Positions 1-53,723 of a DNA stretch of 53,723 bases are shown one piece after another. The notes beneath the pieces are model-generated. The model saw nothing but the letters and a program-made list of their open reading frames with translations. It had not been told where the DNA came from and made no database searches. The DNA is taken from positions 1-53,723 of the IMG/VR virus record IMGVR_UViG_3300000317_000004. The stretch is one strand, 5' to 3'. Each line of letters begins with the position of its first letter. Positions within the stretch are counted from its first letter, which is position 1. Position numbers and translations under genes: made by a program. This DNA is from a virus (Duplodnaviria > Caudoviricetes).

Positions 1-43
1 GGGGGGGGGGGTGGAGTAATGGAATAAGTAATTTTATATTTTG
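1..43. repeat. Terminal overlap identical to 53681-53723 (circular contig)
   Basis: Exact 43-nt match G11-TGGAGTAATGGAATAAGTAATTTTATATTTTG at both ends. Confidence 0.97.
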
Positions 44-161
44 TATTACTTATTCTTTTTGAAATCAGAAAATTTCCTCGTCCAGAGATTTGGGCTTTTT
101 TAGGGGCAGTGATTTTTTCAATATCTATACCTATTTTCAAAAAAATTATGGGACATTAAAT

Positions 162-416
162 ATGATAACACTCGCGGCAATTAAAGAAAATAACATGGTT
201 TATGTTGGTAAAAAAGGACAACGCCACGATAGTGTTATTAACGATATGATAACAATTCACAAATTGCCCCCGCCCGTAACAGGTATTCAAGGATTCGTTG
301 ACGAGTCGGGAACTTTTTATAATCGTCATGACGCGGCAAAACATGCGTTTGAATGCGGACAATTGCCTAACGATGATAAATGCCCAGAAATAATTTTAAG
401 TGAAAATTTGTGGTAA
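162..416 (+). CDS. Hypothetical phage protein
   Basis: ATG at 162; motifs G..RH, QGFVD..G.F.NR..A, SENLW resemble a recurring phage hypothetical family. Confidence 0.7.
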   Translation: MITLAAIKENNMVYVGKKGQRHDSVINDMITIHKLPPPVTGIQGFVDESGTFYNRHDAAKHAFECGQLPNDDKCPEIILSENLW

Positions 417-441
417 AATTAAAAAAAAGGAGAAAAATAAT

Positions 442-1167
442 ATGAAAGCAGGTTTGTGGTTTATAGGTATTATGATAGTGATATTATGTATGCTTAGCGA
501 GTTCGACTATAATTTCAAAGTAAGAAGCCAAAATAAACGAATAAAACATTTGACTTATCTTGTTGACGAAAAGGATAAAATAATAGACGAATATCAGAAC
601 AGTTTTATTAAACAAGACACTATATTTATAGGAACCAGTAGGCCATGCGAGCGTTTGAAGGTGCCCAATGCTCACATGGGTAAGGATACGCTTAACGTAA
701 AAGCTCATGGAATAACAGAATATTCTCCGCAGGCTGTGTCTACAGTTAAATGGGACGATAAAAGAAATGCTCGTGTAAATATTTCCGATACTCCATGCAA
801 TACTTTAAAAGTTACTCATTATAAACAGGATACCCTTACGCTTAATATAAAGGGCAACGTGGGCGGAAACAATAATCCGAATGAAATACTACGGGTACGA
901 GGTGGAACATCTTTAACGCATGGTGATTCAATCCCATACGCAAAGAGTGCGCCGGAGTGGCATTCCAGCCCTCATTCTGTTGTAAATAAAAAGGTCGGAA
1001 TCTATACTACACGCCCGTTCAAAAATTACGATGTGACAATTTTTTCTTCGGATTCGGTTATATCCTTTCTTGACTCTGGAATAGTGTTAAGAAACAATCG
1101 AACAATCCGTTCACATTACGACTCAGCAGGAAATCTTATATTCTATTTTTATCATAGTAATCAGTGA
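442..1167 (+). CDS. Membrane-anchored protein with degenerate tail-fibre-type VGIGTxxP repeats
   Basis: AAGGAG RBS; N-terminal TM segment, coiled coil; FIGTSRP..RLKV, NVGGNNNP..ILRVRG, KVGIYTTRP. Confidence 0.65.
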   Translation: MKAGLWFIGIMIVILCMLSEFDYNFKVRSQNKRIKHLTYLVDEKDKIIDEYQNSFIKQDTIFIGTSRPCERLKVPNAHMGKDTLNVKAHGITEYSPQAVSTVKWDDKRNARVNISDTPCNTLKVTHYKQDTLTLNIKGNVGGNNNPNEILRVRGGTSLTHGDSIPYAKSAPEWHSSPHSVVNKKVGIYTTRPFKNYDVTIFSSDSVISFLDSGIVLRNNRTIRSHYDSAGNLIFYFYHSNQ

Positions 1168-1247
1168 TAAATATGATTAAAAAATTGTTTTCTTTTTATA
1201 TCTATATCCGGATAATAATCAATTATTTTATTGCAGAGAAGATACCG

Positions 1248-1641
1248 TTGTAGTCAATTTCTGGTTGCGGAAACCATCATTAAATAGGCGGCACAAATGC
1301 AAAAGTTACCCGATAAAGTTCTTGCTCTTATTCATACGAGGCTTCAATACAGGCCAAGCGATTATGACTCAAATTTTAATTTTGTGCATCAGGAAGATGT
1401 TTTTGTAATCGCTGACTTAGCTTATTCTGTTGGCAAAGAAGAATGTGCCGCAAAGACTTTGGAAGCGCAACCAGAAACAGCGGGGCATACTCTGGAGGGC
1501 GTAGCACCTACAACAACGCAAGGAAATGAAATAGTACGCGGGTGCGACACGTGCGGTGGGTGTCCAAAAAATGATCGGCTTTGTGTTTATCCAAAGTTCC
1601 AGTGTTGGACTCCGCGCCCTACTTCACCCGTTGCGTAAACG
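1248..1641 (+). mobile_element. Integron-like gene cassette 8
   Basis: Starts G|TTGTAG (1247), complementary inverse core CTACAAC (1508), ends at G|TTGTAC (1641). Confidence 0.8.
1297..1638 (+). CDS. Cassette 8 hypothetical protein; Cys-rich tail encoded by the attC-like hairpin
   Basis: ORF runs through the hairpin; CDTCGGC...C...C lies in the loop. Confidence 0.7.
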   Translation: MQKLPDKVLALIHTRLQYRPSDYDSNFNFVHQEDVFVIADLAYSVGKEECAAKTLEAQPETAGHTLEGVAPTTTQGNEIVRGCDTCGGCPKNDRLCVYPKFQCWTPRPTSPVA

Positions 1642-1647
1642 TTGTAC
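1508..1647 (+). repeat. attC-like site 8
   Basis: CTACAAC-A-ACGCAAGG..TGAAATA..CGCGG ... CCGCG..TACTTCA.CC-CG-TTGCGT-AAAC-GTTGTAC. Confidence 0.82.
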
Positions 1648-1883
1648 AAAATTTTTTGAACCTTGGAGGTTATATGGCGCGGAAATTAAAACTGAGTGAG
1701 GCAATAGCAACGCTGCATGTAAATCACGAATTTTGGGTTGATAAAAGACGGTGTGATGCGTGGGGAGTAATCCGCGCCTACATTAAGGAAGTTCAAAAAA
1801 CTTCGCGCAACAGCGCTATGCTAAAATGCCCGCATTGTGAAAATGATATTCGTATCAAGGTCACTTCAGCATAGCGCGAACCG
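1642..1883 (+). mobile_element. Integron-like gene cassette 9 (last of array)
   Basis: 5' GTTGTACAAAATTTTTTGAAC pairs with 3' GTTCAAAAAACTTCGCGCAAC; ends at G|TTACAT. Confidence 0.82.
1674..1874 (+). CDS. Cassette 9 hypothetical protein with CPHC tail
   Basis: GGAGG RBS before ATG 1674; stop inside right arm of hairpin. Confidence 0.75.
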   Translation: MARKLKLSEAIATLHVNHEFWVDKRRCDAWGVIRAYIKEVQKTSRNSAMLKCPHCENDIRIKVTSA

Positions 1884-1889
1884 TTACAT
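1805..1889 (+). repeat. attC-like site 9
   Basis: GCGCAAC-A-GCGCTATGCT-AAAA-TG ... CA-CTTC-AGCATAGCGC-GAACC-GTTACAT. Confidence 0.85.
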
Positions 1890-1909
1890 TTAACAAATAG
1901 GAGGTTAGT

Positions 1910-2290
1910 ATGGTCAATTCATTAATTAATTTTGCAGTGAAAACGATTGCGTCGATTTTTCACGTGCATATAGACACGGCTAAAACAAAAACTGCGGGAG
2001 CAGGCCTTACCAGTATAGCCACTGGAATAGGATTGATAGGAGATTTGCTTCAGAAGGCCGATGCTAATGTCATGGACTATGTACCAGGGCTGGGTTTTGT
2101 CCTTGCCGGAATAGGTACTATCTTTGCACGCGATGCGCTTAAAAAACTTGGAGACAAACTTGACGGGCAGACCGCTCTGAAAACAAAAGTGACGCAAGCA
2201 AGTCCGGTTCTTTCGGCGGCTACGGAAGCGCTAAAGAACGTTCCGGTTACGGATAGTACTCAGGAAATTAAGATAAACGAAGGAGATTAA
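1910..2290 (+). CDS. Putative holin-like membrane protein
   Basis: AGGAGG RBS; two hydrophobic helices followed by IFARDA. Confidence 0.5.
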   Translation: MVNSLINFAVKTIASIFHVHIDTAKTKTAGAGLTSIATGIGLIGDLLQKADANVMDYVPGLGFVLAGIGTIFARDALKKLGDKLDGQTALKTKVTQASPVLSAATEALKNVPVTDSTQEIKINEGD

Positions 2291-2295
2291 AACAA

Positions 2296-2490
2296 ATGGA
2301 TAGAAAAACAGTTTTGTTAAACGCCTGTAAAAACATGCTTATTAAATGCCGAGATTCTACTATATCTCCAATGGAAACAACAGTTTTTTATGACAATGCT
2401 GATTGTGATGGACATTGTTTACTTGATGACATTGAAACAGAATTAACAGACGTTCCGGTTTTGGATACACAGGAAATTAAAGTAAACTGA
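2296..2490 (+). CDS. Hypothetical protein
   Basis: AAGGAG RBS; V.YD.ADCDG.CL..DI motif. Confidence 0.7.
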   Translation: MDRKTVLLNACKNMLIKCRDSTISPMETTVFYDNADCDGHCLLDDIETELTDVPVLDTQEIKVN

Positions 2491-2505
2491 TTTCAGGAGG
2501 GTTTT

Positions 2506-2841
2506 ATGTCTGGTTTTAAACAATCAATTTCTTTGTTGCAAAAGCAAATTAGAGCATTGCAGCAACAAGTCAATGATTCTACAGGGTTAATTACTCAGTA
2601 TTCTAAAGAACAGGCAACCGGAGAAATTCTTTCACACGAAATAGCAATTAATGCCCTTGAATGGTATTCGTTGAATATTAATCGTACATTTCAAGAAATT
2701 CGTTCTATTGATAAGAAAGATCAGAAAGATGACGAACAAGAAGTTTGCCCTGTTTGCAGTAATAGTCGCAAGGTGTGGTCAATGCCTGATGGCATATATG
2801 TAGAGTGCGATGTGTGTAGAAAGCGTAACATTAGCAGATAG
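2506..2841 (+). CDS. Hypothetical protein with C-terminal CxxC-CxxC zinc ribbon
   Basis: AGGAGG RBS; CPVC...CDVC. Confidence 0.75.
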   Translation: MSGFKQSISLLQKQIRALQQQVNDSTGLITQYSKEQATGEILSHEIAINALEWYSLNINRTFQEIRSIDKKDQKDDEQEVCPVCSNSRKVWSMPDGIYVECDVCRKRNISR

Positions 2842-2902
2842 TAAATAAAAATTTGATATTCTTTGTGGTAGATAATCATTAACACTTTTCAAGGAGGTTT
2901 AC

Positions 2903-3550
2903 ATGTCGATTTTTTCGTGTCTCAAAAGTACAGATTTTAGCATCAAAGAAGGATTCCTTTTCAAAAACCCGTTCGGAATAGGATTTTTATTACTCGTGAT
3001 ATTTGTGGCGGCGCTTATTTTCGCAGGTCTTGCAACTGCGGAAACAAAAACAGAGTTTAACAGTTCATACACGTTTCATAAAGCACAAGGAAAAACTTTT
3101 CTCATTCAGTCAAAAAAACTTTCTGCAATACATGGAGACACGGCCACAGCAACAACCGATACGATTGAATACTATACATTCAGAACCACTATTCAAACTC
3201 CGGGATTTCAATTGACGAAATCCACTGAACCCGGTAAATATGTTGATTTTAACCCTTATGTCGGTATGGGATTTGGATTTGCATATACAAGACTAAAGCC
3301 AACCGGAACCGACACGAGTGAATATGCACGATGGGCTGTTCAAATTGGAGCTTTAATTACAGAATATTCGGATAGCTCAAAAAGCAAGAAACTGAATATA
3401 TGGCCAGATGTTGGTTTTTTGTTTTTGAACAACATTGTAGGGGTTCAGTTTGCATGGAACTGCGGAAACGCGCCTGGTTATGATTTTTGGGATATACATA
3501 GAGGCCTAATAGGTCTAACTGCAAACTACCAAATAACATTATCAAAATAG
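2903..3550 (+). CDS. Exported protein, possible outer-membrane beta-barrel
   Basis: Hydrophobic signal/TM segment, then amphipathic beta-strands (GMGFGFAY, VGVQFAWN, IGLTANYQI). Confidence 0.55.
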   Translation: MSIFSCLKSTDFSIKEGFLFKNPFGIGFLLLVIFVAALIFAGLATAETKTEFNSSYTFHKAQGKTFLIQSKKLSAIHGDTATATTDTIEYYTFRTTIQTPGFQLTKSTEPGKYVDFNPYVGMGFGFAYTRLKPTGTDTSEYARWAVQIGALITEYSDSSKSKKLNIWPDVGFLFLNNIVGVQFAWNCGNAPGYDFWDIHRGLIGLTANYQITLSK

Positions 3551-3611
3551 CCAGAATGCCCGTCATGCCTCTTAATAATGCACAAATCGACGGGCTATTT
3601 TTAAGGAATTT

Positions 3612-3800
3612 ATGGAAGTAAAAATGGGAGAATATCAAGCGCAAAATGGCCTGGAAATTACGTGTCATAAATGCAATACTGTTTACAATACAAAAGATGG
3701 AAATTGCCCGACATGTGAACCAAACTTTCGTGATAAAAAAATTTATGAAGGATGTTTAAAAAAAGTATTTAAGTTGGATAAGGCTTTGTACGACAAGTAA
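3612..3800 (+). CDS. Small zinc-ribbon protein
   Basis: CHKC...CPTC. Confidence 0.6.
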   Translation: MEVKMGEYQAQNGLEITCHKCNTVYNTKDGNCPTCEPNFRDKKIYEGCLKKVFKLDKALYDK

Positions 3801-3903
3801 AAAAAATGAAACTCCCCACAGTAAAAATATCCTTGCCCTTGGAGATTTATAAGAACTCTAAGGGCAAGTTCCGTTTGCGGATTAAACTACCGTGGAGTAA
3901 AAA

Positions 3904-4203
3904 ATGAAATCAATAAAATGGCTGCTTGTACTGTTCATCACAGTGTCGAGTTCGTTTTCAGAAGACTCGTTGCCCTCAATAAGCAATTTACAACTTGCAT
4001 ATTGTTCACAATGGGAAGAACAATGTACTCCGGATATAATTTACGAAGACAAAGTAAATTGTACACAACATTGCGTACAGTATGTGAATGAACCTTCTAC
4101 ATCAGTAGAAAGCCAACCATTCAGGCCAGTTAATTGGAGAGGAACCATAGTTGGATTGATTATAGTTGGATTAGTCGTATATTGGTGCAGCACTTTCAGG
4201 TAA
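3904..4203 (+). CDS. Signal-peptide protein with C-terminal TM helix
   Basis: MKSIKWLLVLFITVSSSFS; GTIVGLIIVGLVVYW. Confidence 0.7.
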   Translation: MKSIKWLLVLFITVSSSFSEDSLPSISNLQLAYCSQWEEQCTPDIIYEDKVNCTQHCVQYVNEPSTSVESQPFRPVNWRGTIVGLIIVGLVVYWCSTFR

Positions 4204-4212
4204 GAAATAACA

Positions 4213-4233
4213 AAGGCCGGCTTCCCGGCCCTT
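4213..4233. terminator. Hairpin terminator between convergent arms
   Basis: GGCCGG-CTTC-CCGGCC stem-loop between convergent stop codons. Confidence 0.7.
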
Positions 4234-4245
4234 AGTGAGTGCTAC

Positions 4246-4311
4246 TTACTTCTTGACCACTGGCTTCTTTACTGCCGCTTTTTTTGCGGCCTTAACGGCT
4301 TTCTTTGCCAT
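4246..4311 (-). CDS. 21-aa Lys/Ala-rich histone-H1-like micropeptide MAKKAVKAAKKAAVKKPVVKK
   Basis: Strong GAAAGGAGA RBS upstream; ends just before the terminator; below ORF-track size cutoff. Confidence 0.75.
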   Translation of the reverse strand: MAKKAVKAAKKAAVKKPVVKK

Positions 4312-4451
4312 AATATCATTCTCCTTTCTATCTGTGTCCTCCATATTTTGAGCGATAAATCGTAAAAAAATTACGGTTTTTTCCCTGCTCATATACTATT
4401 CAACATTTATCTGGCCATTTTCAGCAACTTTAATTTTTACTATATATGATT

Positions 4452-4667
4452 TCATTTTTGTACGTCCTCTTTTTCAGTTTTTATTGGTTGACATTGTCCG
4501 CCACTTGGACAAAACTCCCGGCATGAGAACCGGAATTTATGCGGCCTGGAATGCGGACAGCCTCCCAGATCCTGCTCAAATTTTTCTTCGCACGTATCCG
4601 CCTTGGTGCAAATACACACGGCGGAACCTTTCTTCTGATATTCGTTTTTGGGAATGTTTGCCTTCAT
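4452..4667 (-). CDS. Cys/His-rich hypothetical protein
   Basis: Likely start MKANIPK just after upstream stop; C.C....C...CPH..PH...C...C....C. Confidence 0.6.
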   Translation of the reverse strand: MKANIPKNEYQKKGSAVCICTKADTCEEKFEQDLGGCPHSRPHKFRFSCREFCPSGGQCQPIKTEKEDVQK

Positions 4668-4671
4668 ATAT

Positions 4672-4890
4672 TTATGCGACAAGCTCTGTTTTAAACGCGC
4701 GCCTGAACCGCTTTTGCAATGCAACAAGGCGTTTGCCAGTGCAATGATATTGTAATCGTAATGCTTTTTTAGCCCTTCTCTGTGGATTTTTAAATATTCC
4801 ATCCCAACGAAAAACGTTCTTTATCGCATTACCATTTTTGTCTAACGCTAACAATTTTTGTTTACGTCTGCGTTCTGCTCTTGTGTTCAT
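4672..4890 (-). CDS. Hypothetical protein
   Basis: MNTRAERRR start; packed in operon. Confidence 0.65.
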   Translation of the reverse strand: MNTRAERRRKQKLLALDKNGNAIKNVFRWDGIFKNPQRRAKKALRLQYHCTGKRLVALQKRFRRAFKTELVA

Positions 4891-5087
4891 TTTTCAAAAA
4901 TTCTCCTTCCGCGTTCAAATTCAATAGCCCTTAATATACACTTTCTAAAGCTATTTATTTCGTCGGTAAGTTGTTTATATCTCAGTATCAAAAGTTGTTC
5001 CGATTGTATTTGATTTGTAAACTCAAGTGCATACTTTGCAATCTGCCCGGCCCTTAAAGCCATTTCAATTTTTAAACTATCTTCCAT
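4887..5087 (-). CDS. Hypothetical protein
   Basis: RBS and ATGA overlap. Confidence 0.65.
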   Translation of the reverse strand: MEDSLKIEMALRAGQIAKYALEFTNQIQSEQLLILRYKQLTDEINSFRKCILRAIEFERGRRIFEK

Positions 5088-5104
5088 TTTTATAAATTAC
5101 CTTT

Positions 5105-5296
5105 CTATTTGTGGGTTAAATCGAACATGGCAATTTTATCTTTTAGCGCTTCAATTCTTTTTGTCAGGTCAATGAGTCTACTAAGCAATTGCAGCGCGTT
5201 TAAACCGAGGCTTTCGACGTCCTTAGCCTTGATATCATGATTAATGCCGCTTGCTATTTCCTCGACTTCCGATTGCGTCAGTATGTCTTCAGTCAT
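5105..5296 (-). CDS. Hypothetical protein
   Basis: GAGG RBS; operon position. Confidence 0.65.
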   Translation of the reverse strand: MTEDILTQSEVEEIASGINHDIKAKDVESLGLNALQLLSRLIDLTKRIEALKDKIAMFDLTHK

Positions 5297-5454
5297 GTTG
5301 TTTTATCCTCTCTGTTTTCTTCTAAGACGCATTCTTGGCATTTGTCACCAAGAAGATGTGTCGCAAATTTTACAATTCTTTCTCGCGACCATTCAGTTAA
5401 AATAAGATTTCTTATTATTGCTTCATCTACATCGAGTTGGACTTCGTCTTTCAT

Positions 5455-5646
5455 TCAGTCCTCCTCTTCCTCAAAATTGTTCTCATTTTCTATAAACCGT
5501 TTGCCATTTTTAAGCATGAATTTTATGTCTTTCCCGCTTAAATCGCAAGCGGTATTACAGCATTGTCCAAAAGTAGCCAGCCCGTTGTTCGACAGAAACT
5601 GGCCTCCGTACATGTAGAGCTGGTGATTACAGCAAGGGCAGTTCAT
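5455..5646 (-). CDS. Small zinc-finger protein
   Basis: CPCC...CCNTAC. Confidence 0.6.
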   Translation of the reverse strand: MNCPCCNHQLYMYGGQFLSNNGLATFGQCCNTACDLSGKDIKFMLKNGKRFIENENNFEEEED

Positions 5647-5648
5647 GG

Positions 5649-5867
5649 TTATTTCCCCATTTTTGTCAGCGTGTAAATGAAATAAAACCGCTTTGAATTT
5701 TTTATATATTGCTTCACACGCTTGAACTTCCAGCCGTCGACCTCAAGGGCTTTTATTGTTCGGTGAATATGTGTGTCTAACAATCTCATACAAGCCGAAT
5801 TGTGAGTGATAGATTTACAACCAGTTAACCAAAAAAACTGTTTAAGTAGGTTTTCATGCGTCAACAT
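5649..5867 (-). CDS. Putative winged-HTH protein
   Basis: IT...A......I..L...GW.F...Y.L pattern of small phage HTH proteins. Confidence 0.45.
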   Translation of the reverse strand: MLTHENLLKQFFWLTGCKSITHNSACMRLLDTHIHRTIKALEVDGWKFKRVKQYIKNSKRFYFIYTLTKMGK

Positions 5868-6118
5868 AAAAATATAGCCCCCTGCTTTTGGCCGTTTAAC
5901 ACTCGATAGAATATTCTGTACTTTTTATCGGAATTGCACGGGAGCTTGTTTTGATGAACAAGTTCATTTTCTAACCATGCTCCATTGGTTCTTACGCCAT
6001 ATTTATTTTTGCCGCAATCGTTGCGGATGTATAACCATACCGTTATTCTCCGGCTATCATCTTTTGGGGGAAGTTCTTCCGGGTTCACTGTTGATTTTGT
6101 TGTAGCTTTTGTTGTCAT
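5861..6118 (-). CDS. Hypothetical protein
   Basis: AAGGA RBS; operon position. Confidence 0.6.
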   Translation of the reverse strand: MTTKATTKSTVNPEELPPKDDSRRITVWLYIRNDCGKNKYGVRTNGAWLENELVHQNKLPCNSDKKYRIFYRVLNGQKQGAIFLC

Positions 6119-6132
6119 GATTTTCCTTTTTG

Positions 6133-6375
6133 TTAATTTTCTATCATAACTGAGGCTCGATATTTATCTGTAAATTTAAATCCTAATTTGTCGCTTACGC
6201 CGCCATGCCGCATTATTGTCCCGTTGGTATTAATTGTCAACAATATCCCTTGATCTAATTCCATTCCGTTGGCATTTACACAGCAAAGAGCAACGCTGCC
6301 AGAATCCCTTTTAATAAGCCTTAGATTTATAACTGGAGTCTCAATTTTTTCATCATAAACATTAAGATTTAACAT
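6133..6375 (-). CDS. Hypothetical protein
   Basis: AAGGAG RBS. Confidence 0.7.
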   Translation of the reverse strand: MLNLNVYDEKIETPVINLRLIKRDSGSVALCCVNANGMELDQGILLTINTNGTIMRHGGVSDKLGFKFTDKYRASVMIEN

Positions 6376-6389
6376 TTTCTTTCTCCTTT

Positions 6390-6710
6390 TTAATTGTTAA
6401 AAACTGTTCTTATCTGTACAAAATATTTGGCATCAATTGTTCCCTTGCATACCGGATACCGCAATACGCGCCATTCCAGCTCAATTGCCGCATTGTATTT
6501 TTCCATGTCATCGGTATATCCGGTTCCGCGCGTATGTCTGCCTTGTACCCATACAGCGCCCTCCAGTTCAACCGCAAGCAACTTGTCCGGCCATGCAAAG
6601 TCAAAGCGCCATTTACGAGTAGGATAGAATTTAAATTCCCTTTTTGGTACAGGCAAACCATAGGCCTGCCAAAGATAATCAGGGACTTTTGTGGCTTTGT
6701 TATTTCTCAT
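6390..6710 (-). CDS. PD-(D/E)XK-type phage endonuclease
   Basis: EFKF...RKWRFDFAWP..LLAVELEG...GRHTRG.GY..DMEKYN.A...W.VLR. Confidence 0.85.
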   Translation of the reverse strand: MRNNKATKVPDYLWQAYGLPVPKREFKFYPTRKWRFDFAWPDKLLAVELEGAVWVQGRHTRGTGYTDDMEKYNAAIELEWRVLRYPVCKGTIDAKYFVQIRTVFNN

Positions 6711-6921
6711 TTTTTATTTCCATCTGATACTGTTTGTATTTACATATATCAGTCTTATCTGAACATCTTTTAGCATCGTTAGAGTGCCTGTATATACATA
6801 TAGCCTCTGGGCATGTGCAAACAGCCTGTTTTATAGAAAATGAATTATTAAACGTTTTAGGAGATACCCATACTTCATTGTCCGGAACAAGACTGTTTGC
6901 AGTTAAAAATTTTTTATTCAT
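6700..6921 (-). CDS. Hypothetical Cys-containing protein
   Basis: Overlapping start/stop with neighbours. Confidence 0.6.
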   Translation of the reverse strand: MNKKFLTANSLVPDNEVWVSPKTFNNSFSIKQAVCTCPEAICIYRHSNDAKRCSDKTDICKYKQYQMEIKNEK

Positions 6922-7193
6922 TTCCTTGCCTTGCTGTTTTCAATCGCAATGGCATCTTCGCATTTTTTTATTAACAATAAAGATTTTTCTAATTCTTTAG
7001 TACGAACAGAAACGCTGATTGTATATGTCTTGTGTAAATGAAGCCAAGCTTCGATTTCCGTATCATAATAACTACGATAATCAGAAACTTTAGAATTACG
7101 ACGTCCGTTAATCCATACATAAGAATCGGTTTTTTTCTCGCATTCAACCTCAACAACTTCTGCATCAAATCTATCTGCACAAAAAATTTTCAT
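6918..7193 (-). CDS. Hypothetical protein
   Basis: V.CEK.T..YVWINGRR..K......YYDT..EA pattern. Confidence 0.7.
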   Translation of the reverse strand: MKIFCADRFDAEVVEVECEKKTDSYVWINGRRNSKVSDYRSYYDTEIEAWLHLHKTYTISVSVRTKELEKSLLLIKKCEDAIAIENSKARK

Positions 7194-7207
7194 TTATTTT
7201 ATTTCCT

Positions 7208-7531
7208 TTACTTAATAAGAACACTAATACCTTCAAAACATTTCAGGCTCGGCTTGTTTCCGCAAAACGTTCTTTCAACGCAATAGTCGCAGGTTTTATT
7301 TGAATGAATTTCGGTTTGCTTGTCTTCGTTTTTAATCAGCTCTGGGACAATTTCTGTTGCGCAAACAGATGCTAAACAATGGTCATTTTCTTCTTTCAGT
7401 GCACGAGTTACTGAAATACCAACAGCGTCATTAGTGCTTTTGCAATCATTTACTATTGCCAATCGGGCATGTATTGCGTCGTTTTTTTTCATTACCAACG
7501 ATACTGCTACTATCATTTTATTCCTCCTCAT
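7208..7531 (-). CDS. Hypothetical protein
   Basis: Operon position; GAGGAGG RBS favours MIVAV start. Confidence 0.6.
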   Translation of the reverse strand: MRRNKMIVAVSLVMKKNDAIHARLAIVNDCKSTNDAVGISVTRALKEENDHCLASVCATEIVPELIKNEDKQTEIHSNKTCDYCVERTFCGNKPSLKCFEGISVLIK

Positions 7532-7532
7532 T

Positions 7533-7715
7533 CTATTCGTCTACATACTCGACGTAGGCGTCTGCGTGAAGTTGTTCGTTAAGGCCTGTTAATTCTCTCG
7601 GAACGGCCACGCTTTTCATTGCATCCTCAATCATACTCAGCCCTGCCGCCATGACCGTTATCAGCCCTATTTCAGCCTTGGATTGTATTGTAAGTTCGTC
7701 AAGTATATTATCCAT
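7533..7715 (-). CDS. Hypothetical protein
   Basis: TAATG coupling. Confidence 0.6.
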   Translation of the reverse strand: MDNILDELTIQSKAEIGLITVMAAGLSMIEDAMKSVAVPRELTGLNEQLHADAYVEYVDE

Positions 7716-7924
7716 TAGACTTCCTTTCTTTCTTTCGCTTGCAACCAGTCAATAAAATCTCCCATTGCTACATAAGAATTAAATGAACCGTTATTTTGAT
7801 CCATATACAGCGTGGCAAATAAAATTGCCGAACCTATCGTGGTTTTTTTTACGCACTCTGGGCAGAGTACGGCCTGTTTTTCTGTTGTCTGTCCGCAACA
7901 ATCGCATTTGTATACAAATGGCAT
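7715..7924 (-). CDS. Small zinc-finger protein
   Basis: CDCCG...LCPEC; AAGGAG RBS. Confidence 0.65.
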   Translation of the reverse strand: MPFVYKCDCCGQTTEKQAVLCPECVKKTTIGSAILFATLYMDQNNGSFNSYVAMGDFIDWLQAKERKEV

Positions 7925-7953
7925 TAGAATTTCTCCTTCTTAAAACTGGCCGG

Positions 7954-8820
7954 TTATTTAAATGGCAACGCCTGTTGTCTTGATTCTTCTGCCGCCATTG
8001 CATCCAGCTCAGCATTTAATTTTTTCCCGTCTTCGGTAGAAATATCGCCTATATTACTTTCATCAACCCCAGAAAGTTCCTCAAATTCATCTGTCACAAC
8101 ATCCCCACGCTCGTTTGTTTCTTCATGGTCAACAACTTTTGCCATTTGATAACTTATTGGCTCTGTTTTTTGATGCCTCCGAATGCAGGTTTTTTTCTGC
8201 ATTTCCGGTTTAAATAATGGATTTTTCCAAGGCGTATCAGATTGTCCCATTCTGGCAAGAACAAGTTTTTCAATGTCGTTGATATGATACGCGTCCATTA
8301 CGTGTATTTGCTCTATACCATTACTATCAGAAAAACAAGAATAAGCGCAGATCAGTTTTCCACGATCTTTTTCTTTTAAGGCAGGCTCAAAATAATAATG
8401 TTGCCCTTTTTCATCTTCATAATATTTCCATCCTCCTAATTCAACATCTTTTTCGTAAACTAAATTTGCCCGAACGCGGAATCCAGCATCACAGGCAAGA
8501 ACCACATATCCTTTGTATCCTATCTGATAAGTCAACTTGCCGTTGTATGGAATGAAATAGATTTGCCCGAAAATCGGATCTGGATTAAGGCCGAGTTTTG
8601 GAGCATTAAAAAGACATTTTATAATAGTCTTTTTGTCAGTTACTTTAGGGTTATTTATAAACCCTTTTAATATTTGTGAGTACATTGCCCAATACTGGTT
8701 CACCTCGGCTTTTAGACGCGACGGAACAACCTGCTTGACCGCGCCTTCGTATGCTTTTAAGTTCTTTTCTCCCCCCATAAACTGTACAAGATTAAGGGCA
8801 CTTTTTAAATTTTCGTTCAT
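7954..8820 (-). CDS. recT: RecT-family single-strand annealing recombinase
   Basis: LGLNPDP..GQIYFIPY....YQIGYKG...A.LVYE.D...PW....EM.KKT.IRR..K..P. Confidence 0.9.
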   Translation of the reverse strand: MNENLKSALNLVQFMGGEKNLKAYEGAVKQVVPSRLKAEVNQYWAMYSQILKGFINNPKVTDKKTIIKCLFNAPKLGLNPDPIFGQIYFIPYNGKLTYQIGYKGYVVLACDAGFRVRANLVYEKDVELGGWKYYEDEKGQHYYFEPALKEKDRGKLICAYSCFSDSNGIEQIHVMDAYHINDIEKLVLARMGQSDTPWKNPLFKPEMQKKTCIRRHQKTEPISYQMAKVVDHEETNERGDVVTDEFEELSGVDESNIGDISTEDGKKLNAELDAMAAEESRQQALPFK

Positions 8821-8829
8821 GACTTCTCC

Positions 8830-9495
8830 TTAAAAAAGATATGGTTCAAAAGTTTTAAATATTTTATAAGTGTGTTCGGCGTCGTTTAAATTATCAAGAC
8901 CAATTTGATTACCTTGACCAGTTTTTATAAGATTTACATACTCAGAATAATCACGTTTGGTTTTGCCTTCGCCTAAAATTACCTTGCCGACAAAGTCAAG
9001 GTTGTCTCTATCTGCTTTGTTCCAGTTGCAAAGCTCCATCATAATGTCATGATGGACTAAATTATCATATTTTTTAATCCAGTACCTAAGGCCTGGACAA
9101 TAATTCGGCAACGGTATTTTTAAGATACATGCCCTCTTGTAAATATAAGGAAAATCAAAGTCGTTACCGTTCCACGTAATAATAATATTACTTCCCTCAG
9201 CATTGCCGATTACTAATTTATTTAAAATACTGGTAATGAGTTCAATTTCGGCAGAATCTGAAATTTCGGGAATGGCCTGAAAGAAGTTTTCTGATTCTCC
9301 GTACATTGCAAAGGAGCATATCCTTCCTGTAAGCGGAGAAAGCGCCATGTCTGCAATTTGTTTTTGTTTTACCTCTTTGATTTTTTCCTCAATTTTTGCA
9401 GCGTCTTTTATATTTCCCAGTTTTACTTCCGGTTCTGGCAGAACAGCAACCATTGACTCGTTTGGAATTGTCTCAATATCAAGTCCGTTTTTCAT
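8830..9495 (-). CDS. DnaQ/PolB-like 3'-5' exonuclease
   Basis: ExoI DIET, ExoII TWNGNDFDFPYI, H.D, ExoIII N..D. Confidence 0.85.
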   Translation of the reverse strand: MKNGLDIETIPNESMVAVLPEPEVKLGNIKDAAKIEEKIKEVKQKQIADMALSPLTGRICSFAMYGESENFFQAIPEISDSAEIELITSILNKLVIGNAEGSNIIITWNGNDFDFPYIYKRACILKIPLPNYCPGLRYWIKKYDNLVHHDIMMELCNWNKADRDNLDFVGKVILGEGKTKRDYSEYVNLIKTGQGNQIGLDNLNDAEHTYKIFKTFEPYLF

Positions 9496-9505
9496 TTATT
9501 TCTCC

Positions 9506-10900
9506 TTAAATTAAAGATGGCTTTGCGTCTTCATCGTTTGCAATTGCGCACTCACGCAATACAATCACATTTTCCTTATCAGATTTTTCTCCAACCTCTG
9601 CCGTAATTACCTGGAATCCGGCGGCAAGTAATTCAGTTAAAATCTTTTCCTGGTTTTCGTCATCAATCAAATCGAAATCATCAATAAAACGGACTTTAAA
9701 AACAGGGTTTTGCGCAAGATGAAGTTTTGCAACAACCAACTCAAGCTCACCCGCCGAAAAATAAGAGCTGTTTATCGGTCTATTATTAAGTAGCAAGCCG
9801 CCTTCTGAATCCGTGCCTAAGCCAGCAAATTGGAAACTGCTTTGTTTAATATAGGCTTCGCGCGCCTTAATTTCTTCATCCTGCTTTGCCTTGTTGTCAG
9901 CTATTTCTTTTTCTTTTGCCTGTTTAGCAACAAGATTTTTTAAATATTCCCTGTATATTGACAATTTAAAATTATTTTTTTCGGCCCCGGCAATTTGTTG
10001 ATCTATCGCAACAATTTCAGAATCGTTCGGCATTTCTTCGATAAGAACCAATTTGGGAGCTTCTTGGGCTGACATCGGTTGTGGTTGTGGCATTGCCTTA
10101 ATAAATTTCATAACCTCGTCGCCGGTATATCCGAGTTGTTTTAAAGCGCAATCACATTCGCTTGCTTTTGTAATATTTATGCGGTTTTGCGTTTGTTGAT
10201 TTTGAAAAATTTCAGTATCCGTGCGTAATTTTTCAACGATCTTGAGATGCGCGTTGCGCGCCTCTTGATTTTTCTTTTTGTTGGCAAAATAGATATTGTT
10301 AAGCTTGTCCTTTATTTCTTTCTTTTGAGCGAGTAGTAAGTTTATGTCAACAAGCTCTCCCTTTTCAGGTTCGGTAAGAATTCCAAAAGCCTTTAATTCT
10401 CTGTTTAGAAGCGTAAATTCGCTTTTGTATTCTTTAATTTTCAAGTCAAAACTTGACGTATCAATTCCAATTGCCCGCGCCTGGTCTATGCCCGAAAGCG
10501 CGGTAAAAGCTTTTGCACTCATAAGGGCTGTGTCTAAAAAAACCTTAAGCCATGCCTCATTTACCAGAGAATCGCCTTCGCCTCGAAACGTAATTTTGTT
10601 TGACGCTTCGGTAATGTGGTTTTTTATCCAGAATTTTTGTCCTGTGGCCTCGTCAATAAAACCGTATTCTACATCTGCGCTTTTTCCGTTTTTGCCGATA
10701 AAACGGAATCGCTCTCCCGGCAATTTTCCTCCACTGGAGCTTTCGGCAATCCCGTTAACACAAGACATAAACCCCTTAAGCCCCACAGTTGTTTTCCCGC
10801 TGCCGTTGCGACCTACAAGTCGCGTAACCGTGTCATGAAATTTTATTTCAAGATTTTCTACCGGCCCAAAATTTTTAAACTTTGCAGAATCAATTTTCAT
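9506..10900 (-). CDS. SMC/Rad50-like ATPase
   Basis: KNF, Walker A GRNGSGKT, coiled coil, FSAGE signature, Walker B FIDD. Confidence 0.85.
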   Translation of the reverse strand: MKIDSAKFKNFGPVENLEIKFHDTVTRLVGRNGSGKTTVGLKGFMSCVNGIAESSSGGKLPGERFRFIGKNGKSADVEYGFIDEATGQKFWIKNHITEASNKITFRGEGDSLVNEAWLKVFLDTALMSAKAFTALSGIDQARAIGIDTSSFDLKIKEYKSEFTLLNRELKAFGILTEPEKGELVDINLLLAQKKEIKDKLNNIYFANKKKNQEARNAHLKIVEKLRTDTEIFQNQQTQNRINITKASECDCALKQLGYTGDEVMKFIKAMPQPQPMSAQEAPKLVLIEEMPNDSEIVAIDQQIAGAEKNNFKLSIYREYLKNLVAKQAKEKEIADNKAKQDEEIKAREAYIKQSSFQFAGLGTDSEGGLLLNNRPINSSYFSAGELELVVAKLHLAQNPVFKVRFIDDFDLIDDENQEKILTELLAAGFQVITAEVGEKSDKENVIVLRECAIANDEDAKPSLI

Positions 10901-10924
10901 AATTTCCTTTCTCTTTTGTTAAAA

Positions 10925-11119
10925 TTATTTTGCTGTTGGTAATGCCGGTATAGGCATCCACTGCGTAAATGCCCATTTATATCCATCACCTTCGTCCGAA
11001 TATTGAGTAAGGCAATTTTCGGACGAATTCCAGAAGCCCAAAACTATTTCATTGTCAAAAGAGATTCCTAAAACTTGCTGTCCCTCTTCCGGTTCAACAT
11101 CTTTTATTTTATTCCACAT
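10925..11119 (-). CDS. DUF551-like protein
   Basis: W.KI.D..P..GQ.VL...THW-like TQWMPIP..P. Confidence 0.8.
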   Translation of the reverse strand: MWNKIKDVEPEEGQQVLGISFDNEIVLGFWNSSENCLTQYSDEGDGYKWAFTQWMPIPALPTAK

Positions 11120-11308
11120 TTTTTCCCGCTCCTTTTGTTAATTATACAGCTTGCAACTCTATCCACGGTTCACCCTCTCGTCGCGTCTCTTCCAACTGTT
11201 CGGCCAGTTTTTCAATAACTGACTGTTCATACTGAGAGACTGCCATTTCGGTGCTATGTTCGTGGCCAGAAGGGTTTACGATGAGAATTTTTAGTTTGCC
11301 GGTGTATA

Positions 11309-11593
11309 TCACTTATCTTCCTCGACTGATAATTCTCTTAATCTTTTTGCAAATTCAGCCATGGGATAATTCATAATATAACTTTCCATTTCGGATGCAA
11401 TTTTAGAAATTTTGTCCTTTAATTTTTGTGTATTTTTTTCTTTGTCTTTAGAAATATCTGATCTAATGTTTTGAGATTCATTTTCTTTAACTTCAGCATT
11501 ATCTACCAAATCATAATGTTTGTAAATATTTTGAGCAATAGATTCAGCATCAGTTTTTGTTGTTCCGTCAACAAGATCGATAATTATTTTCAT
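11309..11593 (-). CDS. Hypothetical protein
   Basis: AAGGG RBS; follows structured leader. Confidence 0.65.
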   Translation of the reverse strand: MKIIIDLVDGTTKTDAESIAQNIYKHYDLVDNAEVKENESQNIRSDISKDKEKNTQKLKDKISKIASEMESYIMNYPMAEFAKRLRELSVEEDK

Positions 11594-11609
11594 TGTTTTC
11601 CCTTGTTTT

Positions 11610-11723
11610 AAATAAAACCGCCGCGCTTGCCCAGAGTCCTTGCGGACGTGAGAGTAGGCCGGAGCATCTAAGTTCGCGCGGCGTAGATTGATTGTTGTTC
11701 TCGTTGGGATTTCTCACGTCCAT
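11610..11723 (-). promoter_or_regulatory. Structured 5' leader
   Basis: GGACGTGAGA/TCTCACGTCC and CGCCGCGC/GCGCGGCG inverted repeats ending GGTTTTATTT. Confidence 0.5.
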
Positions 11724-11774
11724 GCTATTAAATATACTACATTTTTTGTCAACTATACGAATTATTTTGTCAAT
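11723..11774 (-). promoter_or_regulatory. Promoter/operator element, copy 1
   Basis: 43/52 identical to 21331-21382 (+); contains TTGACA and TATATT. Confidence 0.7.
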
Positions 11775-11793
11775 TGACTAAATAGTTATACAA

Positions 11794-12030
11794 TTATTTC
11801 TTAACTCTTTTTTTATAAATTAAATTCCTATATCTATCAAGAAATGTTGTATAGGGATGGCCGTCATCATCCATGGTGTCTTTTAATCTTTTGCATCTTG
11901 GACAAAAATATCCGCAATCAGGGTCACAGGTGCATTTTTTTTCAATTCTGTAAACTGCAATAGCCTTGCAAGCCTTTAATGCTTCCCATGTATCTTCAAC
12001 TTCTATATACATTTTTTCACCATCCTTCAA
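11794..12030 (-). CDS. Hypothetical Cys-rich protein
   Basis: CTC..DC...CPRC. Confidence 0.55.
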   Translation of the reverse strand: MKDGEKMYIEVEDTWEALKACKAIAVYRIEKKCTCDPDCGYFCPRCKRLKDTMDDDGHPYTTFLDRYRNLIYKKRVKK

Positions 12031-12199
12031 ATAATTACACAGTCAGTTTTTTCGATATATCCGTTTGCCGATGGACAGAAATACTCGTCCATCAGGCCGG
12101 GCACCTCTTCCACGTCGAATTCTTTACCTATTTTATCGGCATACCAATAATCCGGTTTGCTCACTGATACTATTTTTACCCTTAACTCCTTCACGTACA

Positions 12200-12442
12200 T
12201 TATTCACCTACTTTCTTTTCAATTTTGGGTATAGTTTTTTTCCATTCGTACAACATTCCATCAAGAGTACATGTGTATCCATTAATTTTTGCTGTTTCTT
12301 CAATGTTAATTTGACATAAACAGTTGTCAAGCACAAGGCTAAAGCTTCCTTCATACAGGGCAAGTTTTTTACAATAAGGAACTAATTTTCGAGGAGTATC
12401 TATATCCTCTTCGACCTCGTCAATTAGTATAATATCACACAT
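12200..12442 (-). CDS. Hypothetical protein
   Basis: GAGG RBS. Confidence 0.65.
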   Translation of the reverse strand: MCDIILIDEVEEDIDTPRKLVPYCKKLALYEGSFSLVLDNCLCQINIEETAKINGYTCTLDGMLYEWKKTIPKIEKKVGE

Positions 12443-12459
12443 GCAACCCTCACTTTCTT

Positions 12460-12759
12460 TTAATGTTTAGCCGTTAATAGGCATGATCTTTTTCCGCAAG
12501 TAAAACCAAATCCCGGAGGACATATTTTTGATCCGGGAAGAAAATCCTTGCAGGGTATTGTTTTTTCTTGCTCTTGAATAGGGTCTTCTTTGATAATTTC
12601 GCAACAGTCAACAAATATTATTTTGTTATTATATTTTTTATTTTTGTCAACTATATAAAACGCTCCCCCGTCCTTAAAAGCGTCAGCATTAAAAACGTGA
12701 CCGATTAAATCTTTATACCAACAACTATAATTTGACAATTTAGTTATTTTTATTTTCAT
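12460..12759 (-). CDS. Hypothetical protein
   Basis: MKIKITK....WY.D.IG..F phage motif. Confidence 0.7.
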   Translation of the reverse strand: MKIKITKLSNYSCWYKDLIGHVFNADAFKDGGAFYIVDKNKKYNNKIIFVDCCEIIKEDPIQEQEKTIPCKDFLPGSKICPPGFGFTCGKRSCLLTAKH

Positions 12760-12760
12760 T

Positions 12761-13450
12761 TTAAAACTCCCTTAGAGATTTTTTCCACTGAACTTTTTCA
12801 ACGGGTAAAATACTGTTGACAAATTTTTTAAACGCCCTAAAATCGTCCGCGCAGTATCCGTCCTTTTTACCGGACAATCTGCCAAACGACCAAAAGTCAA
12901 TATCGTTTTCATAGCAGACAATTGCCTCTTTACATTCCTTAATGTTAATAATAGGTTCCATGCTTACCCATGTTTTTATTATATATCTTTTCGCTATTCT
13001 TAAATACTTTAAAATTGATAGATAATTGTGTCCATCAAAAGTTGCTCCCAACGTCCAGTTATTGCGCCTAATAATGTCAAAATCATCTATGGCCGCACCG
13101 GGATTTTTAGTAAGGATTTTTACATCCCGGCCGGTTGCAGCCAGAACTCCCAATGCTTTGCGCGTGATATTATCTTCCGGAGTAGCAAATTCGCGCGCGT
13201 ATACATCCCCGACAAACGATAGAAAAATTGTTCTCTCATCATTTCGGGCGTGCAGCAACGTGCAGTCGTGTATCAGGCGCTCAATAGCGTTTGTCTTTGC
13301 TTTTGCCGGTTGAAAAAAATCCTCCGTCTTCATTCGTAGTATTCCGGGGCAATAGCAATATTGACACCCGTGCGGGCATGTAGTGTACAGATTGCATGCC
13401 AGCGGCGCGTATTCTAACGCTGCGCCTTTCGGCTCGTAAATTATTTGCAT
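12761..13450 (-). CDS. Radical SAM protein (phage type)
   Basis: CxxxCxxC: NLYTTCPHGCQYCY; ILTK; WVSMEP. Confidence 0.85.
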   Translation of the reverse strand: MQIIYEPKGAALEYAPLACNLYTTCPHGCQYCYCPGILRMKTEDFFQPAKAKTNAIERLIHDCTLLHARNDERTIFLSFVGDVYAREFATPEDNITRKALGVLAATGRDVKILTKNPGAAIDDFDIIRRNNWTLGATFDGHNYLSILKYLRIAKRYIIKTWVSMEPIINIKECKEAIVCYENDIDFWSFGRLSGKKDGYCADDFRAFKKFVNSILPVEKVQWKKSLREF

Positions 13451-13585
13451 TTCTTTTTCTTCCTTTCTGTCTCTTTTTCGTCGATAAACGGACAAAAAAT
13501 TCCCTTGCGCTGTTTATCATTGTAAACGCATGGGTCAAAATTCGTGCAGTGGTTTCTATTCGGACACGGACGTTTAGTCATGACA

Positions 13586-13996
13586 TTATCCTTTCATCAA
13601 TTCAGGGTTATCGTAGATATTTCCGATTACTTCAAAATGGAATTCGTTTAAATAATTTTCTTGTAAATTGCCCCATATTTCCCACATTTTTTCAAACTTT
13701 AAATCTAAAACATTTGCAATACAAAAACAACACTTTGGTTGATAAAATTTTACAAGTTTTGTACATTTACTACCGTCAGAAAACAGTTTAGAAATAATAT
13801 CGCCCTCGTAAATTTCATTTCCATTTTTGTCTTTAAGGCCAGTGTATTGCATTACGTCAATATCTTCCAGGTCTTTAAGTTCAACATCTTCCATCCAGCC
13901 GCCAAGGAGTATCATTTCGCCGAGAATGTCACATCCTTCGCGATGTACCCATTCTCCTGTTTCTTTGTTATAAGCACGAAATTTAAGATCTCTCAT
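13586..13996 (-). CDS. YopX family protein
   Basis: MR.LKFRAY...MQYTGLKDKNG.EIYEGDI...EVIGNIYDNPEL. Confidence 0.95.
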   Translation of the reverse strand: MRDLKFRAYNKETGEWVHREGCDILGEMILLGGWMEDVELKDLEDIDVMQYTGLKDKNGNEIYEGDIISKLFSDGSKCTKLVKFYQPKCCFCIANVLDLKFEKMWEIWGNLQENYLNEFHFEVIGNIYDNPELMKG

Positions 13997-14361
13997 TTTC
14001 CACCTCGCTTTTTAAGTATTTCTTCTATTTCAATTCTATCTTCATCATCTTCGTCAACTTCGTCCCAATTGTAACCGCCTTCAGTATCCAAGGCAGGAAA
14101 AATTATTTCTTCGTCATCATCGTAAGGCCCATATTTGTCTCTTATTTCTTCAAAAATTTCATCTAAAAGATTTTCAAAATCATCATTGTCACTTACTGAA
14201 TCTGTTTTGGAATCAACTCTGACTAAATAATAATCAGGTCGCGAGTTCATTGTTGATAAATAAATAAGTTTTTTCCCATCCCCAAATTTTTTATCCAGCA
14301 ATACTGGGGTTATTTTTCTTTTTTTACCCCAAAAAGTTACTATTCTTGGTTTTAAATTCAT
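13993..14361 (-). CDS. Acidic hypothetical protein
   Basis: AAGGAG RBS; D/E-rich C-terminus. Confidence 0.7.
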   Translation of the reverse strand: MNLKPRIVTFWGKKRKITPVLLDKKFGDGKKLIYLSTMNSRPDYYLVRVDSKTDSVSDNDDFENLLDEIFEEIRDKYGPYDDDEEIIFPALDTEGGYNWDEVDEDDEDRIEIEEILKKRGGK

Positions 14362-14554
14362 TATTTCTCCTTCTCGTTATTCCGTACATTTTTGATATTT
14401 CCTGTTTCAAATACTCACACTCTTCCGGCCAGTCCAGAAAGTTTTTGTCAATAATAGCCGCTATGGCTTCATACGTTTCTAAATCTGTCTTACGCTTGTT
14501 GTAAAGGATTTTTTTAAGAAACTTTTTTACTCCATTGGACGGTTTATAACTCAT
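14324..14554 (-). CDS. Hypothetical protein
   Basis: AGGAG RBS. Confidence 0.55.
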   Translation of the reverse strand: MSYKPSNGVKKFLKKILYNKRKTDLETYEAIAAIIDKNFLDWPEECEYLKQEISKMYGITRRRNNEFKTKNSNFLG

Positions 14555-14566
14555 TTTGTTATTCTC

Positions 14567-15223
14567 CTAAATGTTTAAAATATCTTTAATATTTTGAGGT
14601 TCTTTTGTAATTAATTTTTGGTTTTGTTTTTTATATTCAATTTGTATAGAAAAATCAGATCCAATCCATGGTATTTTTTTAGGCTCAATAGCCCTGTTGT
14701 ATGATATTTTCATTGTTTGATTCCAAATTGTCTGATCTTTATCACGATTTCCTATTTCAAAATTTCCCTCTACTGGGCTCGAACTTTCTCCACAAGACAC
14801 CGCCGATTCATAAGCATCTATAAATTTTTTCTCATTATATTGCCATTGCCCGGAATTTCCCCATGAACAAATTTCTGGCCACCCCCCAAAACGATTTATA
14901 ACTGCATGTAGGGCAGGGTCTCCAAAATCTACACTATACCAAGCCCCCCATTTCTCGACCGCATTTTTTACAGCAGTTACGGCGGCTTGAGCGCGATTTT
15001 CTCCTGAAAGTCCTACGGCGGAAAGGAAATCGGAGATTAAAGGAAATGGATTTTGACTTGTTGATCGGTATGTATCAATTAAATTTGCTGTCATTTTGTT
15101 AAAAATTTCTACGGTAATTTTCCCTAAACGCATCCAATACAGTTCAAAAACCTCCGGTTCAAGATTTTTCCCAAAATATTTTTGCAGAGGAATCATTGCA
15201 GTGACAAACTCATTCCGGTTCAT
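14567..15223 (-). CDS. DUF6475-like protein downstream of replication initiator
   Basis: AV...G...SV.F.DP.LHAVI..FGGW...C......KF...Y; start MNRNEF overlaps initiator end. Confidence 0.75.
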   Translation of the reverse strand: MNRNEFVTAMIPLQKYFGKNLEPEVFELYWMRLGKITVEIFNKMTANLIDTYRSTSQNPFPLISDFLSAVGLSGENRAQAAVTAVKNAVEKWGAWYSVDFGDPALHAVINRFGGWPEICSWGNSGQWQYNEKKFIDAYESAVSCGESSSPVEGNFEIGNRDKDQTIWNQTMKISYNRAIEPKKIPWIGSDFSIQIEYKKQNQKLITKEPQNIKDILNI

Positions 15224-16097
15224 TTTTATGCCTTTCAAGGAAATTTTGTGCTTGTTGAAATAAAACCTCGTTAGAAATTTCTTGTCGCCCAAATTTTTGC
15301 GGTTGTTGTTTCGGCATCCACACCTTATTTTTATCAAGATTTTTTATCAGAGTCATTTTCATGTCCGGTTCATAATCCGGTTTTCCGCGCGCTGCTTTCT
15401 TCTTGTTTTCCCAACCGGCTTTCCGCCCCCAAAACTGATAAATAGATTTTTGCAAGGACAACGGGATATCTATTCCTGGATTGAGTTCTTGCATTCTTTT
15501 GAGTGTTTCCGGTGTGTTTATTATCTCTCGGTATGCAATAATTACCAGTTTTTTATATTCCCAGAATTTTGTTTTCCAAGAATTTGGCAAAGAAGAATTA
15601 ATTTCAGATTCATTTGTATTTTCATCTTCTTTTTCTATTTCTATTTCATCTTCAGATTTGGTTATTTTTGCTTTCTGTTTGCTATCCATTTGATAACCAA
15701 TTGGTTTTCCTTTGTAAGTTTTTGATTTTGAAGGCCTTCCACCTTGATCTCCGGAAGTTTTTCTGATAATTGATAATTCAATCTGTTTTATTTTCTCATT
15801 TAGTAAACGTTCGTTAAACCAAAAATTATTATATAAAAACCAACATGAATTTAATACGATTAAAGCGATATTTTTTTTATCTTCTGAAATTCTGGCGGTC
15901 AAACAAATTTCATTTTCAGGAATTCCGCAATTATCTTCTAACCAAGCAGAAAAAAGAAGGCAAGCATGAATTCCGCGTTGCTCTATGTCCATTGCAGCCA
16001 CATGTCGAGACCCCCACCAGTTATCAGGATAAAATTGGAATGCTGGTGTTTTTTTTGGATTATCAATACAATACTGGGCTTTTTCTTCACGAGTCAT
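15210..16097 (-). CDS. Replication initiator, YdaU/DUF1376-type N-terminus
   Basis: PAFQFYP.NW.....M..EQRG....LL...W; N.RL..E; G..GGRP; low-complexity linker. Confidence 0.8.
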   Translation of the reverse strand: MTREEKAQYCIDNPKKTPAFQFYPDNWWGSRHVAAMDIEQRGIHACLLFSAWLEDNCGIPENEICLTARISEDKKNIALIVLNSCWFLYNNFWFNERLLNEKIKQIELSIIRKTSGDQGGRPSKSKTYKGKPIGYQMDSKQKAKITKSEDEIEIEKEDENTNESEINSSLPNSWKTKFWEYKKLVIIAYREIINTPETLKRMQELNPGIDIPLSLQKSIYQFWGRKAGWENKKKAARGKPDYEPDMKMTLIKNLDKNKVWMPKQQPQKFGRQEISNEVLFQQAQNFLERHKNEPE

Positions 16098-16107
16098 ATT
16101 TTACCTA

Positions 16108-16222
16108 AAATAAAACCGGCCTGATATGGAGCTGCTGATGACTACATATCAGGAACGTTTTGGGAAACGTTTTTTCCGGCGTTAAATTATCTATTTTTAT
16201 TTTGGAAGATCAGCATACCCAT
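16108..16222 (-). promoter_or_regulatory. Structured 5' leader of initiator gene
   Basis: TGCTGAT/ATCAGCA and CCTGATATG/CATATCAGG inverted repeats ending CCGGTTTTATTT. Confidence 0.45.
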
Positions 16223-16258
16223 AATATACATCAAAAAAACAAAGTGTGTAAGGTTTTT

Positions 16259-16450
16259 TTATTTATGGCTAAAAACAGCCCAACTACGTGATTTGTTAGC
16301 TTCAAAATATTTTATTCCTTTGAAGCATTTAAGCGGAGTGATCAGTACTACGTTTAAATTTTTATGATAGCGTACAAGCTGTCTAAACCTTTTGCGCCTG
16401 TCAAAACAATTTCCCGAAAGTCTTTTTATTTCGATAAGAGAGCCTTTCAT
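16259..16450 (-). CDS. Hypothetical protein
   Basis: ORF in operon orientation. Confidence 0.5.
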   Translation of the reverse strand: MKGSLIEIKRLSGNCFDRRKRFRQLVRYHKNLNVVLITPLKCFKGIKYFEANKSRSWAVFSHK

Positions 16451-16474
16451 AATTATCTTTCTGTTAAGATTTAT

Positions 16475-16648
16475 TTATTTATCTACGTATAAAATATATG
16501 TTTCATCATCAATGGGAACGTGTTCACCTTCATGCTTGGCAATTGAGCCTTCAAGAAAATTTTCGACACTACCGTATAAGGTTTTTTCCTCTTTCGCAAC
16601 AAGTTTTTTCAAATCTTCTAAGGTGTATAAGATTCTGGTTGTTGTCAT
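16475..16648 (-). CDS. Hypothetical protein
   Basis: MTTTRIL start in ATGA overlap. Confidence 0.55.
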   Translation of the reverse strand: MTTTRILYTLEDLKKLVAKEEKTLYGSVENFLEGSIAKHEGEHVPIDDETYILYVDK

Positions 16649-16848
16649 TTTTTCCCTTCTTTCTTTGCTTTTTCGGAACACTCTGGACAAATTTCATGAG
16701 ACACTGCGCGCCCGTATTCAATCGGGATTCGCACCCAGCGCGACGGCGAAACTTTTACTCGTTTACACCACGAGCACTGTAATACAAACCCAATCGGCTT
16801 ATATTGCTGTTTGTCGCGCAACGACGCAATACGCTCTATCTGTTGCAC
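16645..16848 (-). CDS. Small protein with CSWC...SHEICPEC motif
   Basis: C.WC.R.....W.........SH.ICPEC zinc motif. Confidence 0.7.
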   Translation of the reverse strand: MQQIERIASLRDKQQYKPIGFVLQCSWCKRVKVSPSRWVRIPIEYGRAVSHEICPECSEKAKKEGKK

Positions 16849-17011
16849 TCTATAGAACTGTCAACATTTATACCTCTATTTTTCTTTTTAACCAACATCT
16901 CCACCAATGCACATTTTCAATCTCGTTCTGTTTTTTGATTCTTTTAACCTCTCTTTTTCTCTTACTTTTCAGATTTCTTCTTTTGCGGTTTCGTTTATAC
17001 AATTTCATAAT

Positions 17012-17245
17012 TTATACCTCCCTTATAGATTTTTGATACGGGTGCTGCTCTCGGTATTTCGCCATATAAGCAATTTTTTGCAGACGCCTTTTTTCCTGTT
17101 TTTCCTCCCGCTCTGGATCTTCGGCTTTCTCGCGCCGTAGTCGCATTGGAGCATGTGCGCTTCTTTCTGCAAAGTCCATCCAGTCGATTGCCGGAGGTTC
17201 GTTTTCTTCCTCTTCAAGATCTTTTAGACGGAATATTTTTCCCAT
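17012..17245 (-). CDS. Hypothetical protein
   Basis: MGKIFRL start right after upstream stop. Confidence 0.6.
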   Translation of the reverse strand: MGKIFRLKDLEEEENEPPAIDWMDFAERSAHAPMRLRREKAEDPEREEKQEKRRLQKIAYMAKYREQHPYQKSIREV

Positions 17246-17246
17246 G

Positions 17247-17411
17247 TCATTTACCTTTCTTTTTGAGATAGTCCGATACAATTTTCTGGATTAATCCAGA
17301 CACGGTTTGCTTCTTTCCATATTCTTCAGGAGGTTGATTTTTAACCGCCTCTTTTATTTTGTCAATAAATTTCCTTGGCAGACTGACAGTTGAAAAGTTT
17401 ACGTTGCGCAT
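17247..17411 (-). CDS. Putative ribbon-helix-helix regulator (54 aa)
   Basis: MRNVNFSTVSLPRKFIDKIK...TVSGLIQKIVSDYLKK; GAGG RBS; not in ORF track. Confidence 0.7.
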   Translation of the reverse strand: MRNVNFSTVSLPRKFIDKIKEAVKNQPPEEYGKKQTVSGLIQKIVSDYLKKKGK

Positions 17412-17434
17412 GTTTTATCCTCTTTTCTTTTTTA

Positions 17435-17448
17435 AAATATTTACAGTG
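17435..17448 (-). repeat. Early-region intergenic motif AAATATYTACAGTG, copy 1
   Basis: Also at 18911-18924 and 19908-19921. Confidence 0.7.
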
Positions 17449-17478
17449 AAAAATACCCCTCTGGGGGGGGCTATAGGG

Positions 17479-17934
17479 TTAAAATAATTTCTTTGAAATT
17501 TCGGCCTTTATAAAAATACGATCTTGTCCTGCGTCGATTTTACCCTGATAGGCAATTGCCACGTTGGGCATTACCGGATGAAAACAGCCATGAGCGTATC
17601 CAAGCGTCACCGCTCCCAGATGTATACCGGTTCCGAAGAGAAAATCCATGCGAAATGGGTAGTAGCTCGCAGAGATTTTTTTCATACCCCATTCATACGC
17701 CGTCATGCCGCCTGACACATATAGCAATTTTCCAAAGTCAAGGTTGAACTCCATATCGGTATAAAACGACCGCTTGACGTTGAGTTCTTGTTGTTCGTCC
17801 GGGATCTCATAGAGTGAAACTTCGTGGCCTGGGATTATTCCGCCCTCGAACGTGGAGGTTAGGACTGCCGGGAGTAATAGCGATTCGGCTTGAATTTTGC
17901 ATAACAACAGAATGACAAATATGATAGTTTTCAT
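17479..17934 (-). CDS. Putative outer-membrane beta-barrel protein
   Basis: Signal peptide, alternating beta-strands, C-terminal Phe. Confidence 0.6.
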   Translation of the reverse strand: MKTIIFVILLLCKIQAESLLLPAVLTSTFEGGIIPGHEVSLYEIPDEQQELNVKRSFYTDMEFNLDFGKLLYVSGGMTAYEWGMKKISASYYPFRMDFLFGTGIHLGAVTLGYAHGCFHPVMPNVAIAYQGKIDAGQDRIFIKAEISKKLF

Positions 17935-18281
17935 GGTTTTTTATCCAGAAGAATCTCGACTATTCTTTCAGCTTGTGAATCGGTGAGGCGACGTATTGAT
18001 TCTGATAAGTTCATGCACCCCCAAGAATAAATTTTACAATTGATTTTTTGCCGTGATATTTTTTTTAAAATATCCTCTCGATTTTCAGGGGTTATAAGTT
18101 TATAAATGGTTTTATTCCAAGCGCGTGACCCAACTATAGTTGTATAGTGTAAACATTCTCGGTAAACTCTCATTCCGTTGTGCAGGATTGCATGATTGAG
18201 TGTTACTCTTGTAACGGTACATATTAACAAACTATTATCAACATATAGTTCGTCTCCAATTTCTAATAAATTATTTTTCAT
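17931..18281 (-). CDS. Hypothetical protein
   Basis: LEIGD.LY......V.RVT...AIL.NG pattern; ATGA overlaps. Confidence 0.7.
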   Translation of the reverse strand: MKNNLLEIGDELYVDNSLLICTVTRVTLNHAILHNGMRVYRECLHYTTIVGSRAWNKTIYKLITPENREDILKKISRQKINCKIYSWGCMNLSESIRRLTDSQAERIVEILLDKKP

Positions 18282-18886
18282 TTTATCTCCGCTTTCTTGC
18301 CCTGCTCGATGCGGGGCGGTTGATAGTTGATTGATAAAAGATAGTCGCTTATCTGAGATAGTTCTGCCTGCACTTTTTTGAGATGTGCAGCCGCTGCCAA
18401 TCGCTCTTTTCCGGCTTGATGCTCTATCAGATATTGTGTGCCTTGCTGCTCAAGAGTTTTTTGTTTTTGTAAATTTAGCGCCATTATTTCCGCTTCGGAT
18501 GCCGAAATCACCGATTTTGCATAATAAAATTTGAGCGCGGCAATGCGATCAGGGATATTGCGCGCATCGTTATAGCGCTCCCGGCGCAACCAGACGCGGT
18601 TTAAAACGCAGATCAATGCGTCGAGGCTGTCTAACGTCCGATGATCTGCGCTCGTTAAATCTCGATGCTCCCACGTCTCCTTTTGAGCCGCAAAAGCGGC
18701 GCGGATTGAATCAGACTCATGAATTGCTTTGATTGAGTCGTTTTTTGCCTGAGCTGGAGCGGCCAGAATTGAGTCCGTAGCCGCCTGATATGCAGCGAGA
18801 TTGTCCTGCGCGTGCAACCCCGCCAGTACTCCCAGCAGCAGGATGATGGCGGCGGCTATGATTTTGTTTGCGTCAATGAGTTTCAT
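18278..18886 (-). CDS. Signal-peptide helical protein
   Basis: IIAAAIILLLGVLAGLHA-Q signal; repeated DSI. Confidence 0.7.
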   Translation of the reverse strand: MKLIDANKIIAAAIILLLGVLAGLHAQDNLAAYQAATDSILAAPAQAKNDSIKAIHESDSIRAAFAAQKETWEHRDLTSADHRTLDSLDALICVLNRVWLRRERYNDARNIPDRIAALKFYYAKSVISASEAEIMALNLQKQKTLEQQGTQYLIEHQAGKERLAAAAHLKKVQAELSQISDYLLSINYQPPRIEQGKKAEIK

Positions 18887-18910
18887 GATTTTCTTCCTTT
18901 TCTTTTTTTG

Positions 18911-18937
18911 AAATATCTACAGTGATTTTACCCATGC
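18911..18937 (-). repeat. Early-region intergenic motif, copy 2
   Basis: AAATATCTACAGTG..CCCATGC. Confidence 0.7.
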
Positions 18938-18952
18938 TTTGATTTGTAGTTG

Positions 18953-19468
18953 TTATGCAAAGATATGCAAGATTTTTTTCAAAATTTTAGTGATACGAAA
19001 TTGTTTTTGTATCACTTGGTTGGTGCCGCCGGTAAGAAAATTATTTCTGCCATTAATAAAGAATCCGTATTTTTCCGGATTTGATATATTTTTTCTTTCG
19101 CAATGGAATTTTTTAATTGTTTCTTCTTTCGTGAATTTTTCCGCGCCGTAACTCCAATGACATCTTTCTTCTCCCGGCTTTAAATAAAAACAGCCATGGA
19201 GGTACGGATCATCATTTCGATCTGTTAATGTATAATGTTTTTTTCCATACATTATACCATTTTTATCGATATAGCTTGAGGCCGCTGGATGGCCTCCAAA
19301 TATCGGATTGCAGGACGCACACTGGGTTTGTGTATCGTCGTATGGATTGTTACATCCAACGTCGCAATCTTGAGCGGCCACACACCGCCCCTTCTTGTCA
19401 TACGCTACAAACCCAGCGTAATTTTCGCAATTGGAATCGTTGTACAATTTGTAAATTTCTTTAATCAT
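18953..19468 (-). CDS. Hypothetical protein
   Basis: RBS; 171-aa ORF. Confidence 0.65.
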   Translation of the reverse strand: MIKEIYKLYNDSNCENYAGFVAYDKKGRCVAAQDCDVGCNNPYDDTQTQCASCNPIFGGHPAASSYIDKNGIMYGKKHYTLTDRNDDPYLHGCFYLKPGEERCHWSYGAEKFTKEETIKKFHCERKNISNPEKYGFFINGRNNFLTGGTNQVIQKQFRITKILKKILHIFA

Positions 19469-19554
19469 TTTTCCCTTCTTTCTTTTTGAGTTATTATTTT
19501 CCGAAAATACAAATTAAAATTGTTGTTACTGCCACCGCTGCCGACCAGATTATT

Positions 19555-19881
19555 TCACGCATTTTTTTTGTATCCTTTGTTTTCAATAATTTCCCAAGTT
19601 TCTTCAATTTTTTTTTCCAATTTTATTAATTGGATTATGGCTTGCCGGAGCCTATGATATGCCGCATAAGCTGCCGGGTCTTTTTCTCGGTAATTTTTTT
19701 GATATTTTGCGTATTTATCCTTGTTGGCATCTCTCCATTTTTTTACCTCAGCACAATGCGCGGTCGGGTTGTTATGATAACGTTCCCGACTGCGGATTTT
19801 TAAACAATTTTTACAGGTAGATTTGTTATTATTGTTAAAATCTGTTTCGTTTTTTTCTTTCATACATTTTTTGCAAAACAT
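19555..19881 (-). CDS. Zinc-finger protein resembling HNH-endonuclease N-termini
   Basis: CKKC..EK....F......CK.C...R..Y; no HNH core seen. Confidence 0.6.
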   Translation of the reverse strand: MFCKKCMKEKNETDFNNNNKSTCKNCLKIRSRERYHNNPTAHCAEVKKWRDANKDKYAKYQKNYREKDPAAYAAYHRLRQAIIQLIKLEKKIEETWEIIENKGYKKNA

Positions 19882-19907
19882 TTTTTTCCTTTTGGTTTGA
19901 TTGTTTA

Positions 19908-19935
19908 AAATATCTACAGTGGTTTCGCCCCATGC
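19908..19935 (-). repeat. Early-region intergenic motif, copy 3
   Basis: AAATATCTACAGTG..CCCCATGC. Confidence 0.7.
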
Positions 19936-19941
19936 TGGGGG

Positions 19942-20613
19942 TTATTTCCACGATAAAAAGCAGGCTGATTTGCAATATCCGCCCCGCCCGTTTGTTTGTC
20001 CTATTTTTATATCAGTTGTTGTCGCTCTCCACGACGTGCGATAAATTACGTGCAGTTTAGATAGTAATGGGGCCGGGTTGCGCATTGACCGTATTACTGA
20101 TAACGCCGTCACTGTTCTATGTCCCGTGAGATTTTCAATGTCTGGGACTGCGGCAAAAATTTCATTATCAGATAATTTTTTATAAGGGAAACAGTCGTCC
20201 GGTAAATAATTATCCGGACATCCCAGCTCTATCATTTGTTCAATTGTCAACCGTTCAGCCAAACTCGGCCATGGAGTTGGAAAATAAAATATACTGTTAA
20301 AATTATTTTTTGCAATTTCAAAAATTTTTGAGTTAGAAATTTGTGGGCATTGGCATGCATAATGTACATTTTTTTCGATGAAATTCCTAACAACCGGAAA
20401 TTCATTGTACAGCTCAGCTGTCGAAAAATAGTGCTGTGCACCGCGAAGTTCCGGTTTTTTTTGCGCGTCCTCCCAGACATATCCTGCACAGGATAAATCC
20501 AGCGATATGCCCAGCTCGCGGTTTACCTGTTCCGTAGTTGCCGATTTTAGAAATTGAATCCCCGCGTCATAGATTCTGTGTGTTCTGCTCTCGCTGATTG
20601 AGTCGTTGTACAT
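19942..20613 (-). CDS. Hypothetical protein
   Basis: AGGAGG RBS. Confidence 0.7.
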   Translation of the reverse strand: MYNDSISESRTHRIYDAGIQFLKSATTEQVNRELGISLDLSCAGYVWEDAQKKPELRGAQHYFSTAELYNEFPVVRNFIEKNVHYACQCPQISNSKIFEIAKNNFNSIFYFPTPWPSLAERLTIEQMIELGCPDNYLPDDCFPYKKLSDNEIFAAVPDIENLTGHRTVTALSVIRSMRNPAPLLSKLHVIYRTSWRATTTDIKIGQTNGRGGYCKSACFLSWK

Positions 20614-20704
20614 TTTATTTTCCTCCTGATTTAATTGTTTTGTTTGCCTGGATTTGAGACCGCCGCCGCCGCATTACAGCCCCGAAGGGCTGCTCTCTGC
20701 GTTT

Positions 20705-21085
20705 TTATCTAAACGATATGTTTTTATATTTTAGCAAAGTGTCAACTATTTCTGTTTTTGAGAGCTCCGGATAGACTGTTTCTATACCGCCAACACTCTG
20801 ACCCGCATAACAATAGTCGCGATATGCAGTTACAAAAAACCATTTTTTGCCATCATGTTGAATTTTTGCGACGCCAATTTCTTTTTTGTATTTGTATGCT
20901 TTTGCAAGGCTTTCTTCGGCCGTGATAGTACGTACCGCCCCAGCCATGAGTCGCAGTGGAAAATCGTTACGACACGCAGAAACAAGGTCTTTTACGGATA
21001 CTGTTTTTTCGATTTTGCCGTAGGCCGCGTCGAGTTCGGCCTGAATTGCCGGGAAATTTTTTTCTTCGATTGTGAGTTTTTTCAT
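20705..21085 (-). CDS. Hypothetical protein (first leftward gene)
   Basis: AGGAGG RBS. Confidence 0.75.
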   Translation of the reverse strand: MKKLTIEEKNFPAIQAELDAAYGKIEKTVSVKDLVSACRNDFPLRLMAGAVRTITAEESLAKAYKYKKEIGVAKIQHDGKKWFFVTAYRDYCYAGQSVGGIETVYPELSKTEIVDTLLKYKNISFR

Positions 21086-21136
21086 TCTGATCCTCCTGGT
21101 TTATTGTTTTTGATCTGCTGTCTGATCGATACATAT

Positions 21137-21165
21137 AAAATAACATATATCGTGTAATTGTGCAA
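21137..21165 (-). promoter_or_regulatory. Sigma70-like leftward early promoter
   Basis: TTGCAC-17-TATTTT on minus strand. Confidence 0.55.
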
Positions 21166-21330
21166 GATATTTATTTTATTTTTACGTGATTTTTTACTAT
21201 ATATATATGTAATAGATACCTTTTAAACAAATAGCTATATAAATCAATGAGTTATAAGCGTTGTGCGGTCCAGAAAATAATGAAGAAAAGTGAAAATATT
21301 TTGTAGTTGTTGACGAACGGAATATCAAAT

Positions 21331-21382
21331 ATTGATAAAATAATTCGTATAATTTACATAAATTTGATTATATTTTATAGCA
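21331..21382 (+). promoter_or_regulatory. Promoter/operator element, copy 2
   Basis: 43/52 identical to reverse complement of 11723-11774. Confidence 0.7.
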
Positions 21383-21415
21383 GATTGTTTTAAACATTTT
21401 AACTAGGAGGTTTTT

Positions 21416-21658
21416 GTGGTAGCATTATCAGTAGTAGTTGTGGAGGGTGGATTTACAAAAGAAACTTTAAAATGGTTGGGTATAAATAATACAATGGATA
21501 GAATGCCTCGTGGATGGGTTAAATTGCTTTATGGTAAAAAAATATTTAAACCTGATTACGAGAATGCTGTAAAAGGTAAAGACTGGAAGGCTCCACGTTT
21601 TGAAAGTCGTGAATCTTATTTAGAATATAAATTTAATCAACGTCCATTTTTGACTTAA
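21416..21658 (+). CDS. Hypothetical protein
   Basis: AGGAGG RBS with GTG start; GGFTK..L..LG....P.GW. Confidence 0.7.
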   Translation: MVALSVVVVEGGFTKETLKWLGINNTMDRMPRGWVKLLYGKKIFKPDYENAVKGKDWKAPRFESRESYLEYKFNQRPFLT

Positions 21659-21704
21659 CTATTTTAACGCCCCGGATATGATTTTATGGAAGGAAATTTG
21701 AAGA

Positions 21705-22040
21705 ATGAAAACATCCGAACTGCGGAAAAAATATCCTGAATTTTTTGCCGAAATAGAAGCGGCGGTCTGGGATGATTGTAAAATAAATAAACTTGATTTC
21801 AAGATTGTGAACCGTATTTCTTACAACGCTGCTGCCGTTGCATCGTTTGAGCTGCATAAAATATTAATGCAAAACAAAAAGGCAGAAAAAAAATACGATC
21901 ATGATTATGCAGAAAAGTTACGTGGCGTGATTATGCCATGGTTGATTGCGCACGGATCAAGTGCGTCTATGGCATCAATAAAATGGCTTTCAAAAAAAAT
22001 ACAGAAAATAAATACAGAAAATAAATATTTAAAAAAATAA
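21705..22040 (+). CDS. Hypothetical protein
   Basis: RBS; operon. Confidence 0.65.
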   Translation: MKTSELRKKYPEFFAEIEAAVWDDCKINKLDFKIVNRISYNAAAVASFELHKILMQNKKAEKKYDHDYAEKLRGVIMPWLIAHGSSASMASIKWLSKKIQKINTENKYLKK

Positions 22041-22060
22041 CTTGCATAATATGAGGATTT

Positions 22061-22279
22061 ATGAAATTAAAAAGTAAATTAAAATTGTATTTTTTGCTTA
22101 CATCGTTGATTATAAAATTAAAAATAAGCAAATACAAAATAGGAATATTTAAAATGTTATTTCTGAAAAAGTTTGCAGAAAAAGAGGCTATAGCAATTAT
22201 TGCAAACGTATATTTGGCTGCGGTTAAAATCGAAAAGGAAAAATATAAGTCGGTAAACTATAAAAGGAGAGTTAAATGA
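22061..22279 (+). CDS. Hypothetical basic protein
   Basis: GAGG RBS. Confidence 0.5.
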   Translation: MKLKSKLKLYFLLTSLIIKLKISKYKIGIFKMLFLKKFAEKEAIAIIANVYLAAVKIEKEKYKSVNYKRRVK

Positions 22280-22572
22280 TTTTTAAAAAAAACAAAACTA
22301 ATCAAAAGTCAAATTCTGAGGCTGTTGAAAAATTAATATTTGACATGAATAAAAAAATAAATGAATCGTGCCAAAAACAAATTCAAAGAATCAAAGACTC
22401 AGTTGGGAAAAAAATAATATATTTGGGTAAAACCACAATTGTTAAGAACATGGTGGTGGATTGTAGATTTTTTAAATATCCAGATGTTGTACTTGCTTGG
22501 ATGGACGACTATGGACAGGAATGTACAACAACAGTTTCATACGAACTTTTTGAAATGTTGATAAAAAACTAA
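22276..22572 (+). CDS. Hypothetical protein
   Basis: AAGGAG RBS; ATGA overlap. Confidence 0.65.
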   Translation: MIFKKNKTNQKSNSEAVEKLIFDMNKKINESCQKQIQRIKDSVGKKIIYLGKTTIVKNMVVDCRFFKYPDVVLAWMDDYGQECTTTVSYELFEMLIKN

Positions 22573-22583
22573 AAACAATTTTC

Positions 22584-22612
22584 TTGACTTTCTTCCCGCC
22601 ATGATATATTAA
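22584..22612 (+). promoter_or_regulatory. Promoter upstream of terminase small subunit
   Basis: TTGACT followed by TG-A-TATATT / TATTAA. Confidence 0.5.
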
Positions 22613-22619
22613 TAAAGCC

Positions 22620-23156
22620 ATGGAAAACATAGAAAATATGCCCGATAATACCCAAGAATGCCCGAATTCGGGCAAAATGCCCGAAAATGGGAAGAATAAG
22701 GGATCAGTAGGGTACTGCAAGCCCCCTGTTGAGCATCAATTTAAGCCCGGTGAAGTTCATTCCCCCGGACACCCTGCCGGCCAGCCCAACACGGTCGCGA
22801 AAGCAAAACGGAGTTTACTTAAAGATTTATTAAAAGAATTAGAAAAGGGAATTCCTGAAGACGTTAAAAAAAATTTAAAAAAACATTACCCAGACGAAGA
22901 TATTGACAACATGGATCAGGGCACGGGGTTAATGAAAAGACTCGTAATGGTTGGGCATGACGGAGACCCGAAAACAATCCTTGAGATACTTGCATACACG
23001 GACGGAAAGCCGAAACAGGATATTGACCTTGGTGGACAAAAGGAAAACCCTATAAGGCTGTTTAATTATGATAAGGTAAACCCTGATGACCTGCGCAATA
23101 GTCTCGACACTATCGAAAAAGCCATGCTCCCCGATAGCATCCAGCAACCAGATTAA
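22620..23156 (+). CDS. terS: Terminase small subunit (DUF5681-like)
   Basis: GY.KPP...QFKPG....G.P.G.P; DGKPKQ; directly upstream of terL. Confidence 0.8.
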   Translation: MENIENMPDNTQECPNSGKMPENGKNKGSVGYCKPPVEHQFKPGEVHSPGHPAGQPNTVAKAKRSLLKDLLKELEKGIPEDVKKNLKKHYPDEDIDNMDQGTGLMKRLVMVGHDGDPKTILEILAYTDGKPKQDIDLGGQKENPIRLFNYDKVNPDDLRNSLDTIEKAMLPDSIQQPD

Positions 23157-24603
23157 TAACGCTGTTGTTGCTGAATATTATAAGCAGGGGCGTGTCTATC
23201 TTGCACAGAAAACCCTCCTTGACTTTACACAACATACAATGTCAACATATACCCCGCAATGGTTTCATAAAATAATTTGCAACGAAGCTGACAAGATAAT
23301 AAGTGGGGAATCTAAAAGGCTTATGGTTTTTACCGCCGCGCAAAATGGAAAAACCGAACATACGACCCGCCGATTAATTTCTTATGCTCATGGAAAAAAC
23401 CCAAATTTAAAACTTGCGCTATGTTGCTATTCAGCAACTAAGGCAGAGCAATATCATAGAGAAATTCAAAACATAATCGACTCGCCCTCTTATCGCGAAG
23501 TTTTTCCGAACACCACGCTTGCTGGCACGAACGCGCGGTCTGGTACGGGCAAATGGAAACGAGCAGCCGACGAATATGAGGTCGTGGGCTATAGGGGAAG
23601 ACTAAAAAGTGTTGGCATAGGCGGAGGTTTGTCGGGCGATCCCGTTGATGGCGCTATAATTGACGATCCAATTAAGGATTATATTGAAGCCTATTCTCCG
23701 GTTTATAGGGAAAGACTATGGAATTGGTATATATCTGTATTGTTAAAGCGTTTGCATAATGATAGTTTTATAATTTACACATGCACACGATGGCATGAAG
23801 ATGATTTAGCCGGAAGGCTTCTCAAAATAGAGCCTGAAAAATGGCGGGTATTAATTATTCCTGCACTGTGCGAGCCTCTTTCTTCGTATTATAAATTTTA
23901 TCCTAAAGAATCAATAGTAAATTATATTGACCCGCGCAAAGAAGGAGAGTCTCTGTGGGAGAAAAAACATTCGCGACAATCGTATTTAGAATCCAAAGGG
24001 CTTTCTTTGCGATTGCACGAAGCTATGGATCAACAACGACCAGCCCCAACAGAAGGCGGGCTTTTCAAACAGCAATGGTTTAGATATTATCATCAAATGC
24101 CTATGAGGTTTGATCGAATTATACAATCGTGGGATTGTACATTTAAAGATACAAAAGATAGCGATTTTGTTGTATGCACAATATGGGGAAAGGTTGGAGC
24201 CGACAGTTATCTTTTAGGATATGCTCGTGGCCAATGGGATTTTGTTGAAACAATTAGACAGATTAGGCTTGTAAACAGTAAATATCCTTACTGTCAAGAA
24301 AAGCTTGTTGAAGACAAAGCAAATGGGAGCGCAGTTATAGCAACACTTAAAAAGGAAATTCCAGGGTTGGTGCCCATTGAGCCACTTGAGTCAAAAGAAA
24401 GTCGTGCTTATGCCGTATCATTTATTTTCGAGTCGGGAAATGTATATTTTCCAGCAAATTGCCCTTGGGTACAAGAAATAGAGCAAGAGTTAAAAGTTTT
24501 TAATCATGGCGCGCATGATGACATTGTTGATAGTATTACCCAGGCGCTTCGATGGCTATACCTTAAACATGTAACTAAACTTTTACATCTTGGGAGCAAT
24601 TAA
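23086..24603 (+). CDS. terL: Terminase large subunit (start uncertain)
   Basis: Walker A-like AQNGKT, Walker B IIDDP, TRWHEDDL, QQRP, nuclease SWD, EDKANG, HDDIVDS.TQAL. Confidence 0.95.
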   Translation: MTCAIVSTLSKKPCSPIASSNQINNAVVAEYYKQGRVYLAQKTLLDFTQHTMSTYTPQWFHKIICNEADKIISGESKRLMVFTAAQNGKTEHTTRRLISYAHGKNPNLKLALCCYSATKAEQYHREIQNIIDSPSYREVFPNTTLAGTNARSGTGKWKRAADEYEVVGYRGRLKSVGIGGGLSGDPVDGAIIDDPIKDYIEAYSPVYRERLWNWYISVLLKRLHNDSFIIYTCTRWHEDDLAGRLLKIEPEKWRVLIIPALCEPLSSYYKFYPKESIVNYIDPRKEGESLWEKKHSRQSYLESKGLSLRLHEAMDQQRPAPTEGGLFKQQWFRYYHQMPMRFDRIIQSWDCTFKDTKDSDFVVCTIWGKVGADSYLLGYARGQWDFVETIRQIRLVNSKYPYCQEKLVEDKANGSAVIATLKKEIPGLVPIEPLESKESRAYAVSFIFESGNVYFPANCPWVQEIEQELKVFNHGAHDDIVDSITQALRWLYLKHVTKLLHLGSN

Positions 24604-24606
24604 ATG

Positions 24607-24635
24607 TTGCTTTTTTAGGTGTCATAATGTACATT
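24607..24635 (+). promoter_or_regulatory. Possible promoter upstream of portal
   Basis: TTGCTT-17-TACATT. Confidence 0.35.
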
Positions 24636-24675
24636 AAACATAATTTCTTTAGATTGAACACATAAAGGGAAATAT

Positions 24676-26394
24676 ATGGACAATTTTGCCATTCCTAATA
24701 GTCCAGTGTCAATGTCAGCCTTTGCGGGAGATGCGCGAAGCTTGGTGGGTCAACACATGCCGGAATCTGCGCCTTACGGTTCTCGCCTTAATAGCAGTAT
24801 GGTTTTGTTTCAAGCGGATGGCACGCCGTATAGGTCTTCTGGCAGAAATCCCGGCAAGGGTGATGATAAAACTTATGTTGACATCCACAATATTAATCCA
24901 TACGCACAGGTTTTATATACGTACGAAGGATCTCATGGCTATAGAGATAACAGTTATTTAATTTTTTTCCCTCGTGAAGAATGGTATCAAGAGCGGCAAA
25001 AATACTCACTTAGAAGCGTTGTCGCATTTAGGGCTGTTGTAGACGCAATGGTTCAACCGGTTTTTGAAAAAGAAATAAGCCGAACAACAGACAACGCCAT
25101 AATGCAAGCATTTATTGACAATGCCGATAATACGGGAACAACTTTACAAGATGTTAACGAAACGGCCCAAACTCATGCGAGAATGTTGGGCATAACGTTT
25201 ATTGTAATGGATAATTTTTCCGACGCTTCAAGCGCCGCAACGGTTTCGGATGCAACGCAGCAAAGAAAATTCCCATACATTTATGAGAAAATGCCTCATG
25301 AGGCTTACAGATGGGGATGTAATAACTGGGGAAAATTAGAATGGATTACGTTTTATGAGCGAGAAGAGAAAATAGAAGATCCTGATCATAAGGGTCAATA
25401 TTCAATACGTCAATATTATCGTAGATGGAACTCTTCGGGGTGGGAAATATATTGGGAAAAACATAATAAGGCTAAATATGAAGAATTTACAGAAATTATA
25501 ATCGAATCAGCATTGCATGGATTAACATATTTGCCTGTCTATCCGGTTCTTGACTATTCAAAAAATAATAATCTTACGTATATGCCAACTCCTAAACTTG
25601 CCGATTTGGCAAACATGGCCTTTGTTTTATACAACATGGAGTCGTGGATTGAGTTGCTTTGTGTTTATTGTTTTCCAACGTTAACCCTTCCAGATATGGA
25701 TGCTTCACAAATAGCGATGAGCGCAACAAACGCTATACAGGTGCCTAATGATGCCAAGTTTGCACCAGGGTTTATTGCGCCTCCTACCAGTTGCCTTGAA
25801 GTATTGCTTAAGGCCGCAGACAGGCTCGAAGATAAAATTTACAAGGCTGCAAACCAACTCGGAGTGTCTGGAACTCGCGCTCAAACATCAGCAATGGTTT
25901 CAGGGGTTTCAAAGGAATGGGATTTTCAGGCAACCAATTCACTGTTGACAAAAACTGCGTATGCTGCTGAAAAACTTGAGCTATGGTGTGCTAAAACCTT
26001 GTCTGATTATATACATCAGACAGTAGCGTTTGAAGTTGATTTCGGGTCAGAATTTATTGAAGCGTATTCTAATCAGCGATTAGAACAAATTATGGCTTTG
26101 ATTGACAAAATGCCCCCAGAGGCTTTAACAAAAGAACTTTGGAAGGAGGCTGTCAAAGTTGTTTTTGTGGATGATAATAAACGTATTGAACAAATCAACA
26201 GAAGCATAGATAGTAGTTACGTGCAAGATTTGCGCGACAAAGCCGCATTAAAAGGCGAAAGTGGGGAAGGTGTTCCTGGGGAAAGTGAGAAAAAAGTTGC
26301 TACAGATGCTAAGACGAATAATAGTGCGCCTGAACAAGACTTTAAGTCGATTATTTCTAATATTTTATCAAAATCAAAAACTCCTCAAAAGTAA
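24676..26394 (+). CDS. Portal protein
   Basis: Position after terL, 572 aa, SGVSKEWDFQ.TN..L motif. Confidence 0.85.
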   Translation: MDNFAIPNSPVSMSAFAGDARSLVGQHMPESAPYGSRLNSSMVLFQADGTPYRSSGRNPGKGDDKTYVDIHNINPYAQVLYTYEGSHGYRDNSYLIFFPREEWYQERQKYSLRSVVAFRAVVDAMVQPVFEKEISRTTDNAIMQAFIDNADNTGTTLQDVNETAQTHARMLGITFIVMDNFSDASSAATVSDATQQRKFPYIYEKMPHEAYRWGCNNWGKLEWITFYEREEKIEDPDHKGQYSIRQYYRRWNSSGWEIYWEKHNKAKYEEFTEIIIESALHGLTYLPVYPVLDYSKNNNLTYMPTPKLADLANMAFVLYNMESWIELLCVYCFPTLTLPDMDASQIAMSATNAIQVPNDAKFAPGFIAPPTSCLEVLLKAADRLEDKIYKAANQLGVSGTRAQTSAMVSGVSKEWDFQATNSLLTKTAYAAEKLELWCAKTLSDYIHQTVAFEVDFGSEFIEAYSNQRLEQIMALIDKMPPEALTKELWKEAVKVVFVDDNKRIEQINRSIDSSYVQDLRDKAALKGESGEGVPGESEKKVATDAKTNNSAPEQDFKSIISNILSKSKTPQK

Positions 26395-26397
26395 AAT

Positions 26398-27483
26398 ATG
26401 AGCGAACTTGATAAATATATAAATTCTTCTACAAAGCAATATACCGCTCTGTATAAAAAAATTGCATCACGGCTTAAAGACGAATTGCAAGGTGCGGGAT
26501 CTGAAGATGTAAACGGCATTATATCGGATGTTTGGGAAGAATTTGATGTCCCGCAGCAATACAGAGACATTCTTCTTGAGGGGCTGCTTGGAGCTACCAA
26601 GGTTGGCCTTGGAGCAGAAGAATATAAAGCTTCAAGTGTTGCATTTCACGGATACTATGAAGATCTTGTTTCTGTCGGAAAATATGAATTAAGCAAACAA
26701 ATTCATGATGTGACAAGGGTTGATGAAATACAATCGCTTATTAAAAATTCAATGAAAACCCAACAGACAATTAATACAATGGCTGTTGATCTTGTCAAGA
26801 AAGACATAACTACTGCCCAGCTACCAAAATATATGGACGACCTTGTTTCTAAGTTTAGACAAGCCTCTGCATTAACAGGTGATAAAGAAGCTTTTTTAAA
26901 ATATCGAAAATCCATAGCAAAAGCTAATTCACAAATAGAAAATCTTAAAAGTTCAAACGACACGTCTGCGCTTGCCCGTGCATACAGAGACATTTCGGAA
27001 CTTTCCCTGAATGCTTCTGACAGCGTTGTTGAAAAAACTATTGACAGAGCGATTATGGTTAAGGCGCGATCTAATGCCTTAAGACTTGCCCATACAGAAA
27101 CAGCGCGAGCTTATGGCGATGCGCGTGTAGACTCTGTTTTAGCCGATTCTGACGCAAATGCAATACAGGTTGTGCTAAGCGGGGATCATGACGGATACTG
27201 TATATGTGATTTTTTTGCTGAATCGGACATGTATGGGTTAGGAGCAGGTATCTACCCTAAAAATGAATTGCCGGAATACCCCTTTCATCCATATTGTCAA
27301 TGTATGCTTGATCCTGTTTATGGCGACGAAAGCCCGAAATATGATGATGAAAGGGCAAAATCAGGATTTGACAATCTTGGCGAAGATGAAAAACAGGCAC
27401 TTGTAGGGAGTGAAGGGTCGTGGGACGATCTTGATTGGAAAGATCATAAGGTGTCAAAAGAATTCCCAAGCTCGCAAGAATAG
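26398..27483 (+). CDS. Minor head protein (SPP1 gp7/MuF-like)
   Basis: RLAHTETARAY...CICD...G.GIY.....P..PFHPYCQC. Confidence 0.85.
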   Translation: MSELDKYINSSTKQYTALYKKIASRLKDELQGAGSEDVNGIISDVWEEFDVPQQYRDILLEGLLGATKVGLGAEEYKASSVAFHGYYEDLVSVGKYELSKQIHDVTRVDEIQSLIKNSMKTQQTINTMAVDLVKKDITTAQLPKYMDDLVSKFRQASALTGDKEAFLKYRKSIAKANSQIENLKSSNDTSALARAYRDISELSLNASDSVVEKTIDRAIMVKARSNALRLAHTETARAYGDARVDSVLADSDANAIQVVLSGDHDGYCICDFFAESDMYGLGAGIYPKNELPEYPFHPYCQCMLDPVYGDESPKYDDERAKSGFDNLGEDEKQALVGSEGSWDDLDWKDHKVSKEFPSSQE

Positions 27484-27526
27484 TTCTTGCTTTTTATTGT
27501 GACACGATATATTATAATATCAAATT

Positions 27527-27676
27527 ATGGAAACCACTACAGAAAAAGATATAAATTTCGATAACGCTATGCGCAAAGTGCAAGACTATAAGCGATTCAA
27601 AAAAGTGGCCGCTGTGCATATTTATACAGACAAGGGCGGAAAGGTTTCCAGGGTAAGAGTAGAAGAAGATTTGTGA
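27527..27676 (+). CDS. Small 49-aa protein before hairpin
   Basis: METTTEK...VHIYTDKGGKVSRVRVEEDL; not in ORF track. Confidence 0.5.
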   Translation: METTTEKDINFDNAMRKVQDYKRFKKVAAVHIYTDKGGKVSRVRVEEDL

Positions 27677-27712
27677 AATAGTATAATTCTTTAAAATATT
27701 TTCTTGCGACCC

Positions 27713-27766
27713 AAAAGGCCGCATTGACAGACAGATTAAACACTGTTTGCCGATGTGGCCTTTTTT
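27713..27766 (+). terminator. Stem-loop with U-tract (terminator/attenuator)
   Basis: AAAAGGCCGCAT...ATGTGGCCTTTTTT. Confidence 0.65.
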
Positions 27767-27775
27767 ATTTTGATT

Positions 27776-29479
27776 ATGGACATAAAAAAACTCATATCAG
27801 AACTTCCAGTAGACGATAAAAGAACATTGTCCGCCTTTGCTGCGGCACTGGCCGACGCTGGAGCGGATGAGTTCGTTACGGTTAAAGAACCGAATTTGCC
27901 CAACCTGTCTTCCGCAGCAGTCATTCTTGTGCCTAACGGGCAAGAAGGAGAAAAAGAGCCCCGCCCAGTTGCAAAACCTGCGCCTATTGCTGCAAAGACA
28001 TACGATTTCACCGGGAATATAGTTTTCTTTGGGTTTGGAGGAGTTGCGGAATGCACATTGCCTGTATTGTTAAGACATATAAACGTTGATCCCTCAAAAA
28101 TAACCATTGTAGATATGCTTGACAAGTCTGAAGTACTTAAAGACTGGGTGGAAAAAGGTATAGTTTTTGTTCAAACTCAAATTGTTGAAAAAAACCTTAA
28201 AGACATACTGAAAAAATACCTTAAAGAAGGTGATTTTTTAATTGATGTTTGCTACGACATTGCTTGTTCGGAACTTTTACAATATTGCAAAGACAATAAA
28301 ATTTTTTATATAAACACATCCGTAGAAGAGTGGAATTATATAGACGGTTTTGATAAAAGAACCCCATACGAAAAAAGCCTGTATTCTCGCCAACAAGAAA
28401 TTGACGCTTTAATACAATCATGGGATGAAAACGACGGTGTTACTGCGATTCTTGATATGGGAGCAAATCCCGGATTAATTTCTCATTTTATGAAACAAGG
28501 ACTTGTTGACCTTGCAAAATCTCAAAAGGTCGGGACTAAAACCACGAACCGAAACGATTATGCCACGCTTGCAAAAGATTTGGGAGTTAAGGTTGTTATT
28601 GACAGCGAAAGAGATACTCAAATACTTATACGGCCTAAAGAGGTCGGTGAATTTGTTAATACCTGGAGCGTACTTGGCCTTGTAGAGGAAGCTAAAAGCC
28701 CGGCAGAACTTGGATGGGGAACGCACGAAGACGAAATTCCTGAGCATGCAACTGTACCGAAAAAAGGGCCTAAAAATCAAATCTTTTTATCACAAATGGG
28801 TATGCATACGTTCATGCGGTCGTTTGTTCCTGCCGATCCAAAAATTCCGCTTAAAGATGGCGAAGTTTCTGTTGATGGCTATGAAATAGTTGGCTGTCTT
28901 ATACGTCACGGTGAAGCATACACTATAAGTAAATTTTTAACAACAGAAGACGGTTCTTATCGACCGACTGTTTATTATTGCTATTTACCAAGTGACGCAA
29001 CAGTGGCTTCATTGCGCGAGTTTGCAAGCCAAAACTATTGTAAAGATAATGATTATAAGCCGTTGCGACAAAGAATAATGTACGAAAACGACATACTGAG
29101 CGGTTCGGATACATTAGGGGCAATGTTGGGTGGATATGATGATACTCATGTCTGGTGGTGCGGAACTTCTTTAAATATTGAAGATGCGCGAGTTCTTGCC
29201 CCATTACAAAACGCAACAACAATACAGGTTGCGATAGGGCTAACGGCTGGGATATGTTGGGCGCTTGAAAATCCTCAGAGCGGAGTGGTTAGGCCGGAGG
29301 ATTTAGATACTGAATTCGTGTTAAATATTGCCAAACCATATTTAGGAACATTTATAAGTCAAGAATATGAATGGTCACCGATTAAAAATTATATAAACCA
29401 GTATTCGGAACGAACAGACAACAATATTGACGAAACAAATATATGGGGAATTCAAAATTTTTCCTTTAAAAACACTTAA
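27776..29479 (+). CDS. hss: Homospermidine synthase
   Basis: Rossmann GFGGVA, YINTSVEEW, LYSRQ, GANPGLISHF, SERDTQ, FVNTWS..GL.EE...PAELGWGTHE, IRHGEA, YRPTVYY.Y.P, NATTIQVA. Confidence 0.9.
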   Translation: MDIKKLISELPVDDKRTLSAFAAALADAGADEFVTVKEPNLPNLSSAAVILVPNGQEGEKEPRPVAKPAPIAAKTYDFTGNIVFFGFGGVAECTLPVLLRHINVDPSKITIVDMLDKSEVLKDWVEKGIVFVQTQIVEKNLKDILKKYLKEGDFLIDVCYDIACSELLQYCKDNKIFYINTSVEEWNYIDGFDKRTPYEKSLYSRQQEIDALIQSWDENDGVTAILDMGANPGLISHFMKQGLVDLAKSQKVGTKTTNRNDYATLAKDLGVKVVIDSERDTQILIRPKEVGEFVNTWSVLGLVEEAKSPAELGWGTHEDEIPEHATVPKKGPKNQIFLSQMGMHTFMRSFVPADPKIPLKDGEVSVDGYEIVGCLIRHGEAYTISKFLTTEDGSYRPTVYYCYLPSDATVASLREFASQNYCKDNDYKPLRQRIMYENDILSGSDTLGAMLGGYDDTHVWWCGTSLNIEDARVLAPLQNATTIQVAIGLTAGICWALENPQSGVVRPEDLDTEFVLNIAKPYLGTFISQEYEWSPIKNYINQYSERTDNNIDETNIWGIQNFSFKNT

Positions 29480-29493
29480 CAAGGAATAGTAAT

Positions 29494-29868
29494 ATGCCTT
29501 TGTGGAAAAGTTCTCAAGACGCTTTAAATATGATATGCGCACCAAGCGCAAGCGTTACTGGTGTTGAAATAACAGCCGGACTTGGAGCAAATCATAGTTG
29601 GGTACCTGTTCATAATGGCAATACTGTTTTGCGTTGCAAGGGCGCGTCGTTGTTATCAACAGGATCTGCTGGGCTTTTAGCCGTACATCTTTGCGACGAC
29701 GCTGTTGGAATATGGTATTTAGCTGATCTTAAAGTTGGTGGACAATGGTTAGGAGATTTTGATTTAGTTGGCGACTCGACACATGGAACAACCGTCGCTC
29801 TTGACGCAAAATTATATATATATCCAGCGCTAAACGCAGTTGTATCAAATACAGAAAAGTCGGTATAA
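29494..29868 (+). CDS. Hypothetical virion-module protein
   Basis: AAGGA RBS; position in head module. Confidence 0.65.
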   Translation: MPLWKSSQDALNMICAPSASVTGVEITAGLGANHSWVPVHNGNTVLRCKGASLLSTGSAGLLAVHLCDDAVGIWYLADLKVGGQWLGDFDLVGDSTHGTTVALDAKLYIYPALNAVVSNTEKSV

Positions 29869-29899
29869 AGAATTTTACAAAATAAACTTTGGAGGTTTT

Positions 29900-30589
29900 A
29901 TGATAATAGCAAAAGGAAGTTCGTTCGACGGAAACAGTGACGGTACAAGCGATTTGTTTGCTGATGTTGCCCATAACATTTGCACGGAATACGCGGCAAG
30001 CGGTGCTATAGCCGAAAAAAATGCTCTCGTTATTCTTACGGCATCGAGCGCCCTTGCGATGACATTGGCTTTACCAACCGCAGGCGCTCCAGGTACAGGC
30101 GATGACGGGAAAAAGTTACGGATACTATCCAAAACTGCGTATGCACATACAATCACATGCACAAGCGGATATAATGGCGGGGGAACGTCGCTCATAACCT
30201 TTGCCGCCGCTGCTGGAAGTTCTGTTACGCTAACTGCATACAATGGTTACTGGTGGATAGGCGACGCGTCAATAACTGCTGCATTTGCAAGCGCCCCAAG
30301 CGCGGCATATACAACCGCAACGGCAATTACTCAAAAAACTGGACAGGTTATGCTTACGGGAACCGCAGCGCGCGCGATGACACTTGCCCTGCCAACTGCC
30401 GGAACAGATGACGGCAAAGAACTGGTGGTTATGGCTGGAACTGCCTTTGCACATACACTTACTGTTGCCGCTGCCTTTCGTGGAACGCTTACCGTTGCGA
30501 CATTTGCAGCCGTAAGCGACAATGTTGTTTTGCGCGCATACAATGGCGCATGGTATTTACAAAGCTATCTCGGTGTAACGTTGTCGTAA
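29900..30589 (+). CDS. Putative capsid decoration protein with two tandem beta domains
   Basis: Repeat AMTLALPTAG..DDGK.L......AHT.T...TFAA....V.L.AYNG.W. Confidence 0.6.
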   Translation: MIIAKGSSFDGNSDGTSDLFADVAHNICTEYAASGAIAEKNALVILTASSALAMTLALPTAGAPGTGDDGKKLRILSKTAYAHTITCTSGYNGGGTSLITFAAAAGSSVTLTAYNGYWWIGDASITAAFASAPSAAYTTATAITQKTGQVMLTGTAARAMTLALPTAGTDDGKELVVMAGTAFAHTLTVAAAFRGTLTVATFAAVSDNVVLRAYNGAWYLQSYLGVTLS

Positions 30590-30608
30590 AAAGTAAATTA
30601 AAGGAGAC

Positions 30609-30649
30609 AAGGTTTCTTTAGGTATCTTAATAGGTTTCAAACAAAAAAA
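30609..30649 (+). promoter_or_regulatory. Triple AGGTNTC motif upstream of scaffold gene
   Basis: Same motif set at 31309-31360. Confidence 0.55.
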
Positions 30650-30658
30650 GGAGTCATT

Positions 30659-31294
30659 ATGAGCAGTTACAAGACGGTTGAAGAGGCGGAAACAAGAATT
30701 GCCGAACTGGAAGAAATTGAAAGGAATTTGACGCGCGAAAGCATCAATCATAAAAAGGGTTACAAGCAATTGAAAGATTTTATCGAAGGCAAGGGGCTTG
30801 ATGTAACCAAAGATCTTGAAGAGCAGTGGGAAGGAACTATAGGCAAGACAAAAACAGAAGCAGAAAAGAATTCAAAACAAACTGAAAAAATGCAAGCTCA
30901 AATCAACGACCTTATGGGCAAACTTGAAAAAAGCGAATCGGAAAAAACAGAATCTAAAATCAGAGCGGAGTTGACTGGAAAATTTTCCGATGTAATAGGC
31001 GGCGAAGACATTGTTGATAATTGGATACTTAAAAAGCTGGTAAAAATTGAAGATGGAAAAATCTACAAAGTTGAAGATGGAAAAGATGTTCCAATTGAAA
31101 CGTCCATAGGCGCCTATAAAAAAAATAATCCGCAAAGGATTATAGTGAATCAATCAAATGGTGGAGGAAGCCATTCGGTAACAGAAAAAGATGCTCAAAA
31201 AACCGAAAAGATGAATATGAAGGATTTTAGGAAACTCACAGAGACAGCAAAAAAGGATTATCTCGACAAGGGAAATGAAATTATTCCAGACTAA
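30659..31294 (+). CDS. Capsid scaffolding protein
   Basis: Charged coiled coil, P......GGGS tail, precedes MCP. Confidence 0.8.
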   Translation: MSSYKTVEEAETRIAELEEIERNLTRESINHKKGYKQLKDFIEGKGLDVTKDLEEQWEGTIGKTKTEAEKNSKQTEKMQAQINDLMGKLEKSESEKTESKIRAELTGKFSDVIGGEDIVDNWILKKLVKIEDGKIYKVEDGKDVPIETSIGAYKKNNPQRIIVNQSNGGGSHSVTEKDAQKTEKMNMKDFRKLTETAKKDYLDKGNEIIPD

Positions 31295-31308
31295 AGTCTG
31301 GTTATTAT

Positions 31309-31360
31309 AAGGTTTCTTTAAGGTGTCAAGAGCTTTTGCTCAAGGTTTCAAACAAAAAAA
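31309..31360 (+). promoter_or_regulatory. Triple AGGTNTC motif upstream of capsid gene
   Basis: AAGGTTTC-TTTA-AGGTGTC..AAGGTTTCAAACAAAAAAA. Confidence 0.55.
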
Positions 31361-31391
31361 TTAAATTAAAAATTTTAACAAAGGATAAAGT

Positions 31392-32603
31392 ATGTCTTTT
31401 TCAGCAACAACCTTGACCGCCTTACAGCGCGCTCAGGTAAGCGCAAATATTGAAGTCGCCGCAGAGCCTTGTGGAGCCCTTGATAGCGTCAATCTTAAGT
31501 TTGATGACAAGGGCGCGGCGCTGGGCCAGATAATTGTCGTTCCAGTCGTTGTTCCGTCCGCATCAGGTACGGCAACTCCGTCCAATGTTCCCCCTACCGG
31601 AGATACGCAGACACCGGTTAATGCACAGATCAAAATTACCAACACTCCTCAACAATCTCTTACGTTTACTGGCGAAGATTTACAGATGCTTGACACTGTT
31701 GAAAGTCGTGATGAAATTTTGAAGCAGTGGCTTGCGCAGGCAGAACGCACACACCGCAACGAAATGTCAGCCGCCGCCGCCGCCGCTCTTGTTCAGGGCG
31801 GTTCGAGGGCTGTTGGAACACCCGGATCAACTCCGTTTCAAGTTGATCTCGCCGGACTTACACAGGCCAGAAAAATTCTGCGCAATAACGGCGCGCCTAT
31901 GAGCGACATTCAGGTCGTGACTTCAGTTGATGCTTATACAAATCTTCTGAACCAGAACGTGATTCAGAAGGCAAACGAAGCCGGATCGGATGCAGAGCGC
32001 CGGTCGGGAACTATTCGTTCGCAGTTTGGGTTTAGCAATATACGCGAAGATGCAAATATTGCAGATCATACGGCAGGAGCAGGTACAGGTTACGTTCTTG
32101 ATGGCAATCACGTAAAGGGTGCGACGGCAATAAAACTCAAAAGCGGAACGGTTAACACAACCGGTGTTCAGCTTGGGGACATTATAACAATTGCCGGGGA
32201 CACTGTAAATCAGTATTGCGTCGGCATTGCTCCTGGAACAAGTACGACAGAAGTTACTCAAGCCGCTCTTCTGGCAACATCGGGAACTGTATATATTGGA
32301 AATCCTGGCTTAAGAAAAGCCCTATCCGACGGTGCCGCAGTTACGATTAAGCCTGCAAGCGCAGGCGTATATTCGCCGTCATTTGTTTTTGAGCGCCATT
32401 GCGCAGTGGGAATAATTCGCCCGCCCATTATGCCAACTCCAAACCAATTTTATTCGCAGCTCTCTACTGTAACTGATAAATTTGGATATACTTATCTGTT
32501 CGGAGAAGCGAATCAGCAGTTTCAGGTTTCGTGGTTTCTTTGGGTTGCTTATGGTTTTGCGGTAACCCAGCGCGAGTATGTTGTTCCGATTATCGGTAAC
32601 TAA
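31392..32603 (+). CDS. Major capsid protein (P22 coat-like)
   Basis: GT.G.TPF...L....ARKIL..NGAP; GDIITIAGD...Y insertion domain; position. Confidence 0.85.
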   Translation: MSFSATTLTALQRAQVSANIEVAAEPCGALDSVNLKFDDKGAALGQIIVVPVVVPSASGTATPSNVPPTGDTQTPVNAQIKITNTPQQSLTFTGEDLQMLDTVESRDEILKQWLAQAERTHRNEMSAAAAAALVQGGSRAVGTPGSTPFQVDLAGLTQARKILRNNGAPMSDIQVVTSVDAYTNLLNQNVIQKANEAGSDAERRSGTIRSQFGFSNIREDANIADHTAGAGTGYVLDGNHVKGATAIKLKSGTVNTTGVQLGDIITIAGDTVNQYCVGIAPGTSTTEVTQAALLATSGTVYIGNPGLRKALSDGAAVTIKPASAGVYSPSFVFERHCAVGIIRPPIMPTPNQFYSQLSTVTDKFGYTYLFGEANQQFQVSWFLWVAYGFAVTQREYVVPIIGN

Positions 32604-32607
32604 AAAT

Positions 32608-32631
32608 AAGCGGGGTTAACTCCCCGCTTTA
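32608..32631 (+). terminator. Intrinsic terminator after MCP
   Basis: AAGCGGGG-TTAACT-CCCCGCTTT. Confidence 0.75.
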
Positions 32632-32688
32632 TTATTAACATTGTTTAAAAAGGGCAGGGCAGTATCTGCCCTTTATCAAAAGACATAT

Positions 32689-33141
32689 ATGACACAAAGT
32701 AGATTTTTACCATTAACAAGCACAACAAATACCACAGGCTACGGTTTTTTGTCAACTTCAGATATTACAGATTCATTAGCGTCCGACTTTGTAACCGCTG
32801 GAGACTTAAGAGTACAATCATGGCTTGATCTTGTTGACGGCGAACTCCTTTCGATAGCACAAGAACAAGAAGTTCCTTTGCAAAGTATATGCATGCCGCT
32901 CCATAAAAAAATATTAGAATATTGCAAGAGTTACTTTTGTTTTGTTTGCTTTCAAGACGCATTGGGAAGAAATGACATGGTTCAAACTTCTTATGAAACT
33001 ATTAAAATTAAACTTGACTGGTATGCCTTGCGCTGTGAAAAGCTGCGGCTGCAACTTACAAAACAAATGTTTTTATATACAAATCTTTCGCTTCAAGCAA
33101 GTCAAAGAGCCAGGGGAACTATTAGTATTTTAAGAGGATAA
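32689..33141 (+). CDS. Putative head-tail adaptor
   Basis: Position after MCP; helical; ends ISILRG. Confidence 0.6.
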   Translation: MTQSRFLPLTSTTNTTGYGFLSTSDITDSLASDFVTAGDLRVQSWLDLVDGELLSIAQEQEVPLQSICMPLHKKILEYCKSYFCFVCFQDALGRNDMVQTSYETIKIKLDWYALRCEKLRLQLTKQMFLYTNLSLQASQRARGTISILRG

Positions 33142-33143
33142 AG

Positions 33144-33647
33144 ATGGGTGTAACTATTGATATTGACATATCGGATTTTGAAAGGGCAATGGAAAAAATG
33201 CCGGAAATGGCAAACAGAGAAGCTCGAATTGCGCTTAAAGAATCGGCTAAAATAGTTATTAATCAGGCGCGACAAGAATTTGAAGAACATTTTAATGGTG
33301 AAACCGGAAAAGGTGAACAGGCTATTCAGGTAAACCCTGAAAAAACAACAGAGGACAGTATTTCAATAGGGTTAAATTTAACAATAGCTCCCTACGATGA
33401 ATATTTACATGAAGGGACGAAAGACCACATGGTTCCCAAAGAGCCTGAGGCGCATTGGAAATCCCAATCTAAGCCCAGGGCCTTACATTGGGTTAAGGGT
33501 GGACAAAGCTTTTTCAGTAAAGGCCACATGGTAACAGGAATAAAAAAATTTCAGTTTTTGTATATTGCTAAGGAAAAGTCTAAGGAAAAAATAGTTGAAT
33601 GTGTAAATAGCCATGTACAAAAGGCTTTAAAACTGGCAGGATTGTAA
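33144..33647 (+). CDS. HK97 gp10-like neck/tail completion protein
   Basis: TG....I, APY..YLHEGT..H, ALHW, FL..A. Confidence 0.75.
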   Translation: MGVTIDIDISDFERAMEKMPEMANREARIALKESAKIVINQARQEFEEHFNGETGKGEQAIQVNPEKTTEDSISIGLNLTIAPYDEYLHEGTKDHMVPKEPEAHWKSQSKPRALHWVKGGQSFFSKGHMVTGIKKFQFLYIAKEKSKEKIVECVNSHVQKALKLAGL

Positions 33648-34135
33648 TGACGACTCCATGGAGAACACAGACTAGAAAAAACATGGCGTTGCTTATAGGA
33701 GCAATGACTATTGAAGATGGATATAATTTTGATTGGGGCGCTATAAACAATAGAAACTATGCAATCGGTAATTTTCCACGCGCAGAAATTTATTGCAGCG
33801 AAGAAAATTTCGACGAAGAAGCTGGACGTGGATGTCAAGATTATACAAATAAGACAATGTTTGTTATTAAAGTAGCGGGAAAGTTAACAACGTCAAGTGC
33901 TAATCCACTATTTGAAATAGATGATGTTTTCGATTTGGCGGTGGATGACCTGATAAAGCTTTTTGGCAATAATAATAGTGTCAATGACACTTGTGATTTT
34001 ATACAATACAAGGGATTTACACGTTCTGAAAAATCGGGATCAGGAGATCAGTTTATTCCGTCTAAAATGGATGTAAAATTTGTTGCGACATACGCAATTG
34101 ATAGACTTGATCCCACATTATATTCTTCAGCATAA
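33647..34135 (+). CDS. Putative tail terminator protein
   Basis: T...GYNFD.G, position before tail tube. Confidence 0.6.
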   Translation: MTTPWRTQTRKNMALLIGAMTIEDGYNFDWGAINNRNYAIGNFPRAEIYCSEENFDEEAGRGCQDYTNKTMFVIKVAGKLTTSSANPLFEIDDVFDLAVDDLIKLFGNNNSVNDTCDFIQYKGFTRSEKSGSGDQFIPSKMDVKFVATYAIDRLDPTLYSSA

Positions 34136-34171
34136 ATTAACCCCGGCTATTTGCCGGAAGGAGTTTTTATC

Positions 34172-35680
34172 ATGCCTTATATGTCAATTAAAACCTATTT
34201 AGTAGGTAAAGTGGAAGAACACCTAATTCCGTCAGTGTCTTCCGGGGTTACGAGTATTCCGCTTGGCACTGGAACTGTTGATCCAACATCAACATGGGCA
34301 ACTGAATTGCCAAGGGATTTTGTGATTCAGGACGGAACCAATTCGGAGCGCGTAACGGTAACGGACATTACGGGTTCAAGCGGATCTTATGCGGCAACAA
34401 TATCGACAGCATCGACTCATGCGTATTCAGCGCCGAGAGCATCAATTCTTACTCCAGGGTATGCTGATGATTTTGTAAGCGCTGATTTTAATTGCCGCTT
34501 GCGAGGTGTAAAAGCCACTCCCAAAATTACCCCAGATGGAGAATCTGAAAAATATGCAACCGGCGACCATCGGCGTGACCAGTCGATTATGGGAGCCATG
34601 CTTGGCGATATGGAATTTACTGAAAAATTTGCCATAAATCTTTCTCAAGGGACTGGCGCAGAGTGTGATATAACGGCGGGAAGTGGGGCTATTACCGCAG
34701 TTGCATCAACCCCTACCAGTGGACATGCCGGAACCGGATATCGCGTGGGCGACTGGTTGATTCCGTACGGTGGAACTCTGGGTATTGTCGAGGTTGCGTC
34801 CGTTACTACCAACGGAGCTATCGCAACATTTAATACCACGCCTATCGCGGGAGGGTCGGGATATACAACCGGAACTGGAGCAACATTGACGGCAACTTAT
34901 GGCATACCTAAAAACGATAAATTTTTAAGGGCAATGGGACACAAGACAGTCGTTTATCCAGGCAAAGGCATAGGCTATCAGCCGCTTGCTGAAGCCGATG
35001 ATGTTACGTTGCAGCTTGGCCTTATTTTCGTTGGCAGTGGGGCAAAACCGAAGGCGCGTATGCTTAAATTTTCAGGATGCTCAGGGGACGGAAGCATTGG
35101 TGCGGACGGTGTAGGGAAACCTTATGTTTTGACTGGAAAATTTCAGGGAAAATTTGTGTCTGACGCTGATGTAACTTACGCAAACACACTTGTTCTTACC
35201 GCACCTGAATCAAGATTGCCAGAAAAGTATTTGTCGAATACGGTTCAGGCAACGGACATGCTTTCAGATACATCAATACAATTCCATTCGTCAAAATGGA
35301 ATCTTGCTTTCGGCAATAAAATCGGTTCTGTTGAAAACCAAGCAGACCCAACTGGATACGACTATTTTTACATTACGGAACGAGATCCTAAATTAACTAT
35401 TGATCCTCTTTTGAAGCAGGTTGCTAATGAGGATGTGACAAGTATTGTAAAGTCTGAAACTTTAAGAGAAATACTTGTCGCATCTGCGTTGTTTTCGCCT
35501 CATGTAACCGTAGAGGCGGTCAATTGTCAATTAATGTACCCATCTTTTGATGACAGGGGCGGATCCGTTGCGACCGGAAGAACATACCGGCTGTTGGGTA
35601 ATAATATAGACGGAGTAGCTGTTCAGCCTCTTATACCGGACGAAGCAGCTTATGAAATTCTTTTGGGAGCAAGATCGTAA
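34172..35680 (+). CDS. Major tail tube protein with inserted domains
   Basis: Position; ITERDPKLTIDP; Gly/Thr-rich GTGY..GD inserts. Confidence 0.7.
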   Translation: MPYMSIKTYLVGKVEEHLIPSVSSGVTSIPLGTGTVDPTSTWATELPRDFVIQDGTNSERVTVTDITGSSGSYAATISTASTHAYSAPRASILTPGYADDFVSADFNCRLRGVKATPKITPDGESEKYATGDHRRDQSIMGAMLGDMEFTEKFAINLSQGTGAECDITAGSGAITAVASTPTSGHAGTGYRVGDWLIPYGGTLGIVEVASVTTNGAIATFNTTPIAGGSGYTTGTGATLTATYGIPKNDKFLRAMGHKTVVYPGKGIGYQPLAEADDVTLQLGLIFVGSGAKPKARMLKFSGCSGDGSIGADGVGKPYVLTGKFQGKFVSDADVTYANTLVLTAPESRLPEKYLSNTVQATDMLSDTSIQFHSSKWNLAFGNKIGSVENQADPTGYDYFYITERDPKLTIDPLLKQVANEDVTSIVKSETLREILVASALFSPHVTVEAVNCQLMYPSFDDRGGSVATGRTYRLLGNNIDGVAVQPLIPDEAAYEILLGARS

Positions 35681-35710
35681 TTTTTACATTTTTAAAAAGG
35701 AGACAATATC

Positions 35711-36202
35711 ATGACAAATCGAATTGAACTTACCGACGAAATGAGAGTCAAGCTTGCTGGGCATCTTCCATTTTCGCTTGAAGCGACAATAAAATATCCC
35801 CCGTCAGAATACATAGACAAATACGAAAAAGATGGTAAAAAAGTTTATGTTGTTGACGAATCTTTGCACAATTTTTTCCCTGTATTTGAACTGCGTGGGT
35901 TTACTGAAGCAGAAAAAATCAAGTCGGAAAGTATTACCAAAGAAATGAGAGCCGACAAAGAAAACTTAAAGCTTGACGAACAAATAAAAGAGATTAAAGA
36001 ACTTGTCAGGCTTGCAGTAAAGGGGTGGACGCACTTTATCGACATAGGAACAAAAAAAGAAATAATTTATGAGACTGATGCAGTAAGTGGATGTAAAAAA
36101 GAAGTATTTGAAAAAGTTCCTATGGGAATGATATGGAAACTTTACTATTACGTCCAGCAGCTTTCTTGCATTACTTCGGGAGAAAAAATTTCTTTAGCGT
36201 AG
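35711..36202 (+). CDS. Tail assembly chaperone (gpG-like)
   Basis: Between tube and tape measure; VKGW..F.D motif. Confidence 0.7.
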   Translation: MTNRIELTDEMRVKLAGHLPFSLEATIKYPPSEYIDKYEKDGKKVYVVDESLHNFFPVFELRGFTEAEKIKSESITKEMRADKENLKLDEQIKEIKELVRLAVKGWTHFIDIGTKKEIIYETDAVSGCKKEVFEKVPMGMIWKLYYYVQQLSCITSGEKISLA

Positions 36203-36579
36203 CCGCCAGCATTCGGGCGGAAATAGGTGATTATAATTGTAGCGAGTGCGACGAAAGCATGAAAGAGGAATGGGGATGTAATAAACCTACAGAAAATCCG
36301 GTATGGGTTGATGATGAAGATGAATACTTTACATGCCCATTCAAATTTTACATTAACTGTCCTTCGGCGAGAGATTTCTTAAAAAGATACGATGATCTAA
36401 AGGATGGAATTGTGGCTCCCTTACCTTACGATAAAACACTGGCAAAATTTCTTGAAGCCGTTTCTTTTTTTAACGGTGAATATTGTAGATTTTTGAAAGA
36501 TAAACAACCCGCGTCAAATACGGCCAGCCTTGAAGCCTTCATGAACAAAGACAAACCCAGCGACCAGGAAAAGGACTAA
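36183..36579 (+). CDS. Tail chaperone extension (gpT-like), probably via -1 frameshift
   Basis: Open -1 frame overlapping the gpG end; C..C...GC...TCP; G..AP motif. Confidence 0.55.
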
Positions 36580-36581
36580 TT

Positions 36582-38924
36582 ATGTCAAGCGACGTAGAAG
36601 TCAAGTTAAAATTAAAATCTGATCTTGCAGAACAAACTAAAACAGAAGTCAACAAAGCTGTTGAAAGTCTTAAAAAGTTATCAATGTCTGAAGCTGAGCT
36701 TGCAGCGGCAAAGGCACATTCTGGCAACATAAATATTAAATGGCTTGATTTAGAATCAGATGCAATGAAGAGAAGGGAAGCCGCACATCAAAAATGGCTT
36801 GAAAAATTAGATGCTTCTAAGGTGGCCTTTGAAAAAATGAAAGCGTCGAGCGCCACTACAAATAATGCTATAACCGACGGGTTTAAAAACATGGCGGAAA
36901 ATGTTGGGGACAGAATAACCTCAATGGCTTCAAAGGTTGTTCTTGCGTGGGTAAGTATTCATGGCGCAATGAAAATTAAGTCGATGATTGAAGATAGCAT
37001 GGAATATGGTAATCAAATAACCAATAACTCGCGAAAAATGGGGATGTCAACTACCGAATACCAAAAGCTGTCTTACGTAATGAAACAAAGCGGAAGCGAT
37101 ATTGGTTCTTTGTCCAGAGCTTTTTTTACTATGGCAAAACTTGCCGAAACAAGCAACACAATTTTAGGAGTTTCAACAAAGGAAGCAAATGGTAGCACCA
37201 AAGAGCAAGGCAAATTATTTGAAGAATTGCTCATTAAAATATCAGAAATACCAAATACTAATGAGCGTGCGGCAGTATCAATGAAGCTTTTTGGCCTACA
37301 AGGCAAAGAAGTTTTTGGAATTGCTTCACAAGGGAAAGACAGAATAAAAGAACTAACAGAAGAAACTACAACATACGGGCTTGTTCTTGATAAGCAAACA
37401 ATTGAACAATTACATAGGGCAGAACAAGCCCAAACAAGATTAAATACTTCTTGGAAAGTAGCCACTTCACAAATTCTTGCGCCCTTGACCGAAATGCTTG
37501 GCAATTCGGTTTTGCCAGCATTGATGACACAATATTCTAAAATTCTTGCTGAAAGCCTCAAGTCTCCGCAAGACAAAAAAAATGAGTTTTGGATTAGGCA
37601 GTATAAAAACGACATTAACGATTTAAACTCGGAAATGGAAAGGGCAGAAAAACAAAAGAAAAAATCTTTTAATTATGATGCTGAAATAGTGACAATTAAA
37701 GAAGCTGAAAATAGGATTGCAGAGCTTAATAAAAAAATTGTTGCATTAGGCGGAGAATCAACAACTACTTCTCCTGGAGCTCTTAATAAATACGAAGATC
37801 TTTTTGACAAAAAGTCTTCAAAGGCGGGCGCTCAAAAATATGATTCTGAATCTGTAATGTACGGTCTTAGACATACCGCTATTGCCAGTTCCGTGTATGG
37901 CGGAGAATTGGATATTAATAAACAAGCAGCATCGAAATTAAGCGTTCTTGCAGGATTTTATGATACAATGTTTACAATGGATAAAGAAAGTACTGATAAG
38001 CAACTTGAAAATATTGATGAAAGAATAAAATCTTATCAAAAGATCAAATCGCTTTATCAGGTAATGGAAACTCCGAGAGAATCTTTGAAGCGTGAAGCCA
38101 CAGAAGATTTACAATCAGTTGACGAGGGGGTAGCTTTAGGGGCTACGACAAAAGAAGACGCACTATCGTACAAGCAAAAACGATATGCCCTTTACTTAAA
38201 GAATGTAAAAAAATTAGACGCTGAGGACACACAAAATAAAAAGCAACATACCCAGCAACAGATTCAGATGTATTCCGGCCTTGCACAAAAAACCATAGGG
38301 CTTGCAAACAATATTACACAAATAAGAAGTAATAATCTTGCGACTGAAAAAGCAAAAGAACTTCAGGCTGTCGAAGACAGTAACATGAGTCAGAAACAAA
38401 AGGCAAAGGCTACCGAAAAAATCAATAAGGAAATGGCAGCAAAGGAAAAAGAGCTTAAAAAAGAACAGCAGGCATGGTCAATAGGTCAAGCGCTTATAAA
38501 CGGCGCTGTGGGAATCACAAATATATGGTCAGAACATGCAGCAAATCCGATATATGCAGCAGCTTTGACCGTTCTTGAAGCCGCTACCATGGCAACTGAA
38601 ATTGCCATTATTAAATCACAAAAATTTGCGAAGGGCGGAATTGTTCAGGGGACGGGCGGAACTGATAGCGTAACCGCACAGGTAACTCCAGGCGAACTTG
38701 TAATGACTCCAGATCAACAGGCAAACACACTTGCCGCAATAGCTCGCGGAGGCTCATCAACATCCAATAGTAGTAACAATACTAATTATCACATGGGAAA
38801 CATTATTGTAAATGGCAACGCCGATGCGTCTACAGTGCGAGCAATACGTCAAAGTCAAGTGGAACAAGTGAAACAGTATCAGGCAATTCAGCGGGCGGCG
38901 AAGAGATTGAGAGTAGCGGCATAA
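36582..38924 (+). CDS. Tape measure protein
   Basis: G.ST.EYQ.L.Y....G, LFG..G, helical, FAKGGIV.G..GTDSV.A.VTPGE.V. Confidence 0.9.
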   Translation: MSSDVEVKLKLKSDLAEQTKTEVNKAVESLKKLSMSEAELAAAKAHSGNINIKWLDLESDAMKRREAAHQKWLEKLDASKVAFEKMKASSATTNNAITDGFKNMAENVGDRITSMASKVVLAWVSIHGAMKIKSMIEDSMEYGNQITNNSRKMGMSTTEYQKLSYVMKQSGSDIGSLSRAFFTMAKLAETSNTILGVSTKEANGSTKEQGKLFEELLIKISEIPNTNERAAVSMKLFGLQGKEVFGIASQGKDRIKELTEETTTYGLVLDKQTIEQLHRAEQAQTRLNTSWKVATSQILAPLTEMLGNSVLPALMTQYSKILAESLKSPQDKKNEFWIRQYKNDINDLNSEMERAEKQKKKSFNYDAEIVTIKEAENRIAELNKKIVALGGESTTTSPGALNKYEDLFDKKSSKAGAQKYDSESVMYGLRHTAIASSVYGGELDINKQAASKLSVLAGFYDTMFTMDKESTDKQLENIDERIKSYQKIKSLYQVMETPRESLKREATEDLQSVDEGVALGATTKEDALSYKQKRYALYLKNVKKLDAEDTQNKKQHTQQQIQMYSGLAQKTIGLANNITQIRSNNLATEKAKELQAVEDSNMSQKQKAKATEKINKEMAAKEKELKKEQQAWSIGQALINGAVGITNIWSEHAANPIYAAALTVLEAATMATEIAIIKSQKFAKGGIVQGTGGTDSVTAQVTPGELVMTPDQQANTLAAIARGGSSTSNSSNNTNYHMGNIIVNGNADASTVRAIRQSQVEQVKQYQAIQRAAKRLRVAA

Positions 38925-39703
38925 TGGTTATATCAGGCACCGGAATAACAACATTTACGGCCAAAATTAAGCCCGATTTTAAGCCCAAATCATATTATGC
39001 CCTACAATGGGCGCAGGCAGCAGACATGAACTGGCATGCCACTGATAGAGGCTCCGCGCGGGATTATTATGAATGCGAAGATTTTCGCTTGTATGCAAAA
39101 GAAAACGTTATTAATAATTTTATTAATCAAGTCGAAAATAGCCGAGTTTCGGGAGATAATACGCTTACGCTTTCGTCTTTTTCGTCAACCGAACATATTT
39201 TTGGGGAGGGTATTGTTTATAGTGGGAATCTTACCGTTACTGTTTTAGAAATCCCGTCGCGCGCTCAAAACACATGGAAGGGCTGGTCTATTACTTGTAA
39301 ACTGCGTTTGCTGTCTCCTTACGCATATACAAGCTCTACGGCCACTCTTCCGCCATTACGATGTGTCGATGTAGGGTATAGCGCAGATTCCGAAAGAACT
39401 ATAACAAAAATTGATACTTACAATAACGCATTTACTTATGTTGATCGTGTATGTGATTCTGGTGTTTTTACCGGAACGTTTTTATTTACAATACCTCAAA
39501 TGGAGCAACTTAAACTTTTTGCTGTCTTAATCAGGGCAACGCCGTTTTCAATATCAAAAATATGGGGCGTTAATTATCCTTGGGGGCGTAGAACTACTAC
39601 TTATCCGATATATGCAAATCTTAAAACCATCGAAGATGAACAAATGGAAGGCGTGCATCGTTGGAAATGTAAATTAACTTTTGTCGAGTTTAAATATGCC
39701 TAA
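38924..39703 (+). CDS. Putative distal tail protein
   Basis: Coupled to tape measure; beta-rich. Confidence 0.55.
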   Translation: MVISGTGITTFTAKIKPDFKPKSYYALQWAQAADMNWHATDRGSARDYYECEDFRLYAKENVINNFINQVENSRVSGDNTLTLSSFSSTEHIFGEGIVYSGNLTVTVLEIPSRAQNTWKGWSITCKLRLLSPYAYTSSTATLPPLRCVDVGYSADSERTITKIDTYNNAFTYVDRVCDSGVFTGTFLFTIPQMEQLKLFAVLIRATPFSISKIWGVNYPWGRRTTTYPIYANLKTIEDEQMEGVHRWKCKLTFVEFKYA

Positions 39704-42700
39704 AATAAATTATGCCATAGAAATTTATACCGATATAGGGGACGCAGATCATACCCCTATGGCGTTAACTAATACCGATATAGGATTACAGAACGGTGTA
39801 TTCCGTTTTGTATCAGGCAGGCCAAAATATGACGGCTCTACAGTTGTTCCTAAATATGGCGCAAGCGAAATTGATATAAACGGAAACAATGTAAGCAATC
39901 AGAACAATACTAATATTTATTACGAAGGATTTTTGCAAAAAGACGGAATTACGTCGAATCCTTCAAACGAAATTGATTTAAGTCAGACTGGAGATGTTGC
40001 AACTCTTAGTAGCCTTGAATTTATTGTATCAAACTGCAATTCGACAGGATTACAATTTGCAAATCAATGCAAAACAGATGAAATTTTATTTATTGGAAGA
40101 CGAGTAAGATTATTAATTTTTATTGACAATGTGATTTACAGTAGATGGGTAGGGGCTATAGACAACAACCCGTACGACGAGGTTGATTTCCATTTTTCTT
40201 GTGGGTTTGATGATTCTGTTTACAAAACAATGCCGCCGAAAATAATAAATTCTGTGACTTTCCCAAACACCGGAATCGGTTCTCAAAAGTCTTCACAAAT
40301 ATCAATAGTTGGGGCTGTTTCTTCGGCTTCAAATATACCGGCAAATGCGACAAGTGAAAGCAATCCGCTGCCTATTTGCTTTGGAGACATTCCCTATGCT
40401 CAGATGTTCAACGTGGAGGGTATTCCACAATTTGAGAAAATAGCTTATTCATCTTATTTGTCTGCATATTCAAAAGTCGCACCAGCGTTACAATCAAGCA
40501 ACGGCTCAGGTACTATAGATGATGACTATATATATTCAACAAATTTGTCTGTACAAAGTTTTAACCCTCATCCATCAAGTGATTTTAGATGGTGCCCAGG
40601 ATCACAGTTTTTTCCTCCAAGAAGCTTATATATATTTGTCAACAATACTGCGACTGGAGGCATTGGGTTTAATAAGCGTTTTGATGATTGGGTTTACATG
40701 TTGGCAATACCCTATAAAGACCTTTCAATATCACATCCGGTGACAGGATCAAGTGGAGACGTCTTTACAATGTCAGCAACCGAAAAGCGCGATTCATACG
40801 CTTTTCCCTATGATTATTTTAAGGATTATTATGTTTTTAAAGTAAACGATACAGAGGGTTATAAAGTAGTAAATAGTTACTCTACATGGCTATATTACGA
40901 ATATGATGAAACAAGCCATACTGGGCGAAGCTGTTACGCTTTATTTCTTGCCCTTGCAAAAGCCCCTGAAAGTTTTGATACGAATAATATGCTTGCTTCT
41001 ATTGTAAAGGGCTATACCCCTGTCGATGTTCTTGACTATGGCAAGCCGGTTTCTGGTTCGGACACAATATTTTTCATGCTTGGGAAAAGTAAGGTCAAGC
41101 AGGTTGTTTCTAATTTCAGGATTATTAGCTATACTTCAAGATTGATAAACGGCATTGTACCAATTGCTGGAATACCAGTGCTTAGAAGTTATTCAAGCGA
41201 TCAAAAAGTATATAACGATGTTTCGGGCATGGTTTCGGAAGCTAACGTTATAGGAGATTCAACAAACGGAGGAATAAAATTTCCTTATTTGCAACTAAAA
41301 GCCGCATCTGAAATACAGGAAAACGGAGTCTCTTTATTAACTCCAATTGTTTTGACAAAGGAATGTATATCAAATGTAGAAACCTGTCAATTAATACCTG
41401 ATAGCACAACAACCGTTACAAAGTCAACAGCAATAACAACACGAAGCCTTACTGATGCTCAAAAAGAAATTTTAATTGATAGAGACAGGACGACATCTCT
41501 TGAAATAGCGATACCTGGAATAAGTGTTCCGCTTGCATTAGATAGCGGGGCATCTACGACAACAATATATGTTGATACTGACCCGTCAACATTTATATAT
41601 AAAACAGGATCAAGTGGCGACGTTGTTGTTGTTGGAGATTATACAGAAGGATTTACAAATGGACGTGTTGTTATGGATTATAGTACAACGCGCGGCACTA
41701 ACGGCTATTATTCTGTTGATCTTGATGATAGCGTAACTGATAAAACCGTGGCAAATGGAGCAGTATTGATGATACAATACGTAGACGGAATATCAGCTCG
41801 CGGGCAATGTGTAACTTTCGGAATTGACATGACTTCACTTGTTGATATTGATGTAGAAAAAGCATATTTTGGAATTGATTTTATAGCAACAACTCCGCAT
41901 GGAGGAATAGCTTCAGTTGGGAACTCACTTAAGCACCTATCTTTTGGTATTTCGTTTCGACTTCAAGACCAATACGGTCGAGATGTTGAACTTGACAGTT
42001 CTGACAGATTGGATTTACGTGACCCGTTGGGCAATATACTTATATTGACAAAAGACCAACAAAATGGAGTTGCGGCTTATAATCCAACATGGAACTTATT
42101 GCCTGATGATTATTACGAATGCGGGGGAAATACAAACAGTGAGACCAATAGATTTTCAATTTCCTCGTATAGTGATGATAGTTCAAGCAATGCTTTTGGT
42201 GAAATTGATTTTACAACAGTACTGTCATTAATAAAAACACGAGTTGCAACTCCAATTCTATATGTTGATTTTTATGTTATAGGATCTTCTGTTGATGTCG
42301 GAGAGTCTACAATTAAGCCCACTTATCCTGTAAACGTAAATCTAAAAATTAAACAAATAGGTTTTGTTGCGCAAAGATCAATTTCGACGGAAAACAAGGC
42401 ATTATATACCGAAGTAAAGGGAGAAACAATTGGGAATAACGGCACTACGGCAACCAACACGGTATATACAGCAATCCGGCATATTCTTGAGGATTATGAC
42501 AAAATTCCGTCCGCACTTATTTCTTACGGAAATCTTGATTCCACGCGCGACGCGACGCATTCGTGGTATATCGGAAGACAAATTTTAGAACGTAAAAGCA
42601 GCTTGGATTATTTAAAAGAACTTTGTCAGCAAGCGTTTATTGGATATTTTATATCACGCTCTGGTAAACATTCATTTTCGGCATGGAGAGAAAATAAAGC

Positions 42701-43544
42701 TACGTCAATAACATTTGACGAATCTACTATTGTCAGGGGCAGTATAAAGGACTGGAAAAAGACGGATATTTCGTCAATGTTTAACGATTTTAATTTGCAA
42801 TATAACAACAATCCCGGCCTTGGCAAGCTTGATAAAAATATTATCTTAACTCATATAGATGACGCGGAACCTGATGTTACAATAACGACTACGCCGACAC
42901 ATTACCCCGGAGATGGATTCCCGGTAATCGGATGTATAGATACAGACGGAATACCGCTATGGAAAAAATACTGTAGCTTTCCCGGAATCCCTACCACTCC
43001 TATTTCTGCAATCGCGGAGCCGGTGAGCTCAGAAATAGGTGATAGCTATTATGCTGAGGCAACAACAACCCATTGGACTACTGGAAATTATTATGTATGG
43101 CATGGTACGGCATGGGTAGCCAACGAGTATCCCGCCGCGTATACAGCGGCAAGTACGCTTTGGGCTGCTTGTCACGAGTCCTGGATTAAATTTTTTATAG
43201 TAAATCAAGCGTCCGGAACATTAACATCTCTCAACTGGTATCAAGACAGATCAGTTTTATCCGATTTGACAGAAGCTGCGAAAGGCGTTGGAGTTTACAG
43301 CTCTGCATATATGTTTTTACAACAGATAATTGGATGGCTGACAGATCAAAAAGACACGGTAACTTTTTCCGTTCCAATAACCGTTGCTTCCGCTCAATAT
43401 GATTTACTTATGCCGGTATATTTTTCTGATTATGTTTATACTTACGATGTTGCACGATTTGGATGGATAACCCGAATTGAGCCGAACTTTAATGATACCG
43501 ACAACGCTGTTTTTAACATATCTTTAATACTTGACGTACAATAG
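39696..43544 (+). CDS. Tail tip/baseplate hub protein
   Basis: 1282 aa; P.PI.FG motif; position. Confidence 0.65.
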   Translation: MPKINYAIEIYTDIGDADHTPMALTNTDIGLQNGVFRFVSGRPKYDGSTVVPKYGASEIDINGNNVSNQNNTNIYYEGFLQKDGITSNPSNEIDLSQTGDVATLSSLEFIVSNCNSTGLQFANQCKTDEILFIGRRVRLLIFIDNVIYSRWVGAIDNNPYDEVDFHFSCGFDDSVYKTMPPKIINSVTFPNTGIGSQKSSQISIVGAVSSASNIPANATSESNPLPICFGDIPYAQMFNVEGIPQFEKIAYSSYLSAYSKVAPALQSSNGSGTIDDDYIYSTNLSVQSFNPHPSSDFRWCPGSQFFPPRSLYIFVNNTATGGIGFNKRFDDWVYMLAIPYKDLSISHPVTGSSGDVFTMSATEKRDSYAFPYDYFKDYYVFKVNDTEGYKVVNSYSTWLYYEYDETSHTGRSCYALFLALAKAPESFDTNNMLASIVKGYTPVDVLDYGKPVSGSDTIFFMLGKSKVKQVVSNFRIISYTSRLINGIVPIAGIPVLRSYSSDQKVYNDVSGMVSEANVIGDSTNGGIKFPYLQLKAASEIQENGVSLLTPIVLTKECISNVETCQLIPDSTTTVTKSTAITTRSLTDAQKEILIDRDRTTSLEIAIPGISVPLALDSGASTTTIYVDTDPSTFIYKTGSSGDVVVVGDYTEGFTNGRVVMDYSTTRGTNGYYSVDLDDSVTDKTVANGAVLMIQYVDGISARGQCVTFGIDMTSLVDIDVEKAYFGIDFIATTPHGGIASVGNSLKHLSFGISFRLQDQYGRDVELDSSDRLDLRDPLGNILILTKDQQNGVAAYNPTWNLLPDDYYECGGNTNSETNRFSISSYSDDSSSNAFGEIDFTTVLSLIKTRVATPILYVDFYVIGSSVDVGESTIKPTYPVNVNLKIKQIGFVAQRSISTENKALYTEVKGETIGNNGTTATNTVYTAIRHILEDYDKIPSALISYGNLDSTRDATHSWYIGRQILERKSSLDYLKELCQQAFIGYFISRSGKHSFSAWRENKATSITFDESTIVRGSIKDWKKTDISSMFNDFNLQYNNNPGLGKLDKNIILTHIDDAEPDVTITTTPTHYPGDGFPVIGCIDTDGIPLWKKYCSFPGIPTTPISAIAEPVSSEIGDSYYAEATTTHWTTGNYYVWHGTAWVANEYPAAYTAASTLWAACHESWIKFFIVNQASGTLTSLNWYQDRSVLSDLTEAAKGVGVYSSAYMFLQQIIGWLTDQKDTVTFSVPITVASAQYDLLMPVYFSDYVYTYDVARFGWITRIEPNFNDTDNAVFNISLILDVQ

Positions 43545-43554
43545 AAAAAAAATT

Positions 43555-43866
43555 ATGAAAAGATACGTAAAAATAGGTAAACATACAAAAAATCAGGAAT
43601 TTGCTGACGTTTTCAGCTACGACAAGCACGGTCGAATTACAGTTGGGGTAGACAATACAACAACAACGATTAACACGGTTACTCGGCAAATTACTACAGT
43701 GGCGGGAAGTTATTCCGGATACATTCCGCCCTATGCGTCGGCTCCAGCAGCAATATCAACGTATCATCAGATGTGGTACGATACGGTTAATAACTGTTAT
43801 AAAATAACAGCATCAACACAAGCCGGAAGCGGAACAAAACAAGTGCTTATTACTGATCCTGAATAA
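43555..43866 (+). CDS. Hypothetical tail-associated protein
   Basis: P...P......QMWYDT pattern. Confidence 0.55.
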   Translation: MKRYVKIGKHTKNQEFADVFSYDKHGRITVGVDNTTTTINTVTRQITTVAGSYSGYIPPYASAPAAISTYHQMWYDTVNNCYKITASTQAGSGTKQVLITDPE

Positions 43867-43887
43867 TATTTTAAAGGGAAGGAAATT

Positions 43888-46467
43888 ATGGCAAAAAAAT
43901 ATTTGTTTTTACTGTGGATACTGTTGGCGGTACAGATTCCGCAAGGGCTGACCATGAATCCCCTGTCGGCATTTAAAGGATTGATGGTTCGGGACTCTCT
44001 TGTCGATTCCGGAGTGATAAAAACAAAAACCCTTATCATCCAGTCGCCCCATCATGCGGACACGACTGGCGTAGACACGTTTTTTTGCAAAAAGAAAGAT
44101 ACTGTTTCTTATTTGTCACGAGCAGAAATGAAATCACTTGTAGGCGGTTCTGGTGGAACTTCTGATTCTGGCTGGAATGGCTTTGTCAAAGGCACGAATC
44201 AGTCTGTTCGACTTATTTCTTATGACACAGGAAAAACTGTGATACTCGAAACGCTTGTCGGGACTACATGGAGTTATGCCGGATTTAAGTGGGAAATAGG
44301 AAACAATTTGCCAAGCGTACCTTCGTCCGGAAACTATCGGGTTTCAAACGTTTATGTTACTACGGATTCTTCGCTTGTTGTCCAGTATTCTACAGGCACA
44401 GACATCTATACTACAATAATAAGAGACACGGCTTCACATGATACATCTGGCCATGGATCGCTATGGGCGGCATTAGGTGCAAAGCGCGACACGTCCGCGC
44501 ATGACACAACCGGTCACGGCGCGTTAAATACCGCAATAGGAACAAAATTGACAGCGGTAATATCTTCTCCGGTAGCCGAACAAATTATAAAATACGATGG
44601 CAGTAGTTGGGTAAACGGGAACGCAAATCCCGTGAGCGCTGGAGCCGGAATTGAACTATGGGGAACGCAAACCATATCTGATATATCGCCATATTATAAT
44701 TTTTCCAATACGCCAATTTCGGCAGCGGAGGAAATTTTTACTACGGTTGTAAACAATAATGAGGTATTGATTGCCGGAATAATCAACCCGGCAGGAACCA
44801 GCATCACAACGCTGGATGCCGGGCGCTGGGTATTGCACGGATGGGGATATGCCAGTTTAATAGGAGCGCGGTTTATTGCCAAAATTTATAAACGCTCTGC
44901 TGCCGGATCTGAAACACTTTTATTTAGTGTAAATGGGAATATACTTGGAACAACCCTTGGGCAAGAAGATAAGGAAAGTGTGCAACCGGAATATACACTT
45001 GCATCAACGGACAGGTTATTAATCAAACTGTACGCTCAAACAGATAGTACGCATGACATTACTGTGTACTATTATGACTATGGAACGGATCATTATACTT
45101 TTATTTCCACGCCGCTTACTACTGGACATAATTTTTTAAAAGGTGTACAGGGTGGAAAAACAGGTCAATATTATCACGTGGATAGTGCCTGTTATTACAC
45201 ATTGACTCGCACGGATACAACCGGAGTAATTATCAACCGCGTTGGCACATTAGGCATAGTTGATTCCGTAGCTCATGCAAAAACGGCAGTTACGGCAACC
45301 ACGGCAGGAACGGTTACCACAAACGCAAATTTGTCTGGCGTTATAACAAGCGCCGGCAATGTGACATCTGTTGGCACATTGACCACGGCAGCGGTCCCGG
45401 ATGCAACTAACTACCGATATTGCACGGACGCGCAAAAAACCGTAATCGGAAACACTTCGGGAACAAATACCGGCGACGTTACGTTGGCAACCAACAACGG
45501 ATTGAGCCTATCAAGCCAGATACTTGCTATGGGCACGCCAAGCACGCTTACGGCAACAACAACCAATGCGGTGACCACAACTACCCATACGCACGCGATA
45601 ACGCCTTCGCCGTCTCTCGTTGGCGTTGGAACGGCGCAATATCAATACCTCGTTACTGGCGCAAGCCCTTATACGCCTGTGTGGAGTTCGGGGTTGCTTA
45701 ATATTCCGACAGGCTCAAGTTTAATTCTTTCCGGCGCATATTCCCAGACTTTCACGGCGGCGGCGGCGACGGCAGCTTCTTGGCCTACTGCCGGTGGAAC
45801 TGTGTACATACCCAACAATCCGCTGACTACTATAGGCGACATCATGTATGGTACAACAACAGCAACGCCATCAGTTACCGGGCGGCTTGCTGCGGGCGCC
45901 CGTGGAACTGTTATATGCGGCAATGGCGCGGGAGTTTTACCGACCTATGCTGCCGGCAGGATTGTGAGAAATGCCTACTCGACCACTTCGCAGACCTTAA
46001 CGGCGGCAACATTGACGCTTATTGCCGGCACGCAATTCAATTTTACTGCCGGCGACTTGGCAATCGGAACGCATTTCCGATGGAAAATATCATTGACCAA
46101 AACCGCAGCCGGAACTGCATTGAGTACGTTTTATGTCAAATTTGGCACGCTTGGAACGACTTCAGACGGTACAGTTTTGACGTTTATCAAAAAAGCCGGA
46201 ACAGGGGTTGCTGACACCGGACATGTTGATATTGATTGCATTGTCAGGGGGCCGATCTCATCCTCATGCATTGCAATCGGGCATTTTACTTTGACACATA
46301 CGTTGGCATCAACCGGATTTGCCACTACTGCAAATTGTGATGTAGAGTCGATTTCCAGTACATGGACGGCAACAACTCCGACGTACGTTGAAGTCTGTGC
46401 CACAACCGGAGCGTCGGACGCTTATACAATCGCATTGGTCGAATCTGAAGCATATAATTTACCATAG
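43888..46467 (+). CDS. Tail-fibre-like protein 1 with signal-peptide-like N-terminus
   Basis: T/G/S-rich; IKYDGSSWVN, TTNANLSG, NTSGTNTGD, LTTIGDIMYG fibre motifs. Confidence 0.7.
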   Translation: MAKKYLFLLWILLAVQIPQGLTMNPLSAFKGLMVRDSLVDSGVIKTKTLIIQSPHHADTTGVDTFFCKKKDTVSYLSRAEMKSLVGGSGGTSDSGWNGFVKGTNQSVRLISYDTGKTVILETLVGTTWSYAGFKWEIGNNLPSVPSSGNYRVSNVYVTTDSSLVVQYSTGTDIYTTIIRDTASHDTSGHGSLWAALGAKRDTSAHDTTGHGALNTAIGTKLTAVISSPVAEQIIKYDGSSWVNGNANPVSAGAGIELWGTQTISDISPYYNFSNTPISAAEEIFTTVVNNNEVLIAGIINPAGTSITTLDAGRWVLHGWGYASLIGARFIAKIYKRSAAGSETLLFSVNGNILGTTLGQEDKESVQPEYTLASTDRLLIKLYAQTDSTHDITVYYYDYGTDHYTFISTPLTTGHNFLKGVQGGKTGQYYHVDSACYYTLTRTDTTGVIINRVGTLGIVDSVAHAKTAVTATTAGTVTTNANLSGVITSAGNVTSVGTLTTAAVPDATNYRYCTDAQKTVIGNTSGTNTGDVTLATNNGLSLSSQILAMGTPSTLTATTTNAVTTTTHTHAITPSPSLVGVGTAQYQYLVTGASPYTPVWSSGLLNIPTGSSLILSGAYSQTFTAAAATAASWPTAGGTVYIPNNPLTTIGDIMYGTTTATPSVTGRLAAGARGTVICGNGAGVLPTYAAGRIVRNAYSTTSQTLTAATLTLIAGTQFNFTAGDLAIGTHFRWKISLTKTAAGTALSTFYVKFGTLGTTSDGTVLTFIKKAGTGVADTGHVDIDCIVRGPISSSCIAIGHFTLTHTLASTGFATTANCDVESISSTWTATTPTYVEVCATTGASDAYTIALVESEAYNLP

Positions 46468-46475
46468 GAGGAGCT

Positions 46476-49187
46476 GTGAGAAAGCTACTATTTTTTGTCG
46501 GATTTTTTATTTCGTTGGGAATGGCAATGGCGGGGTCGTCCGACACGGATTCCCTTGTTGTTGTCGGAGGAGCTACTATCAATCGAACGCATTCACATTT
46601 CGTGGACGCGGATTCAATCGGAATCTCACAGACAAAAAATGCGGGTAGTAGATGCGATTCCGTGGCTGTAATTAAAGATCAAAAATTGAGATTTAGAACG
46701 TTGACAGAGCTTGCAACCGACTTGGGGGGAATAGCCGGTGATTCTGTGCGAGCGGCGTATAAATCGGATACTACTATCCGGGCAAAAGAGGCGTGGCTTG
46801 CATTCACGGCTTACTATGCAGACTCGTGTTTTAAGGCCGATTCCTGCCGGATTGCTTTACGAGCACATAGTGCAGATACATCCGATACCTGCAAAGGCGG
46901 CGCGGCAAGGGCGGTGCAATGGAACGGCAAATCTATGCCGTCCACGACTACGGATGGAACATTATACAATACAGCAGGAACACTCTCTTGGAATAATTTG
47001 TCATTGATATATCAGCCGCTTTCGTCGATTCTTACTTCAGTCGCGGCGCTTTCCGGTAGTTCAACCGGCTTGATAAAGTTGACCAATGGCACGGCCAGTC
47101 TGGATGCAACGGCCTACGGAACCGGCTCTGTGACCAGTGTTGCCATGACGGTCCCGACGGGACTGACCATTTCCGGCAGTCCGATAACTACTTCGGGGAC
47201 GTTGGGCTTGAGTTTAACGAGTGGATACAGTATACCGACGACCGCAAATCAAACTAATTGGAGCAGCGCGTACACATTTACCAGCGGGTTTACAACGAAT
47301 TACCCGGATCTGGTAGCCATTGAAGCATTGACGGGAACTGCTGGGTTTTTGAAAAAAACTGCGACCAATACGTGGGCGTTGGATAACTCCACGTACTTGA
47401 CGGGTAATCAGACAATTACGTTGTCGGGAGACATATCCGGTTCAGGGGCGACGTCAATAACCATGACACTGCCGACTATAAATAGTAATGTTGGGACATA
47501 TCAGGGCATTACTGTTAATGCAAAGGGTCAAGTGACGGCAGCAGCAAATCAGAGTTATCTGACCGGCAACCAGACCATAACCCTGTCGGGCGATGTTTCA
47601 GGGAGCGGTACAACAGCAATCACTGCGACGCTGGCAAACAGCGGAGTAACTGCCGGAACGTATGGCGCGTTGACAGTTAGCGCGAAGGGGCTGGCTACCA
47701 GCGGAACGACAATCTGCCCGGTTGCAAACGGGGGGACGGGGTTGTCGTCGCTTGGCACTGTGGGCACGGCTATGCTGGCGTTCACAAATTTAAACGCAGG
47801 ATTTCTGAAATGGAGCGGAAGCGCGTTGAGTATTGATATGACTACATATCTCACCTCTGCAACTGGGGCTCCCCTAATACACGGCTGTTCGGCGGGATAC
47901 ATACCATACGCCACGTCAACGACGGCGTGGGGGAATAGCCCGATGTATTACAATGGAACCAACATAAAATTGACCGACTCTTATGCGGGAGACAATGCGT
48001 CATTTATTATATCATCAAGCGGAACATCCAACGAGAATGGAAAATATAGAGGGTTGAGTATATGGACACAGTCAACAAATGTCACTACGCCATACGAAAC
48101 AACCAGGTTAACATCATATTGGTCGTCAACAACCTCGGAATCAACGAAATTTACAATTGCTCAGCGTGGCTATGGGGGAAACTTATATGATGTGTTAACA
48201 ATATTAGGCAGCGCATCGACAAGTGCAGCTTCTCCGGCTGTCGGCATCGGCACGACGAGTCCAGTGAGGGCGGATAATGCAGCAGTAACTTTTCAAATTG
48301 GCGACAGAAATGTAATCCAAAATACGGTTGGATCTCAAACCAATATATCTAACAATGCGTACTATGATGGGACGAGTTGGAAATATATTGTATCCGACTA
48401 CGCAATGTCAATTAGGATGAACGGCTTGGGAAACACAGGTACGACGCCAGGTGCTATAACTTTCACCTGTTCACCGTCTGGGGCTGCGGGAGCCTCAATA
48501 ACTAATCACGACGGTTCAGATGTAAGGATGGTAATCCTTAACAATGGCAACGTCGGCATCGGCACGACGAGCCCGACGAACGGCAAATTAGACGTTGAAA
48601 CAACCTCAGGCTATGCGATATATGCGTATAGTTCCGGATCAGGAACATCTGCGATTTACGGCACGGCGACAAATTCTGGAGCTGTTGGAATAACTGGCGT
48701 GGGCAATAGTGCGGGAGTTTGGGGAACTGGGACAACGTATGGCGTAGGTGGAGAGGGCAACGTCGGCGTGTATGGATCATCATCTGCGAGCAATGGGACA
48801 GGTGGATATTTTACAAATAGTAACAGCACTGGCGGAACTGGCATTTATGGTTCGGGATTCAATTACGGTGTGAGAGGTGTTTGTACAAGCACGTCGGGTT
48901 ACGCCGGATATTTTGAGGGTCATACTGGGCGCAACGTAACTGTGAAATCTCCCTCCGCAGCATATACGCTTAATGTTGCGTCTGAAACTTCGGATGTTTT
49001 TGTTTTTACAACAGCATACACTGTTACAATGGGAACGGGCAATAATAACGGGGACATTGTGTATATTGTCAACGCTTCGGGGAGTCTTTTTACATTACAA
49101 GGATCAAGCCGCTACGGAACCGTTTATAACGGAAGTTGCGCGGCTTGTACTTATTACAGCGGCGCATGGTATATTATGTTTTATTAA
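46476..49187 (+). CDS. Tail-fibre-like protein 2 with signal-peptide-like N-terminus
   Basis: GTGSVTSVA..VPTGL.ISGSPITTSGT, YLTGNQTITLSGD x2, GNVGIGTTSP, Gly-rich GVYG repeats. Confidence 0.8.
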   Translation: MRKLLFFVGFFISLGMAMAGSSDTDSLVVVGGATINRTHSHFVDADSIGISQTKNAGSRCDSVAVIKDQKLRFRTLTELATDLGGIAGDSVRAAYKSDTTIRAKEAWLAFTAYYADSCFKADSCRIALRAHSADTSDTCKGGAARAVQWNGKSMPSTTTDGTLYNTAGTLSWNNLSLIYQPLSSILTSVAALSGSSTGLIKLTNGTASLDATAYGTGSVTSVAMTVPTGLTISGSPITTSGTLGLSLTSGYSIPTTANQTNWSSAYTFTSGFTTNYPDLVAIEALTGTAGFLKKTATNTWALDNSTYLTGNQTITLSGDISGSGATSITMTLPTINSNVGTYQGITVNAKGQVTAAANQSYLTGNQTITLSGDVSGSGTTAITATLANSGVTAGTYGALTVSAKGLATSGTTICPVANGGTGLSSLGTVGTAMLAFTNLNAGFLKWSGSALSIDMTTYLTSATGAPLIHGCSAGYIPYATSTTAWGNSPMYYNGTNIKLTDSYAGDNASFIISSSGTSNENGKYRGLSIWTQSTNVTTPYETTRLTSYWSSTTSESTKFTIAQRGYGGNLYDVLTILGSASTSAASPAVGIGTTSPVRADNAAVTFQIGDRNVIQNTVGSQTNISNNAYYDGTSWKYIVSDYAMSIRMNGLGNTGTTPGAITFTCSPSGAAGASITNHDGSDVRMVILNNGNVGIGTTSPTNGKLDVETTSGYAIYAYSSGSGTSAIYGTATNSGAVGITGVGNSAGVWGTGTTYGVGGEGNVGVYGSSSASNGTGGYFTNSNSTGGTGIYGSGFNYGVRGVCTSTSGYAGYFEGHTGRNVTVKSPSAAYTLNVASETSDVFVFTTAYTVTMGTGNNNGDIVYIVNASGSLFTLQGSSRYGTVYNGSCAACTYYSGAWYIMFY

Positions 49188-49217
49188 GCTATTTTTAATT
49201 TTTTCAAGGGAGGTTTT

Positions 49218-49562
49218 ATGCGGTTTTTTTTCGGTCTTGTATTGATTGCGGTTTTGGCTTCGGGTTGCTTTGGAAAAGATTCAACTGCGGTTAAACCGCC
49301 TATCAAACCACCTGCTCCGGTTGTCGCTGCCCATGCCATGGTCAATGATACCACGATTGACCAGTTTCCGCTTCCACAGGGCGCGTTAATAGTGAGTCAC
49401 GATAGTATGGCTCACGTGACGTATATTGATACTATCAACAACGTTCGAATAGATGATTATTTTCAGAACAAGAATAAAAATACGGAGTCTGTAGTAGATG
49501 GGAAACATTATTCCGTGTTCAAGGCGGTGAAGAAATTTATCAATTGGGAGTTGGTAAAATGA
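49218..49562 (+). CDS. Exported protein/possible lipoprotein
   Basis: MRFFFGLVLIAVLASGC lipobox-like; Pro-rich linker. Confidence 0.6.
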   Translation: MRFFFGLVLIAVLASGCFGKDSTAVKPPIKPPAPVVAAHAMVNDTTIDQFPLPQGALIVSHDSMAHVTYIDTINNVRIDDYFQNKNKNTESVVDGKHYSVFKAVKKFINWELVK

Positions 49563-49688
49563 TTACATTTATTATTATTTACTTTTGCGTAATATTTATA
49601 GCCACTGCCATATTTCACCTTTTCGTAAATGGCAAGGCTAAAGATAAAAACAACTTTAAGGATTGGATAGATTGAACCGGAGGTAAAT

Positions 49689-50105
49689 ATGTACTTTCTC
49701 AGACATTTTGCTCCGTGGGAGTTTGTCCCCCGGATTTTTTACGAGAAAATGGGGACAGACTGCTTACAACTTGTGAACACGGTTATGCTTGCCACAGCAG
49801 ATGATCTTCGAGACTATTTCAGCAGGCCGGTTGTATGCAATAACTACCTCGGCAGCGGAACAAATGAATACCGTGGATTCCGCCCGGCATTTTGCACTGT
49901 GGGTGCGGCTGAGTCTATGCACCGGATCGGCGGGGCATTAGACCTCACCATACAGGGAGTATCGGCGGAAGAGGCACGGCAAGCAATCCTGAAGCATTCG
50001 GACAAGTTTCCATACATCACCCGTATGGAATCAGGCGTGGACTGGCTGCATATTGATAATAAGAAAACCAATGTTGAACGAATCACACTTTTCAAGGCGA
50101 CATAA
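49689..50105 (+). CDS. Endolysin, peptidase M15 family
   Basis: RGFR....GA..SMH..G.ALD...WLHID zinc ligands. Confidence 0.85.
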   Translation: MYFLRHFAPWEFVPRIFYEKMGTDCLQLVNTVMLATADDLRDYFSRPVVCNNYLGSGTNEYRGFRPAFCTVGAAESMHRIGGALDLTIQGVSAEEARQAILKHSDKFPYITRMESGVDWLHIDNKKTNVERITLFKAT

Positions 50106-50285
50106 ATGGATTTAAACCGTGCAGTAAAATTAAGATTTCGAGAAAATAACATGCTGAAAAGTCAAGGACTTGATATTGATAGTTTGATTAAGCAACGGGA
50201 AAAACTAAAAGCTATTAACGTCACAAATTGTTACCCTGAAGAGCATGAAGAGGAAATCGAAAATTAAATAGAAAGCGAAAAGACC

Positions 50286-50549
50286 ATGGCAACATCAACA
50301 GCTATAGAATTGGCAATAGATCAAGCTATAGACGAGCATATTGATAAATGCAAACAGGAACTTCCGTCAAAATTTATCATGTGGCGATGGCTTGTACCTA
50401 TTTTAATTGGAGCAATTACTGTAGTTGCCGGAGCAACATTATGGGTATCTGATCGTTTTGGAAAAGTTGAGAATCGTATGACGGCTATTGAGACATCAAC
50501 TAAATATGTAGCAGATAGAATTGACGAAGCGATAAAGTTGAAAAAATAG
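50286..50549 (+). CDS. Single-TM coiled-coil protein (holin/lysis-associated)
   Basis: TM helix then ENRMTAIET; follows endolysin. Confidence 0.5.
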   Translation: MATSTAIELAIDQAIDEHIDKCKQELPSKFIMWRWLVPILIGAITVVAGATLWVSDRFGKVENRMTAIETSTKYVADRIDEAIKLKK

Positions 50550-50576
50550 CAACTTATAAATCTGATCCTTTTTTAC

Positions 50577-50601
50577 AAGGGCGGCTTTGGTCGCCTTTTT
50601 T
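50577..50601 (+). terminator. Intrinsic terminator ending late operon
   Basis: AAGGGCGGC-TTTG-GTCGCCTTTTTT. Confidence 0.75.
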
Positions 50602-50626
50602 ATTTTGAAGAAATAATAAAAATAGT

Positions 50627-50655
50627 TTGACTCTTTTTATTTTATACATTATATT
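50627..50655 (+). promoter_or_regulatory. Sigma70-like promoter upstream of cassette array (Pc-like)
   Basis: TTGACT-17-TATATT, ATG 8 nt downstream. Confidence 0.75.
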
Positions 50656-50662
50656 TAATATT

Positions 50663-50914
50663 ATGAAAACAAAAACAACGAATATTACTGTGCCAATTCA
50701 GGTTCCGATCACAACAACAGTGGCTTTGAAACGGTTGGCATTATTAGTATCGGAAAAAGCCGGAACGTGTAATCGGAATTCAGTCGAGACCGGAACCGGA
50801 AAATCTATCAGTCATGGATATAATCATGCGTTGCTATTAGCAGCAAAATATTATGGATTAGTCGATTTGACAAAAATTGATGGTTGGTATAGTCAATATA
50901 AATCAAGGGTTTAA
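50663..50914 (+). CDS. Probable leaderless small DNA-binding (RHH-like) protein
   Basis: TVPIQVP.....ALKRLA strand-helix pattern. Confidence 0.55.
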   Translation: MKTKTTNITVPIQVPITTTVALKRLALLVSEKAGTCNRNSVETGTGKSISHGYNHALLLAAKYYGLVDLTKIDGWYSQYKSRV

Positions 50915-50978
50915 CATTATATGTTTCGCACTTGATGTAGTTGTACGCAATTGTCACCTTTTGAGTTTAGGAGTTTTT

Positions 50979-51221
50979 ATGCTTTGCGACGATATAAAAG
51001 TTATCGATTTTTTACACGACCGTGATTTTTTCCCAGACGACAATGGTGCATGGGGGCGCATAAAAAAGGTTTTGGAAGCGGTGCCAACATGCGCACAACA
51101 CACGCAGCCTACAAAGTGCCTTGGATGTGAGTATTGGCAAGGTTTACATGGTAATATTTGCATTCGTGGCAGCTCCGATCAGTATTGCGTTAAAGTCGGC
51201 ACTCAGCAGGCGGGTGCGTGA
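50979..51221 (+). CDS. Cassette 1 hypothetical protein; Cys-rich tail encoded by hairpin
   Basis: AGGAG RBS; cassette 50941-51225. Confidence 0.75.
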   Translation: MLCDDIKVIDFLHDRDFFPDDNGAWGRIKKVLEAVPTCAQHTQPTKCLGCEYWQGLHGNICIRGSSDQYCVKVGTQQAGA

Positions 51222-51231
51222 AACGTTGTAA
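51093..51231 (+). repeat. attC-like site 1
   Basis: GCACAAC-A-CACGCA-GCCT..AGTGCC ... GGCACT..AGGC-GGG-TGCGTG-AAAC-GTTGTAA. Confidence 0.85.
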
Positions 51232-51288
51232 GAAATAAACCAGCCATTTTAAATTATTATGGCGGCTCACATAAACGAAAGGTTTGTA

Positions 51289-51633
51289 ATGGAACAGTCT
51301 AAGATCGCCCGCATTTGTCACGAAGTTAATCGTGCTTACTGTCAATCAATAGGGGATTTTTCTCAGCCCTCTTGGGACGAAGCTCCTGAGTGGCAAAAAA
51401 GTTCAGCTGTAAACGGTGTTCAGTTCCACATTGATAATCCAGATGCACCGCCATCGGCATCACATGACTCTTGGCTTAAACAAAAAGCGGAGGAAGGTTG
51501 GAAGTATGGGGCTGTGAAAAATCCCGAAACTAAGGAACATCCTTGTTTTGTTCCCTACGAACAGTTGCCAGTCGAGCAGCGGGCGAAAGATTTCATATTC
51601 ACCAGTATTGTAAACGAGCTTAAAGCCGCCTAA
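51289..51633 (+). CDS. Cassette 2 RyR-domain protein
   Basis: H.SW...K...GWKYG.VK....KEHPC.VPYEQLP..QR.KD; cassette 51226-51718. Confidence 0.85.
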   Translation: MEQSKIARICHEVNRAYCQSIGDFSQPSWDEAPEWQKSSAVNGVQFHIDNPDAPPSASHDSWLKQKAEEGWKYGAVKNPETKEHPCFVPYEQLPVEQRAKDFIFTSIVNELKAA

Positions 51634-51656
51634 TTTGCGGAAGGCTGGTTTACATC

Positions 51657-51724
51657 TTACAACAGGCGCGTTACGTTCGCTTCGCCAATAGCAAGGCTAC
51701 TGCGTAACACGCCGGACGTTGTAG
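51657..51724 (+). repeat. attC-like site 2
   Basis: TTACAAC-A-GGCGCGTTACG ... CGTAACACGCC-GGAC-GTTGTAG. Confidence 0.88.
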
Positions 51725-51755
51725 TCAATTGTCAAGCGCAAAGAAAGGATATTAT

Positions 51756-51986
51756 ATGCCCGCCGAAAAATTGAAACCGTGTCCATTCTGCGGAATGAAA
51801 CTTGTTTTTCAATTAAATGGTTGGTGGGCGCATCCTGCTAATTATGGGTGTGTTTGTCCCATAGACGGTTTGCGTGTGGACGATAATACTACCTCAATCG
51901 AGGCATGGAATCGGCGGGCGGACATTAGAGAATGCGCTTGCCAACAGCCTACAACAGCCGCAGCCCAAAATACGGCAGAACATTAA
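51756..51986 (+). CDS. Cassette 3 Lar-like restriction alleviation protein
   Basis: LKPCPFCG ... C..C ... IEAWNRRA; cassette 51719-52033. Confidence 0.75.
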   Translation: MPAEKLKPCPFCGMKLVFQLNGWWAHPANYGCVCPIDGLRVDDNTTSIEAWNRRADIRECACQQPTTAAAQNTAEH

Positions 51987-52039
51987 GGATTATTGAATTT
52001 GATAGGCCGTACTTCGGGCAAGTGCGGCAAACGTTAGAG
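51949..52039 (+). repeat. attC-like site 3
   Basis: CTACAAC-A-GCCGCA-GCCC-AAAA-TACGGC ... GCCGTA-CTTC-GGGC-AAG-TGCGGC-AAAC-GTTAGAG. Confidence 0.9.
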
Positions 52040-52097
52040 GCAATATTTCTGCCAATATAAATTATAGGCGGGCGCGAAAACCAATAAAGGAGGAATC

Positions 52098-52541
52098 ATG
52101 GAATTAACAAGCAGCAACGTTGATACAGTATTAGAAGATTGCCTATTTGATCACAAGCCGAGCGATGCGGAAAAGATTTCTTCTCCATCGGCTGACGGGA
52201 TTATGGCAACATTTCACTTTGACCCAAAGAAACTTTCTATCCACAAAGAAGATATATGTTCCATGCTCGCCGAATTACCGGACGCTTTTCAACAGGACGG
52301 TGGCGGAGGTATGTCATTTTTAAACGCCTGCATAACTCGCAGCGGCAACCAGTGGGGCGAGCATAGAAGTATAGATTTACTTTTTATGTTAGGCATGGCA
52401 ATCGGAAAAGTGAAATGTTGCTTTTCAAGAGAAATGTGGAATACTCTTCCTGGCGGGATGCCGTATTACGTAGTTCTTAAAGACGCGCCCGCAGAAAAGC
52501 AAGGAATGGCAGAAACACAGCCTCTAACAGCGGTAGGCTAA
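52098..52541 (+). CDS. Cassette 4 conserved phage hypothetical protein
   Basis: AGGAGG RBS; LP..F....GGG.SFL.AC....G.QWG.H...W..LPGGMPY; cassette 52034-52594. Confidence 0.8.
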   Translation: MELTSSNVDTVLEDCLFDHKPSDAEKISSPSADGIMATFHFDPKKLSIHKEDICSMLAELPDAFQQDGGGGMSFLNACITRSGNQWGEHRSIDLLFMLGMAIGKVKCCFSREMWNTLPGGMPYYVVLKDAPAEKQGMAETQPLTAVG

Positions 52542-52600
52542 AATGCCGGTTAGCAATATGCGGTCTTACGGCACTTCAGCCGTACCGCAACACGTTGTAC
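52522..52600 (+). repeat. attC-like site 4
   Basis: CTCTAAC-A-GCGGTA-GGCT-AAAA-TGCCG ... CGGCA-CTTC-AGCC-G-TACCGC-AACAC-GTTGTAC. Confidence 0.9.
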
Positions 52601-52632
52601 AAAAGTTTTAACGCTTTTATTAAGGAGTTTTA

Positions 52633-52893
52633 ATGCGCGTGTACGACATACAAATAGTGGATGAGCATATCTGTGCCACTGATCCGTCACAAAAGGTGTT
52701 GGACTCATGGGTGCGCATTAAAAAGGACGCTGCGGAGGCGTCAAAACCTTCGCACAACGTTCGCGATTATGCGGCGGCGCTTCGTGTACTTCACGAATAT
52801 CGTGCTTTGCCAACTACCAGTGGTGTTTCGACACTTTTTGATAGCTGGGTAAGGCAGCGCCTCAATTCGGCCAAAGCGCCGAACTGCGCATAA
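52633..52893 (+). CDS. Cassette 5 hypothetical protein, translated through hairpin
   Basis: AAGGAG RBS; cassette 52595-52902. Confidence 0.75.
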   Translation: MRVYDIQIVDEHICATDPSQKVLDSWVRIKKDAAEASKPSHNVRDYAAALRVLHEYRALPTTSGVSTLFDSWVRQRLNSAKAPNCA

Positions 52894-52908
52894 TCGCGAA
52901 CGTTGTAT
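52752..52908 (+). repeat. attC-like site 5
   Basis: GCACAAC-GTTCGCGATTATGCG..CGGCGCTT ... AAGCGCCG..CGCATAATCGCGAAC-GTTGTAT. Confidence 0.88.
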
Positions 52909-52960
52909 GCAATTTGCAAACCTTCTGAAATTATAGGCCGCGCCAAGAAAGGATAAAGAC

Positions 52961-53281
52961 ATGCTTGCAGAATATCAGGCGCAGAATCAAACCGATGAGA
53001 ACGGCAACCCCACGGGCGGCAGCGTTCGAGGAACTGGGCTCGCGGTCGATTGGCAAAACGGCCCCCTGGGTCGCGGCGAAGATCGGAAGGAACCGAACGG
53101 TGCATTTGTCGAGACGGTTATTGATGCCGCCCGGCAGCGTATCGAGTTTTATCAAGCCTCACAGTTTAAGTGTCGCGAGAATGCCATCGCTATCACCAAG
53201 CTGGAAGAGGCGCTTCTTTGGCTTAACAAACGCACGGCTGACCGCGAGAAGCGGAATGTCGAAGGCGAGCACAAAATCTAA
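52961..53281 (+). CDS. tad1: Cassette 6 Tad1-family anti-Thoeris nucleotide sponge
   Basis: WQNGP...NG....VI.....RI..YQ...F.CRENA.AITKLEEALLWL..RT.DR..RNVEG matches the Tad1 C-terminal signature as I recall it; cassette 52903-53341. Confidence 0.82.
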   Translation: MLAEYQAQNQTDENGNPTGGSVRGTGLAVDWQNGPLGRGEDRKEPNGAFVETVIDAARQRIEFYQASQFKCRENAIAITKLEEALLWLNKRTADREKRNVEGEHKI

Positions 53282-53323
53282 AACCAAGAGGCGCGGCGGG
53301 ATAATGCGGAAGGTTTGCAAACA

Positions 53324-53347
53324 GCACACGTGCGGCAAACGTTGTAT
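53324..53347 (+). repeat. Internally deleted attC-like site 6
   Basis: GCACAC joined directly to GTGCGGC-AAAC-GTTGTAT (same right end as site 3). Confidence 0.75.
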
Positions 53348-53382
53348 GCAATGCCTGCCGAACCATGTTATAGGAGGCGCAC

Positions 53383-53723
53383 ATGACAAACGAGCAGTTT
53401 AGGTCTCTCCGTCGAGGCAATGTTATACGTGAGGGTTGTTCTGGTACGGCTTACGTCGTAGACGCGCACTATGGTGACTTCGTAATAGCTATGAAATCGA
53501 TGCACGTCAGTAACCCTTCAGAATGGGAATTGTGCGCCTCTGAAAACAGTGGAGCGGTTGCGCTTGATGATGTTCGGGCTATTGTTTTTGGTCGCGGGGA
53601 TAGTGTTACCAAAATGAAAAAAGTGCAAGATCTAAATTATGTTACCGACAGAAATCTTTCCGATGACTTCTGGTCAATCAGGGGGGGGGGGTGGAGTAAT
53701 GGAATAAGTAATTTTATATTTTG
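53383..53723 (+). CDS. Cassette 7 ORF, continues across origin to TGA at 60-62 (119 aa)
   Basis: GGAGG RBS; open frame MTNEQFRSLRRG...NPSEWEL...RGGGW through the G11 tract. Confidence 0.65.
   Translation, partial: MTNEQFRSLRRGNVIREGCSGTAYVVDAHYGDFVIAMKSMHVSNPSEWELCASENSGAVALDDVRAIVFGRGDSVTKMKKVQDLNYVTDRNLSDDFWSIRGGGWSNGISNFIF
53681..53723. repeat. Terminal overlap identical to 1-43
   Basis: Exact match. Confidence 0.97.

Follow-up and report, generated by a model that had tools for sequence, protein, structure and literature searches.

The question raised by this locus is why the genes of a phage array should be held between long ends that pair with one another, and what this pairing could serve for. 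The DNA analysed, hereafter the window, is a stretch of 53,723 nucleotides representing a circular tailed-phage contig, with genes for RecT and an exonuclease. It contains an integron-type cassette array of co-oriented one-gene units (C1 to C9), with all genes on one strand and preceded by a terminator-like and promoter-like site at 50577-50655. The units start at C/GTT (the slash marks the boundary) and finish in an AAC...GTT hairpin of 50-150 nt that is attC-like in its build. The ORF of C1 matched no Pfam or PHROG family. The ORF of C2 has a RyR domain (Pfam PF02026, E 1.9e-11), that of C3 is Lar-like (restriction alleviation; PHROG 599, E 2.1e-7), with a Pfam Lar score of 26.1 bits that is under the cut-off of 28.6, and that of C4 matched phrog_26039 (E 1.7e-38). 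The C6 product is Tad1/Acb2-like (Pfam PF24729, E 2.7e-6, 27.9 bits with a cut-off of 27) and C6 gave a blastn match to a Bacillus phage region annotated as Tad1. Several of the small accessory genes in the cassettes look like anti-defence genes.

An earlier note on this DNA had claimed that every cassette carries its own segmented terminal inverted repeat, in which outer stems are followed by a third stem. The third stems described for nine cassettes were all recovered as exact complements (Table 1), and outer stems were found in C1-C6, C8 and C9. In C7 the outer right arm has decayed, leaving a third stem and part of a second, so the wording "every cassette" was slightly overstated. The example given for an outer stem, that of C2, proved to be 90% complementary over 21 nt. 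Pairing reached 17-19 of 22 positions in C3, C4, C5 and C9, and 17/22 with a 1-nt bulge in C1, while the C6 arms showed 73% pairing over 40 nt and a degenerate terminal core (CACAC at the right end, not YAAC). As a control for chance, a strict scan anchored on GTT...AAC, ungapped and with ends at most 800 nt apart, detected five pairs of at least 17/22, all in the array, and none in the other ~49 kb. At a threshold of at least 16/22 there were 10 pairs in the window in comparison to 1-6 in twenty Markov-shuffled genomes. With a 1-nt bulge permitted and ends up to 2500 nt apart, six pairs of at least 17 were detected in the 4.7 kb array versus four in the 48.5 kb backbone, and these four were AT-rich and without the signature.

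Table 1. Positions of cassettes, paired third stems, ORFs and hairpins in the window.
Feature	Position	Strand	Details
C1, bracketed part	50940..51099	+	left arm 50940-50982, right arm 51058-51099
C1 third stem	50974-50982 / 51058-51066	+	9 bp, covers ATG; stem 1 from GTT, then stem 2
C1 ORF	50979-51221	+	continues through right arm
attC-like hairpin after C1	51100..51224	+	...CAAC, stems, ...GAAAC/GTT; contains 3' end of C1 ORF; fold
C2	51225..51663	+	left arm 51225-51267, right arm 51624-51663, ORF 51289-51633
C2 third stem	51261-67 / 51624-30	+	7 bp
attC-like hairpin after C2	51664..51717	+	54 nt; fold
C3	51718..51955	+	left arm 51718-51766, right arm 51911-51955, ORF 51756-51986
C3 third stem	51758-66 / 51911-19	+	9 bp
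attC-like hairpin after C3	51956..52032	+	77 nt, AGCCGCAGCC...GTGCGGCAAAC type; fold and covariation
C4, core GTTAGA	52033..52528	+	left arm 52033-52076, right arm 52484-52528, ORF 52098-52541
C4 third stem	52068-76 / 52484-92	+	9 bp
attC-like hairpin after C4	52529..52593	+	65 nt; fold and covariation
C5, bracketed part	52594..52758	+	left arm 52594-52638, right arm 52713-52758
C5 third stem	52628-38 / 52713-23	+	11/11, covers ATG
C5 ORF	52633-52893	+	extends past right arm
attC-like hairpin after C5	52754..52906	+	stems 52754-52773 / 52887-52906, 20/20 complementary
C6	52902..53329	+	left arm 52902-52944, right arm 53290-53329, ORF 52961-53281
C6 third stem	52937-44 / 53290-97	+	8 bp
C6 hairpin remnant	53330-53340	+	11 nt, 3' of C6
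C7	53341..53548	+	left arm 53341-53383; on right, third stem alone retained
C7 third stem	53374-83 / 53531-53540	+	10 bp
C7 ORF	from 53383	+	enters poly-G tract at window end
C8	1247..1514	+	left arm 1247-1295, split right arm, ORF 1297-1638
C8 third stem	1288-95 / 1444-1451	+	8 bp
C8 stem 2	1258-1269 / 1466-1477	+	12/12
C8 right-arm close	1509-1514	+	TACAAC; ~30 nt inserted between stem 2 and TACAAC
C9	1641..1811	+	left arm 1641-1683, right arm 1771-1811, ORF 1674-1874
C9 third stem	1676-83 / 1771-78	+	8 bp
Hairpin after C9	1813-1831 / 1859-1877	+	then CC/GTTACA at 1881, array end

Other phage contigs, metagenomes and bacterial MAGs yielded 204 distinct cassettes with the same end architecture, selected on at least 17 of 22 matches in stems 1-2. 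The shared layout consists of a 9-bp stem 1, an A.A/A.C mismatch, a hypervariable 10-bp stem 2, an internal loop with conserved motifs on both strands, and a stem 3 of 7-11 bp that begins 33-42 nt from the left end. Stem 2 was 96% paired in 66 arm pairs and its positions 12-21 were Watson-Crick in 60-66 of the 66, values that are inflated by construction since the catalogue was selected on stems 1-2. All four pair types occurred at each of these positions, and 58 distinct 10-mers were counted among 67 cassettes. The third stem and the comparisons of own with foreign partners lie outside the selection criteria. A third stem of at least 7 nt was present in 178 of the 204 cassettes, starting at positions 33-42 in 171 of the 178, and a TTATAG-like motif preceded it in 125/178, in agreement with the earlier note. 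It was also borne out that sequences vary while pairing is kept: stem 2 matched its own partner at 9.57/10 positions and that of another cassette at 4.35/10, the longest exact third-stem run was 8.48 with the own and 4.77 with another cassette's right arm, and the predicted RNA duplex energy was -46.1 kcal/mol for own arms versus -20.4 for others, own arms being more stable in 67/67. The recurring mismatch was seen as A.A at position 10 in 38/66 and A.C at position 11 in 46/66. The arms are asymmetric in a conserved way, reading GTTR-N5-AA-T on the left and A-CA-N5-YAAC on the right; the right arm has a Shine-Dalgarno-like AAGGAAG motif and the left arm a promoter-like TGAAATTATAGG.

The arms are better conserved than the cargo. 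Between two of the contigs (G001 and G002) the arms alone align, and a third (G004) has two cassettes with identical arms around unrelated ORFs. Window C3 and its homologue in G004 have near-identical arms and a diverged interior, with one A-T to G-C change that is compensated in stem 2.

Two items go beyond the earlier description, namely that an attC-like hairpin follows each right arm and that the mobile unit includes this hairpin. Each hairpin has an R box, a spacer that is asymmetric and unpaired, and two stems bearing a 3' bulge, together with an internal AA/CA loop and a variable loop. A comparison of 12 hairpins showed compensatory changes at 8 of 13 pairs. They follow the same stem-AA/CA-stem grammar as the arms, often with TTATAGG in the loop, and the one after C5 is the strongest inverted repeat of the region. 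One cassette is near-identical in the unrelated phages G001 and G005 and has different neighbours in each; the identity extends from C/GTT through the ORF, the right arm and a 76-nt hairpin to the next GTTAGGC. According to this shared cassette the mobile unit runs from left arm to hairpin, and homologous exchange within conserved junctions also fits.

The array resembles integron cassettes (Qi et al., 2023, PMC9892861) in its co-oriented one-gene units with a GTT start and an imperfect AAC...GTT hairpin at the end. The R box, unpaired spacer, bulged bases, variable loop and covariation that preserves structure while sequence varies are likewise attC features (Nivina et al., 2020, PMC7439510). 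As with integron cassettes, one cassette is found beside different neighbours with identity stopping at the next GTT core, and as with CALINs the phage array lacks an integrase. However, the complementarity between cassette start and the segment before R'' covers ~45 nt in three stems in the phage, whereas it is 7 bp in canonical cassettes, and 12/13 GTTRRRY boundaries of a canonical integron array used as control scored just 11-14 of 22, corresponding to the 7-9 bp core match and nothing more. Further differences from integron cassettes are the 9-bp R box followed by a conserved A.A/A.C 2x2 mismatch, the conserved motifs on both internal-loop strands, and an R' core that is mostly GTTGTA, not GTTRRRY. 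As the R box GTT/AAC of the bracket lies at the stem base, far from the mismatch loop and thus the reverse of canonical attC, the bracket does not by itself constitute an attC site. The pdif modules of Acinetobacter plasmids (PMC7399989) are also bracketed by inverted recombination sites, but these are double-stranded sites of ~28 bp whose arms are read by protein and common to all modules. The paired segments of the phage are private and covarying, an indication of base pairing and not of recognition by sequence, and direct reading of the arms revealed no internal palindrome of the dif type.

Gene and family searches found no recombinase gene in the window, nor was one found in the four other phage contigs searched, so that an enzyme for the phage arrays is assumed. 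In a bacterial contig (G009:C371) an array of at least nine cassettes has its first GTT 16 nt past the end of a 288-aa Xer-like recombinase, and at the metagenome locus L302 a homologous C-terminus occupies the same position, the adjacency thus being seen in two contigs, one of them represented by a 40-aa C-terminus only. This array-adjacent protein, the only recombinase seen beside such arrays, is co-oriented with them and lacks the insertion that defines IntI integrases, in which it differs from integrons. A 251-kb contig from a Fibrobacteres MAG also carries cassettes with the same end grammar.

We propose, with a probability of about one half, a composite recombination site on single-stranded DNA, of which the arms would form the outer half and which would be completed only when a cassette's own ends meet. 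The unit would run from C/GTT through left arm, ORF and right arm ending in YAAC to the AAC...GTT hairpin. In the excised circle, or in a looped-out single-stranded cassette, its two ends would meet in vivo and the arms would lengthen the hairpin into an imperfect helix. From outside in, this helix would consist of the third stem, the conserved internal loop, the private 10-bp barcode of stem 2, the A.A/A.C mismatch, the 9-bp R box, now fully paired, the spacer, the L stems and the terminal loop. A host Xer-like tyrosine recombinase may read the folded strand in trans, with crossover probably at GTT. An Xer-family enzyme acts on a folded single strand at the attP of CTX phage, and by analogy the Xer-like recombinase could act here in the same way. 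The earlier note had offered a single-stranded DNA recombination substrate as one of two functions, and this part fits the evidence. The stems begin at the recombination core GTT/AAC and keep a constant spacing to the cassette ends, and arms joined to the attC-like hairpin are predicted to fold into one long helix. The circle junction had a lower predicted energy than the array junction in all 39 cases (-41.8 versus -28.2 kcal/mol for the top strand, -45.1 versus -28.1 for the bottom strand). The own-arm fold favoured neither strand strongly, the bottom strand being better in 44 cases and the top strand in 23. No circle or deletion joints of cassettes were found in the single run holding this DNA, which is kept as assembled contigs, and no RNA run contains it.

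The other function put forward was that the mRNA folds back to mask the RBS or ATG, and the third stem does cover the start codon in C1, C3, C5, C7 and C9. Pairing of the 5' and 3' segments of the transcript could give an mRNA domain for such translation control, for end protection or as an RNase III site; the Shine-Dalgarno-like and promoter-like arm motifs, the co-oriented genes behind the site at 50577-50655 and the stability of the predicted own-arm RNA duplex would agree with it. Masking was nevertheless unsupported as a general function, as only 43/175 family members have a start codon that overlaps their third stem, whereas in 123/175 it lies downstream of the stem, by a median of 14 nt. 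Stem placement is set by the distance to the cassette ends and not to the start codon, and the stems are retained whether the ORF stops before (25), inside (28) or beyond (122) the right arm. The mismatches conserved on the sense strand are of the A.A and A.C types and not G.U, which is rare there in stems 1-2; the antisense strand folds slightly better, and what forms stem 1 is the recombination core. Were the left-arm motif a promoter, stems 1-2 would fall upstream of the transcript start. We consider an RNA-level role unlikely on these grounds. It is a little less likely that hairpin and left arm form a terminator-promoter unit, shuffled by homologous recombination with RecT and the exonuclease, of which the inverted repeats would be a side effect. 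The promoter-early stem-loops (PeSLs) of T4-type phages (Arbiol et al., 2010, PMC2839356; see also Comeau et al., 2014, PMC4122927) are such stem-loop and promoter-like modules between small non-essential genes; they are more conserved than the intervening genes and mediate shuffling and mini-circles, circular intermediates having been proposed. Similarly, the window and G001 share a conserved hairpin, left arm and 5' leader ahead of unrelated ORFs, and different ORFs lie between the identical arms in G004. But PeSLs are direct repeats acting via homologous recombination, a private inverted repeat per gene is not reported for them, and shared direct repeats would be predicted instead of a private covarying barcode for each cassette. 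Moreover, no left arm passed a sigma-70 consensus scan, no hairpin has a T-run terminator, and the same cassettes occur directly behind a tyrosine recombinase in bacterial DNA and on the Fibrobacteres chromosome contig.

It is also improbable, slightly more so, that the arms are a relic without a present mechanical role, left when an ORF landed in the loop of an already existing palindromic "empty chassis", a hairpin of the same stem-AA/CA-stem grammar. The grammar of the inter-cassette hairpins, with their frequent TTATAGG loop, and the single arm pair around unrelated ORFs would suit such an origin, yet neutral decay would then be expected, whereas stem 2 is kept paired with all four pair types, has undergone a compensatory change, and belongs to arms that are conserved better than the coding interior. 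Terminal inverted repeats with conserved tips could finally suggest a small transposon or foldback element moved by a transposase, and an IS200/IS605-type tnpA-like ORF was recognised by eye in one G001 cassette. This ORF is found in one of nine arrays, between left arm and cassette ORF, like an insertion. As the repeats differ between cassettes save at the tip, no one transposase could recognise them by sequence; in addition, neighbouring units meet at the same GTT and have no target duplications, and the unit shared by G001 and G005 takes in the hairpin past the right repeat. Movement by a transposase is therefore highly improbable.

With a composite single-strand site, the privacy of the barcode would mean that the full site is rebuilt only by the two ends of one and the same cassette. 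The private matching end barcodes appear to extend integron-type recombination sites in a way not described before.

The earlier note had claimed for every cassette of the window array a segmented terminal inverted repeat of its own, about 45 nt long, and we found that this observation holds and extends beyond the window. Each cassette starts at C/GTT with a left arm, continues with the ORF and ends with a right arm closing on YAAC. From the cassette end inward, the two arms pair in a 9-bp stem 1 (the R box), a mismatch, a 10-bp stem 2 (the barcode) and, past an internal loop, a third stem. In the nine cassettes of the window (C1 to C9) all nine third stems were exact complements of 7-11 bp at the positions given in that note. 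The outer stems were less uniform than proposed: C1-C5 and C9 reached 17-19 of 22 anchored matches; in C6 the pairing extends over 40 nt, but the terminal AAC is gone; the arms of C8 pair but the right one carries an insertion of about 30 nt, and C7 retains the third stem alone. With at least 16/22 pairs required, 10 pairs were detected in the window compared to 1-6 in twenty shuffled genomes. A strict anchored scan (at least 17/22) gave five pairs, all in the array and none in the remaining ~49 kb, and a looser scan gave six matches in the 4.7-kb array versus four AT-rich, signature-less matches in 48.5 kb of backbone.

Based on motif scans, the same architecture is present in seven further IMG/VR contigs (G001-G007), in a 9.3-kb MAG-binned contig (G009:C371), in a 251-kb contig of a Fibrobacteres MAG (G008:C32) and in 58 of 80 metagenome loci. 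The pattern GTTGTANNCAATTGTCA returned 72 loci, approximately the chance expectation, of which two were true arrays, and no arrays were seen among the listed loci inspected for the pattern ACAACAGCCGCAGCC. After three spurious pairs and duplicates were dropped, the first set comprised 67 cassettes and the whole catalogue 204 distinct ones. G001 was the one contig compared in full to the window; its backbone is unrelated and shares one gene, which weakens any kinship of the two backbones and indicates that the arrays sit in unrelated phages.

The left-arm consensus reads GTTR-N5-AA-T-(stem 2)-CTYTGAAATTATAG-(stem 3), and the right-arm consensus, as reverse complement, GTTR-N5-TG-T-(stem 2)-CTTCCTTAATTTTCT-(stem 3), so that an AAGGAAG-like motif lies on the coding strand of the right arm. 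Positions 10-11 form a conserved mismatch (A.A in 38/66 and A.C in 46/66). The RNAalifold consensus of 20 short cassettes aligned with MAFFT recovered stem 1 alone; because MAFFT lost the register of the variable stems, covariation was counted by script on end-anchored arms. In this count stem 2 (positions 12-21) was Watson-Crick paired in 60-66 of 66 arm pairs, with all four pair types at each position, bearing out the covariation proposed from the window. There were 58 distinct stem-2 words among the 67 cassettes, and stem 2 paired at 9.57 of 10 positions with its own partner versus 4.35 with that of another cassette. Similarly, the longest exact run of the third stem, which had not been used in choosing cassettes for the catalogue, was 8.48 nt with the own partner versus 4.77 nt with another; this stem was at least 7 nt long in 178 of the 204 distinct cassettes and began at positions 33-42 in 171 of those 178. 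We also considered that the mismatches might favour G.T wobble pairing on the bottom strand. This idea was weakened, as A/G differences dominate but at the fixed positions 6, 8, 11 and 15, and T/G differences are also common; the strand signal from mismatches is weak.

Every right arm is separated by a further hairpin from the GTT of the next left arm, the latter usually preceded by AAAC, ACAC or GGAC. Of these inter-cassette hairpins, 39 (48-149 nt) fold with an attC-like layout: the R box is followed by an asymmetric spacer (5' side 1 nt, 3' side 4 nt), then come two 6-bp stems separated by a bulge of 0-3 nt on the 3' arm, an AA/CA internal loop, one more stem and finally a variable loop often ending in TTATAGG. 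A consensus fold of 12 hairpins from six contigs showed compensatory changes at 8 of 13 pairs. Nivina et al. (PMC7439510) describe such an imperfect hairpin as the attC design, and the features of an integron attC were found here, namely R''/R' cores, an unpaired spacer, an L box with extrahelical bases, a variable loop, and structure conserved over sequence. At least seven attC-like hairpins, recognised by folding, are present in the window, and no integrase was found there; the array may qualify as a CALIN, which has two or more attC sites called by the IntegronFinder model and no integrase nearby. A simple AAC...GTT hairpin detector reported two hairpins in the window array, far below the number folded at its junctions. 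Searches of Rfam gave no family matching arms or hairpins.

One cassette of G001 recurs nearly unchanged in G005 with different neighbours. The identity starts at C/GTT, spans the ORF, the right arm and a 76-nt hairpin, and ends after the shared GTTAGGC of the next unit; as in an integron cassette, the mobile unit is bounded by GTT cores and carries its attC at the 3' end. Between G001 and G002 the arms alone align in a 167-nt unit, and stem 1 shows C-G replaced by T-A. The two G004 cassettes listed in the table have the same left arm, leader and right arm around unrelated ORFs (509 and 297 nt), and window cassette C3 is near-identical to its G004 homologue in the arms and diverged in the interior, with an A-to-G change in stem 2 matched by T-to-C opposite. 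By these sequence comparisons the arms outlast their cargo.

The window is an IMG/VR virus record of 53,723 nt with a 43-nt terminal overlap, and thus the array runs on from its end into its start. The + strand carries the genes for terminase, portal, major head protein, tape measure and endolysin, and RecT and an exonuclease are among the - strand genes. The nearest isolated phages are distant (terminase at most 39% identity, capsid 36%), and a search of viral_contigs with the endolysin returned no close relatives. C2, C3 and C6 encode an RyR-domain protein, a Lar-like protein and a Tad1/Acb2-like protein, the latter two with Pfam scores near the cut-offs; several other products are without assignment. 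The array looks like a store of accessory or anti-defence genes sited after the lysis genes.

Positions of individual features in the window and in related contigs
Sequence	Position	Strand	Feature	Remarks
Window	50577-50598	+	Terminator-like hairpin with T-run	Just upstream of the array
Window	50627-50655	+	Best sigma-70-like site of the region, TTGACT-17-TATATT	3' of the terminator-like hairpin, just upstream of the array
Window	52754-52773 / 52887-52906		Strongest inverted repeat of the region, 20/20	One of the inter-cassette hairpins
Window	53678		Departure of a low-depth contig from the window sequence	
Window	53681-53723 and 1-1246		AT-rich segment of ~1.2 kb with two ORFs (162-416, 442-1167)	Lies between C7 and C8 and breaks up the array; starts at an 11-12 nt poly-G run inside the terminal overlap, into which the C7 ORF reads
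Window	3559-3595	+	Rfam abiF RNA motif	51.1 bits, gathering score 37; just downstream of the array, between small + strand ORFs
Window	20648-20701	-	Type-P5 twister ribozyme match	38.3 bits, gathering score 37.6; head of the - strand gene block
Window	27755-29479	+	Saccharopine-dehydrogenase-like gene	Within the head-gene block; sole protein common to window and G001, 55% identity
G001	8180-8570 (L077 ~3314-3704)	-	IS200/IS605-type tnpA-like ORF (by eye)	Own small hairpin upstream; inside one bracketed cassette, between its left arm and its own ORF
G004	L274 7565-8073		First cassette of the pair	
G004	L275 1730-2026		Second cassette of the pair	Solitary, ~20 kb away from the main array; preceded by a degenerate half-hairpin
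G008:C32 (Fibrobacteres MAG)	L294/L295, ~41-51 kb		Large cassettes with the same end grammar	Cargo defence-like by eye: DinD/Bro-like ORF and DUF2075-like ATPase

In the window, neither Pfam (68 ORFs) nor PHROGs (51 ORFs) gave a match to a tyrosine or serine recombinase or a transposase family. A candidate enzyme is present in the MAG-binned contig G009:C371, where the gene of a 288-aa tyrosine recombinase (L298 249-1115) stops 16 nt short of the first GTT in an array of at least nine bracketed cassettes and has the same orientation. Its best model was of the XerA type (202 bits, cut-off 220), compared to 149 bits on the integron-integrase model TIGR02249 (cut-off 265); among solved structures archaeal XerA proteins are the nearest to it, with Vibrio IntI4 behind them, and in alignment with a bona fide IntI of the Fibrobacteres MAG it has gaps at the IntI-specific insertion. 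An integrase with the additional IntI-specific domain, which an integron has beside its array, was thus seen neither in the window nor in this contig. In metagenome locus L302, a homologous recombinase C-terminus likewise precedes the first cassette at this position. With the enzyme as query, no match was obtained in the window or in G001, G003, G004 and G005, and no relatives in viral_contigs. The Fibrobacteres MAG encodes two full integron integrases (428 and 427 bits) on contigs other than G008:C32, with no bracketed cassettes in the 16-19 kb examined around them; the blanks of the simple hairpin detector near these two intI genes are uninformative given its low sensitivity. On G008:C32 itself, ~18 kb upstream of the cassettes, there is a fragmentary recombinase with 35% identity to the G009 enzyme, broken by assembly gaps.

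As a control, we analyzed a canonical integron on a Thiodictyon plasmid, with IntI and divergent small ORFs, at 13 GTTRRRY boundaries. Twelve of the 13 reached 11-14/22, corresponding to the core alone, and the exception brackets an inserted IS91-type element and adjacent integrase gene. Judged by this one control array, the extended pairing is not general to integron cassettes; the complementarity between cassette start and R'' is a core of ~7 bp in the canonical integron, whereas the cassettes described here have three stems over ~45 nt.

Additionally, we determined by script what the arms add to a junction, joining the right arm and hairpin either to the left arm of the next cassette, as in the array, or to the cassette's own left arm, as in an excised circle. 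With DNA parameters the circle was more stable in 39/39 cases, in agreement with a folded single-stranded substrate as proposed earlier. The mean predicted energies were -41.8 versus -28.2 kcal/mol on the top strand and -45.1 versus -28.1 kcal/mol on the bottom strand, the latter being slightly more stable by prediction. At the array junction only 4-6 shared core bases can pair, because the R'' of one cassette faces the R' of the next. The 9-bp R box, mismatch loop and barcode stem are predicted to form only where the cassette's own ends meet; for this reason we read the terminal inverted repeat as what may be the outer half of a composite recombination site. The site would be completed in the excised circle or by the cassette looping out on a single strand. 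One DNA sequencing run, stored as assembled contigs, contains this sequence and is possibly its source; it showed no joints, deletions or circle junctions, and no RNA run with the sequence is listed, which speaks neither way on excision or expression.

The earlier note had offered, besides recombination, a fold of the transcript in which the cassette ends pair and mask the RBS or ATG. As a general function this was weakened: the stems are positioned relative to the cassette ends, a start codon overlapping the third stem is seen in just 43 of 175 cassettes, and the conserved mismatches, read on the sense strand, are of types other than G.U. Furthermore, the ORF extends past the right arm to a stop codon within the hairpin in 122/175 cassettes by crude ORF calling (in the window C1, C3, C4, C5, C8 and C9), giving unrelated proteins a common, site-encoded C-terminal tail. 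Private repeats likewise speak against transposons with terminal inverted repeats, an explanation that fails: a transposon, MITE or foldback element has shared terminal repeats read by one transposase, target-site duplications and dispersed copies, whereas 58 distinct stem-2 words among 67 cassettes, units abutting at GTT without target-site duplications and copies lying in arrays were found here.

Regulatory cassettes resembling the promoter-early stem-loops (PeSLs) of T4-type phages, described in PMC2839356, would account for conserved hairpin-plus-leader modules between phage genes and agree with the phage RecT, but leave the private, covarying, inverted barcodes unexplained. A PeSL joins a strong sigma-70-like promoter to a terminating stem-loop, and neither promoters nor T-run terminators were detected at the junctions. 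A sigma-70 consensus scan of 50500-53723 gave four promoter-like sites versus 5.4 expected from shuffles, none of them in a left arm, and the consensus scan of this region gave no terminator-like sites at cassette junctions. A neutral relic of cassette genesis does not fit either, as the conserved pairing contradicts neutrality. Most likely, the arms and hairpin together make up an integron-like recombination site that is extended and self-checking and on which a non-IntI recombinase, supplied in trans, acts.

A broader and more tentative proposal, to which we give a probability of about one in three, is a cassette-capture system distinct from classical integrons in FCB-group bacteria (here the Fibrobacteres MAG) and their phages. 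In such a system an Xer-like recombinase without the IntI domain would recombine folded single strands, the whole cassette would act as a stem-loop whose private end barcodes restore the entire site only if the cassette is complete and has been excised correctly, and phages would swap anti-defence genes (Tad1/Acb2-like, Lar-like, RyR-domain) from the pool. CALINs in phages and PeSLs have been described; in the literature covered, outside subscription journals, we found no account of cassette-bracketing complementarity or of this Xer-like platform.

Sites recognised by shape and not by sequence are best known from integron-type recombination, and the more than 200 cassettes described here have a far larger segmented structure, in which the paired parts are private and the unpaired parts conserved. 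If the arms are needed for recombination, the minimal attC of R box, spacer and L box would not be the sole solution, a cassette would be able to check its own completeness, and nature would offer a design for orthogonal, barcode-specific recombination sites. Cassette genesis is a long-standing question, and the arms behave as a reusable chassis, with the same arms around unrelated ORFs and hairpins of the same grammar. A virus lacking a recombinase of its own appears to take its anti-defence genes from a pool of cassettes that it shares with bacteria.

Follow-up and report, generated by a model that had tools for sequence, protein, structure and literature searches.

The genome of a soil phage, IMG/VR record IMGVR_UViG_3300000317_000004, contains two runs of single-gene cassettes (arrays A and B). 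The analysis covered the whole 53,723-nucleotide stretch of this record, referred to below as the window. We consider it probable (about 70%) that the cassettes are mobile single-gene units of an integron-like system carried by phages, and the cassette footprint observed in the window is real and statistically strong. Clusters of attC sites without an integrase have already been reported in virulent phages (Qi et al. 2023, PMC9892861), so the kind as such is not new. What differs from those published clusters is the architecture of the sites, the larger size of the arrays, the anti-defence cargo and the sharing of cassettes among unrelated phages.

Organization of the cassette arrays

IMG/VR lists the record with direct terminal repeats, and the two ends of the window overlap directly over 43 nt; the array therefore does cross the origin, as the first-pass annotation had supposed. 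Between the two runs lie the terminal repeat and ~1.6 kb of AT-rich sequence. All ten GTT cores (position of the G: 50940, 51225, 51718, 52033, 52594, 52902, 53341, 1247, 1641 and 1883) were recovered exactly where that annotation had placed them. The array it described stands, but its count of nine cassettes does not: there are eight bounded cassettes and two open-ended units (53341 onward and 1883 onward). Each bounded cassette holds one ORF, and all eight are on the + strand, as are the units, cores and promoter described below. The arrays have a GC content of 47.4% and 44.3%, versus 39.7% for the backbone. In contigs from the only sequencing run found to contain the stretch, probably its source, positions 49019-53723 were recovered in one piece at a depth of ~77, with no internal joint in the array; rare circles are beyond what such contigs can reveal.

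Directly 5' of the entry core at 50940 lies an AT-rich imperfect palindrome (50899..50939, 41 nt, 74% complementary) which is possibly the ancestral secondary insertion site. Cassette 1 (50940..51224, core GTTGTAC) has an 80-aa ORF without a family (50979-51221), inside which its site is located (51093-51231, 139 nt). It is followed by cassette 2 (51225..51717, core GTTGTAA), with an RyR-domain ORF (51259-51633) and a 68-nt site (51657-51724), by cassette 3 (51718..52032, core GTTGTAG), with a Lar-like restriction-alleviation ORF (51756-51986) and a 91-nt site (51949-52039), and by cassette 4 (52033..52593, core GTTAGAG), whose ORF (52098-52541) belongs to phrog_26039, a family with no function assigned, and whose site spans 79 nt (52522-52600). 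The site of cassette 5 (52594..52901, core GTTGTAC; ORF 52633-52893, 86 aa, no family) is 157 nt long (52752-52908) and has a perfect 20-bp inner stem. Cassette 6 (52902..53340, core GTTGTAT) has lost its inner hairpin but still has the outer arm (53309-53329) and the right end. By sequence comparison its ORF (52961-53281) is a homologue of Tad1 (Thoeris anti-defence 1), matching 8kbb over residues 45-105 (E 6.4e-14) and PF24729 with 27.9 bits (cut-off 27). The Tad1, Lar and RyR cargo named in the earlier annotation was thus borne out, the first against solved structures and the other two by Pfam.

The open-ended unit 7 (53341..53723, core GTTGTAT) has a cassette-type leader and an ORF that starts at 53383 and enters the poly-G terminal repeat; the analysis revealed no closing site for this unit. 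Array B comprises cassette 8 (1247..1640, core GTTGTAG, ORF 1297-1638, 140-nt site at 1508-1647) and cassette 9 (1641..1882, core GTTGTAC, ORF 1674-1874, 85-nt site at 1805-1889). The last core, GTTACAT (1883..1889), has no matching arm anywhere in the genome and is followed by a backbone gene (1910-2290). Cassettes 1, 5 and 9 appear to be interrelated, since a chimera of cassettes 1 and 5 is present in another contig (L369) and cassettes 5 and 9 open alike. The ORFs of all three read through their hairpins.

A sigma-70-like promoter (TTGACT-17-TATATT, 50627..50655), with a terminator-like hairpin upstream of it (50577-50598), is the likely outside promoter of array A. Within 49000-53723 no promoter-like or terminator-like site coincides with a core or a hairpin. 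The cassette genes would be transcribed by read-through from an upstream promoter, and some of them perhaps from a -10-like leader box of the TATAGG type; as a phage-wide promoter, the conserved leader motif gave 1 match vs 1.3 expected. Rfam, applied to the window at the gathering threshold, detected abiF and Twister-P5 only.

The cassette footprint in the window

Seven intact hairpins (68-157 nt) were found, together with the deleted site at 53341, in agreement with the first-pass annotation. It had also been claimed there that each left core matches the core opening the same cassette, and at 7/7 sites the left core is indeed nearer to its own than to the next core. The left cores of cassettes 2, 3 and 4 (TTACAAC, CTACAAC and CTCTAAC) are, as claimed, exact reverse complements of their own opening cores; so is that of cassette 8 (CTACAAC), and the left core of cassette 9 (GCGCAAC) has two mismatches. 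Taken over the seven sites, the match to the reverse complement of the own opening 7-mer is exact in four, with one mismatch in two and two mismatches in one.

The 17 nt to the left of the left core agree with the reverse-complemented start of their own cassette at 12-13 positions in five of the seven sites, compared with 1-10 positions for the nine other starts; an indel is present in the remaining two. When the reverse-complemented start of a cassette is compared with the whole genome, cassettes 2, 3, 4 and 6 find their best match in their own 3' arm, and for cassette 5 that arm ties for best. Moreover, the reconstituted circle junction is in all seven cases more stable, by 5.8-15.1 kcal/mol, than the array junction or any junction made with another start. 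The motif AACGTTRNA alone is not enriched in the window (8 observed vs 6.4 expected), and the significance rests in clustering and structure.

Such hairpins could form in RNA too, and the cassettes might be viewed as non-mobile elements whose hairpins and 5'/3' complementarity serve RNA-level regulation of a paralogous gene family, a view that would suit the apparent relatedness of cassettes 1, 5 and 9 and the crossing of their hairpins by ORFs. We find this scarcely credible: the same ends stand on unrelated genes (Tad1, Lar, RyR and phrog_26039), homologues of the cassette 4 gene occur in 80 other viral loci without such sites (2.27 detector hits per 53.7 kb vs a shuffle mean of 2.4), and the neighbours of one and the same cassette vary between contigs, as described below.

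Architecture of the sites

We surveyed 52 cassettes of nine arrays in eight records, with the left core chosen by structure only. A hairpin was recognisable in 45 of the cassettes and not in the other seven. The left core defined in this way matched its own core exactly at 29/45 sites and the next core at 0/45; with permuted pairings, exact matches averaged 3.6 and never exceeded 12 in 10,000 trials. Among the informative sites (n=43) the own core was closer in 37 and the next core in one, with five ties. The outer arm agreed with the start of its own cassette at 11 or more of 17 positions in 29/45 sites, and with the next start to that extent in 0/45.

On the top strand, the order of elements is outer arm, 4-nt segment, left core (nnnnAAC), inner stem-loop, one-sided bulge of ~3 nt and right core (GTTnnnn). 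All sites used have AAC and GTT; the remainder of the right core is in most cases GTAn or GGnn, and RRRY of the core consensus RYYYAAC/GTTRRRY, as quoted by Qi et al. 2023 (PMC9892861), is thus only partly matched. A conserved 2x2 internal loop (A.A/C.A) arises from the 4-nt segment, which in most sites reads CATC or CAGC and covaries (CATC with GAAA, CAGC with GCAA). The palindrome runs 8-13 bp past the cores, the outer arms are cassette-specific, and the right spacer exceeds the left one by 2-4 nt in 29/29 exact sites. The records of Shewanella phage M16-3 and Tetrasphaera phage TJE1 were used as canonical controls; in these, the spacers are symmetric (2-3 nt) in 7/8 sites and the outer arms match at 2-7/17 positions. 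A loose pattern gave control level only on both records. The interpretation as integron cassettes put forward in the first-pass annotation is therefore upheld as regards co-oriented cassettes with an own-core footprint, but not as regards canonical attC geometry, from which the sites depart by the asymmetric bulge and by outer arms beyond the cores. Because this geometry is unlike that of the canonical controls, recognition by a known IntI is not assured.

In every case the switch from own to next sequence is confined to one 4-5-nt interval. This bears on the idea that cassettes are shuffled by homology between short repeats, through the RecT (7954-8820) and exonuclease (8830-9495) that the phage encodes and with no site-specific enzyme, as in the T4-type promoter-early stem-loop cassettes, whose recombination yields mini-circles (PMC2839356). 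Identical sites in several phages would fit such shuffling. Adjacent sites, however, have just ~6-10 nt in common and carry neither a sigma-70 promoter nor a T-run terminator, and the covariation preserves a defined loop and bulge, which points to recognition by a protein. Homology-driven shuffling is thus very unlikely.

Recurrence of cassettes in other viral records

Three other metagenome contigs (L367, L368 and L369) contain cassette 1, with 92-96% identity at the nucleotide level, next to different flanking cassettes. The homology begins exactly at the core at 50940 in L368 and L369 and stops at 51228, in the core at 51225, in L367. Different cassette content with junctions at the cores, which the first-pass annotation had proposed to look for, was therefore found in other contigs, and the breakpoints there map within C-G-T-T-G. 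One site sequence stands before four different cassettes.

Arrays with sites of the same type are present in five further viral records (36-55% GC), and the arrays reach a size of ~21 cassettes. Cassette genes are all that four of the array-bearing records (G001, G002, G003 and G005) have in common with the window; no backbone protein common to the array-bearing phages was found, and near-identical cassettes are common to phages of 36% to 45% GC. The viral cassette pool suggested earlier is backed by these observations, namely that unrelated phage records have the same cassettes and sites and that the breakpoints fall at the cores. Since the same cassettes occur in unrelated phages, phages seem to hold a swappable bank of accessory and anti-defence genes. 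Record G005 also carries an IS200/IS605 element, ~6 kb from its array.

A piece of a bacterial chromosomal integron, captured by illegitimate recombination and inert in the phage, would be compatible with an array GC content above that of the backbone, and phages are known to carry host integron fragments (Qi et al. 2023, PMC9892861). Such an origin is highly improbable, as at least six viral records whose backbones are unrelated contain arrays of this type, and the cargo is of phage type (64 viral loci for the Tad1 family, 80 for the cassette 4 family, phrog_26039). Moreover, two conserved markers, one of 24 nt from a shared site and one of 20 nt from cassette 1, had 0 exact matches in 185,579 species genomes.

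No close phage relatives were found via the endolysin, the 859-aa tail protein gave 22 loci in which one domain matched only, and the best relative by large terminase has 48% identity. Among GenBank phages, 20 records matched the window only over short stretches of the RyR and Tad1 genes. None of the loci from these searches had an array. A query with the single protein of cassette 4 found nothing, and the homospermidine synthase gene gave no host information. The pattern TGCGGCAAACGTTRNA matched at least 120 stretches of the viral collection with one match each, which is background level by the detector; L137, among the matches listed, lies in the G005 array. Locus L025, with two cores, was rejected as a chance match.

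The proposed recombinase

The absence of a recognisable tyrosine recombinase from the genome, stated in the first-pass annotation, was confirmed with PF00589 in six frames (0 matches at E<=1; control genomes 14/14). No tyrosine recombinase was detected by Pfam and PHROGs among the 91 ORFs of the window, which has neither an intI gene adjoining the array nor a recognisable attI site. No integron integrase was seen in the six viral records, and PF00589 is absent at E<=1 from G002 to G005 (G002 being 94% complete). G001 has a tyrosine recombinase ~2.5 kb beyond its array, with PF00589 in 24/31 homologues; it has no match among the NCBIfam models at E<=0.01 and is not of the IntI class.

We propose that a site-specific recombinase would cut within the invariant C-G-T-T of the right core, consistent with the G|TT point of integrons. 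On excision, the end of a cassette would join its own start, giving a circle with a complete hairpin at the junction; the hairpin would be split again once the circle inserts into a further site of this kind or into a secondary GTT site. Such a cycle would leave a left core and an outer arm which match the first bases of their own cassette and not those of the next one. The arrays may have been seeded at secondary sites, and cassette insertion by an integron integrase is not limited to att sites (Loot et al. preprint). The enzyme would act in trans and not be encoded by the phage; most probably, the host would supply it, in the form of an integron-integrase-type tyrosine recombinase that works on folded single strands while the phage replicates. 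Such a host integrase is our leading guess, and IntI1 is reported to have recombined five of six attC sites from virulent phages (Qi et al. 2023, PMC9892861). The arrays would then constitute an exchangeable store of accessory genes, including several that act against host defence. A broader view, that phages own an integron-like gene-capture system with distinct sites and a phage-only pool banking counter-defence genes, served by a dedicated or co-opted host recombinase, is more tentative, and we give it slightly less than an even chance.

Alternatively, the same cassette system might be driven by a dedicated, non-integron recombinase, either a divergent phage tyrosine recombinase, like the one near the G001 array, or an unrecognised phage or host enzyme which reads the arms, loop and bulge. 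An architecture kept across eight records, unlike that of the canonical controls, speaks for such an enzyme, as do the two marker sequences found in no species genome and the true tyrosine recombinase near the G001 array. For the latter, however, tblastn revealed no counterpart in the window (best E 2.1), and its gene comes after an HTH_17 gene, as is usual in lysogeny modules. As G002 to G005 have no PF00589 match and the array-bearing phages no common backbone protein, we regard a dedicated enzyme as unlikely.

Comparison with known systems

The set of Qi et al. 2023 (PMC9892861) comprises 17 CALINs and 21 phage records, and in our comparison, which covered 3/21 of these records, the likeness lies in co-oriented single-ORF cassettes, attC-type sites and phages without an integron integrase. 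The left core matches the own opening core also in the array of Tetrasphaera phage TJE1 (cores 2, 287, 1069 and 1513) and in the bona fide integron of Shewanella phage M16-3. The published phage examples are small (three sites in TJE1), whereas arrays here have up to ~21 cassettes, and TJE1 sites are 50-60 nt long with symmetric spacers and without outer arms (2-4/17), in contrast to the outer arms, internal loop and one-sided bulge described above. The Tad1, Tad4 (in the G001 array) and Lar cargo and the sharing among unrelated phages further distinguish the present arrays. Another published CALIN phage, MW202573, had no chained cassette footprint with the same detector.

With bacterial integrons the arrays share a left core nnnnAAC and a right core GTTnnnn in the same orientation, an exchange consistent with G|TT, hairpins of variable length and promoterless single-ORF cassettes. 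They differ in that intI and attI were not found here, and the right core is mostly GTTGTAn/GTTGGnn and not GTTRRRY. The symmetric central spacer of bacterial attC sites is replaced by an asymmetric bulge of ~3 nt, with a palindrome 8-13 bp past the cores, and cassettes of this pool turned up in viral or metagenome contigs only.

T4-type promoter-early stem-loop cassettes (PMC2839356, PMC4122927) are similar in that small repeated stem-loops flank non-essential phage genes and mini-circles form. They are described as elements composed of a sigma-70 promoter and a terminator that recombine by homology, whereas the sites here have no promoter or T-run and a fixed exchange point. Nor do the cassettes match IS200/IS605 elements, with their Y1 HUH transposase and hairpins at both ends: there is one hairpin per unit, and no Y1_Tnp among the 91 window ORFs.

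Sedentary chromosomal and mobile integrons of bacteria have recently been presented as banks of anti-phage defence cassettes. Such banks are described in one 2024 preprint (10.1101/2024.07.02.601686) and reportedly in another (10.1101/2024.07.02.601719), and the arrays resemble bacterial defence integrons as stores of conflict genes; in the latter, however, defence genes stand beside an integrase, whereas here counter-defence genes are stored on the phage side. This suggests a mirror image, in which bacterial integrons bank defence and phage arrays bank exchangeable cassettes including Tad1, Tad4 and Lar. The non-canonical architecture of the sites makes it a testable question what integron integrases, or another enzyme, can recognise. 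The sharing of cassettes across a range of GC contents points to gene flow among unrelated phages without a need for sequence homology. Finally, a PHROG scan of 47 cassette ORFs of the other arrays left 42 without a family, and the arrays thus form a compact, self-delimiting list of candidate counter-defence genes.

Structure and origin of the cassette arrays

The cassette arrays of this phage are a real feature, with support far stronger than a reading of the sequence alone could know. The record (53,723 bases) has a 43-nt direct overlap between its termini and belongs to the IMG/VR class of direct terminal repeats, with a listed completeness estimate of 66. Pfam and PHROGs identified the genes of a tailed phage, namely large terminase, portal, major head protein, tape measure, endolysin, RecT and exonuclease. 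Both array A (50940-53723; cassettes 1-6 and the open-ended unit 7) and array B (1247-1889; cassettes 8 and 9) are richer in GC (47.4% and 44.3%, respectively) than the window overall (40.0%).

The first-pass annotation had placed ten GTT cores at 50940, 51225, 51718, 52033, 52594, 52902, 53341, 1247, 1641 and 1883, and all were found there. The seven intact hairpin sites that it had described (68-157 nt) were recovered, and all fold on both strands under DNA parameters (-11 to -48 kcal/mol), while the site before 53341, reported as deleted, has indeed lost its inner part and keeps the outer arm (53309-53329) and the right end. In 7/7 sites the left core (nnnnAAC of the hairpin) was, as proposed, nearer to the core opening the same cassette (own core) than to that opening the following one (next core). 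Compared with the reverse complement of the own core, it was exact in four sites, with one mismatch in two and two mismatches in one. The motif AACGTTRNA alone is not enriched in the window (8 observed vs 6.4 expected, five of the eight inside the arrays), and the weight of the case therefore lies on structure and clustering.

The 43-nt terminal repeat opens with an 11-G run (window 53668-53723 and 1-43), and because the ORF of unit 7 crosses this run its true end is uncertain. The AT-rich gap separating arrays A and B holds an ORF (90-416, plus strand) matching phrog_839, which is also the family of a cassette-borne gene in another array-bearing viral record, G002 (L305:4509-4886).

Complementarity between the start of a cassette and its 3' arm extends far beyond the 7-nt cores. 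In five of the seven sites, the stretch of 17 nt to the left of the left core agreed at 12-13 positions with the reverse-complemented start of its own cassette, and at only 1-10 with the other nine starts; of the two exceptional outer arms, one has a 1-nt indel and the other a 26-nt insertion. For cassettes 2, 3, 4 and 6, the 3' arm of the same cassette was the best match in the whole genome to the reverse-complemented start; for cassette 5 it tied for best. Joining each cassette end by script to the start of the same cassette gave a fold 5.8-15.1 kcal/mol more stable, in 7/7 cases, than the array junction as found and than junctions with any other cassette start. This pattern is expected if each cassette was formerly circular, its junction forming one long hairpin that was later cut at the core.

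Comparison with accepted integron sites

Two controls were analyzed, the array beside an annotated integron integrase in Shewanella phage M16-3 and the published three-site CALIN (a cluster of attC sites without an integrase) of Tetrasphaera phage TJE1. Agreement between left core and own core is present in both, and the detector, which finds cassettes with this property, therefore recovers real attC cassettes; the same detector found no chained footprint in a third published record, MW202573. The control spacers are mostly symmetric (2/2 or 3/3 in 7/8 sites), whereas the phage sites studied here are one-sided; likewise, the outer 17 nt of the controls match at only 2-7 positions, in contrast to the often at least 11 of 17 seen here. 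The present sites are therefore attC-like on every testable point, yet they depart from the canonical geometry.

The same architecture was examined in a pooled set of 52 cassettes from nine arrays in eight records, 45 of which have a hairpin. With the left core picked by pairing alone, these 45 sites gave 29 exact matches to the own core and none to the next core; over 10,000 permuted pairings, exact matches averaged 3.6 and never exceeded 12. In 37 of the 43 informative sites the left core was closer to the own core, in one it was closer to the next core, and in five the two tied. Outer arms matched the own start at 11 or more of 17 positions in 29/45 sites, against 0/45 for the next start. 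Covariation was also seen in the four bases flanking the cores on the outside: left CATC occurs with right GAAA (12 and 12 sites) and left CAGC with right GCAA (7 and 8 sites), so that two base pairs and an unvarying mismatch (A.A plus C.A) are retained. The right spacer exceeded the left by 2-4 nt in all 29 exact sites, producing a one-sided bulge.

Evidence for a mobile pool of viral cassettes

A metagenome scan with the protein of cassette 1 yielded three contigs (L367, L368 and L369), whose blastn similarity to the window (92-96% identity) is restricted to this cassette. The homology breaks at the cores, with the left boundary exactly at 50940 in L368 and L369 and the right boundary at 51228 in L367, and the flanking cassettes differ while sharing the same build. 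In L368 about 1.9 kb of AT-rich backbone, differing from that of the window, lies upstream of the array. Some cassette proteins also form larger 90%-identity clusters than backbone genes (nine members for the Tad1 homologue and six for cassette 1, one for the endolysin).

Deletions of the inner hairpin are recurrent: they are found in the window at cassette 6 (53309-53340), in L367 at the junction entering cassette 1 (781-790) and in L368 where cassette 1 ends (2700-2712). Such a deletion joins adjacent cassettes, and their fixation in place would follow. L369 also contains a chimeric cassette (165-464): the first 160 nt correspond to cassette 1 (96% identity), and towards its 3' end it is similar to the terminal portion of window cassette 5 (73% over 92 nt).

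Running the detector on 3.35 Mb of fetched loci, and then on whole records, revealed arrays of the same site type in five further viral records. G001 (61.8 kb, terminal repeats, 54.6% GC) has eight cassettes; G002 (34 kb, 94% complete, 43.6% GC) has three, one of which combines a Tad1 homologue and an intact site; G005 (85.9 kb, 35.7% GC) has about 21, at 40,982-49,700; the remaining two arrays are in G003 and G004. A single site sequence stands upstream of four different cassettes, in L369, in G003 and twice in G005. In all-against-all blastp, cassette genes were all that the window had in common with G001, G002, G003 and G005 (82-85% identity for the Tad1 homologue, 44% for Lar), which supports the earlier proposal of a viral cassette pool.

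The recombinase

As had been claimed, the window encodes no recognizable tyrosine recombinase: a six-frame search with PF00589 gave no match at E<=1, while 14/14 control genomes scored. No integrase, resolvase or HUH transposase was found by Pfam and PHROGs among the 91 window ORFs, and G002-G005 likewise gave no PF00589 match at E<=1. G001 does encode a genuine tyrosine recombinase, a divergent protein of 399 aa named as an integrase in several sources; Pfam misses the protein itself, PF00589 is present in 24 of its 31 homologues, and no NCBIfam model matched it. Its gene follows an HTH_17 gene and lies about 2.5 kb past the last recognizable core (both genes within L366 6515-8148), and the pair looks like a lysogeny module.

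Neither of two well-conserved markers, a site 24-mer and a cassette-1 20-mer, had an exact match among 185,579 species genomes; within the viral collection, the 24-mer was seen again in G003, G004 and G005 alone. The G001 enzyme has no counterpart in the window. With no PF00589 match in the window or in G002-G005, the simplest reading would be a host enzyme acting in trans. An integron-type integrase would be the favoured class, because five of six attC sites of virulent phages were recombined by IntI1 (Qi et al. 2023, PMC9892861, section 3.4) and, according to a preprint by Loot et al., an integron integrase can also place cassettes into secondary sites of a genome.

G005 carries, downstream of the roughly 21 cassettes of its array, a lone TnpB-like gene and a complete IS200/IS605 pair of Y1 transposase and TnpB (L381 11276-12535 and 15852-17269). 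The IS200/IS605 element lies about 6 kb from the array; no such element was found in the window. The DNA polymerase III alpha gene of G005 (L381 17454-19727) has an intein-like insert.

Cargo, expression and novelty

The cargo had been read as phage-type, and these assignments stood: cassette 6 matches solved Tad1 at 6.4e-14 and is a homologue by sequence, and Pfam supports a Lar-like product for cassette 3 and an RyR domain in cassette 2. Cassette 4 falls in a phage family with no assigned function (100 homologues, 80 viral loci); these 80 loci lack such sites, with 2.27 detector matches per 53.7 kb vs a shuffle mean of 2.4. The G001 array includes Tad4, and 42 of the 47 cassette ORFs of other arrays have no PHROG family.

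Integrase-free clusters of attC sites are already on record for temperate and virulent phages (PMC9892861), and this kind of feature is thus known. In the literature searched, which leaves out most subscription journals as well as supplements, no paper combined attC, Tad1 and phage, and no description of phage arrays with a counter-defence cargo came up. The variant reported here appears to be new, given the architecture of its sites, the size of its arrays, the phage-only pool and a cargo of counter-defence genes.

T-runs are absent from the hairpins and no sigma-70 promoter was found at the sites; a promoter-like site lies upstream of array A (50627-50655). Five cassette leaders share a AAATTATAGGCGG-like box (51260-51275, 52058-52070, 52935-52950, 53366-53376 and 1283-1293), in some preceded 2-4 bases upstream by TG, which resembles an extended -10 element. 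Cassettes of L367 and G005 also have this box, which is not enriched as a phage-wide motif.

Elsewhere in the window, a type-P5 twister ribozyme match (20648-20701, minus strand; Rfam 38.3 bits vs a gathering score of 37.6) sits between two minus-strand early genes, and a full-length abiF RNA motif (3559-3595, plus strand; 51.1 bits vs a gathering score of 37) lies downstream of the ORF at 2903-3550. The block of head genes contains a homospermidine synthase-like gene (27755-29479, plus strand; 574 aa) with saccharopine dehydrogenase domains.
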